DNA from: an uncultured Lentisphaeria bacterium
Lineage (GTDB): Bacteria > Verrucomicrobiota > Lentisphaeria > JABSQK01 > JAJFLO01
DNA length: 32,000 nt
Direction of reading: 5' to 3'
Assembly (NCBI GenBank): GCA_951812855.1
Contig: OX638337.1
Location: 870,001-902,000, forward strand
Shown: piece by piece, positions 1-32,000 of the stretch
Position numbering within the stretch: position 1 is the first letter of the stretch
Layout: every line of letters starts with the position of its first letter
Notes under the pieces: model-generated
What the model was told of the DNA's origin: nothing
Databases searched by the model: none
What the model saw: the letters and a program-made list of their open reading frames with translations, nothing else
Made by a program: the position numbers and the translations under genes

Positions 1-11
1 GGGCATTTAAA

Positions 12-1070
12 ATGATGGAATATTTCGATTACAGCTCGCAGCAGGAAATTATAAATCTAAGCAATGCTGCAAAAAATTTAGATGAACTTAAAGAACGATA
101 TGGCGTTGAAGGATATCTTCGGGAAACGCTTAAATCAGGAGTCGATATATTAAACTTTAAAGCAAATCCACCCTCATTTACACCGATCAAGGTGAAACTG
201 CCGCTGGAAGAGCAAAATCAGGCTGTTCACGAAATCTACTATTATTTTAAACGAAATAAAATTGAACGTGAATTAAAATTAGACGTTCAACGAATATTGT
301 TCATAAATAAACAATACGGACCGTTAGACTGGCGACTGCATCAGGCTCATACGATTTATTGGGCAGCAGAAGACAATTTTGAAGATTTTATGAAAGGAGG
401 CGTTAATTACTCAAAAATTGTCAGGCAGAGTATGATTGAATCATTTTATGAAGGAAAATTATTTCATGACCCGGTAAAAAATATCATTTCAAGGACAAAT
501 AATCTGGAAATTATTGGTCGAATTCACGATTATATCGACTATCTGATCGAACATGATTTCAATTCAGATATTGATTCAATACATAAAAAATTTTTAGAAA
601 ATGCCGTTACTGTATTATATAACTATAATCGAAATGAAGAAGCCGGCGAACTGTTCAAACACTATAAGGAGCATTATTTACAGAAAAATCCTATAGATTA
701 TGAAGCATTTATTGTTAAGAGTATTGAGACATCGTTATATTCTGGAACGACGGAGAAAATAAAATACTATATTGAATCGGTACTCTATCAAAGCTTTCAA
801 TGGCTTGATCATGGTGATTATGATAGATCAAACGGAAATCTAAATTTAGCGAAATTATTGTGGAAGCGTTATCAATTGAAGTTCGAAGAGAATCCAGCAA
901 AAAAATTGGGCCCGTTTAGTGAAATCGTTGAGATCGTTAAAACAAAATATATTTCTGAAAAAAATATTCAAAGTGACAAATTTTCTATAAAAATAGATCA
1001 ATCTAAAACACGTAAACCTAAAAAGGTAAAAATTGGTTCGTATCATGAGGATGATCATCACGATCATTAA
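12..1070 (+). CDS. hypothetical protein (possibly 5'-partial)
   Basis: Long uninterrupted ORF. There is no in-frame stop between the window edge and the ATG at 12, so it may start upstream. No family recognised. His/Asp-rich C-terminal tail HEDDHHDH. Confidence 0.6.
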   Translation: MMEYFDYSSQQEIINLSNAAKNLDELKERYGVEGYLRETLKSGVDILNFKANPPSFTPIKVKLPLEEQNQAVHEIYYYFKRNKIERELKLDVQRILFINKQYGPLDWRLHQAHTIYWAAEDNFEDFMKGGVNYSKIVRQSMIESFYEGKLFHDPVKNIISRTNNLEIIGRIHDYIDYLIEHDFNSDIDSIHKKFLENAVTVLYNYNRNEEAGELFKHYKEHYLQKNPIDYEAFIVKSIETSLYSGTTEKIKYYIESVLYQSFQWLDHGDYDRSNGNLNLAKLLWKRYQLKFEENPAKKLGPFSEIVEIVKTKYISEKNIQSDKFSIKIDQSKTRKPKKVKIGSYHEDDHHDH

Positions 1071-1442
1071 GTATAAAAAGAAGTTTGTTAATTATAGCGT
1101 TATTCCGATGGATAACAGAACAGTTATCTGAATCATCAGACGGAAATAGTCCGGAAGGGAAAAATCATCAAAACTTGCTCCAATGACTATTGAGACGTGC
1201 TGTATTCTGATCTGCAGCGAAGCAGGCACCACAGGCGGGATAAAATACAGGACAGAAATCAAATCATTTCAAATTCACTTAAATTTGACAAAACAGAGAT
1301 CGTAAAAGGTGTTGAAGACCGAATCAGCTGTTAAAAAATTTGAGTTAATCTACATCCCCTCCAATATTGAAAAAATTATGGAGCCGGTTCGGACCGGAAA
1401 GTATGATTACCAGCCTATTTGAAAACTCTAAGGATTTAATCC

Positions 1443-1655
1443 AGGATAATTGATGATGATGAACTTCAACGTAATACCTTAAAGAAAATTCTTGAGGGAG
1501 AGCGGCATTTAGCGTTGATATCTCCTGTGATAAAATGGATGCACCGGAGCATCTGAAAGAGAATGAAGTCCAACTGATTCTCACAGACATTTACATGCCC
1601 GAAATGGATTAAAAATTGATCCTCCCACAAAGGCTTAAAAAAGTCAAAATCATTT
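1443..1655 (+). pseudogene. response-regulator receiver-domain remnant (frameshift plus in-frame stops)
   Basis: Frame A reads IIDDDELQRNTLKKILEGE.... Frame B from 1538 reads DAPEHLKENEVQLILTDIYMPEMD, then TAA (1610-1612) where the conserved Gly is expected, then KLILPQRLKKVKII. This matches the CheY-like pattern (DD ... D-x-x-MPxMDG) but is split across two frames and has no start codon. Confidence 0.55.
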
Positions 1656-1733
1656 GATTTTACATAAAACAAACATCATCGATCACCCGCCGAATAAAGC
1701 AGATCCACCCCAAAAAACCAACGTCTCCCATTT

Positions 1734-1807
1734 TGGCTGCCCGACCAGGGCTCGAACCTGGACTTACGGAATCAGAATCCGACGTGCTACCATTACACCA
1801 TCAGGCA
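1734..1807 (-). tRNA. tRNA-Gln (anticodon CUG)
   Basis: The reverse complement reads TGCCTGATGGTGTAATGGTAGCACGTCGGATTCTGATTCCGTAAGTCCAGGTTCGAGCCCTGGTCGGGCAGCCA. It has a 7-bp acceptor stem, anticodon loop TTCTGAT, a GGTTCGAGCCC T-arm and an encoded CCA. Length 74 nt. Confidence 0.9.
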
Positions 1808-2184
1808 ATACTCCAGCCTCATCATATAAATTATTACTACATAAACCCGTAAAAAATAGTATGAATTCTTCTTTTTGCTAACTGCCCAATGTTACTTTTT
1901 TTATTACATCACAGAGAAGAATAAAATTAAATTGAAACATCATAATATGATTCGATGTGACTAATTTATACCTGCCTGCCCTTCCTTCACATGATTTAAA
2001 ATCGTAACACGGACAGATTCTTCATTATAAAACAACCCTGATAATTCTATGCAGAAGTTCAAGTTGACCTCGGCTGGTACAATAAAAGTTAATAAATCAG
2101 GATAGAGTAAATTGAATTACCGGTAATGATAAATAAGTTGATTCAGGCACTTTTCCTTTAATTGAAATTAACAATCTGAATTTT

Positions 2185-2658
2185 ATGCAACTTATTATTA
2201 CGCTTATAATAATGGGAATTATTTTACTCCTGATTGAAATTATTATTCCCGGCGGCATAATCGGAATATTGGGGGTATTTTTTATATTGGCAGGCATTGC
2301 TCTGGGATTTAGCAAAAGTACCGGAATAGGCATTATATTATTATTTTCATCAGCTGTCGCGGGTTTAATCTGTCTCTGGATCTCAATAAAATATTTTCCA
2401 AAATCAAAGGTAGGGAAACAACTTTTTTTAGATCAGGATGCAAAAGACTGGCAGGCCTATGAAGAAAGTAATCAGAACCTACTGGGTAAATCAGGAATAT
2501 CCCACACCCAATTAAAACCCTCGGGAATAGCAATTTTTGATAATAAGCGTATCGATGTGATTACGCAGGGTGAACATATTGAAAATAACGAAAAAATAAG
2601 AGTAGTAAAAGTTGAAGGAAACCGAGTTATAGTTTCTATTTCAGAACAACAATTATGA
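2185..2658 (+). CDS. NfeD-family membrane protein (short form: TM helices plus C-terminal OB-fold)
   Basis: The N-terminal half is polytopic and hydrophobic. The C-terminal segment GKSGISHTQLKPSGIAIFDNKRIDVITQGEHIENNEKIRVVKVEGNRVIV matches the NfeD OB-domain pattern. It sits directly upstream of floA, like B. subtilis yqeZ-yqfA. Confidence 0.8.
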   Translation: MQLIITLIIMGIILLLIEIIIPGGIIGILGVFFILAGIALGFSKSTGIGIILLFSSAVAGLICLWISIKYFPKSKVGKQLFLDQDAKDWQAYEESNQNLLGKSGISHTQLKPSGIAIFDNKRIDVITQGEHIENNEKIRVVKVEGNRVIVSISEQQL

Positions 2659-2715
2659 GTTTGATTGAGGAATCCAGTCAAACTTTCCCAAACGCTTAAA
2701 CTAAGGGTGATAGGT

Positions 2716-3717
2716 ATGCTCAACACATTGCTTGTATTTGGTGCCGTAGCACTAATGATTGGAATCGTTATTGTTTTCTTTATTTTTTTGTATTTCGGTC
2801 AAATTTGGATTCGTGCATATTTTTCTAATGCAAGAGTCAGTTTCGGAAATTTAATTGGCATGAATTTAAGAAAAATTCCCCCGGCACTTATTGTAGAAGC
2901 ATTCATCCGGGTGAGAAAGGCAGGACTTGATGATATTGATACCAAAAGCCTTGAAACACATTTTCTATCTGGAGGTGATATACTTTCAGTTGTCAATGCA
3001 TTAATTGCAGCAGATAAAGCCGGTATAACTTTAAATTTCAAAAATGCAACCGCAATAGATCTTGCCGGACGCGACGTATTTGAAGCAGTTAGAACGAGTG
3101 TTAATCCCAAAGTCATCGACTGTCCCGATCCGGCAAAAGGTCGCCAAACCATAGATGCAGTCGCAAAAGACGGCATACAGTTAAAAGCTAAAGCAAGGGT
3201 TACAGTTCGAGCAAATATTGATCGTCTGGTTGGCGGTGCAACTGAAGAAACCATTATTGCCCGTGTTGGAGAAGGTATCGTAACGACAATCGGATCATCG
3301 GATTCACACAAAACAGTTTTAGAAAATCCAGATTTAATTTCAAAACGAGTGTTAGCCAAAGGGTTAGACAGCGGGACTGCATTTGAAATTTTGTCTATTG
3401 ATATCGCAGATATCGATGTTGGAACGAATATCGGAGCACAGCTGCAGGCAGATCAGGCCGATGCTGATAAACGTGTTGCACAAGCAAAAGCAGAAGAACG
3501 ACGGGCCGCAGCCGTTGCATTGGAACAGGAAATGGTTGCCAAAGTACAAGAAATGCAGGCAAAGGTCGTTGAAGCTCAAGCCGAAGTGCCTCTGGCAATG
3601 GCTTCAGCCTTCCGAGAAGGTAATTTAGGTATACTGGATTATTATCGTATAGAAAATCTAAAAGCTGATACTGAAATGAGATCGTCAATTTCTGATGGCG
3701 GGACTGAACAAGAATAG
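2716..3717 (+). CDS. floA: flotillin-like protein FloA (UPF0365/YqfA family, SPFH superfamily)
   Basis: Near-colinear with my recollection of B. subtilis YqfA/FloA: [94 protein letters not shown] prefer the ATG at 2716 (N-terminal TM helix follows) over the track start at 2665. Confidence 0.92.
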
Positions 3718-3719
3718 TT

Positions 3720-4202
3720 ATGGACGATTTAATCCTTTTTATAATATTCATCATTTTTTCTATTTTAAGCTATTTTAATAAGAAAAAAGAAAATGAACCC
3801 GGTGAACCGGGTAATCGGCCCGAATTTCCTGAAAATGATAAAACTATATTTGAATTCGATACATTTCAGAACAAAGAACAGTTTGAAGAATTTACCAGTG
3901 CCAGTGAATTAGCTGTTCGTGAATTAGAAACAGAACCTGATTCGCCAGAGATCATTACCCAAAAATTGTCTTTAGAATCATCGGTTCACCATCATGATGA
4001 AAAATCATTGAAAAGCACTCTGAAAAGCAGACTGAATGAAGATTTAGAGAACGATGCCTATGCTTTAAGAGACAGCAGTCAAGTTGGTCCAAAGAATTAT
4101 AAAACCGGGCATCCCCTTTCAACTATTCTAAGCAAGAGAGAATTAAAACGATCAATTCTATTAAAAGAAGTTTTAGACCGGCCTCGGGCGTTTGACATTT
4201 AG
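3720..4202 (+). CDS. hypothetical single-pass membrane protein, third gene of the nfeD-floA operon
   Basis: Starts 3 nt after the floA stop. N-terminal TM helix (LILFIIFIIFSILSYF) followed by an acidic, low-complexity tail. No family recognised. Confidence 0.55.
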   Translation: MDDLILFIIFIIFSILSYFNKKKENEPGEPGNRPEFPENDKTIFEFDTFQNKEQFEEFTSASELAVRELETEPDSPEIITQKLSLESSVHHHDEKSLKSTLKSRLNEDLENDAYALRDSSQVGPKNYKTGHPLSTILSKRELKRSILLKEVLDRPRAFDI

Positions 4203-4517
4203 AATCCCGATCAAGGGAGTTTAAATATTTCAACGATTTATTGTATAAATGCACCGTGTCTGTTCCAAGTCAATCATTTACACCATGGAAAAATCAGATT
4301 GGCATCATGCCTTATTAAACGTCATTTAATCGGCCTATATTTCTTGAGCCTGTAATTGCCTGTTGATCGATGTCAAGTGAACCGATACAGCATATTGTCT
4401 ACCAGGAATTAGCTGCTTGAGTAAAAATAAAATTGCTAATCAATTTGAGCTGACGAAATTTTCTCGTATTATACGATCAAACACATTAAATCATTCACGC
4501 CTGCCGTATTGCTTTCT

Positions 4518-5162
4518 ATGCTCTATATAATTGTATTTTTTGTATCATATCTTTGTGGTGGAATTCCCTTTGGCTTACTCATTGGAAAATATAATGGCGT
4601 TGACGTAAGATCAGAAGGCAGTGGTAATATTGGTGCTACTAATATTCTAAGAATATGCGGGAAAAAATGGGGATATTTTTGTTTTATATTCGACACATTA
4701 AAAGGATTTGTTCCTGTAGTACTCTCAAAAAATTTGGCCTCTTTAAATCAACTCAGTCATCATCATTACATACCGATTATCGTCATCACAGGCGTCGTTA
4801 TGGGACATATTTGGAGTCCCTATATAAATTTTAAAGGCGGGAAGGGTGTTGCAACTTCTGCAGGAGCATTACTGGCAATTACCCCAATTGCCACATTGAT
4901 TTCGCTTCTCATTTGGTATTTGGTGTTTTTAAAATTCCGATATGTTTCACTGGCAAGTATAATTGCAGCGGCTGCATTACCGATTATTGCCGGTTCGATG
5001 ACAATGCTCTGTCACCATCCTTATACTCTAATTCCTAAACCAATTTTGTTTTTTTTGTCACTATTATCAATGATAGTGATAATTAAGCACAAAAGAAATA
5101 TTAATAAATTGTTGAACCGTACTGAAAATAAATTTATAAAAAAAGAATCACAGGCATCATGA
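4518..5162 (+). CDS. plsY: glycerol-3-phosphate acyltransferase PlsY
   Basis: SYLCGGIPFGLLIGK and GSGNIGATNILR signature motifs, FKGGKGVATSAG, polytopic membrane profile. The ATG at 4518 is preferred over the TTG at 4509. Confidence 0.92.
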   Translation: MLYIIVFFVSYLCGGIPFGLLIGKYNGVDVRSEGSGNIGATNILRICGKKWGYFCFIFDTLKGFVPVVLSKNLASLNQLSHHHYIPIIVITGVVMGHIWSPYINFKGGKGVATSAGALLAITPIATLISLLIWYLVFLKFRYVSLASIIAAAALPIIAGSMTMLCHHPYTLIPKPILFFLSLLSMIVIIKHKRNINKLLNRTENKFIKKESQAS

Positions 5163-6157
5163 AAATATCAGTAATTAGTGACGGAGCCTGGGCTACGGCT
5201 ATCGCATTGTTATTAATTAAAAATAAACACAGCGTCCATCTCTGGGGGCCATTTCCCGAATACATTGAGGAAATGAAATTGACGAGAAAAAACACGCGTT
5301 ATCTCAAAGGACAAGCCCTGCCCGACGAGATAACCCTCACTCATTCTATGAGTGAGGCGATTGACAAAGCTGAGCTCATTGTAATGGCATCTCCCACCCA
5401 ATATGCACGAAAATGCCTTCAGCAAATTTCCGAATTTGGACTGACATCCAACCAAATTATTGTCAATGTTTCAAAAGGGATAGAAACCGGCTCCCTTAAT
5501 CGTATCAGCCAAATCTGCACAGACGTTATTGGAGACATCAATTACGTCGTACTTTCAGGGCCGAGTCATGCCGAAGAAGTTGTAAAAGGTATGCCGACTG
5601 CAGTTGTTGCAGCTTCGGATAATCCAGATATATCACAAAAGGTTCAAAACAGTTTTATGAATCCAGTTTTCAGAGTATATACTACCGGAGATGTGACCGG
5701 AGTAGAATTGGGCGGTGCTCTAAAAAATGTATATGCCATCGCAGCAGGCATAAGTGATGGTATGGGTTTGGGTGACAATTCTAAAGCTGCATTAATTACA
5801 CGTGGCATTGCTGAGATGGCACGACTGGGAGTTGCACTGGGTGGCCGACAGGAAACGTTTTCCGGATTAAGTGGAGTTGGAGACATGATTGTAACGTGTG
5901 CCAGTTCACATAGCCGAAATCGATTTGTTGGAGAACAGATGGGTAAAGGACTTACTCTGAAAGCGATCAAAGAAAAAATGGGATTTGTAGTAGCCGAAGG
6001 AGTTGAAACAACAAAAAGTGCACATGCATTGGCAAAAAAATGGAATGTTGATACCCCGATTATTAACGAAGTGTACTCAGATCTTTATGAAGGTAAAAAT
6101 CCAAAGCATGGGTTAACAGAACTGATGACGCGGAAAGCAAAAACTGAATTTGAATGA
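5159..6157 (+). CDS. gpsA: NAD(P)H-dependent glycerol-3-phosphate dehydrogenase GpsA
   Basis: MKISVI..GAWATA Rossmann-type N-terminus, SKGIE, GPSHAEEV, GGALKNVYAIAAGISDGMGLGDNSKAALITRG. ATGA overlap with the plsY stop. Confidence 0.95.
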   Translation: MKISVISDGAWATAIALLLIKNKHSVHLWGPFPEYIEEMKLTRKNTRYLKGQALPDEITLTHSMSEAIDKAELIVMASPTQYARKCLQQISEFGLTSNQIIVNVSKGIETGSLNRISQICTDVIGDINYVVLSGPSHAEEVVKGMPTAVVAASDNPDISQKVQNSFMNPVFRVYTTGDVTGVELGGALKNVYAIAAGISDGMGLGDNSKAALITRGIAEMARLGVALGGRQETFSGLSGVGDMIVTCASSHSRNRFVGEQMGKGLTLKAIKEKMGFVVAEGVETTKSAHALAKKWNVDTPIINEVYSDLYEGKNPKHGLTELMTRKAKTEFE

Positions 6158-6217
6158 GTTCAAATCATCGATCTCAATCAAGCAGCGAATAAATAATATA
6201 ATTTTACAGAAAAATAT

Positions 6218-7495
6218 ATGTCTATGGATAGTTTTGTCATTGAAGGTGGAAACAGACTCTCCGGAGAAATAACTCCCGGTGGAAATAAAAATGCAGCACT
6301 GCCCATGATCGCAACAGCATTACTGACTGACGAAGAAATTATATTTGAGAATATGCCAGATATTCTTGATGTCAAAACAATGCTCCAAATTGCCGAAGCC
6401 CTGGGTGCGAAAATTAAATTGGAAGAATCGACATTGAGTATTCGCTGCTTTAATATCAACCTGTTTGAAATTCCGCAAAAACTATGCTCAGCAGTTAGAG
6501 CAAGTATACTGTTTATCGCTCCGCTGCTGTTTCGATTGGGAAAGGCAAAAGGTTTTCCTCCTGGCGGAGACGTTATTGGCCGCAGACGGCTTGATGCTCA
6601 TTTTTACGGACTGAGAACATTAGGAGCTGAAATTGACGAAATGGAATTTGAATTTTCAGCTCCAAATGGACTTAAAGCACGCGATTTATTTTTTGATGAA
6701 TCAAGCGTAACAGCAACAGAGCATATCATGATGGCAGCAGCAGTCGCTGATGGTACTACAATTATTAGAAATTCTGCAAGTGAACCCCACGTCCATGACC
6801 TCGCTGTATTGTTAAATAAAATGGGGGCCAAAATTTCCGGACTAAATACAAATACCCTCACGATAACCGGAGTTAAGTCGCTTCACGGGACCAGACACAA
6901 AATTGTATCCGACCATATCGAAGCTGCAAGCTATCTGGCGTTAGTTTCCGCTGCCGGTGGTGGAATTACAGTAACCAATACCGTAAGAAGTCATTACTGG
7001 ATGATTCAGCGAGTCTTTCAGAGATTTAATATTCACCTTGAAATTGGTAGCGATTATATCACTCTTTTACCTGATCAAATACCTGTCATTCAGAGAGACT
7101 CTGGCGGTGCCCTGCCTACAGTAGCAGATGGCCCCTGGCCTCAATTTCCTTCAGATTTAATGAGTACAATGCTGGTACTTGCCACTCAGACGAAAGGGAC
7201 AGTATTGTTTTTTGAAAAAATGTTCGAGAGTAGAATGTATTTTGTCGACAGACTTATTCAAATGGGTGCAAGTACAATTGTATGTGACCCGCATAGAGTC
7301 GTCATATCAGGAAAATCAGAACTGAGAAGTCAACAATTAAGCAGCCCGGATATCCGAGCAGGTATGGCACTGATTATTGCTGCACTGTGTGCAAAAGGCC
7401 AAAGTGAAATCCAAAACGCTGCGATTATTGATCGCGGCTATGAAAAGATGGAGGAAAAGCTAAAATCGATTGGTGCGGTCGTGAATCGAACCTGA
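6218..7495 (+). CDS. murA: UDP-N-acetylglucosamine 1-carboxyvinyltransferase MurA (Asp at the active-site Cys position)
   Basis: FVIEGGNRLSGEITPGGNKNAALP N-terminus, colinear with my recollection of E. coli MurA, and C-terminal IDRGYEKMEEKL. The active-site loop reads PPGGDVIGRRRLD, versus LPGGCTIGARPVD in E. coli. Confidence 0.95.
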   Translation: MSMDSFVIEGGNRLSGEITPGGNKNAALPMIATALLTDEEIIFENMPDILDVKTMLQIAEALGAKIKLEESTLSIRCFNINLFEIPQKLCSAVRASILFIAPLLFRLGKAKGFPPGGDVIGRRRLDAHFYGLRTLGAEIDEMEFEFSAPNGLKARDLFFDESSVTATEHIMMAAAVADGTTIIRNSASEPHVHDLAVLLNKMGAKISGLNTNTLTITGVKSLHGTRHKIVSDHIEAASYLALVSAAGGGITVTNTVRSHYWMIQRVFQRFNIHLEIGSDYITLLPDQIPVIQRDSGGALPTVADGPWPQFPSDLMSTMLVLATQTKGTVLFFEKMFESRMYFVDRLIQMGASTIVCDPHRVVISGKSELRSQQLSSPDIRAGMALIIAALCAKGQSEIQNAAIIDRGYEKMEEKLKSIGAVVNRT

Positions 7496-7657
7496 TTCAG
7501 TATGATAATAACCATCAAAATTTAGCAGAATTTTATTATATTGCAGAGTGGAAATGAGTCTTTAATGACTATATTATTTTGACAGTAATTTGAATTCTTA
7601 TTTAATCTATAATTTTATCGTTTCCTGTAAAATACGGTTAACTGAAAATATCAGCAA

Positions 7658-7930
7658 ATGGTTCGAAATCATATCTTAATTAAAGGTCGGGTGCAAGGGG
7701 TTGGATATCGGTACTTTTGCCAAAATATTGCAGATGTGTATGAACTGACGGGTTGGGTAAAAAACCTGCCTGATGAAACAGTTGAAATTGAAATCCAGGG
7801 CGAAATAGAAAATGTTAATTTATTCAAAAAAGAATTAAAAATGGGACCCTCCCTGGCGAATGTGTCTGAAGTCATCGCAAATGAAATTAATACAATATCC
7901 GAGGAAACATCATTTGTAATTAATTTCTAA
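7658..7930 (+). CDS. acyP: acylphosphatase
   Basis: 90 aa, with the IKGRVQGVGYRYF and GWVKNLPDETVEIEIQG acylphosphatase signature motifs. Confidence 0.85.
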   Translation: MVRNHILIKGRVQGVGYRYFCQNIADVYELTGWVKNLPDETVEIEIQGEIENVNLFKKELKMGPSLANVSEVIANEINTISEETSFVINF

Positions 7931-7936
7931 CTCCAA

Positions 7937-8182
7937 TTAATTCTTATTTTCCCTCAATTTTCTGGCAAGTTCTTCAGCAAATTCCGCAAGCTCTTCCCTG
8001 CTATAGTCTTTCGCATTATTAAATCCCTGTTCTGTCGCCAGTTTAAAATCCTCAACTGAAATTACAGCAGGAGGCTTAAACCACCAGCCAATAACTATGC
8101 CGATAACTATGCCAACAATAAATCCATTTAAATAAGGCATTCTTTTTTTTTCAACTTTCTCAGAAGGTTTTTTTTCACTCAT
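7937..8182 (-). CDS. hypothetical small single-pass membrane protein
   Basis: 81 aa. Basic N-terminus, one TM helix (FIVGIVIGIVIGWWF), charged helical C-terminus. Convergent with acyP. Confidence 0.5.
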   Translation of the reverse strand: MSEKKPSEKVEKKRMPYLNGFIVGIVIGIVIGWWFKPPAVISVEDFKLATEQGFNNAKDYSREELAEFAEELARKLRENKN

Positions 8183-8222
8183 AATTTTTTCGCCTCAAAA
8201 TAACAAAATGTTTTAATATGCT

Positions 8223-9080
8223 CTAAATCGCCACGTCCGGATGTTCTAAACAAAGTAATCCAAATTTTCCATCTCTAAAATCCTTTATAATTCCGATTGC
8301 GGTTTGCCCTGTATCAATCAACCCGCCTTTTGCCAACTTCCCTTTTTTCAAACCGATTTTATTAATTAGATCTGAAAAATCATCCATATCAGAAATTTTG
8401 TAAAAATCAGCGAATTGGCAACTGCCATTTAATTTTAACTTATATGCAAGATATTCAACAATCAACAACCGGTCAAGTAACCGGTCTTTTATTGCAGCGA
8501 CCAGTGCCAATTTTAAAGCAGATTCAAGATTATCTATTCTGGGTGTCATTATCCCGGGTGAATCAACTAAACTAATATTATCATTAACTTTTATTAACTG
8601 CTGACAACGTGTAACACCGGGTACAGGTCCTGTACATGCTTTGTTTTTATTTATCAAATAATTAATTATAGAAGATTTTCCAACGTTGGGAACACCAATT
8701 ATTAAGACTCTGGTCAAGGTGCAAAATTTCAGTTTTTCTACCTCGGAAATGATCAAATTCAGTAATAATTTTGACGCATTTTTCAAATATTTGTTGACTG
8801 CTATTACGGTTATTTTCTGAGATTTAAAATAATCAATCCATTCATAAAGTGACTCTTCGGGAATATAATCCGTTTTATTAATTATAAGAATGCGAGGTTT
8901 AGATGTGGAAATGTTGTCAAACCGAAAATTTCGAGTTGCCAGTGGTGCCCGAGCATCAACAACTTCAAGAATAATATCAACTTGAGAAATTTTTTTATTA
9001 ATTTCCCGTTCAGCTTTCAGCATATGTCCGGGATACCAGGAAACTGGTGATTCCCCCTTAAATTGTGCCGGTAAGTCCAT
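8223..9080 (-). CDS. rbgA: ribosome biogenesis GTPase A (YlqF/RbgA, circularly permuted GTPase)
   Basis: WYPGHMLKAEREI...VDIILEVVDARAP, then NKTD, then GVPNVGKSSIIN and DSPG in the permuted G4-G1-G3 order. The start at M22 (9080) is preferred over the track start at 9143. Confidence 0.88.
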   Translation of the reverse strand: MDLPAQFKGESPVSWYPGHMLKAEREINKKISQVDIILEVVDARAPLATRNFRFDNISTSKPRILIINKTDYIPEESLYEWIDYFKSQKITVIAVNKYLKNASKLLLNLIISEVEKLKFCTLTRVLIIGVPNVGKSSIINYLINKNKACTGPVPGVTRCQQLIKVNDNISLVDSPGIMTPRIDNLESALKLALVAAIKDRLLDRLLIVEYLAYKLKLNGSCQFADFYKISDMDDFSDLINKIGLKKGKLAKGGLIDTGQTAIGIIKDFRDGKFGLLCLEHPDVAI

Positions 9081-10296
9081 AGTCGATTTTAGATTCAGAA
9101 AATAATTGCTGCATGCCTGGCGTATTAAATTTACTATAATCAAAAATGATTCGCCGCTTCTTTCCTAATATTTTTCGAGTCCATGCTGCAAATTCAATTA
9201 TAGACGCCATGTCCCAATGAACGCACGAATGCTTTTTATAAACATGACGACCACAATTGCAAAAACCCGGAAAAATTCCAGTTATATTAATTGGAATTTT
9301 ATCATTCTTCAATGAAGAAATTTGGCGTATGATTCGTTTTAAATGTTTAATAGTACTGCTGGCAGTAAAGCACGGACTGTCACTAATTTCATTATCATAA
9401 ATCCGTTTTTGTGATAACCGCCAGTTAATCTTTCCCAGATCCAGATTCAGTGCATAATTTAAGGGTAAATTCCGGGTATCATTATCAAGCTGACATAAAT
9501 CGAGTTCCTGCTGTTCATTATAGTTTAACTCGATATGAGACAGAGGATCCGATTGATCATCATTTTGGCTCATTGACCAGGCTAAATACCAATTGAAGAT
9601 GTAATGTCTCGGTTCGGGTATAATATCAGCATCGGCAATTGATACATAACGTTGAAATCGAATTTCATTATCAATAATAGCTAAACGATATTTTGCATTA
9701 TTATCATTAATTAAAAATCCATTATTCCAACGCCAAATATCTGTCCCCAGCCCAATTTCAAGCTCAATACCGGTTTCATGTTTGAATATAAGAGAAACAG
9801 GATGAGTCCCCCATGACTTAATTTCTGCTGATTTCGAACTCGATGCGGGAAGTTGGTTCAGGCTTGACACCTCAGGAAGTATCCCGTTATTTCTTGTTAT
9901 TTCACGAAACCCATGCCATTTCCCCGGTATCGAAAATGAACTAATACCAATCTGTTTAGCAATTGAAGTATGCCCTGGAATGACAAAATCTGTTGTAATC
10001 CGCAAACTGCTATTATAATATCGATACGCTTGAATCAGTTTTGTTCCTGAACCAAATGGAAAATGCCCCTGACGTTTCAGATGAAGAATTGTCCCTTTTC
10101 TCCATTCTTTGACTGAATCAATTAACGCAACGTTATCGGATAAATCTCCTAACTCACATTCACAATGGTTAAAAATCGGGATAGAATTGAAGGTCAATAA
10201 TGAAGGACCTGAAACAGAATCAGGCTCATGGTTTGCAGTCCACAAACCATGATTCCCGATAATATTAATCGGGATATCAGTAAATGCATAACTCAT
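9058..10296 (-). CDS. hypothetical protein with a C-terminal Cys/His cluster
   Basis: A 412-aa ORF on the same strand as the neighbouring genes, overlapping the rbgA start region. No family recognised. Contains HCECE near the N-terminus and CNCGRHVYKKHSCVH near the C-terminus. Confidence 0.65.
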   Translation of the reverse strand: MSYAFTDIPINIIGNHGLWTANHEPDSVSGPSLLTFNSIPIFNHCECELGDLSDNVALIDSVKEWRKGTILHLKRQGHFPFGSGTKLIQAYRYYNSSLRITTDFVIPGHTSIAKQIGISSFSIPGKWHGFREITRNNGILPEVSSLNQLPASSSKSAEIKSWGTHPVSLIFKHETGIELEIGLGTDIWRWNNGFLINDNNAKYRLAIIDNEIRFQRYVSIADADIIPEPRHYIFNWYLAWSMSQNDDQSDPLSHIELNYNEQQELDLCQLDNDTRNLPLNYALNLDLGKINWRLSQKRIYDNEISDSPCFTASSTIKHLKRIIRQISSLKNDKIPINITGIFPGFCNCGRHVYKKHSCVHWDMASIIEFAAWTRKILGKKRRIIFDYSKFNTPGMQQLFSESKIDYGLTGTI

Positions 10297-10306
10297 GTAT
10301 CATTCA

Positions 10307-10936
10307 TCATATAAATTGCTGACATCTTGATCTGTAGAAATCAGGGTCAGTTGATTCATTATCTGCGGGTTGCGGTGCGGGAGCCTCTATTTTAGTCTTG
10401 AAAAAACCTTTAATCTGGCCGAGTAACGATGGTTGCTCTTTTTCAATTGCTTTTTGTGCCGCAGCTTTAGCTGCCTGGTCCATGACATTTTGTGGAATCC
10501 ATTTTGCTTCTAAACGACTGGAGACTTCTACTTTTTGCTTTCCATATTGCCGTAAAATTTTGATGGAATCACCAATTTCATACATCTTAAATTTCTCCTC
10601 GGCTTCAGCCTTAATTTTACGATATTGTGTACTGGGAAAATATTTTTCTACAATCTCATTTAAATCGTGCTCAATTTTTATTTCGACCTGTTTCAGTGTT
10701 AATGTCGGTGGTGTAACAGGAAGAGATAATTTCGATTTATCAACGAGAATCTGAAAATCAACTTCAGGTGCTGCTGCAGAGATACCGGCAACCTCTATTT
10801 CAAAGTCAAACCGCATTAATTCGTTATCGTATTCACCTGCTTTAGATATAAATACACATGAAATCAAGGCATGTAGTAATACGGGATATAAGCAATAATT
10901 TAGACTGGAAACAAGTTTGAGAGTCAACTTAAGCAT
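10307..10936 (-). CDS. hypothetical lipoprotein or secreted protein
   Basis: Hydrophobic N-terminus ending in the lipobox-like LISC, then a charged helical region. Lies 10 nt upstream of the 412-aa ORF on the same strand. Confidence 0.55.
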   Translation of the reverse strand: MLKLTLKLVSSLNYCLYPVLLHALISCVFISKAGEYDNELMRFDFEIEVAGISAAAPEVDFQILVDKSKLSLPVTPPTLTLKQVEIKIEHDLNEIVEKYFPSTQYRKIKAEAEEKFKMYEIGDSIKILRQYGKQKVEVSSRLEAKWIPQNVMDQAAKAAAQKAIEKEQPSLLGQIKGFFKTKIEAPAPQPADNESTDPDFYRSRCQQFI

Positions 10937-11067
10937 TGTTATTTTTCGATTTTTATCAGAACTTTATAAAAAGATTAAATACACTTTATAATTGTACAGT
11001 AAATTATCATACAAATTCAGTATAATGAACTTCTTGTATTGATTTCTTATTTGACACATTTTGGAGA

Positions 11068-11919
11068 TTAGACTAATTTGGGCATCGTCTTTGAACCTAA
11101 TGGATGGTTCAGCTGACTTAATTCCCCTCCACACAACTTTGATAAAAGAAATCCAGATCGATATATCGTCAATAATCTTCCCTCTAATAACGATGCCAGA
11201 AATAATTGTGATAATACGGTCAGCCACAAATCTTTTTTCCCGCAAAAATGTACCTTTTTGTCAGATGTCAGCCGGGTGACATTCCAGTTTTCAGCAGGTT
11301 CGATTAAATTATTATCTGCGTCCAGAAGACAATGTTTGCCGTTAAATATAACAATATGGGCGTTTATTTTTTTTCGTTGAGCAAGTTCATAAGCAATTAT
11401 GGTTAACATAACCGGAGCACCAATCCGTTGGATCAAAACATCTTCAATCAAATAGAGATCGACCCCCAGCATATCTTCGGATGCATATATAAACTCTTCA
11501 TCTCTCATAAACTCTGCCAGGTCTATTAATGTAATGTTATCAGCAAGTTTTCCTGCGATTTCTGACAAAACATTATTCGAAAACTCAATCGACATTGACG
11601 GGTTGTATTGATGATTGATTTCAAGTACACCATACCATAATCCAATTGAAAGGTTAACAGCATTTTCAATAAATGTCTTTCGATTGCGACGCAATTTTAA
11701 AACATTCCCCATTTGGTGGATTCTATTTCTGAGAACCGGACTCTTTGACTCCTGAAACTCAGCAACCAACGCATCAACATCAGTGTCAACTGATAACAGT
11801 TGCTGCATGGCTTCAGCAGCAACATGACAATCCTCATCCTCCAGGAGATTTATGAGTGCATTAATTTTTTTGTTCTCGAGTTCCACGATAAGTATTTTCC
11901 AGTGTTGATTTTCGTACAA
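11068..11919 (-). CDS. SirB1/YchA-like (transglutaminase-like fold) protein with a HEAT-like N-terminus
   Basis: The central segment DLYLIEDVLIQRIGAPVMLTIIAYELAQRKKINAHIVIFNGKHCLL...LIEP matches my recollection of the SirB1 N-terminal domain pattern (vL..R.G.pv.L..i....A.r..i....v.fp.h.ll....lI.P). Assignment is from memory only. Confidence 0.5.
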   Translation of the reverse strand: MYENQHWKILIVELENKKINALINLLEDEDCHVAAEAMQQLLSVDTDVDALVAEFQESKSPVLRNRIHQMGNVLKLRRNRKTFIENAVNLSIGLWYGVLEINHQYNPSMSIEFSNNVLSEIAGKLADNITLIDLAEFMRDEEFIYASEDMLGVDLYLIEDVLIQRIGAPVMLTIIAYELAQRKKINAHIVIFNGKHCLLDADNNLIEPAENWNVTRLTSDKKVHFCGKKDLWLTVLSQLFLASLLEGRLLTIYRSGFLLSKLCGGELSQLNHPLGSKTMPKLV

Positions 11920-12436
11920 ATTCTGAATGATAATTTAATACTTTTTCAATATAGATCCTGGTTGATTCAAATGGGATACTATCAATCACATTTTTGTTTT
12001 TAATTTTTTTCGCCCAGTTTAATGCACGAGACCTCCCGGCATTGTATTGAGCAAGTGCAAAAATAACCTGATCTTTATTGTCCCTCCATTGATATAAGGC
12101 TCTTCCTAAATACCATGTGCCAATCTCAATATTAATTTCTGATGAAAATAAAAGACCCTTTGATACTAGTTTGCGTTTTTTCTCTTTTTCCCAGTCTTTT
12201 ACAACAGGAAATGTAATTTGCATCAATCCAACTTCGCCGTGCTTTCCCCGTGCATTCGGATTAAACCGGCTCTCTTGCTTTATGACAGCTTTAACAAGAT
12301 TCGGATCCACATTGTAACGTTTTGCACATTTTTGTATTAAATAATCAAAATTATCAAGATCCTGTTTATAAATTTTCTTAAACAGGATTGAGCCAAAAAG
12401 TACTGCCAACAGTAAAAATATAGTCTTATTAATCAT
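11861..12436 (-). CDS. lytic transglycosylase (SLT domain), exported
   Basis: N-terminal signal or anchor helix. Catalytic motif QESRFNPNARGKHGEVGLMQI, then AQYNAG. Confidence 0.85.
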   Translation of the reverse strand: MINKTIFLLLAVLFGSILFKKIYKQDLDNFDYLIQKCAKRYNVDPNLVKAVIKQESRFNPNARGKHGEVGLMQITFPVVKDWEKEKKRKLVSKGLLFSSEINIEIGTWYLGRALYQWRDNKDQVIFALAQYNAGRSRALNWAKKIKNKNVIDSIPFESTRIYIEKVLNYHSEFVRKSTLENTYRGTREQKN

Positions 12437-12558
12437 GGTTCACATATAACCATCACTGCACTAATTATTTTATAGTCATTTAAGTGAAAAATATTCGGTA
12501 TCAGTCCTGAACATCATGGTTTTTAAAAGTAAATTTTAAAGATGGTATAATTAAACGA

Positions 12559-13584
12559 TTACATAATCAACATGCAGTCACCGTAACTATAGAATCTAAA
12601 ACGATTTTGAACAGCATAGTTGTATGCCCCCATAATAAAATCCTTTGCGGCAAATGTGCAAACAAGCATTATCAATGTTGATTTTGGCAGATGAAAATTT
12701 GTTAAAAGTACATCTACAGTTTTGGGTCTGTAGGGCGGATACAAAAAAATGCCGGTTTTCCCGGACGCTGATTTAACATATCCGTTCTCGTCAGCACATG
12801 TTTCTATTACCCTCACAGTTGTTGTACCGACAGCTACAACTTTACCTCCGGAACGTTTGGTATCATTAATAATTTTTGCGGATTCATCAGATAATGAATA
12901 ATATTCGTCATGCATAATATGATCCGTCACTTTATCAACAGAAACGGGTTTGAAGGTTCCCGGACCGACATGAAGGGTTAATGGGACAATCTCGACATTC
13001 TTCTTTTTTAACGTCTCGAGTATATCTCTGTCAAAATGCAGCCCGGCAGTCGGTGCTGCAACAGCTCCCGGTACTGAAGCATATACAGATTGATACCGAA
13101 TTTCATCCATCTCATCATCATTCCGTCGAATATACGGCGGCAGCGGTACATGCCCATGATTATTAATTAATTCAATCACATTTTCAGTCTGAAACTGAAT
13201 TTGAAATGTACCATCTCCATTCTCTTTGATTATCTGGTAACTGAATTCAGATTCACAAACTTCAATCTGCATCCCTTCTTTAACCCTATTTCCGGGTTTA
13301 AGGTATGAATTCCAACTCCCATCAGGCAGTTTTTCAATTAGCAATGCCTCGATCCTCCCTCCCGTTTCCTTAAGTCCCAGTAGACGGGCCTTGATTACCC
13401 GGGTATTATTTATCACTAAACAATCTCCCGGATTTAGATAGTCTGGAAAACTTATAAACCGTTTTTCTTCGTAGGATTGACGATGCTGATTCACAACAAG
13501 CATGCGTGACGAAGTTCGATCAGAGGGAGGATACCGGGCAATTAATTCTGAGGGTAAATTATAATCAAATTCAGTAACGAGCAT
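12559..13584 (-). CDS. queA: S-adenosylmethionine:tRNA ribosyltransferase-isomerase QueA
   Basis: FDYNLPSELIARYP..R..SRMLVV N-terminus, LPPYI, TAGLHF, VGTTTVR, GDCMLI. Confidence 0.95.
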   Translation of the reverse strand: MLVTEFDYNLPSELIARYPPSDRTSSRMLVVNQHRQSYEEKRFISFPDYLNPGDCLVINNTRVIKARLLGLKETGGRIEALLIEKLPDGSWNSYLKPGNRVKEGMQIEVCESEFSYQIIKENGDGTFQIQFQTENVIELINNHGHVPLPPYIRRNDDEMDEIRYQSVYASVPGAVAAPTAGLHFDRDILETLKKKNVEIVPLTLHVGPGTFKPVSVDKVTDHIMHDEYYSLSDESAKIINDTKRSGGKVVAVGTTTVRVIETCADENGYVKSASGKTGIFLYPPYRPKTVDVLLTNFHLPKSTLIMLVCTFAAKDFIMGAYNYAVQNRFRFYSYGDCMLIM

Positions 13585-13623
13585 GATGGAATCCAGTTCA
13601 GATAATTTATGGATAATGTAACT

Positions 13624-14064
13624 TCAACCTGATATAATCCGTTTAAGATCCTGTTCGACCTGTTTCTTTTTCATTACTTCTCGTTTGTCTGATTTGGTTT
13701 TTCCTTTGCATGCCCCTAAACATACTTTGATTTTACCTTTTTTCAGATAAAAGGACAGAGGGATAAGAGTAAGACCTTTTTTCTGAGTATTACTTGCAAT
13801 TTTTCGAATTTCAGCCTTATGCAGTAACAGTTTTCGTACACGTTTGGGTTCGTGATTTTCACGATTTCCTTCTTTATACTCACTGATATGAACATTATAT
13901 AATTGCACTTCTCCGTCTTGAATCTGTGCATAGGCATCTACAAAATTAATATTGTGTAATCTGCACGACTTTACTTCGGTCCCCGTAAGTACGATTCCAC
14001 ACTCATATTTATCCAGTACCTGATAATTATGACAGGCTTTTTTATTTTTAGCTAAATCCGGCAT
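13624..14064 (-). CDS. smpB: SsrA-binding protein SmpB
   Basis: KNKKACHNYQVLDKYECGIVLTGTEVKS, HISEYKEGNRENHEPKRVRKLLLHK..I, GLTLIPLSFYLKKGKIKV. Confidence 0.93.
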   Translation of the reverse strand: MPDLAKNKKACHNYQVLDKYECGIVLTGTEVKSCRLHNINFVDAYAQIQDGEVQLYNVHISEYKEGNRENHEPKRVRKLLLHKAEIRKIASNTQKKGLTLIPLSFYLKKGKIKVCLGACKGKTKSDKREVMKKKQVEQDLKRIISG

Positions 14065-14382
14065 GTCTTTATTGGTTGTTTATAAAGAAGTTTATTGTAT
14101 TATTATCTACATCCCAACACCGAAACACCCATTTCTAAATACACTGATTTAGGTCAAAGATCAGGATGATACAGATGTTTCATTAAATGAAAAATATCAA
14201 TAACGAAGCATTCATGGAAATACCATATATATCATTTCAGAAGGTGGTAGAATATATATCAAATCATATGTGCATTTCGTGATTCTATGGACAATGACAC
14301 CAATAGACTATCAGCAAGAGACTCTAAATTGAAAAATATCAATATCCAATTATTTTCGATAGATTTTTTAACAGAATAACCC

Positions 14383-14458
<76 letters not shown>

Positions 14459-14531
14459 AATACATTTGGGAATTTCAATGGACCAAGTCTCTTAATTCAG
14501 ACCAATCCAATCGTACAGATAACTTAATATC

Positions 14532-15167
14532 TTAGTTTGTATACTTCCGGTGTAAGGCGATGACGATGCCCTGTATTAAAACGTCATCAAAACGGTAGTA
14601 TTGTGAATCATATTTTTCATTTTCAGGACGAAGTTCTATTTTACCGTCTCCTAAATAAAATGTTTTAACTGTCGCTTCATCAGTATCTTTGATCAACGCA
14701 ATGACGATACTTCCGATTTCAGCTGCTGTCTGTTCTTTTGCAATTATTAAATCGCCGTTGTGAATCCCTTTATTGATCATACTATCACCTGAAACATACA
14801 GTCCGTATAATCGCTGCCCGCCTGTTCCCCGGGGAAGCATGGAAGGATCAATCTGAATGGTTTGTTCAATATTCTGTTCTGCAAATAAAGGTAAGCCGGC
14901 ACTGATTCGTCCAAGAATCGGTATGCTGAGATTCATCGAAAGGTGTTTGGGAGATTGATTTCTCGTCAGCAATAAGCTCCTTGCTTTTGAACTGCGGTCA
15001 ATAAATCCCTTTCGCTGGAGAGCTCTTAAATGTGCAAATACAGTTGCTGATGTGATTTGAAAACAATGGGCAATTTCATCAATAGTAGGAGACATACATT
15101 CACGTCGGTTAAACTCGTCAATGAAATCCAAAATATTTTGTTGTTTACGTGTTAATGAACAGCTCAT
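14532..15167 (-). CDS. lexA: SOS repressor LexA
   Basis: N-terminal wHTH (LTRKQQNILDFI...PTIDEIA...SATVFAHLRALQRKGFI), Ala-Gly cleavage site in RISAGLP, catalytic Ser in GDSM and Lys in EATVKTF. Confidence 0.92.
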   Translation of the reverse strand: MSCSLTRKQQNILDFIDEFNRRECMSPTIDEIAHCFQITSATVFAHLRALQRKGFIDRSSKARSLLLTRNQSPKHLSMNLSIPILGRISAGLPLFAEQNIEQTIQIDPSMLPRGTGGQRLYGLYVSGDSMINKGIHNGDLIIAKEQTAAEIGSIVIALIKDTDEATVKTFYLGDGKIELRPENEKYDSQYYRFDDVLIQGIVIALHRKYTN

Positions 15168-15232
15168 AAGTTGATCTCCATTATTATCGGAATTAACCTG
15201 ATTTTATCCGGCAATACATGAAAAACAACAGC

Positions 15233-15248
15233 CTGCACTATAAGGCAG
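15233..15248. promoter_or_regulatory. candidate LexA operator (CTG-N10-CAG palindrome) upstream of lexA
   Basis: CTGCACTATAAGGCAG has CTGC/GCAG palindromic arms with an AT-rich centre and lies about 65-80 bp upstream of the lexA start. It fits the CTG-N10-CAG spacing of gamma/beta-proteobacterial SOS boxes. The LexA motif of this lineage is unknown, so the call is tentative. Confidence 0.3.
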
Positions 15249-15395
15249 TATATTGCTAATTCATTTCAGTAAATCAAGATTCTATCAGGCATAACAATAA
15301 ATACTGATTTATACTAGCTAAAATATTTAATCGTTCTATAATGTCAAGCAACACATCTTAAAAATTCTGAATAGCTGTTTGTCAACCTTGGACTG

Positions 15396-15710
15396 ATGAG
15401 CAGGTTATATAATTTTTCTTCAACACAGGAAGTTTCAGAGCTTCTTGAAAAAATGGCAGGGGCCGAGCACTCTTTAGCGACGCAAATTTCCCGTCAAGCA
15501 GGACAAAAAGAATGCCGTTTTGCTCATCTATCGGCGAGTAAACCCCAATCAGACATCACCACTGCAATACCAAAGCAGGAAGCCGCAACTCTTACAGTTC
15601 AGGATGAACACAGGCGGATAGCGAAACGTGAAGATGAACTCGAGAAATTAAGGGATGAATTGGAAGCGTTAAAAATTGATTTTGATTGTTTTCGGAAAGA
15701 ATTTGAGTAA
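15396..15710 (+). CDS. DUF480 (YceH-like) protein, C-terminal third only
   Basis: RLYNFSSTQEVSELLEKMAGAE...ISRQAGQKECRFAHLSAS plus a terminal coiled coil aligns with my recollection of the last wHTH and coiled coil of E. coli YceH ([22 protein letters not shown]...LAREPGKRESRYMHLFSG). The N-terminal portion (roughly 120 aa) of the family is absent. Confidence 0.7.
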   Translation: MSRLYNFSSTQEVSELLEKMAGAEHSLATQISRQAGQKECRFAHLSASKPQSDITTAIPKQEAATLTVQDEHRRIAKREDELEKLRDELEALKIDFDCFRKEFE

Positions 15711-15945
15711 CGATTCACAAATGATCATGACCTGAAATTAGATTAGATCTCTATTTGACCCTTACCCGAAAAAACCATCTATATCATCGTGACTATTCGA
15801 ACAACCAAGACCATACGTCACACTATTTCCGATAAAATTTTCAAAAAAAAATCTGCAGCGATAATGATCTATCACTGCAGATTAAATTCGTTTGTGAATC
15901 GAATTATATTAAAAAAACGATTACAACCCAGATTCAGCCAAATTA

Positions 15946-16155
15946 TCAAGCTAAAGTTACGTTTTCAGCGGTTAAGCCCTTTTGACCATCTACGACATCA
16001 AATTCGACCTTCTGACCCTCCTGAAGGGTGCGAAACCCTGATGAGTCGATTGAGCTATAGTGAACAAAAATATCTTCTCCCTGTTCACGGCTGATAAATC
16101 CATAACCTTTTTTATCGTTAAACCACTTGACTGTTCCAGCTTCACGTTCTGCCAT
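15946..16155 (-). CDS. cold-shock protein (CspA family)
   Basis: 69 aa. [15 protein letters not shown] (RNP1) and DIFVHYS (RNP2). Confidence 0.93.
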
Positions 16156-16578
16156 TTTATATTACTCCTACGTTCTAATTAAAATTTGTTACCTGTTACC
16201 TGACAGAAAATCTAAATTAAAAGTACCATATAATAATGGTTATTTTGTCCTTTAAATCGAATATTACTGCCAACATCGACCCATATGGTAAGTTCACTCC
16301 TCCAAATGTCAAGCCGAATATTTGTATAAATAATCAAGGCCATTCTTTGATATTCTTCGGCCTCTTTTTAATACCGGTATTGTATCTTACAAAAAATATC
16401 CCTGGATTACGGTGGATCGTGTTACATTTTATTTCAGCATGAGTACTTAATCAATAAGGATTCTAATCCGCCATCAGTTGAAAAATCAGATATGGATAAG
16501 CCGGAAGGATCAAATATGGTCAATCCGGAAGATTCGTTAAAATACTTATCGAATTTATTTGTCCGGAAACGATTTATT

Positions 16579-16879
16579 GGCGATGCCAACGGTGTTTCTT
16601 TCATTGATATAGATTATGATGGCAACCTGGATATTTATGCTTGTTGATCTGGTCGCTATAATAAATAGTCCGGATAAGCGGACGAATCTGCTTTATATCA
16701 ACAATGGCGATTTAACGTTTAGGGAGTCGGCGAGTGAATTTGGTATAGCTGATAAAGGATATTCTATCCAGGCATATTTCTTCGATTAAGACAAAGATAA
16801 CGATCTCGATATGTATTTGGTAAATCACCGAATAGATTTTCAAAATTTTGTTAATGTCCATCGTCGTTATAATTTATAA
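16579..16879 (+). pseudogene. FG-GAP/VCBS (ASPIC-UnbV/CRTAC1-type) repeat protein remnant
   Basis: GDANGVSFIDIDYDGNLDIYAC then TGA (16645-16647). After a frame change it reads RTNLLYINNGDLTFRESASEFGIADKGYSIQAYFFD, TAA (16787-16789), DKDNDLDMYLVNH. These are two typical D-x-D-x-DG-x-LD calcium-binding FG-GAP repeats, but only about 100 codons remain of a normally much larger protein. Confidence 0.65.
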
Positions 16880-17063
16880 ACCGGGAGCAAAAGATTTCAT
16901 TCAAACACCATAAGTCATTATTTTATTGCACACGTATTCAAACGAGTACGAAACCATGTCAGGTGAAGTCGGCAATAGCTTATCAATTTAAAATAATCAG
17001 TATTAAATCCTGGAGAGAAAATAATAATTTTAGTGATACTCGAGTTTTTTAATATGAATTCAA

Positions 17064-17597
17064 TCAACCCCTTAATAATGGAAATTCACCAAGGCTATGG
17101 GCTTTAGCCAAATCTACATAACGATGAACAACATCATGATGATAAGACATGTCCTTAGTGCTAACGTTTCGAATTATCTTGCAGGGAACTCCGGCAACCA
17201 TTTTACCATCGGGAATCACAGTGCCCGGCCTGATAACAGCACCGGCTGCAATTAAACAGTTTTTTCCTATAATGCAATTATCCAAAACGTTAGCACCAAT
17301 TCCTATCAGCGTTGATTCTCCTACGCTGCGACAGTGGACACACGCCTGATGACCAATAATTACATGATCAGCAATTTCTAGCGGAACCGTGTGTTTGCAA
17401 TGAATCATAACATGATCCTGGATGGAACAATTTTCACCAATATAAATCGGGGCCACATCCCCTCTTATACTTACAAAAGGCCAAATATTTGTACCTGCAC
17501 CAATTTCGACATCTCCAAGAACCGCAGCATTCCCGGCCACAAAAAAATCTCTTATTTGTTTGATAATTCCAATGTCATCATTACTGTTCACGATCAA
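17064..17597 (-). CDS. gamma-carbonic-anhydrase-like hexapeptide-repeat protein (YrdA/PaaY family)
   Basis: Left-handed beta-helix hexapeptide periodicity (IGAGTNIWPFVSIRGDV.PIYIGENCSIQDHVMIH...IGHQACVH...IGIGANV...IGKNCLIAAGAVI). His residues sit at the expected metal-ligand positions. Confidence 0.85.
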   Translation of the reverse strand: MIVNSNDDIGIIKQIRDFFVAGNAAVLGDVEIGAGTNIWPFVSIRGDVAPIYIGENCSIQDHVMIHCKHTVPLEIADHVIIGHQACVHCRSVGESTLIGIGANVLDNCIIGKNCLIAAGAVIRPGTVIPDGKMVAGVPCKIIRNVSTKDMSYHHDVVHRYVDLAKAHSLGEFPLLRG

Positions 17598-17789
17598 AAA
17601 GTTCTTAAAATGGAAGATGCTTGAAACAAATTTCTGATTGGAGGAAAATCGAATAATGTTAGAACACTGTCATTATTCACGGATAAAATTTGTATCAATC
17701 TAAGTGTTAATACCTCTATTTAGAATTATGTAACGTACGGCACATTAATTAGAAATGATGATCTATTATGATAAATAGTAAAGATACCG

Positions 17790-18083
17790 GTGATGTTTTT
17801 TTTTGTAAAGGCTGATGAAGCACATATAAAACGGGAAAAGGAAAAAGCCAGAGATTTACGCAATTCTCAATGGTGGAAAAATCAGTGCGGTCACGGACAA
17901 TGTTACTACTGCCAACAAAAGATACCTCCCAAAACCCTGACTATGGATCATATTGTTCCCATCATTCGAGGCGGGAAAACAACAAGACGAAATATTGTTC
18001 CTGTATGTAAAGAGTGTAACAATAACAAAAAATATTTGCTCCCCGTTGAATGGCAGGAATATTTACAGAAGCTGATGCAATAA
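17790..18083 (+). CDS. stand-alone small HNH endonuclease
   Basis: 97 aa. CYYCQQKI...LTMDHIVPIIRGGKTTRRNIVPVCKECNNNKK, an HNH beta-beta-alpha-metal core flanked by CxxC pairs. Confidence 0.8.
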   Translation: MMFFFVKADEAHIKREKEKARDLRNSQWWKNQCGHGQCYYCQQKIPPKTLTMDHIVPIIRGGKTTRRNIVPVCKECNNNKKYLLPVEWQEYLQKLMQ

Positions 18084-18370
18084 TCTTAGTTTTTTCGCCT
18101 TTTAAGCCGAATTGATTAACACTATTTTGATAACCGGTTTTATCATAGTAAACTAATCAGATTAGTTCATTTTATTACGTTACCAGATTGAAAAGATGAG
18201 GTTGATTGAGAAGTGAAAATATTAAAAGTCACTGAGCGTCACGGTCAATCCGGGATACTGACTTTTATCACGATTCGTATATAAGAACAGGAAATACAGC
18301 TGTTAAAATCGTATTTCACCCCTGGAATCTCAATTGTGAAATAAATATAACAGACTATTAGGAGAAGAGA

Positions 18371-19027
18371 ATGCACACAGTCTCATGTGATGATGATGCA
18401 GAAAAAAAGAGTCGGATTGATGAGAAAATTGATCAACAAAATTTAAAGAACAATGTAAAGCACACAGCATGCATTTTCGCGAGACAGATTGATGAGAAAA
18501 TTGATGAACAAAATTTAAAGAACAGGATCATTCATTTGTGGGGGGGAGTACACGATGAATCTGCAGAAAAAGTTGTAAAGCGAATTTTATATCTTGATTC
18601 ATTTGGTCATGACGATATCAAATTATTTGTAAACAGTCCCGGCGGTGTGATTTCATCCGGAATGGCAATAATTGATACCATGAATAACGTAAAGTCAGAT
18701 ATTAATACTATTTGTATGGGACAAGCTGCAAGTATGGGAGCAGTGATACTTGCTGCGGGTCAAAAAGGGAAACGTTTTATCCAACCTAACGCACGTGTAA
18801 TGATTCACCAGCCCCTTGTATCCGGACAAATTTTTGGACCCGCATCTGACATTCAAATACAGGCTGATGAAATTCTGAGAATAAAATCTTTGATTAATAA
18901 TCTCTTCGTAAAGGCAACTGGAAAAAAATTAAAACAGATAGAAGAAGATTCTGACCGTGATTTTTTTCTGGATGCTAAAGAGGCATTAGATTACGGGCTG
19001 GTTGACGGCCTATGGAAAACAGCTTAA
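18371..19027 (+). CDS. clpP: ATP-dependent Clp protease proteolytic subunit ClpP with an atypical duplicated N-terminus
   Basis: AGGAG RBS. NSPGGVISSGMAIIDTM, catalytic Ser in GQAASMGAVILAAG, His in MIHQP, Asp in DRDFF. The N-terminus lacks the usual axial-loop sequence and contains an internal direct repeat. Confidence 0.9.
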   Translation: MHTVSCDDDAEKKSRIDEKIDQQNLKNNVKHTACIFARQIDEKIDEQNLKNRIIHLWGGVHDESAEKVVKRILYLDSFGHDDIKLFVNSPGGVISSGMAIIDTMNNVKSDINTICMGQAASMGAVILAAGQKGKRFIQPNARVMIHQPLVSGQIFGPASDIQIQADEILRIKSLINNLFVKATGKKLKQIEEDSDRDFFLDAKEALDYGLVDGLWKTA

Positions 19028-19378
19028 AAATATTTTCCCCAATACGACACCAATTCCCCGCTTAAACCTTCAGAGCATAGACACGTTTGAATCACAATTC
19101 CTAAAATAAAAAATGCGGTGTGAATATAGACAAAACACTTCATTGATAAACCAATAAGCTTTAATTATAAATTAAGGCAATATTTTCAGCTGTAAAGATT
19201 CGGATTACCCAACCCGGGAATCAGCTGTTTTCAATGATTTTTACACGGTAAAACACAGGTTAATAAATCCCAAACAATTATTCTTTGCTCAAGAATCAAC
19301 TGTACTGTTAATCTGCTCAGTCCAAAAATTTCCTGATGATTGCAACTATTTTGGTATAGATGAAGTACGTTATGAAAA

Positions 19379-20329
19379 ATGGAACGGAAGACACAAATGG
19401 AACCATTCTTCAGAATTATCATTTTATCAATTAGTAAGACAATCCAATTAATTCCTAAACAGGTCATACTTATAATTGGTAAATTACTGGGTTGGATTGG
19501 ACGCTGTATACTGCGGTTTCGATATCCTGTCATTAAAAATCATTTGGAAATAGCATTTGGTGAAACACTGTCACCCGGAGAGATAAAATCACTTGTAAAC
19601 AAAATATACTTGCATCTAAGTCTAACGTTGATAGAAATTCTGCAATTACCAGGTGCAAACCTGCCATTGTTAGCAGAGCGGGTAAAGATTAAAGGATTTG
19701 AGCACATTGAATCTGCACTGAAACAGAAGAAAGGTGTCCTCATTTTAACCGGTCATATCGGTAATTGGGAACTCGCCGGAATAGCTCTGTCAAATAAAGG
19801 GTTAAAGATAAGTGCTATAGGTAAAGACATGAAATCTAAAATTGGCAATACGATGATAAAATTAATTCGCGATGATAATGGTATAAAAACAATAGCCAAA
19901 AAAAAATCAATGAAAAATATTTTGAAATCGCTCAGGAACAATGACGTTGTTGTGGTTATGTTAGATCAGAATATGACTGGAAAAGACGGAATTTTTGTTG
20001 ATTTTTTTGGATACAAAGCCAACACAATGACATCACTTGCCATAATAGCAGAACGTACTGGAGCCCAGATTGTATCCGGTTATATTCGCAGAACTGACGA
20101 CTGTCACCATCATGAATGCATCTTAGAAGAATTGATCGAATTAAAATTTGAATCTGACGACAAGAATTTGAATATACTAAACAATACACAAATTTTAACT
20201 CACAAATTAGAGTCCATTATCAAAAAACAGCCCGACCAGTGGATTTGGATACATAAACGGTGGCGAACACGTCCAATTGAAGAAAATCATTCGCCGTTTA
20301 TCTATAAACGAAGACACTATAAAACATAA
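19379..20329 (+). CDS. lipid A biosynthesis (Kdo)2-lipid IVA acyltransferase-family protein (LpxL/HtrB-like)
   Basis: N-terminal TM helix. The LPLAT H-x4-D/E motif is in LTGHIGNWEL, and the C-terminus has PDQWIWIHKRWR, typical of the LpxL/M family. The exact start is uncertain (19379 or 19397). Confidence 0.8.
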   Translation: MERKTQMEPFFRIIILSISKTIQLIPKQVILIIGKLLGWIGRCILRFRYPVIKNHLEIAFGETLSPGEIKSLVNKIYLHLSLTLIEILQLPGANLPLLAERVKIKGFEHIESALKQKKGVLILTGHIGNWELAGIALSNKGLKISAIGKDMKSKIGNTMIKLIRDDNGIKTIAKKKSMKNILKSLRNNDVVVVMLDQNMTGKDGIFVDFFGYKANTMTSLAIIAERTGAQIVSGYIRRTDDCHHHECILEELIELKFESDDKNLNILNNTQILTHKLESIIKKQPDQWIWIHKRWRTRPIEENHSPFIYKRRHYKT

Positions 20330-20637
20330 ATAATATTTCAAAATGATGAACTCAATAACGACGCTGGTTCTTCATGTGAATCAGCCCATAACGATGAAGT
20401 CTTTCAACTCGAAGAAAAATTATATACCCGGTCGGATATTCCTGCCTGTGCTGAATTCCTTGATATTTTAGCCGGAGCTTGTCCTAAAAAAGCTGATTTT
20501 CAATTTTACATTGATTCAATCTGTATTCACAGACAATATGATCTTAACTTAAATCACATTAGAAATTTTTTAAATTTTAAGTAAATATTGCTGCATTCTT
20601 ATCGTGACTATTCCAAAATAACCGAACCATTTACATA

Positions 20638-21765
20638 ATGTTTTATTACCTTCATTTTCTAAGTTCATACGCAGATCAATTATCATTTCTACGTTTATTT
20701 AAATATGTCACGTTTCGTGCAGGTGGTGCAGCATTTACAGCATTTGCTCTCACCGTATTACTGGGACCGCTTACCATTCGACTCCTTACTAAATTACAAA
20801 CAACTGCCCCGCCCCGGGTTGAAGGTATACTTACGGACGAGGAAATTGGAATACGCAAACGTCATGTCCCGACAATGGGAGGAATTCTTTTACTCTTTTC
20901 TATTGTAGCAACTGTTCTTTTATGGGCAATTCCCACGAATTCTTTAGTAATTGTATTCCTGGGACTGTTACTTTTATTGGGCCTCGTTGGATTTGTTGAC
21001 GATTACCTCAAAGTTAAATTCCAGAATAAGGATGGTCTGGCAGGACGTTGGAAACTGGTTCTTCAATTCGCAATCGGGGGACTGGCAGTCTGGTGCCTTC
21101 ACCTTGTCCCGGAAACCGGAGGAAATATTACTAAACTAATGCTTCCGTTTCTGAAACAACCGATAATTGAAAATACCGGAATTATATTTGCACTGTTATT
21201 TGGTTCAACAGTTGTCGTTGCTTCCTCAAATGCAGTAAATCTGAGTGATGGAATGGATGGTCTGGCAATCGGCTGCACAATTATCTGTGCTCTTGCTTAT
21301 GCATGTTTCGCCTATTTTTGTGGTCACAAATATTTAGCTATGTATCTAAATATACCTTTTATTCCCGGAAGCAGTGAAGTTGTCGTTATCGCTGTATCGG
21401 TAGTAGGTGCAGGATTGGGTTTTTTATGGCACAACTGCTATCCGGCAGCCATGTTCATGGGAGATACAGGCAGTTTAAGTATCGGTGGTGCGATCGGATT
21501 AATCGCAGTTCTTGTTAAACAGGAAATATTGTTAATTGTCGTTGGAGGAATATTTGTGATTGAAGCCGGTTCAGTGATCCTTCAGGTCGCCTACTTCAAA
21601 CTTACACGATATTTCACCGGGGAAGCAAAACGTCTATTCTTATGTGCACCGATACATCACCACTTCCACAAAACCGGTTGGAAAGAAACACAAATAGTTA
21701 TTCGTTTCTGGATAATAGCAATTCTATTAGCGTTCATCGGGCTGGCAACATTAAAGGTGAGATAA
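20638..21765 (+). CDS. mraY: phospho-N-acetylmuramoyl-pentapeptide transferase MraY
   Basis: FKYVTFRAGGA, PTMGG, GFVDDYLKV, NAVNLSDGMDGLA, MGDTGSL, APIHHHF motifs. Polytopic membrane profile. Confidence 0.95.
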   Translation: MFYYLHFLSSYADQLSFLRLFKYVTFRAGGAAFTAFALTVLLGPLTIRLLTKLQTTAPPRVEGILTDEEIGIRKRHVPTMGGILLLFSIVATVLLWAIPTNSLVIVFLGLLLLLGLVGFVDDYLKVKFQNKDGLAGRWKLVLQFAIGGLAVWCLHLVPETGGNITKLMLPFLKQPIIENTGIIFALLFGSTVVVASSNAVNLSDGMDGLAIGCTIICALAYACFAYFCGHKYLAMYLNIPFIPGSSEVVVIAVSVVGAGLGFLWHNCYPAAMFMGDTGSLSIGGAIGLIAVLVKQEILLIVVGGIFVIEAGSVILQVAYFKLTRYFTGEAKRLFLCAPIHHHFHKTGWKETQIVIRFWIIAILLAFIGLATLKVR

Positions 21766-22386
21766 AAAATCTGAGCCAGGATAAAATATCCTGCTATAAG
21801 CTCACGACACATTACTTTTTTACAATCCTGTCACCACGCTTTGTTCGGACGATTCCAAGATCCTGTCCATCTATAACACCATCAAAATTTAAATCATATT
21901 CAACTGTTTTTTTATCGGGAGACATCTGCATGGCGTGTACTCGAATTGCAATCATACCACCACGTATCAACCGGTGATATGTCGTTAACCTCTCCAAAAG
22001 TCAAATCAAAATTCAAGGTCTTATCTCCGCCAGGCGGTGTAACCAAAGAATCCCGAATAATTTGCAGTAAATGAAAGCTGATAAGAATTGAGTATTAAAT
22101 CTAATAAATCAATATTCGCTTTTACGATCGGCGTATCATTCTCTATAATTCTGTCACGGGGTACATCCGTAAAATCAATTCTCAATTCTCGGGTCCCGCT
22201 CCGGGCCGACACCAGGAGAAGTGAAATTACAGAAAGAAAGCTACACCCCCGAGCAGGGGGAGAATGAGATTACGTGAGTAGATCAATAATGGAGACTATT
22301 AATTCCAGATTTGCCAGTGACTCATGCGATTTAGTGGATTAATCAGTCTCTATAGGTCCTGAATCTCTTTCATAAATGTAAACGCT

Positions 22387-22986
22387 TTAATGTTTATCAA
22401 GAACATTGAATCTCTGAATATATTTACCAATCATATCCATTTCCAGATTCACTGACATGCCAATAGCGGATTGTCTTAAATTGGTATTCTTTAGAGTGTC
22501 GGGAATGATGTGAACTGTAAATGAGCTGTCCTTTACAGCAACCACAGTTAATGATATACCATCAATTGCGATACTTCCTTTCTTGACGATCAATGCAGTA
22601 AATTCTGAAAGAAGTTCAATCTCAATAACTCTATCGTTATGGAAATCAATAATATCCAAAATTGCCCCTGTACAATCGATATGCCCAGAGACAAAATGAC
22701 CATCTAACCGGTCGCCAATTCTCAATGCACGCTCCAAATTAACCTCAGCACCACTATCTAATGACCCTAGATTGGTTTTTTTCAATGTCTCAGCTAACGT
22801 ATGAAACTGAATCGCGTTTTCATCGTGTTTAATTCTGTTTACCGTCAAACATACACCATTGACGGCAATGCTCTGACCAAGTTTAACGTTATCAGCCCAC
22901 GGTACTGCAACCAACAATTTTTCGCCATCGGCAACTCTTGAACGCGACAAGAATTTTCCAGTATTTTCAATGCATCCGGTGAACAT
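22387..22986 (-). CDS. ribE: riboflavin synthase (alpha chain)
   Basis: MFTGCIENTG N-terminus and a duplicated lumazine-binding half-domain (GQSIAVNGVCLTV / GSIAIDGISLTV). Overlaps the ribD stop. Confidence 0.92.
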   Translation of the reverse strand: MFTGCIENTGKFLSRSRVADGEKLLVAVPWADNVKLGQSIAVNGVCLTVNRIKHDENAIQFHTLAETLKKTNLGSLDSGAEVNLERALRIGDRLDGHFVSGHIDCTGAILDIIDFHNDRVIEIELLSEFTALIVKKGSIAIDGISLTVVAVKDSSFTVHIIPDTLKNTNLRQSAIGMSVNLEMDMIGKYIQRFNVLDKH

Positions 22987-24016
22987 CAGTCAAATATCCT
23001 GTTATTAAATAATCGCAACCTGAGCGAGTGATTTTCATATCGTTTATACCTCTGGCTTCGGTTAAACTATCCGGATTAAATCCACCAATTACCGTTCGAC
23101 TGTCTTTACCACCTAATAATTTTGGTGCGACAAATATCGCAACCTTATCAATTAAATTGTAATGTAACATTTGGCCGGCCAATTCTCCACCACCCTCAAC
23201 CATTAGCGACATCACATTTTCGTTACCCAGTTTTTTAAAATACTCTTCCCAATCAGCAGCGGACTTGCAGCACACTATATCGACCGGGGTATTCTTATCA
23301 GAGAAAACACATGCTGCCGGGTCTATGTTTCGGCTTTTACTCACGATAATTTTTCGCGGCTGATTTTGCCAATTCTCAGGTTGTCTGACGCACAGCTGCG
23401 GGTCATCCTGTCGAATTGTTTCTGCACCGACCATAATTGCATCAGCCCGTTGGCGCATATGTTGAACTTTGGTGCGTGATGCTTTACTGGAAATCCACTG
23501 TGAATTCCCGCCTTTAGTCGCAATTTTTCCATCTAAGGTCATTGCCATTTTCAATAAAACATAAGGTCGTTTATGTTGTATCCAACAAAAAAAATCTTCG
23601 TTTAGCTGTTGTCCTTTGTCATCTTCAACACCAACGACTACCTCAATCCCCTCGTCTTTCAGTAACTTAACAGCACCGCCTCGATGACTGGGATTAGGAT
23701 CTAATGTGGAAATAACAACCTTTTTTATCTTTGCCTCAATGATTGCGTTTGTACACGGCGGTGTCTTCCCCCGGGTTGAACAGGGTTCCAATGACACATA
23801 TAACGTAGAATCTGCTGCATGAACTCCTGCATTTTGAATTGCATCAATCTCAGCATGAACCTCACCGGCTTTCTTGTGCCACCCTTTCCCAACGATAACA
23901 TTATTCTTTACAAGCACGGCTCCAACCATCGGATTCGGTGACGTTTTTCCCCATCCCTTTTTCGCCAGCGTTAAAGCCCGCCTCATCCATTTAACTTCAT
24001 TTGTCATAAGATCCAT
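22967..24016 (-). CDS. ribD: bifunctional riboflavin biosynthesis protein RibD (deaminase/reductase)
   Basis: HAEIDAI and LEPCSTRGKTPPC zinc-deaminase motifs. C-terminal reductase domain (LKMAMTLDGKIA, MVEGGGELAG). Confidence 0.93.
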   Translation of the reverse strand: MDLMTNEVKWMRRALTLAKKGWGKTSPNPMVGAVLVKNNVIVGKGWHKKAGEVHAEIDAIQNAGVHAADSTLYVSLEPCSTRGKTPPCTNAIIEAKIKKVVISTLDPNPSHRGGAVKLLKDEGIEVVVGVEDDKGQQLNEDFFCWIQHKRPYVLLKMAMTLDGKIATKGGNSQWISSKASRTKVQHMRQRADAIMVGAETIRQDDPQLCVRQPENWQNQPRKIIVSKSRNIDPAACVFSDKNTPVDIVCCKSAADWEEYFKKLGNENVMSLMVEGGGELAGQMLHYNLIDKVAIFVAPKLLGGKDSRTVIGGFNPDSLTEARGINDMKITRSGCDYLITGYLTDVHRMH

Positions 24017-24097
24017 TTTAAGCTTAGAAATTTTGTTTCGTAATCCAACAATGACTGTTTCCCGATTTTAATTCATTATTGATTCGAATTTCCGAAT

Positions 24098-24616
24098 TCA
24101 CTTTTTCCTGCTTTTCTCATCCTGAATTTTATTCCATTCATCGATATACTTTAATGCAATCATTTTATCTGTTATCTGAACCAAATTTTCCCAGTTTGAA
24201 TGGGTTGCAGCTTTGGTAAAATTATAGCTGCCTGTTAATACTGTTTTTTTATCTATTACAACAAACTTATTATGCATCGAGTGATGTTTCAGCATGGATA
24301 TATACTCAATGTCTAAATTTTTTGATTTCAGTAAATCAAAAACCGATTTGCTGTAATTATAAGACGCCTGTTTCTTATCAACTTTTAATTTTACCGAGAT
24401 ACCCTCTTTTGATTTTTTTATGAGTGCCCTGGCAATTTTTTTATTAGAAAACGAATATACAGCAACCAATATTTCAAATTTTGCTGACTGAATATTTTTC
24501 AGCAAAATAGTTTCGCACTCTCCTCTAAATGCTGTCCGAACAGTCTTGGAATGACCTGCACTTATCCACGTAAATAATAATATAATAATGAATAGTATTC
24601 TTGATTGGCGAATCAT
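24098..24616 (-). CDS. secreted PLD-superfamily (single HKD) Nuc-like endonuclease
   Basis: Signal-peptide-like N-terminus (ILFIIILLFTWISAGHS) when started at M13. One HKD motif, HNKFVVIDKKTVLTGSYNFT. Size and layout resemble the Nuc/BfiI-type PLD nucleases. Confidence 0.85.
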   Translation of the reverse strand: MIRQSRILFIIILLFTWISAGHSKTVRTAFRGECETILLKNIQSAKFEILVAVYSFSNKKIARALIKKSKEGISVKLKVDKKQASYNYSKSVFDLLKSKNLDIEYISMLKHHSMHNKFVVIDKKTVLTGSYNFTKAATHSNWENLVQITDKMIALKYIDEWNKIQDEKSRKK

Positions 24617-24941
24617 AAATCCACTTCTGTCCAGGCAGTTTGTGCCGGCCATTGAAAAATGTTAAAATTCATAAAATATTACACTGACCAATGCAATATC
24701 AATTCATCTATATTGGAGTGATGGCGTTGATCACGCATTATTGATAAAAGGCATGTCGCCACTATAACTTCAAAATGAATTGAAATTTCGTAATACTCAA
24801 GTAACTGAATAAAGAACTGGACATATATTCCTTTAAGTCTAAAATGCCATGTAAAATTCTCCCCCTAATTAATAGTGACAGTCTTGCCATTTTGATTTTA
24901 ATATCTGACAGACTGCAGCATACAATCAGGATAAATATTTC

Positions 24942-27788
24942 ATGAACAAAGAGTTCATAATCGGCCAACGCTGGTACAGTGAATCTGAACCGGAATTAGG
25001 ATTAGGTTCCGTTATTTCTGTAAATACCAGAAGTGTAGAAATTAATTTTGAAAACCGAAATATAACACGCTCCTATGCAAGTGAATCAGCACCTCTTCGA
25101 CGACTGAAGTTTACAATGGGTGACAGTATTACTGCCGTTGACGGACGATCTTTGATTGTCGATAGCATTAAAGAGGAAAATGGACTTTTAATTTACTCGG
25201 GGTCAGGTGAATCAATCCATGAATCGCTTTTAAGTGAAAACGTTGATTTTACCGGTTCCGAAGAGCGTTTGATTATGGGCATTTTTGATTCAAATGAAAT
25301 TTTCAATCTGAGATTTCAGGCATTATCAAAACGCAGCTGGCTTCATATGCTTCCCGTCCAGGGATTACTGGGTGCAAGAATTTCTCTTTTACCTCACCAA
25401 CTCTATATCGTATCAGAAGTATCATCGAGATACCATGTGCGAGTCATGCTCGGAGATGAAGTGGGATTGGGAAAAACAATTGAAGCAGGATTAATTCTGT
25501 CGCGGCAACTATTATCAGGCACAGCTAATCGAATCCTTATTATATTACCTGAATCATTGACACACCAGTGGTTTCTCGAACTTTGGCGTCGTTTTAATCT
25601 TACGTTCAGTATATTCGATGAGGAACGATGTACGGCAATACAAACTGCTGAGCCGGAATCAAATCCATTTTCAGACAGTTCACTGGTAATATGCAGTTTA
25701 AATTTTTTGATCAAAAACCCGAAACGCATGAAAGAGATTTGTGATATCGATTGGGATTTTTTGGTCGTTGATGAAGCACATCATCTTCAATGGAGAGAAA
25801 AGAATCCAAGTCCTGAATATCAGCTGATACAAAATCTTGCTAATAACATTCCCGGCATTTTGTTACTTAGCGGAACTCCTGAGCAATTAGGTGAAGACGG
25901 CCATTTTGCCCGATTGCATCTACTCGACTCAAAACGGTTTTATGATCTCAAAAAGTTTAAAGAAGAACAAATAAACTACACAACAGTCGCCAATATCATC
26001 GATAAACTGATATCTGGAAAATCGTTAACTGCATCTGAACAAAACAATCTCAGCAAAAATTATCATTATGATCCGGACAGACTACTTGACCTTTTACAAC
26101 GGATAAAGAAAAAAGATAATATTGCTCAGGAACAGTTAATCTCTGAACTTGTAGATCATCACGGAACCGGAAGACTGTTCTACCGAAACCATCGTCGCAG
26201 TATTCCCGGGTTTCCTAAACGAATCGCCAAATTTTACCCCGTAAAATTTAATGATGCGTGTAGTAAGATTTATGACCCGTCGATTTTCCATATCCTTCCG
26301 GAATTTCAGATTTCTTCGAGATTACGGAAAAATTGGTGGCGTCATGATCCGAGATTAGAAACAGTAATATCTGTTTTGAATAACGCTCCTCACGAAAAAA
26401 TATTACTGATTTGTGCGTCACCGGATACTGTTCAGGCAATTCAAGGTGAAATTGAACAAAGGATCAGTATCCCCATGGCCGTCTTTCACGAAGAATTGTC
26501 ATTAATCGTACGCGATCGTAATGCAGCATATTTCGCTGATCCCGATGGTGCACGCCTCCTTATCTGTTCAGAAATTGGCAGTGAAGGAAGAAACTTTCAG
26601 TTCTGCCACCATCTCATATTATTTGATTTGCCTGAGAATCCTGAGCTGTTAGAACAACGTATTGGACGTCTTGCACGAATTGGACAAAAGAACGACGTCA
26701 TAATTCATATTATCTATCTCGAACAAACAATTCAGGAAGTACTTGCAACATGGTACGGTGAAGGACTTAATGCATTTTGTGAACCGCTTCAGGGAGCGAA
26801 TAAATTATTTCAAGAACTGGGCAGTTGCGTAAAAGAGTTTGCCTGTGAATGGATAAAGAAAAAAAACCCCGAGCAATTAAAAGAACTTATTGACCGCACC
26901 AAAAAATCAAAGTCCGTTGTCACTGAAAAAATGGCAGCCGGCAGAGATTGGTTATTGGAATGGCACTCACATCAACCCGCCATTGGTGCTGCTTTAGTAG
27001 AGAAAGTCGAAGACATTGAAGCTCATTCCAATCTTCCGGCATTTATGGATTTTATGTGTAACCACATTGGAATTCGAGTCGAAGATCATGACCATAACAG
27101 TTTATTTTATGTACCGGGTGATCATTACCACGGCTTACCGGGACTGCCGGATACAGGTATTCCAATAACATTCAGCCGTCAACGGGCTATTGCCAGAGAA
27201 GATATTACATTTTTAACCTGGGAGCACCCAATTGTGACAGGGGCAATTGACCAACTCCTGGGTTCAGCTAACGGACGATCATCTTATGCCGTTTGGGAAG
27301 ATCAGGAAAATCGTATTATCTATATCGAATCAATTTTTATGGTGCACACGACCGCACCGGAAGATTTGCGTCCAGATAGATTTTTACCGGCAACTCCGCT
27401 ACGAGTTATGGTTCGCCATGATGGTTCAGATGTCAGTAATAAAATTACTCACGAAAAACTTTTCGACGTTCTTAAAGATGATAGCAATGCACCCTTGCTT
27501 AAAAAAACTGAATTGACTCAACAGCTGTTTCCGCATCTGATTAAACAATGCCGAAATCTGGCAGAAATAAAAAAAAATGAATTGGTGGAAAAAGCTGTTT
27601 CAATTATGCAATCAACAATACAACCGGAAATTGACCGCCTCACAACTCTTCTTGCAGCAAACGCACCGATTCGCAAAGAAGAAATTGATCATCTCAGCGA
27701 TGAGCTTAATCAATTACAGAACTATTACATGAAATCCGTTGTCAAACTTGATGCCGTTCGACTAATATGGCGTGGGCCCGGCACATAA
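24942..27788 (+). CDS. rapA: RNA polymerase-associated Swi2/Snf2 ATPase RapA (HepA)
   Basis: Colinear over its full length with my recollection of E. coli RapA: IGQRWYSESEPELGLGSVISV N-terminal Tudor-like fold, LLPHQL, LGDEVGLGKTIEAG, LVVDEAHHL, LLLSGTPEQLG, SEIGSEGRNFQF, LLEQRIGRL.RIGQ, ITFLTWEHP. Confidence 0.93.
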   Translation: MNKEFIIGQRWYSESEPELGLGSVISVNTRSVEINFENRNITRSYASESAPLRRLKFTMGDSITAVDGRSLIVDSIKEENGLLIYSGSGESIHESLLSENVDFTGSEERLIMGIFDSNEIFNLRFQALSKRSWLHMLPVQGLLGARISLLPHQLYIVSEVSSRYHVRVMLGDEVGLGKTIEAGLILSRQLLSGTANRILIILPESLTHQWFLELWRRFNLTFSIFDEERCTAIQTAEPESNPFSDSSLVICSLNFLIKNPKRMKEICDIDWDFLVVDEAHHLQWREKNPSPEYQLIQNLANNIPGILLLSGTPEQLGEDGHFARLHLLDSKRFYDLKKFKEEQINYTTVANIIDKLISGKSLTASEQNNLSKNYHYDPDRLLDLLQRIKKKDNIAQEQLISELVDHHGTGRLFYRNHRRSIPGFPKRIAKFYPVKFNDACSKIYDPSIFHILPEFQISSRLRKNWWRHDPRLETVISVLNNAPHEKILLICASPDTVQAIQGEIEQRISIPMAVFHEELSLIVRDRNAAYFADPDGARLLICSEIGSEGRNFQFCHHLILFDLPENPELLEQRIGRLARIGQKNDVIIHIIYLEQTIQEVLATWYGEGLNAFCEPLQGANKLFQELGSCVKEFACEWIKKKNPEQLKELIDRTKKSKSVVTEKMAAGRDWLLEWHSHQPAIGAALVEKVEDIEAHSNLPAFMDFMCNHIGIRVEDHDHNSLFYVPGDHYHGLPGLPDTGIPITFSRQRAIAREDITFLTWEHPIVTGAIDQLLGSANGRSSYAVWEDQENRIIYIESIFMVHTTAPEDLRPDRFLPATPLRVMVRHDGSDVSNKITHEKLFDVLKDDSNAPLLKKTELTQQLFPHLIKQCRNLAEIKKNELVEKAVSIMQSTIQPEIDRLTTLLAANAPIRKEEIDHLSDELNQLQNYYMKSVVKLDAVRLIWRGPGT

Positions 27789-27982
27789 TTTCCCTGCTGC
27801 CAATGATAAGAAAGTCTATGACACATTATTCAAAAGCTTAAAAGAAAATCTACTTTGACCACTCCTCAAGAGAGAAAAGAATTTGAAGTAGAATTATTTG
27901 CAGGCAGAATACAAGCAACTCAGACTGAAATACAAAACTTGAATCAAATGATGAAAGTTCAGATAATCTGTCAATTTGACAG

Positions 27983-28058
27983 GTTTAACCCAATATGAAA
28001 GCAATAATGCATGAAAATAAGTTCAATATAAAATTTTTCCTTATACTAAATGTTATGT
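27983..28058 (+). repeat. possible degenerate attC (or attI-like) site marking the left edge of the array
   Basis: GTTTAAC (27983-27989, fits RYYYAAC) ... GTTATGT (28052-28058). The latter is the exact complement of the ACATAAC box that opens the sites at 29194 and 31459. Internal pairing is weak and AT-rich. Confidence 0.25.
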
Positions 28059-28064
28059 TCTACT

Positions 28065-28268
28065 ATGGAGTCTAAGATAAAAGTTATTTTTACAATTTTA
28101 TTAGTTGTTATTTGTAACGTGGCAAATGCTGTGCCTAGTTGGGTAAATGAAAGTATCAGAAATCTTAGTTCTTCTGATGAAAAAGCTCAGAGAAAAGCAG
28201 CGTTTTGGCTTTCAGGGTATTTTACGGATAACGGTTCAGAGTCAGATCCACAAATAATCGATGTTTAA
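28065..28268 (+). CDS. small secreted protein (signal peptide plus one HEAT-like repeat)
   Basis: KIKVIFTILLVVICNVANA-VPS looks like a signal peptide. NLSSSDEKAQRKAAFWLSG resembles a HEAT/PBS-lyase repeat. No obvious RBS. Start taken at the second Met of the track ORF. Confidence 0.45.
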   Translation: MESKIKVIFTILLVVICNVANAVPSWVNESIRNLSSSDEKAQRKAAFWLSGYFTDNGSESDPQIIDV

Positions 28269-28299
28269 TTAAACTAGGTATATATAAGAAGGAGTTTCA

Positions 28300-28731
28300 A
28301 TGAGTACCAAACAAATTCATGTGTTTATAAGCCACTCCTGGGCTTACTCAACCCATTACAACACACTATCCGACTGGATCTTTAATGGTAATTGGAGTGT
28401 TAGTCAAGCTTCCCTTGATCTAAGGGACTATTCAGTTCCAAAAGACGACCCCATTCATGATGCATCAAATGATACACAATTAAAAAATGCAATATATGAC
28501 AAAATATCACGCTCACACGTAATAGTCATACCAACTGGTATGTACGCCAACTATAGCAAGTGGATAAAGAAGGAAATTGAAGGAGCTGATTCATATAGTA
28601 AGCCAATTCTTGCAGTTAATCCTCATGGGCAAGAAAAAAAGGCCGGTGTTGTTGTAGATAACGCGGATAAATTCTCGGGGTGGAATAAACAACCAATCAT
28701 TAATGCCATTTGGAAGTTATACAATCAATGA
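28300..28731 (+). CDS. TIR-like domain protein (DUF1863 / ThsB-like small TIR)
   Basis: Strong RBS (AAGGAG). HVFISHSW at the N-terminus (beta-A), DYSVPKDDPIH, VIVIPTGMYANYSKWIKKEIEGA (the S-x-W-x3-E motif, Glu92 at nt 28573-28575), KPILAVNP. This pattern is recalled from the small bacterial TIR-like family often annotated as 'molecular chaperone Tir'/TIR domain-containing. Confidence 0.75.
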   Translation: MSTKQIHVFISHSWAYSTHYNTLSDWIFNGNWSVSQASLDLRDYSVPKDDPIHDASNDTQLKNAIYDKISRSHVIVIPTGMYANYSKWIKKEIEGADSYSKPILAVNPHGQEKKAGVVVDNADKFSGWNKQPIINAIWKLYNQ

Positions 28732-29168
28732 GCGATAAATCTGAGAATCTAGCGGTTTACGGTATTTATGTTCAAACGATTACTGCAAACGAGCAAAGGC
28801 GACAAGCCTTAGCTGCTTTTTACCTTTCTTTGGTTGCCGCAGGCATTGCGTTATTGGCGTCTGATGAAATAACTCAATATGTTGCTATTGCAATACCAAT
28901 ATCAATCGTTTCTATTGTCTGGTTTTCTACAATTAAGTACTTTAGAAATTTGGCTAAGGCCAAATTTAAGGTCATCGAAGAGTTGGAAAATGACTTTGTT
29001 ATCAAGCCTTTCGCCAAGGAATGGGAGTTCTACAAATCTGGTGGAAGTAGGTTTAAAATTAGTCTCACCCATATTGAGCTAATTATACCAGTAATGATTT
29101 TTATAGTTTCAACTTTATATGTTTTATATTCGTTCTACCAGTTTATAAAATTATGGTTTGAGTGCTAG
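28728..29168 (+). CDS. 3-TM membrane protein, putative effector partner of the TIR-like protein (SLATT-like topology)
   Basis: The ATG at 28728 overlaps the TIR-gene TGA (ATGA). An N-terminal amphipathic helix (YVQTITANEQRRQAL) is followed by a tight TM hairpin (AAFYLSLVAAGIALLAS / YVAIAIPISIVSIVWFS), a basic helical linker and a third TM (IELIIPVMIFIVSTLYVLYSFY). No soluble sensor domain is present. Confidence 0.6.
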   Translation: MSDKSENLAVYGIYVQTITANEQRRQALAAFYLSLVAAGIALLASDEITQYVAIAIPISIVSIVWFSTIKYFRNLAKAKFKVIEELENDFVIKPFAKEWEFYKSGGSRFKISLTHIELIIPVMIFIVSTLYVLYSFYQFIKLWFEC

Positions 29169-29193
29169 TGCGTAGTCGGTTGCGTAATTTATC

Positions 29194-29306
29194 ACATAAC
29201 AAATTTGTCATAGGGACATTTTTGCAGTGCTCCGTTTTGCGGTGGCTGTGCCACTTTACCGCAAAACTACACAACCCCAAAAATGCCCCATACAAAGGCG
29301 TTATAC
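29194..29306 (+). repeat. attC recombination site (113 bp)
   Basis: ACATAAC-AAA-TTTGT(C)AT.GGG.CATTTTTG ... CAAAAATGCCCCAT-ACAAA-GGC-GTTATAC. The arms pair with unpaired (extrahelical) bases and enclose an inner 10-bp stem, GTTTTGCGGT/ACCGCAAAAC. It ends 22 nt before the next ORF's ATG. Confidence 0.6.
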
Positions 29307-29327
29307 CCACAAGGAGAATTAAGAAGC

Positions 29328-29756
29328 ATGAAAGAGCAAGAATACGCAGGGTTTTGGATTAGATTCGGTGCAGAGCTAATCGACTTAGTAATAAGGATTA
29401 TCGTTCTGTGTGTCCCGCTTTCGTTTATTTATGGCGAAGAATACTATGGTTTTTGGCGTGTGCTGTTGGGAGATATTGTTCCCATGGTTGCAACAGTTTG
29501 GTTTTGGCTACGTTTTTTTGGAACACCACGAAAAATGGCAACTAAACTAAAAATCGTCGATGCAAAAACAGAAAATAAACTATCTCTCGGGCAAGCTATC
29601 GGTAGATATTTTGCCTATATACCAGCATGGCTACCATTAGGGCTAGGGGTTATCTGGGTTGGTATAGACAAAAAGAAACAAGGCTGGCATGACAAATTAG
29701 CCGGTACCGTTGTCATCAGAACCAATGAGTCAGAGCCAGTAAATTTCGATGAATAA
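29328..29756 (+). CDS. RDD-family membrane protein
   Basis: AAGGAG RBS before the ATG at 29328. YAGFWIRFGAELIDLVI, TPRKMATKLKIVD, GWHDKLAGTVVI: the three signature R/D/D positions and the TM pattern of the RDD family. Confidence 0.85.
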   Translation: MKEQEYAGFWIRFGAELIDLVIRIIVLCVPLSFIYGEEYYGFWRVLLGDIVPMVATVWFWLRFFGTPRKMATKLKIVDAKTENKLSLGQAIGRYFAYIPAWLPLGLGVIWVGIDKKKQGWHDKLAGTVVIRTNESEPVNFDE

Positions 29757-29839
29757 GGTATAAGCACTCGGACAGCAAAAAGCGTTGCTTTTTGTTCCCT
29801 CCGCTGCGCTCCGGCTGTCCGCTTAGCTTGGCGTTAAGT
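29752..29839 (+). repeat. probable attC site (degenerate R'' box)
   Basis: TAAGC(ACT)CGGACAGC ... GCTGTCCGCTTA outer stem, inner hairpin AAAAAGC-GTT-GCTTTTT, ending in GTTAAGT (29833-29839, fits GTTRRRY) 17 nt before the next ATG. The 5' box (AATAAGG/TATAAGC) lacks a clean AAC. Confidence 0.4.
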
Positions 29840-29855
29840 GTCTTAAGAGGAAATT

Positions 29856-30242
29856 ATGCAAATTCTAGGATTCATTGTTTTTCTGAATGTATCGCATCTT
29901 GGAGTAATGCAAATTTTTCGCCTTACTACCTGTCATGCGTATTTTTGTAAGGCGATCCCCTTATTAATTCTTTACGGTGCTGGTGTTGCATGGGTTCTCT
30001 TTGCTCTGGGAATGCACCCATTCTTTTTGTGGCAGCTAATTCTAGCTTCAATTTGGCTGTTTGTTATTGGCCGCAAACAAACCAAAATGGCAGAGGCCAT
30101 GCTGTCAATGGCAGGTGAAGATGCAGATTCAGTGCGTTTAATCGCTGTATCTACTGTAAAAACAATCCGTTACTATACATATAGTTCATTTGTCTATGTT
30201 GCAGTATTCTCAGGCACATATATTTGGCTATACAACACTTAA
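29856..30242 (+). CDS. hypothetical polytopic membrane protein (single-gene cassette)
   Basis: RBS AGAGGA. 128 aa with 3-4 hydrophobic helices. No family recognised. Its stop codon lies inside the R'' box of the following attC. Confidence 0.55.
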   Translation: MQILGFIVFLNVSHLGVMQIFRLTTCHAYFCKAIPLLILYGAGVAWVLFALGMHPFFLWQLILASIWLFVIGRKQTKMAEAMLSMAGEDADSVRLIAVSTVKTIRYYTYSSFVYVAVFSGTYIWLYNT

Positions 30243-30308
30243 CAAGGCCAGCCAGAGGGGTGACAAAACCGCTGCACGCTTTTGTCACCCTGCTGGCGGG
30301 CGTTAGGC
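30237..30308 (+). repeat. canonical attC recombination site (72 bp)
   Basis: R'' ACTTAAC (RYYYAAC), L'' GCCAG(C)CAG, 10-bp stem GGTGACAAAA/TTTTGTCACC around an 11-nt loop, L' CTGCTGGC, R' GTTAGGC (GTTRRRY). One arm carries unpaired bases. The upstream ORF's TAA is embedded in R''. Confidence 0.8.
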
Positions 30309-30328
30309 AAAAATTAAGGAAATAAGCT

Positions 30329-31189
30329 ATGTCAACAACCGCAATTGTATTCATTATCGCAACAATATTATTTTTTATATTGGCATTTTTAGGGATAAAA
30401 ATAGTTCCCCAGAGTGAAAATCACGTTGTTGAGAGGTTTGGTAAATATAGAAAGACCTTGAAAGCGGGTTTGAATTTTGTAGTACCGTTACTTGATAGGA
30501 TTGCAAAACGCTTAAGCATTCTTGAACGGCAATTGCCCGAAAAACCACATGATGTTATCACTAAAGATAATGTTACGATAGTTATAACAAACACCATATT
30601 CTTTAGAATAATTGATGCAGGGAAGGCTGCATATAGAATTCATGATTTGGAAGGTGCCATAAGTAATGCTGTTACTGGCACAGTCCGTTCTATTATTGGA
30701 GCCATCGAATTCGATGAGGTTCAGTCTCATAGAGAGCAAATTAATCAAAAGATTAAATCGAGTCTTGAAGAAACATGTTCCGATTGGGGAGTAGATGTTA
30801 CTCGCACTGAGATATTGGATGTCCAAGTTGATCAAAAAACCCAAACAGCAATGCATCTCCAAATTAGTGCCGAGCGTGATAGGCGTGCATCAGTGATGGA
30901 AGCAGAAGGTAAGAAAAAATCAATGGAGCTAGAGGCGGATGCAGCTCTCTATGCCGCACAAAAACAAGCTGAAGCCAAAAGAATGCTTGCAGATGCCGAT
31001 GCTTACGCAACAAAAACAATCGCAGAAGCAATCAATAATGAAGGGGCATCAGCTATTCAATTTGAAATACAAAAAAAGCAAGTAGAGGCAATTGGAGAAC
31101 TTTCGAGTTCTAATAACGCCAAAGTAATCCTACTACCAAATGATATCATAAGTGCATTAACTTCACTCCCTAATATATTTGGAAAATGA
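30329..31189 (+). CDS. SPFH/band-7 (stomatin/QmcA-like) membrane protein
   Basis: N-terminal TM anchor, then VPQSENHVVERFGKYRKTLKAGLNFVVP...DVITKDNV...AISNAVTGTVRSIIG...R..I.....L......WGV.V..TEI.DV, and an Ala/Glu/Lys-rich coiled coil. Confidence 0.9.
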   Translation: MSTTAIVFIIATILFFILAFLGIKIVPQSENHVVERFGKYRKTLKAGLNFVVPLLDRIAKRLSILERQLPEKPHDVITKDNVTIVITNTIFFRIIDAGKAAYRIHDLEGAISNAVTGTVRSIIGAIEFDEVQSHREQINQKIKSSLEETCSDWGVDVTRTEILDVQVDQKTQTAMHLQISAERDRRASVMEAEGKKKSMELEADAALYAAQKQAEAKRMLADADAYATKTIAEAINNEGASAIQFEIQKKQVEAIGELSSSNNAKVILLPNDIISALTSLPNIFGK

Positions 31190-31455
31190 ATATGGAAATC
31201 CTGTATTCAATAAATTTTTGGCTGATTGTTGGGTTTTTTCTCGCTATTTTAGAAATATTTTCAGGCTTATTTATTGCACTGTGTTTTTCTGTGGCTAGCT
31301 TTCTTATGGCAATAGTATTTTGGTTGTGGCCTAACATTGGCATAGAATGGTATGAGATTATATTTCTACATTCATTTATTGGTTTTTCTGTAGCATCACT
31401 TACATGGCTGAAACTCCGAAGAAATCAAAAGGAACTTCCAGACATTAATGACTAA
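31186..31455 (+). CDS. NfeD-like membrane protein lacking the OB-fold domain
   Basis: ATGA overlap with the SPFH stop. 89 aa. FWLIVGFFLAILEIFSGLFIAL resembles the NfeD membrane module. Gene order matches qmcA-ybbJ. There is no C-terminal beta-rich domain. Confidence 0.55.
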   Translation: MNMEILYSINFWLIVGFFLAILEIFSGLFIALCFSVASFLMAIVFWLWPNIGIEWYEIIFLHSFIGFSVASLTWLKLRRNQKELPDIND

Positions 31456-31458
31456 ATC

Positions 31459-31502
31459 ACATAACCAGTGCATCCAGCCGACCGCTGGAAGCACAGTTCG
31501 TA
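31459..31502 (+). repeat. possible short or truncated attC site
   Basis: ACATAAC (identical to the box at 29194) followed by the CAGTGCATCCAGC-CGACC-GCTGGAAGCACAG hairpin (11/13 bp), then GTTCGTA. Shorter than typical attC sites, and the R' box is non-canonical beyond GTT. Confidence 0.35.
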
Positions 31503-31520
31503 TAAAAAGGTCATTTTATA

Positions 31521-31805
31521 TTAAAGTTCAGTCGCGTTGTTGAAGCTCATCGTATATCTTCCAGCGTCCCGTTGGTCACTGATTCCGAGTAATCGCTCAG
31601 CTTCCTCTATGGAGGAGGCATTGAAGATATCCCGAATATCCTGTGCGACCTCACAACGCATTTCTTTCTCAGGTACGTAAGCCGTGGCATTGTACTGAAG
31701 GTGAACCTGGCAGCGTTTCCGGGGAAAAACCTCCTCTGACGGTTGTTAGATCAGACAATACGACTTGTCCAGTCTACCCCCTCCGAAGTGCCCGGTCCCT
31801 TGTAA
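31521..31805 (-). pseudogene. IS256-family (Mutator-type) transposase internal fragment
   Basis: The reverse strand reads ...GRLDKSYCLI*QPSEEVFPRKRCQVHLQYNATAYVPEKEMRCEVAQDIRDIFNASSIEEAERLL, then a frameshift. This matches my recollection of the IS256/IS1081 core (vFP...QRC.vH..RN....VPk.....va.dl..IF.a.....A). It has internal stops, spans fewer than 100 codons, has no ends, and is visibly more GC-rich than its flanks. Confidence 0.7.
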
Positions 31806-32000
31806 TGTTATCCGTTCTGTTTATTATAACATGAAGAACACAAAAAATGAAAAATTCTAATTATTTTAGGTTCAGACTTAATTCATAATCTGGATTAAAC
31901 AGTATGGATAAAATATCAAAACATCTGAAAGGGACACTGACGTTCATCGAGTTTTTCCTCAAATTCAGGAGATCGTGTCGCATAAGATAATCCCTAACCT

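Follow-up and report, generated by a model that had tools for sequence, protein, structure and literature searches.

Downstream of rapA, the window (the whole stretch of DNA that was analysed, 32 kb in length) carries four promoterless integron gene cassettes, A, B, C, and D, in a block of 3.58 kb (~3.6 kb). All four read in the same direction as rapA. Seven ORFs with Shine-Dalgarno-like sequences follow rapA on a single strand. The features of the region are:

27972-31558, + strand: the cassette array, which is the whole strain-specific segment (left junction ambiguous within 27972-27976)
28065-28268, + strand: ORF67, 67 aa, whose N-terminus resembles a signal peptide; a predicted gene on the source contig
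28300-28731, + strand: cassette A, gene 1, a ThsB-like TIR protein of 143 aa (Pfam ThsB_TIR, E 1.4e-15; PADLOC ThsB, E 6e-9)
28728-29168, + strand: cassette A, gene 2, an 8xMP-family membrane protein of 146 aa (Pfam PF24838 8xMP, E 2.5e-22)
29194-29306, + strand: S1, an intact attC site (covariance model R2, bottom-strand fold)
29328-29756, + strand: cassette B, an RDD-family membrane protein of 142 aa (Pfam RDD, E 8e-19)
29758-29839, + strand: S2, a decayed attC site (alignment to L089 8449-8541 and L092 8862-8948)
29856-30242, + strand: cassette C, a 128-aa membrane protein with its stop codon inside the R'' box of S3
30237-30308, + strand: S3, an intact attC site (covariance models R1 and R2, fold)
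30329-31189, + strand: cassette D, gene 1, an SPFH/Band 7 (stomatin-like) protein of 286 aa (Pfam Band_7, E 6e-31)
31186-31455, + strand: cassette D, gene 2, an 89-aa membrane protein taken from the ORF list, overlapping the SPFH stop codon
31459-31558, + strand: S4, the remnant of the last attC site (R2, 8.3 bits, E 5 at 31459-31557)
about 31587-31718, - strand: an internal fragment of an IS256/Mutator-family transposase (Pfam Transposase_mut)

The host, probably a bacterium of the PVC group (Planctomycetes-Verrucomicrobia-Chlamydiae), has an AT-rich genome of ~1.94 Mb. The original prediction described short same-strand ORFs split by GC-richer palindromes, and this was borne out: GC is 0.44-0.60 in the sites versus 0.33-0.41 in the ORFs. 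The abrupt change of gene style that it placed at ~28.05 kb is also real, but its onset lies at 27972-27976, the junction with a sister strain.

We compared the cassette genes with their homologues. ORF67, which is perhaps part of cassette A, matched no Pfam family, had no homology in any comparator locus, and was dissimilar from the DUF5334 gene upstream of the TIR gene in locus L092. The ThsB-like TIR protein has 1426 homologues (E <= 1e-5), and the best 120 of the 1426 are 69-95% identical to it. A small membrane protein gene always came next after the TIR homologue in the loci examined; in cassette A the start of the 8xMP gene overlaps the TIR stop codon (ATGA). The TIR-8xMP pair shares 75% DNA identity with L090 4708-5523, where an attC related to S1 comes after the cassette A homologue. 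The cassette B region (29298-29798) is 79% identical to L089 7971-8498, whose gene lies between two attC sites in an array; the homology begins at the R' box of S1 and extends into S2.

The cassette C protein belongs to no Pfam family. It has 44 homologues, and those with a named organism come from Denitromonas, Halomonas, and Arenimonas. One of them (L087) stands third in the row of cassettes behind a truncated IntI, with its stop codon inside R'' as in the window. Another, from Halomonas (L085), sits in a long sedentary-type array with toxin-antitoxin cassettes; its ORF ends with TGA and has no attC directly 3'. The SPFH protein of cassette D is 69-79% identical to proteins of the marine metagenome loci L094-L101, and in L098 an attC (38.6 bits) ends 26 nt 5' of the start of the homologue. 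The 89-aa gene is conserved together with the SPFH gene in L094, L096, and L099, and its product matched no Pfam family despite its NfeD-like position. All four cassettes thus have homologues in other arrays, bounded at the same G|TT positions or attC boxes.

In an attC site, the bottom strand forms a hairpin whose paired boxes (R and L) and extrahelical bases are bound by the integron integrase, which cuts at G|TT in R'. We searched the window with home-made attC covariance models, distinct from that of IntegronFinder, which were built only from attC sites outside the window and give rough E-values. R1 was made from class 1 and other attC sites, mostly those of class 1 mobile integrons; the alignment behind R2 was fitted to an assumed attC geometry. 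The original prediction had named 30237-30308 as a textbook attC and 29194-29306 as a second site of the same kind, and both gave significant matches. R1 found S3 as its sole match in the window (27.2 bits, E 2.4e-4), at exactly the predicted coordinates. With R2, S3 scored 47.9 bits over its full length on the + strand (E 2e-10) and 10.7 bits on the minus strand, and S1, which has no homologue among the R2 training sites, scored 45.1 bits over its full length on the + strand only (E 1e-9). Both models taken together gave no other significant match, and no other score exceeded 11 bits anywhere in the 32 kb. True attC sites held out from R2 scored 35-39 bits, attC sites outside the R1 training set scored 14-32 bits with R1, and 1.6 Mb of control loci gave one match of at least 20 bits.

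S3 consists of R'' ACTTAAC, which contains the TAA stop of the cassette C ORF, the spacer AAGGC, L'' CAG with an extra C, a stem, L' CTG, the spacer GCGGGC, and R' GTTAGGC. S1 consists of R'' ACATAAC, the spacer AAATT, L'' TGT, an extra C, ATAGGG, an extra A, a long stem, L' ACA, a spacer, and R' GTTATAC. Folding of the bottom strand gave -23.4 kcal/mol for S3 (z -5.5) and -26.6 kcal/mol for S1 (z -4.9). S1 and S3 are also the only strong R''...R' palindromes across the 32 kb. When 34 attC sites, S1 and S3 among them, were aligned, 88% of the cells were paired versus 62% in shuffles, the covariation score was 0.60 versus 0.15, and slid controls paired in at most 41%.

Of the four proposed sites, two pass the covariance model; the array has two intact attC sites (S1, S3) and two decayed ones (S2, S4). 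Two sites had been predicted to be weaker, at 29752-29839 and 31459-31502. The first of these, S2, is homologous to real attC sites by alignment with those of L089 and L092, but it is a relic. Its 3' half retains the canonical elements (L' GCTTAGC, spacer TTGGC, R' GTTAAGT), while its 5' half has lost 9 nt comprising the end of R'', the spacer, and L'', so that R'' now reads GTATAAG. R2 gave S2 only 4.8 bits, even though the homologous sites of L089 and L092 sat in its training set, and its fold was no better than shuffles (z -1.5). The R' box of S2 lies 16 nt 5' of the next ATG, much as in the cassette C homologues of L085 and L087 (13-16 nt). The second, S4, is the 5' part of an attC and is likewise decayed. 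It retains R'' ACATAAC and a canonical 5' half (CAGTG, CAT, C, CAGCCG, A, CCGC...) with a local hairpin of z -4.7; its L' and R' boxes are not recognisable and its end coincides with the strain junction. L094 (ACATAAC) and L096 (ACCTAAC) have an R'' box at the equivalent position following the stop codon. Judged by their sequences, S2 and S4 are non-functional relics.

Intergenic, GC-richer hairpins might also be transcription terminators or a REP-like dispersed repeat between genes, and we scored this possibility against the same sites. A terminator scan returned four terminator-like sites versus 2.9 expected, none of which consists of an attC hairpin plus a T run; the sole one inside an attC is a 5-pair minus-strand stem in S1. 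The four palindromes are dissimilar to one another, as a search for a repeat family confirmed, and are not repeated elsewhere, either in the remaining 28 kb of the window or in the flanks. The strand specificity of the scores and the attC sites at the same boundaries of the same genes in other organisms contradict a terminator or REP identity as well, which we consider scarcely credible. The predicted recurrence of the ACATAAC box carries no weight: its seven matches compare with 4.5 expected and were equalled in 21 of 100 shuffles.

No integron integrase gene or pseudogene was found within 28 kb upstream or ~10 kb downstream, and "integrase-less" refers here to this neighbourhood. In tblastn searches with IntI1 and the L087 IntI, the window and the contigs that extend it (L001 and L088) gave a best E of ~1. 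Twenty upstream ORFs were scanned against Pfam; all those with a match are housekeeping genes, and 6 of the 20 had no match. Neither search found a recombinase or IntI similarity in the other 28 kb. [quoted passage not shown] 2016, PMC4889954). S1 and S3 are ~1 kb apart and both on the + strand, which supports the CALIN reading. Thus, window 27972-31558 is very probably an integron cassette array without an integrase, carried by one strain.

The second part of this conclusion comes from a sister strain. Contig L137, from the same metagenome, is 99.5% identical to the window on both flanks (window 20473-27976 corresponds to L137 5532-13034, and window 31559 onward to L137 13880 onward). Where the window has the array, L137 carries an 845-bp segment containing a NERD-domain gene, and L137 gave no attC match. 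Because a strain with such similar flanks lacks it, the array is recently arrived or retained. The predicted IS256 remnant is real (24.1 bits, E 2e-5, profile positions 251-293 of 379), but it lies in the flank common to the array-free sister and is thus not tied to the array.

How did the array come about? It may have come in as one piece from another strain, exchanged through homologous recombination in the conserved flanks, a turnover at a hot-spot island with no integrase action in this genome. The array and the NERD-gene segment have both junctions in common between near-identical flanks, although with only two alleles common junctions are automatic and uninformative on mechanism. At the DNA level the cassettes are closest to AT-rich contigs from marine metagenomes, and the GC content of the array (38.1%) matches that of the core (37.2%), which points to a donor of similar composition. 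We hold this reading tentatively. A relic of an integron that once resided here, with the ancestral intI-attI between rapA and cassette A deleted or rearranged and the cassettes decaying, is possible but a little more doubtful. The decay of two of four attC sites (the 9-nt deletion in S2, the lost 3' half of S4) fits lost selection for recombination; decay also marks the right flank, with the IS256 fragment and an ndh-like fragment; and integrase loss and IS-mediated rearrangement are routes to CALINs (Cury et al. 2016, PMC4889954). However, no IntI-like remnant was found in any frame, the first ORF begins only ~90 bp from the left junction, and the IS256 fragment, being shared with the array-free sister, did not create the array edge. 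Replacement of a whole block fits better than slow decay with a sister strain that carries a different insert at the same junctions.

An integrase located elsewhere, on another replicon or transiently present, could instead have placed the cassettes at an attG site (consensus GWT) downstream of rapA. IntI is reported to insert cassettes at GWT sites across genomes, a proposed origin of small CALINs and of SALINs, single attC sites with no integrase (Loot et al., bioRxiv 10.1101/2022.09.11.507474), and a GTTATGT lies 6 nt 5' of ORF67. Yet this heptamer, at 28052, is ~80 bp inside the strain-specific segment rather than at its edge, and ACATAAC/GTTATGT is not enriched. No attC structure was detected around it (27983-28058; 2-3 bits, fold z +0.7), and neither attI nor attC is recognisable at the left end of the array. 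The sequence at the right junction is ...ATATC|TTCC instead of G|TT, and four cassettes would need several successive events. We consider this origin unlikely.

Whatever its origin, the array has no Pc and no attI, so its genes would be expressed by read-through from rapA or from internal promoters. S1 and S3 keep the attC architecture and could recombine given an integrase in trans. With the R'' of S2 and the 3' half of S4 gone, cassettes B and C could leave only jointly, by S1 x S3 recombination, and cassettes A and D would be fixed in place.

We compared the array with known systems. Cassette A alone resembles type VII Thoeris, a two-gene operon of a ThsB TIR and the SLATT effector ThsH (bioRxiv 10.64898/2025.12.03.692087), in the order of a ThsB-type TIR and then a small membrane protein; in L092 a TIR 74% identical to that of cassette A is paired with a SLATT_1 protein. 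The partner in cassette A is instead an 8xMP protein (PF24838) with no detectable sequence similarity to SLATT. With sedentary chromosomal arrays such as the Vibrio superintegron and that of Halomonas sp. HAL1 (L085), which has the cassette C homologue as a member, the window shares small same-strand ORFs split by attC sites. Unlike them, it has no integrase, attI, or Pc and only four cassettes, and its attC sites are dissimilar (113 and 72 nt) where large sedentary arrays have homogeneous, species-specific ones. S1 and S3 have the same architecture as the attC sites of class 1 cassettes (aadA2, aadB, blaVIM-2, aacA4, dfrA27), R''-5 nt-L''-extra base-6 bp-extra base...L'-5/6 nt-R'; R1, whose training sites were mostly of class 1, detects S3, and an 18-nt stretch (CCGCTTAGCTTGGCGTTA) is common to the 3' half of S2 and the attC that follows aac(6')-29b. 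Resistance genes, the Tn402/3'-CS context, and IntI1 are absent from the window array. SALIN/attG insertions (bioRxiv 10.1101/2022.09.11.507474) are likewise chromosomal cassettes away from attI and integrase, but the window has several cassettes and junctions without the G|WT crossover signature. The array agrees with the CALINs of Cury et al. (2016) in having at least two same-strand attC sites within 4 kb of each other, neither intI nor a pseudogene of it nearby, a small array of cassettes mostly of unknown function, and an IS fragment close by. It differs in that the sites were called with home-made covariance models, two further sites are visibly decayed, the host, seemingly of the PVC group, has a genome of 1.94 Mb, and strains that occur together differ in whether they carry the array. 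The array is a real but ordinary case of a common element.

Seven plus-strand ORFs, each preceded by a Shine-Dalgarno-like sequence, lie downstream of rapA, with four proposed attC sites (S1-S4) between and after them.

Genes and proposed attC sites downstream of rapA (window coordinates)
ends at 27788: rapA; the array genes follow downstream
28065-28268, +, 67-aa ORF (ORF67)
28300-28731, +, ThsB-type TIR protein (Pfam, PADLOC)
28728-29168, +, 8xMP-family membrane protein; start overlaps the TIR stop codon
29194-29306, +, S1
29328-29756, +, RDD-family protein (Pfam)
29758-29839, +, S2
29856-30242, +, 128-aa membrane protein
30237-30308, +, S3
30329-31189, +, SPFH/Band 7 protein (Pfam)
31186-31455, +, 89-aa membrane protein; overlaps the SPFH gene
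31459-31558, +, S4

The palindromic stretches between gene groups have a GC content of 0.44-0.60 versus 0.33-0.41 in the ORFs. The sites delimit cassettes A (TIR and 8xMP), B (RDD), C (the 128-aa protein), and D (SPFH and the 89-aa protein). Cassette D is a second SPFH plus small-membrane-protein pair in the window, unrelated to the core genome NfeD-FloA (flotillin) pair at 2185-3717.

An Rfam search of the window returned only two tRNAs and no family matching attC sites, so we built our own covariance models, R1 and R2, rather than IntegronFinder's attC_4, and trained them outside the window only. R1 drew on class 1 integron arrays of plasmids, located through IntI1 (identical at 100% to annotated intI1), which contributed the attC sites of aac(6')-29a, blaVIM-2, aacA4, aadB, aadA2, and dfrA27; four more sites came from arrays in the homology work. 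Variable loops were trimmed before alignment, and the geometry was imposed (R'', 5-nt spacer, L'', extra base, 6 bp, extra base, 6 bp, L', 6-nt spacer, R'). With filters off, an R1 scan of all 32 kb gave a single match with E < 1, S3 (30237-30308, +; 27.2 bits over the full length of the model, E 2.4e-4); genuine attC sites outside its training set scored 14-32 bits. R2 was built from 23 R1 matches in comparator loci. Two loci, L090 and L091, were excluded, and thus no relative of S1 was in the training set. R2 matched S3 (47.9 bits, E 2e-10, full length, +; 10.7 bits on the minus strand) and S1 (45.1 bits, E 1e-9, full length, +), and scored nothing else above 11 bits in 32 kb. Held-out true attC sites scored 35-39 bits. 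Because the model E-values are rough, we relied on bit scores and on an empirical control: 1.6 Mb of unrelated rapA loci yielded one match of at least 20 bits. This sole strong match (Desulfocicer vacuolatum DSM 3385, L062 19768-19842, 40 bits) may be a real attC near the Desulfocicer rapA. A regex-plus-fold scan was noisy and served as a sanity check only.

Both significant matches have the anatomy of attC sites. Each carries the inverted R''/R' pair (RYYYAAC/GTTRRRY; ACATAAC/GTTATAC in S1, ACTTAAC/GTTAGGC in S3), an L box, an unpaired central spacer, and extrahelical bases. In the R2 alignment, S1 reads ACATAAC-AAATT-TGT-C-ATAGGG-A-CATTTTTG...CAAAAATG-CCCCAT-ACA-AAGGC-GTTATAC, that is, a spacer (AAATT), TGT/ACA, an extra C, ATAGGG/CCCCAT, and an extra A. 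The extra C and A both lie on the R''-L'' arm and correspond, on the bottom strand, to the extrahelical G and T of a textbook attC. S3 (ACTTAAC-AAGGC-CAG-C-...-CTG-GCGGGC-GTTAGGC in the same alignment) has an extra C plus additional extra bases, all on the R''-L'' arm, and its R'' contains the TAA with which the 128-aa ORF ends. Folded as single-stranded DNA, the bottom strands of both regions were much more stable than shuffles (29190-29310: -26.6 kcal/mol, z -4.9; 30233-30312: -23.4 kcal/mol, z -5.5). Across an alignment of 34 sites including S1 and S3, 88% of cells were paired, compared with 62% after shuffling and no more than 41% in slid controls, 18 of 22 pairs had changed on both sides, and the TAAC/GTTA pairs were conserved in 30-34 of the 34 sequences, figures that lean toward structure because the alignment was fitted to the model. 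S1 and S3 are structurally intact attC sites, as the original prediction held in calling S3 a textbook attC and S1 a site of the same logic with unpaired bases.

The two sites predicted to be weaker fared differently: half of each is canonical, but both fail the model. In S2 the 3' half is canonical (GCTTAGC-TTGGC-GTTAAGT), and the site is homologous to the attC after the RDD homologue in L089 and after a TIR-SLATT pair in L092. Compared with both, S2 lacks nine bases (GGTATAAC-AATCACATG-CACTCGG there, GGTATAAG-CACTCGG here), a deletion that costs it the final base of R'' along with the spacer and L''. Its R'' is thus GTATAAG, without the AAC that an R''/R' pair requires. R2 gave S2 only 4.8 bits, though both homologues were in the training set, and the bottom strand of 29745-29845 folded no better than shuffles (-15.3 kcal/mol, z -1.5). 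The 3' half of S2 (29818-29836) shares 18 nt (CCGCTTAGCTTGGCGTTA) with the hybrid attC after aac(6')-29b, a class 1 integron cassette on a Pseudomonas aeruginosa plasmid (L130 4730-4835). S4 has a 5' half of canonical pattern, with R'' (ACATAAC) three bases past the stop codon, a placement seen also in L094 and L096. It has no L' or R', hence no R''/R' pair, and scored 8.3 bits with R2; the bottom strand of 31455-31510 (-11.2 kcal/mol, z -4.7) forms a short local hairpin only. S2 and S4 are decayed attC sites.

ACATAAC, whose recurrence the original prediction had pointed out along with its complement GTTATGT, is not enriched (7 matches versus 4.5 expected), and no attC structure surrounds the GTTATGT at 28052. 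The segment 27983-28058 was rejected as an attC or attI, as it showed no such structure by folding and scored 2-3 bits with the covariance model.

Could the palindromes be terminators or dispersed repeats? In a terminator scan, no site combined a GC-rich stem with a T run behind it, and the sole terminator-like match inside a site was a 5-pair minus-strand stem in S1. The original prediction would have fallen had the palindromes been a REP-like element; the four sites are mutually dissimilar, and neither the rest of the window nor the contigs extending it contain further copies, which excludes such a repeat.

The cassettes themselves recur in other arrays. Homology of B, C, and D to their counterparts (L089, L085/L087, and L094/L098) begins a few to ~25 nt downstream of R', for B at R' itself, and their upstream neighbours differ between arrays. 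B is 79% identical in DNA to L089 from the R' of S1 onward, and the upstream attC differs. Cassette C has 44 homologues; the few from organism-named sources belong to Denitromonas, Halomonas, and Arenimonas. The Arenimonas fontis homologue (L087) occupies the third cassette position behind a truncated IntI, itself 49% identical to IntI1 across 114 aa, and neighbouring attC sites are of the aadB type. The Halomonas homologue (L085) belongs to a long array, all on one strand, that also carries toxin-antitoxin cassettes. The distance from R' to the ATG of the C gene is 13-16 nt in all three contexts; the stop codon falls in R'' in the window and L087, and the L085 ORF terminates in TGA without an attC immediately behind it. 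D is 69-79% identical to marine metagenome loci, and in one of these loci (L098) the D homologue starts 26 nt past the end of an attC (38.6 bits). For cassette A, homologues show the 3' boundary only: A is 75% identical to L090 and L091, where an attC follows (38.4 bits) whose 5' end resembles S1. Judged by these alignments, B, C, and D qualify as cassettes, G/TT-bounded units that recur in arrays with other neighbours. The window array consists of four cassettes of known cassette families.

Two features of the comparator arrays are worth recording. A short ORF upstream of the TIR-8xMP cassette in L090 (4329-4410, minus; also L091 864-935) ends ...SSPFLRSVVEAIRVRHYS. Its similarity to the IntI1 N-terminus is not significant (43% over 30 aa, E 25); possibly, this is what is left of an intI, the TIR cassette being the first of its array. 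In L089, a ~120-bp ORF-less element (...GCTTAACAAGGCGGTAAGCA...CAACGTCGTTAGG) occurs three times (~5905-6043, 6520-6680, 8545-8665); it could represent an empty cassette or else a mobile insert inside attC sites.

We searched for an integrase by six-frame tblastn with IntI1 and the L087 IntI over the window and the two extending contigs, L001 and L088 (-28 kb to ~+10 kb of the array), and found nothing better than E ~1. On the left, where the original prediction had noted no recombinase, the Pfam-matched ORFs of the 28 kb upstream are all housekeeping, and 6 of 20 scanned ORFs had no Pfam match. The genes there include the NfeD-FloA pair, PlsY, GpsA, AroA, a lytic transglycosylase, QueA, SmpB, LexA, ClpP, a lipid A acyltransferase, riboflavin genes, and RapA. 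In many integrons, intI expression is under LexA control; the LexA repressor gene of the window lies at 14532-15167 (minus), 13 kb upstream of the array. The stretch between the end of rapA and the first ORF (27789-28064) contains neither a remnant of IntI nor anything structured like attC or attI. The array is not a complete integron, which has intI (encoding the IntI-specific domain), attI, and Pc before the first cassette. That it is the relic of an integron once active in situ is a somewhat doubtful reading. S1 and S3 are both on the plus strand and ~1 kb apart, forming an attC cluster, and the array is a CALIN (an attC cluster without integron integrase) as defined by Cury et al. 2016, the integrase being absent from -28 kb to ~+10 kb. 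The observation of an integrase-less array is confirmed and its interpretation as a CALIN supported.

Three contigs examined from the source, a long-read metagenome assembly (ENA ERZ18545485), carry the array in identical form. A second sequence in the RapA protein cluster led us to a 1,941,460-bp contig of the same sample, L137, from a sister strain. L137 is 99.5% identical to the window over 20473-27976 and again from 31559 onward, and has 845 bp with one NERD-domain gene where the window has the 3.58-kb array; no attC match was found in 22.8 kb of it. As the flanks match at 99.5% and L137 carries no array between them, the array is strain-specific. The comparison with relatives thus supplied a strain without the array, but its locus is not empty. 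The array runs from 27972-27976, close to the predicted 27983, to 31558, the end of the S4 remnant, and its GC content is similar to that of the core (38.1% versus 37.2%). Tentatively, homologous recombination in the flanks may have brought in the block; that it was inserted in trans, at a secondary site, seems unlikely. The strain junctions show no G/TT signature. The NERD segment (L137 13035-13879) has an imperfect direct repeat at its right junction (TTCAGGTCCCGTT / TTCCAGCGTCCCGTT), with a degenerate copy in the window (TTCAGTCGCGTT, 31527-31538) 20 nt before the window's own junction. A palindrome (CTGTCAA-T-TTGACAG, 27967-27983) straddles the left junction: the left arm falls in the shared flank, the right arm in array-specific DNA.

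The IS256 remnant that was predicted to border the array is real (Pfam Transposase_mut, 24.1 bits, an internal fragment) but lies in the flank of the array-free strain as well. Because both it and an ndh-like fragment are in the shared flank, the array edge was not made by this IS. The ndh-like fragment is a 91-aa ORF without Pfam match (L001 11715-11990, ~+37 to +312 past the right end of the window) that by eye resembles the C-terminal part of a type II NADH dehydrogenase. The two fragments mark the shared right flank as a gene-decay zone. Two further readings of S4 were rejected. GTTCGTATAA is not an IS256 terminal repeat, as the transposase piece is internal (profile positions 251-293 of 379) and in the flank common to the array-free strain. 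An 18-nt inverted repeat, 78% complementary, pairs 31474-31491 in the 5' half of S4 with 31558-31575 at the start of the shared flank; as a long attC it fails, because the right arm belongs to that flank, no R' follows, and the minimum-free-energy fold avoids the pairing.

RapA, a single protein, suggests a host in the PVC group: its nearest relative in species-representative genomes (77% identity, L004) is in a metagenome-assembled genome labelled Verrucomicrobia, and the next (59%) is labelled Lentisphaerales. Downstream of rapA, L004 has unrelated genes and is thus unusable as an empty-site control.

From integron biology, S1 and S3 could fold and be recombined if an integrase were supplied in trans. 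With S2 dead, B and C would then be mobile only together, as a fused two-gene "super-cassette" between S1 and S3. A, without an upstream site, and D, without a downstream site, would both be fixed in place. The array would be expressed by read-through from rapA or from internal promoters. Decay is caught in progress here, by the 9-nt deletion of R'' and L'' in S2 and the loss of the 3' half of S4, and the co-occurrence of two strains differing only by the array block makes the array placeable in time. CALINs are common (2961 in 21,105 complete genomes; bioRxiv 10.1101/2022.09.11.507474) and integrons have been reported in Verrucomicrobia (PMC4889954), so the element itself is not new.

The cargo of cassette A is a candidate for phage defence. 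Its TIR protein has a ThsB_TIR domain (Pfam; PADLOC), and related ThsB-type TIR proteins (74-85% identical) have an 8xMP partner (PF24838) in the window and L090 and a SLATT_1/DUF4231 partner in L092 and L093.

TIR and membrane-protein gene pairs
28300-29168, window
8001-8867, L092
4721-5589, L090

In L092, a TIR protein 74% identical to that of cassette A is paired with a SLATT effector, to which the 8xMP protein of cassette A has no detectable similarity. ORF67 was discarded as a counterpart of the DUF5334 gene preceding the L092 TIR gene, as the sequences show no similarity. The partner switch may reflect a swap of effectors on integron cassettes. Neither the TIR nor the 8xMP protein gave a match in a sequence search of the PDB, and a literature search on "8xMP" found nothing relevant.

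We consider it rather doubtful that all of the following hold jointly: a very recent gain, as the absence of the array from a strain with 99.5%-identical flanks would imply, by an integrase-free small-genome PVC host, and a cassette A that encodes an undescribed Thoeris-type system with an effector swap. If true, a cassette pool common to marine Gammaproteobacteria would enter integrase-free lineages as ready-made blocks. Integron cassettes have recently been found to carry phage-defence systems, and the TIR-8xMP cassette is a candidate addition to these. A Thoeris system joins a ThsB TIR protein to an effector that is activated by a signal, and protects against phage. The closest known system to cassette A is TIR-SLATT, the validated type VII Thoeris (bioRxiv 10.64898/2025.12.03.692087), a paper in which 8xMP is not named as a Thoeris effector. 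Cassette A likewise has two genes, but the TIR protein is partnered by 8xMP; its likeness to Thoeris is a lead rather than a finding.

Follow-up and report, generated by a model that had tools for sequence, protein, structure and literature searches.

The window analysed here, the whole stretch of 32,000 nucleotides from an uncultured Lentisphaeria bacterium, contains a TIR-like gene whose stop codon overlaps the start codon of a gene for a small membrane protein. A preliminary description had read these two genes as a compact immune module on an integron-type cassette. We were particularly interested in whether the two proteins belong together, what the membrane partner is, and whether the pair is a novel architecture. 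The features of the locus are as follows.

28234..28299, + strand: cassette 5′ leader, with strong similarity to a related locus (L091) from 28258
28289..28294, + strand: ribosome-binding site AAGGAG, 5 nt 5′ of the TIR ATG and kept in L091
28300..28731, + strand: thsB-like gene for a 143-aa TIR-like protein, PF08937, putative catalytic Glu92 (W88-x3-E92)
28728..28731, + strand: ATGA stop/start overlap of the TIR TGA with the 8xMP ATG, read in the window sequence
28728..29168, + strand: effector candidate, a 146-aa three-TM protein, PF24838 (8xMP), Pfam E=2.6e-22
29194..29306, + strand: attC-like site of the TIR-8xMP cassette, 113 nt, R″ ACATAAC at 29194-29200 and R′ GTTATAC at 29300-29306
30237..30308, + strand: canonical attC of the neighbouring cassette (128-aa TM ORF 29856-30242), R″ ACTTAAC and R′ GTTAGGC

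Both reading frames and their overlap were recovered as first described, the second protein counting 146 aa from its ATG. The 143-aa protein matched PF08937 ThsB_TIR in Pfam (E=1.4e-15; 58 bits, cutoff 21.2) and the ThsB model of PADLOC (6e-9). The AF2 model (pLDDT 86.5, pTM 0.85) had EcThsB (8wcf), a B. cereus TIR (8fz9) (TM 0.69/0.72) and MTH538 (1eiw) as its best PDB matches. Gathering score and flavodoxin-like TIR fold thus place the protein among the MTH538-type TIR-like domains, as its earlier identification as a TIR had proposed. Glu92, in the W-x3-E context of the catalytic residue, showed no variation across 40 homologues and aligned with the glutamate of the verified type IV, VII and VIII ThsBs, as listed in Table S1 of Yirmiya et al. 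(bioRxiv 10.64898/2025.12.03.692087; alignments A2 and A3); the conservation expected of this residue was therefore found. The window TIR shared 60% identity with the verified type VII ThsB from Pseudohongiella nitratireducens and 41% with a type IV relative. At the place of the ribosome-binding site, another related locus (L094) carries GGGAG. The 4-nt overlap was seen directly in the L094 sequence, and tblastn coordinates fit the same ATGA overlap in L091 and L093; such an overlap suggests that translation of the TIR and its partner is coupled. Comparison with L091 gave a dN/dS of 0.09 in the TIR gene and 0.20 in the gene of the membrane protein, and both genes are under purifying selection.

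The partner had been described as a three-TM protein with an N-terminal helix and no recognisable domain. Its architecture was borne out, with hydrophobic helices at about residues 27-46, 50-70 and 116-138, a cytoplasmic N-terminal helix before them, and an AF2 monomer (pLDDT 80.5) with helices at 2-44, 51-87, 94-103 and 113-145. As for domains, Pfam gave no SIR2, Macro, SLOG or SAVED domain in the 146-aa protein, as had been stated, but the protein is a clear member of PF24838 (8xMP; 79.6 bits against a gathering cutoff of 30, profile positions 3-135 of 136), a family of 2011 cluster representatives (50% identity, E<=1e-3). In the window protein, the conserved cytoplasmic motifs comprise Y11, TANEQRR (19-25), YFRxLAKAKF (71-80), E87, PF..E (94-98) and P121, and in the predicted topology every invariant residue falls on the cytoplasmic side. 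By hydropathy and charge distribution, the loop at 70-115 holds 10 K/R and that at 45-52 holds 0.

The suggestion that the partner is a SLATT protein was not upheld. No Pfam SLATT or DUF4231 match was obtained at E<=1, and hhalign of 8xMP versus SLATT gave a probability of 0.4-0.7%, whereas the SLATT-to-SLATT control reached 97%. Neither a sequence search for solved structures nor fold comparisons with PDB and BFVD gave a relative. With neither SLATT homology nor a solved or viral structural relative, it is therefore the genomic context that suggests an effector role for 8xMP. None of the PADLOC 2023 models covers the partner, and a literature search on 8xMP, 'octameric membrane protein' and PF24838 returned nothing relevant. 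No informative domain fusion was found among the 8xMP architectures, in which P0152, P0215 and others were either 8xMP alone or a join to CoA_binding_3 that is likely a gene-call artefact. The one hint of an octameric assembly is the Pfam family name.

In order to place the pair in its clade, the neighbourhood of this TIR was surveyed at 80 loci from GTDB species-representative genomes. The gene adjoining the TIR encoded 8xMP at 33 of them, SLATT at 23, TPR-S at 7 and a caspase-like protein at 7, making 8xMP the commonest effector partner of this TIR clade. The four partner classes are intermixed at ~70% TIR identity. Three of them, SLATT, TPR-S and caspase-like, correspond to the effectors annotated for Thoeris types VII, VIII and IV, TPR-S being equated with the 'CMP hydrolase and TPR' class of Yirmiya et al. 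Moreover, a TIR stood next to 8xMP in 12/12 metagenomic 8xMP loci. The pair is thus conserved in its gene neighbourhood, as had been anticipated, and shows the arrangement of Thoeris, a ThsB TIR gene and an adjacent effector gene in one operon.

The TIR clade is spread over many bacterial phyla and some archaeal MAGs. TIR+8xMP pairs were present on a Synechococcus plasmid and elsewhere adjoined caspase, HNH-SRA or integrase genes; gene order was variable, 8xMP preceding the TIR in many loci. Within the same pairs the TIR is much better conserved than its partner (71% versus 47% identity between L097 and the window). Only 9 plasmid records matched the window 8xMP in tblastn, none of them from Enterobacteria. 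On a plasmid, a TIR+SLATT pair adjoins ParDE and ParAG. The TIRs of three related loci (L095, L096 and L098) were truncated or frameshifted. A single TIR serving both SLATT and 8xMP was considered for L087 and rejected, this locus having two tandem modules with the second TIR disrupted.

The location of the pair on an integron-type cassette was supported by the sites around it. At 29194-29306, a long imperfect hairpin with bulged bases joins R″ to R′, each matching the consensus (RYYYAAC, GTTRRRY) at 6/7 positions. Folded as bottom-strand DNA it gave -26.6 kcal/mol (z -4.6; -7.6 for the L091 copy) and ranked second among the AAC...GTT-closed hairpins of the window on both strands, so that on motif and fold it is an attC-like site at the 3′ end of the cassette. 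The best such hairpin (z -6.1) was the canonical attC 1 kb downstream of the pair, in which both R″ and R′ match the consensus exactly and whose ends resemble the attC at L091 1491-1591. In L091, a 94% identical copy, similarity stops inside R′ at GTTAT and a different cassette lies beyond; in L094, an attC (z -5.9) lies immediately 5′ of the TIR gene. The unit is therefore found among different neighbours, the breakpoints lying at the GTT crossover. Its left boundary in the window is blurred: weaker L091 similarity extends through the leader back to the GTT at 28234, aligning with an R′ GTTATGA that in L091 is part of the attC preceding its TIR cassette.

No well-formed attC was found upstream of the TIR (fold of 28150-28275, z -0.26), after rapA, which lies directly upstream (z -1.2), or after the RDD gene (z -0.9 to -1.2). 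A scan of the window ORFs from 90 aa upwards gave no integrase, and no attI or Pc promoter was seen in the 32-kb window, which accordingly lacks the intI/attI/Pc association of a complete integron. The arrangement fits an integrase-less, CALIN-like attC cluster. Two more contigs from this organism carry an identical locus. Promoter-like sites were not above chance frequency in the window; given this and the lack of integrase and Pc, expression of the pair is putative.

A small signal-peptide ORF (28050/28065-28268) had been taken to share the cassette and to carry one HEAT-like repeat. It was rejected as a third component of the module because it had no homologue in any related locus, and none outside the same organism, and because it lies almost entirely outside the stretch common with L091. 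No Pfam or NCBIfam match supported the HEAT-like repeat.

The TIR clade, the conserved pairing, purifying selection on both genes and the attC-like sites favour the core of the preliminary description, a compact immune module of a TIR and a small membrane effector. We give a probability of about 60% to the pair being a two-gene Thoeris-type abortive-infection module on an integron gene cassette. In such a module, the ThsB-like TIR (143 aa) would detect phage infection and, through Glu92, make a cyclic ADP-ribose isomer from NAD+. The most likely candidate is canonical cADPR, because the closest verified relative produces it; the identity of the signal is uncertain, as the type IV relative makes N7-cADPR. 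The signal might then bind the positively charged, conserved cytoplasmic face of 8xMP, where the N-terminal helix, which carries RR24-25, and the helix after TM2 (YFRxLAKAKF) form a candidate ligand face. On binding, 8xMP may oligomerise or open in the inner membrane, membrane integrity would be lost and phage replication would stop. The inferred parts of this model are the defence phenotype, which signal is made, the binding of that signal to 8xMP and the forming of pores or oligomers.

The survey also bears on the possibility that the roles are reversed, with 8xMP sensing envelope perturbation or genome injection, or acting as an anchor, and the TIR being a toxic NAD+-depleting effector. Yirmiya et al. 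left this open in cautioning that the effector of unverified types might be the TIR, acting by NAD+ depletion (bioRxiv 10.64898/2025.12.03.692087), and the integron-cassette membrane protein Deva was proposed to act at genome injection (bioRxiv 10.1101/2024.07.02.601719). The variable gene order, with 8xMP 5′ of the TIR in many loci, would also suit such an arrangement. However, the TIR remains 55-73% identical across loci with unrelated partners (SLATT, caspase-like, TPR-S, 8xMP), and a sensor-effector protein interface would be hard to maintain through these swaps. Clade relatives have moreover been shown to make diffusible signals, and the far better conservation of the TIR than of 8xMP, as with L097, also speaks against a reversal, which we consider unlikely.

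The cassette context, on the other hand, could suit two further readings. The pair may be a toxin-antitoxin-like addiction module, in which a membrane toxin and a TIR partner stabilise the cassette array; it is a small, apparently coupled two-gene operon within such an array, and the plasmid TIR+SLATT pair beside ParDE and ParAG would agree. Toxin-antitoxin cassettes are common in chromosomal cassette arrays. Yet the catalytic glutamate of a NAD-processing TIR is strictly conserved, the same TIR clade acts in verified phage-triggered signalling systems and the pair is also found outside arrays, in defence-island-like contexts, which leaves an addiction module very unlikely. That the cassette is silent or decaying, a promoterless passenger of an integrase-less array with no current function, we hold to be quite improbable. 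The intact, full-length ORFs with conserved motifs, their low dN/dS (0.09-0.20) and the identical copies on two further contigs oppose it, even though intI, attI and Pc are absent from 32 kb, promoter-like sites occur about as often as chance predicts, the cassette is preceded by a degenerate attC and related loci carry broken TIRs; read-through from rapA would be possible. The Thoeris-type module is thus our preferred reading.

Under this Thoeris-type reading, the ~146-aa 8xMP would be among the smallest Thoeris effector candidates. We see even odds that it is a new, SLATT-unrelated effector gated by cyclic ADPR through an inter-protomer RR / K-x-K-F pocket and carried on a mobile cassette in marine bacteria. 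If confirmed experimentally, TIR+8xMP would be an additional verified Thoeris type, and the small 8xMP would be a tractable model for a nucleotide signal opening a membrane assembly. The cassette context would document a signalling defence system in integron-style recombination beyond the clinical mobile integrons.

The small TIR-plus-membrane-protein architecture had been presented as uncharacterised, which did not survive comparison with known systems. Type II Thoeris is alike in having a membrane-spanning effector that is switched on by a TIR signal and kills through damage to the membrane; it differs in its TM-Macro effector and His-ADPR signal, whereas the window partner has no Macro domain and the TIR belongs to another subclade. 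Closer is TIR+SLATT, verified as type VII Thoeris by Yirmiya et al. (bioRxiv 10.64898/2025.12.03.692087), who found that the P. nitratireducens system defended E. coli, that three SLATT-associated TIRs made canonical cADPR and that about half of their systems gave no defence in the heterologous host. Type VII shares the two-gene operon, the closest verified TIR, a small helical membrane effector in which a cytoplasmic helix at the N-terminus precedes a TM hairpin, and signal-induced membrane disruption as the expected mechanism. The window pair does not belong to type VII, the effector ThsH of which is a SLATT-domain protein, whereas 8xMP has a third TM helix and other conserved motifs.

Tragantia (brc22/brc23) are phage-protective two-gene integron cassettes (Kieffer et al., bioRxiv 10.1101/2024.07.02.601719), likewise with a ThsB homologue first, and with a second protein predicted to fold like the membrane protein Deva. 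Compared by description, their B proteins are ~300 aa versus 146 aa for the window 8xMP, and the cassettes belong to mobile class 1 integrons found in Enterobacteria.

Finally, 'TIR + 3TM' is listed as a putative Thoeris type in Fig. 1C and Table S1 of Yirmiya et al. (bioRxiv 10.64898/2025.12.03.692087), who state that their per-row effector labels are noisy; no experiments on any TIR+8xMP pair were found in the literature searched. Going by the Table S1 entries, the window TIR falls in the same cluster (2734565194) with near-identical motifs, and the neighbouring gene likewise encodes a ~140-175-aa three-TM protein. The neighbour of one '3TM' entry (IMG 2676542066, Anaerobium acetethylicum) is a PF24838 8xMP, and other '3TM' TIRs of the table share 82-94% identity with surveyed TIRs whose partner is 8xMP. 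Next to the TIR of one '3TM' row (L072, Sphingobium) no 8xMP gene is present, consistent with the authors' caveat. The '3TM' of Table S1, as far as its entries go, corresponds to 8xMP. The locus is real and interpretable, yet anticipated in the literature: since it shows no structural difference from 'TIR + 3TM', the window pair is an instance of that class and a new member of an already catalogued type of Thoeris.

Two overlapping open reading frames were recovered, as the preliminary description had read them:

28300-28731, (+): TIR (thsB-like) gene, 143 aa, ORF with PF08937 match
28728-29168, (+): 8xMP gene, 146 aa from the overlapping ATG, ORF with PF24838 match

The TGA of the TIR gene overlaps the ATG of the 8xMP gene (ATGA at 28728-31), and an AAGGAG ribosome-binding site was read in the sequence 5 nt 5′ of the TIR ATG. 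The TIR protein matched Pfam PF08937 ThsB_TIR (E=1.4e-15, 58 bits, cutoff 21) and several PADLOC ThsB models. Its AlphaFold2 model, built from 40 homologues, was confident (pLDDT 86.5, pTM 0.85), and the best PDB matches included EcThsB (8wcf), MTH538 (1eiw), ThsB-Tad3 (9b7d) and the B. cereus TIR 8fz9 (TM 0.69/0.72), together with generic flavodoxin-like folds. Glu92, in W88-I-K-K-E92, was invariant in 40/40 close homologues and lined up with the glutamate found in type IV, VII and VIII Thoeris ThsBs. Both the TIR identity, including its predicted fold, and the conservation of Glu92 proposed earlier were thus borne out.

The partner, previously described as having no recognisable ligand-sensing domain, proved to be a member of PF24838, named the "octameric membrane protein family" (8xMP) in Pfam, with the whole profile covered (Pfam, E=2.6e-22). 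Hydropathy and the AF2 model (pLDDT 80.5) gave one architecture: an N-terminal cytoplasmic helix continues into TM1 (∼27-46), a short loop without K/R leads to TM2 (∼50-70), and a K/R-rich cytoplasmic stretch of ∼45 residues separates TM2 from TM3 (∼116-138). Invariance extends to distant members for Y11, R24, R25, W65, K79, F80, E87, E98 and P121; of these, all but W65 (in TM2) and P121 (in TM3) lie on the cytoplasmic side. At E≤1e-3 a full-library profile search returned 2011 cluster representatives, with few exceptions stand-alone proteins of 130-180 aa. Sequence and fold searches found no structural relatives, solved or viral; no NCBIfam or PADLOC model covered the window protein, and a literature search for the family found no paper mentioning PF24838. 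Assignment to SLATT was rejected on the tests applied: Pfam gave no SLATT or DUF4231 match, and when 41 8xMP sequences were compared, profile against profile, with SLATT neighbours, short or long, the probabilities were 0.4-0.7%, against 97% for the short versus long SLATT positive control. The two are nevertheless alike in layout (cytoplasmic helix, TM hairpin, cytoplasmic helix), and because of this similarity 8xMP may work like a SLATT effector without being classed as one.

The TIR clade is very well conserved and has spread horizontally, with 1427 matches, many at 70-95% identity. Its neighbours were surveyed in one genome per GTDB species, which gave 80 loci whose TIRs share 55-73% identity with that of the window; they span many bacterial phyla and include a few archaeal MAGs. 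Genes ≤1.8 kb from the TIR were classed by custom profiles, and representatives were verified with Pfam.

Neighbours of the TIR clade at 80 loci, with the matching verified Thoeris type
8xMP (PF24838): 33/80; none
SLATT (SLATT_1/DUF4231 alone, or SLATT_3+SLATT_1): 23/80; type VII
TPR-S (TPR-S/MAP3K_TRAF_bd): 7/80; type VIII, reading "CMP hydrolase and TPR" as TPR-S
Caspase-like (Peptidase_C14): 7/80; type IV
In no such class: 10/80

8xMP is therefore the commonest partner of this clade, which the present analysis adds. The classes were interspersed along the TIR identity ranking, and the closest genomic relatives of the window TIR (70-73%) had TPR-S, SLATT and 8xMP partners. From the other side, all 12 metagenomic loci found via the 8xMP alignment had an adjacent TIR; in 11 it belonged to the window clade and lay directly 5′ of 8xMP (three of these TIRs truncated or frameshifted), and in the remaining one a different TIR of 265 aa lay directly downstream. 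The adjacency is conserved in other genomes, the synteny that the preliminary description had asked for. Both genes are, by codon comparison, under purifying selection: dN/dS against the 94%-identical copy at the related locus L091 was 0.09 (TIR) and 0.20 (8xMP), and pN was 0.08-0.24 against more distant copies, where synonymous sites were saturated.

Individual loci showed varied surroundings. At L100 (2944-4236) a 160-aa 8xMP gene is followed immediately by a different TIR, 265 aa long, whose tail is charged and coiled-coil-like, a sign that 8xMP is not restricted to one TIR clade. At L104 (Anaerobium acetethylicum, 671-3408) 8xMP lies between a TIR_2/ThsB_TIR (159 aa) and a ThsB_TIR (135 aa), with a Peptidase_C14 (caspase) gene just 5′ of this sandwich, forming a multi-TIR, multi-effector island. 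The pairing adjoins Peptidase_C14, DUF4145 and HNH-SRA genes at L103, is flanked by integrases and transposases in Deferrisoma (L106), and occurs on a Synechococcus plasmid. A conserved 252-261-aa protein without Pfam match, possibly an accessory gene, lies 5′ of the pair at L066, L077 and L080 (Thermodesulfobacteriota, Dadabacteria or unclassified MAGs). Tandem Thoeris-like modules were seen at L087 (1832-4863, Arenicellales MAG), where a TIR with a 291-aa SLATT precedes a window-clade TIR, its frame broken after ∼104 codons, with 8xMP. In the Bathymodiolus endosymbiont (L003-L010 and L014, ∼5001-7250), a 72%-identical TIR with a 141-aa SLATT_1/DUF4231 protein is followed by a different 141-aa ThsB_TIR with a 205-223-aa multi-TM protein of no Pfam family; the isc operon and lpxL flank these two tandem TIR and membrane-protein modules.

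The window carries ordinary chromosomal genes (among them plsY, gpsA, an EPSP-synthase-family gene, queA, smpB, lexA, clpP, a lipid A acyltransferase gene, ribD and rapA), and no integrase turned up in the ORFs that were scanned. Two sites nevertheless stood out by a clear margin when both strands of the window were scanned over their full length for AAC...GTT-closed hairpins:

29194-29306: imperfect attC-like hairpin, 113 nt, ACATAAC...GTTATAC, directly 3′ of the 8xMP stop
30237-30308: textbook attC, outer boxes R″ ACTTAAC and R′ GTTAGGC, 1 kb downstream, after a 128-aa TM ORF

Fold scores (z) were -4.6 (bottom strand) and -6.1, respectively, and the L091 equivalent of the first site scored -7.6; the 3 kb beyond the window held no further such hairpins. 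DNA similarity to L091, 94% across the pair, stops inside R′ of the first site, at GTTAT, beyond which L091 has another ORF, itself accompanied by an attC-like site. At L094, another related locus, an attC-like site (z -5.9, ending GTTATGT) lies directly 5′ of the TIR gene and the ACATAAC box recurs 3′ of 8xMP. The left boundary is degraded: strong similarity to L091 begins only at 28258, weaker similarity reaches back to a GTT at 28234, aligned with R′ of L091's upstream attC, and no foldable attC was found 5′ of 28234 in the window. The locus is best described, from these sequence features, as a small integrase-less attC cluster adjoining rapA. The suggested integron-type location holds, with the hairpin 3′ of the pair and the similarity break at GTTAT, and packaging of this pair as a putative integron-style cassette is a further addition of the present analysis.

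The genes 3′ of the pair (29283-31500) also look cassette-like: an RDD-family gene (likely start 29328), the TM ORF (29856-30242) with the canonical attC, a Band_7/SPFH gene (30329-31189), and an 87-aa membrane ORF (31192-31455) followed by a short ATAAC...GTTCG-bounded hairpin (31461-31500, z -4.4). The opposite window end (2185-3717) has another SPFH-type pair, an NfeD-like gene and then a FloA flotillin gene, so the genome has two NfeD/SPFH-like operons, one of them apparently in the cassette cluster. Just 5′ of the cluster, divergent from rapA, is a small PLD-like (PLDc_2) protein (24098-24652, - strand); PLD-family nucleases are known from defence contexts. ssrA frequently adjoins smpB; the 13624-14455 region has smpB and a tRNA (14383-14455), and Rfam at gathering threshold gave no tmRNA in the whole window.

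A small ORF upstream (28050/28065-28268), proposed earlier as a HEAT-like third gene of the cassette, has a plausible signal peptide. Among ∼100 related loci it had no homologues outside same-organism contigs, it formed a singleton cluster in a 15-billion-protein collection, and nearly all of it falls outside the conserved unit. It was therefore rejected as a module component.

The pair is best read as a Thoeris-type system (probability about 0.6), in which the TIR would sense infection and synthesise a signal, with 8xMP as the membrane effector which that signal switches on. The main argument is effector swapping: TIRs at 55-73% identity adjoin four unrelated proteins, three of which match effectors of verified signalling types, and a diffusible signal would fit this better than a specific protein–protein partnership. 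The signal would most likely be canonical cADPR, because the nearest verified relative is reported to make it; N7-cADPR is the alternative, since it is made by the type IV relative, which shares 41% identity with the TIR of the window. For unverified types, Yirmiya et al. (bioRxiv 10.64898/2025.12.03.692087) caution that the TIR itself could be the NAD+-depleting effector; such reversed roles are unlikely here. A cassette silent in this genome, which concerns expression rather than design, is rather improbable, and no promoter stands out at the locus. Lower still we place a toxin–antitoxin-like stabiliser of the cassette array. The preliminary description was largely confirmed in observation and right in kind in interpretation; its novelty and its HEAT-like gene did not stand.

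The novelty was overtaken by work of 2024-2025. Thoeris was extended to eleven verified types in December 2025, including type VII (TIR and SLATT effector ThsH) and type VIII (TIR and CMP-hydrolase/TPR), both signalling through canonical cADPR (Yirmiya et al.). One verified type VII system, that of Pseudohongiella nitratireducens, has a ThsB sharing 60% identity with the window TIR, and the locus of this species was recovered here (L063) with a SLATT_3+SLATT_1 effector. Table S1 of that work, in the entries compared, lists a putative "3TM" effector class adjoining same-cluster TIRs, with at least 100 occurrences. For one such entry (IMG 2676542066) the TIR matches an Anaerobium acetethylicum protein exactly, and the gene adjoining the latter is a PF24838 8xMP gene; the TIRs of two more share 94% and 82% identity with TIRs that have 8xMP partners in our survey set. 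Row labels are noisy by the authors' own caveat, and among these entries one "3TM" row (L072) had no 8xMP neighbour. These matches argue that the window pairing is a predicted Thoeris type already catalogued as putative, and the locus, judged by sequence, is a new instance of that class. Among cassette-borne systems, Kieffer et al. (bioRxiv 10.1101/2024.07.02.601719) described Deva, a membrane protein predicted to be octameric, and the two-gene mobile-integron cassettes Tragantia, which protect against phage. Compared by description, Tragantia resembles the window pair in being a two-gene integron cassette with a ThsB homologue, but its second protein has ∼300 aa, against 146 aa for 8xMP.
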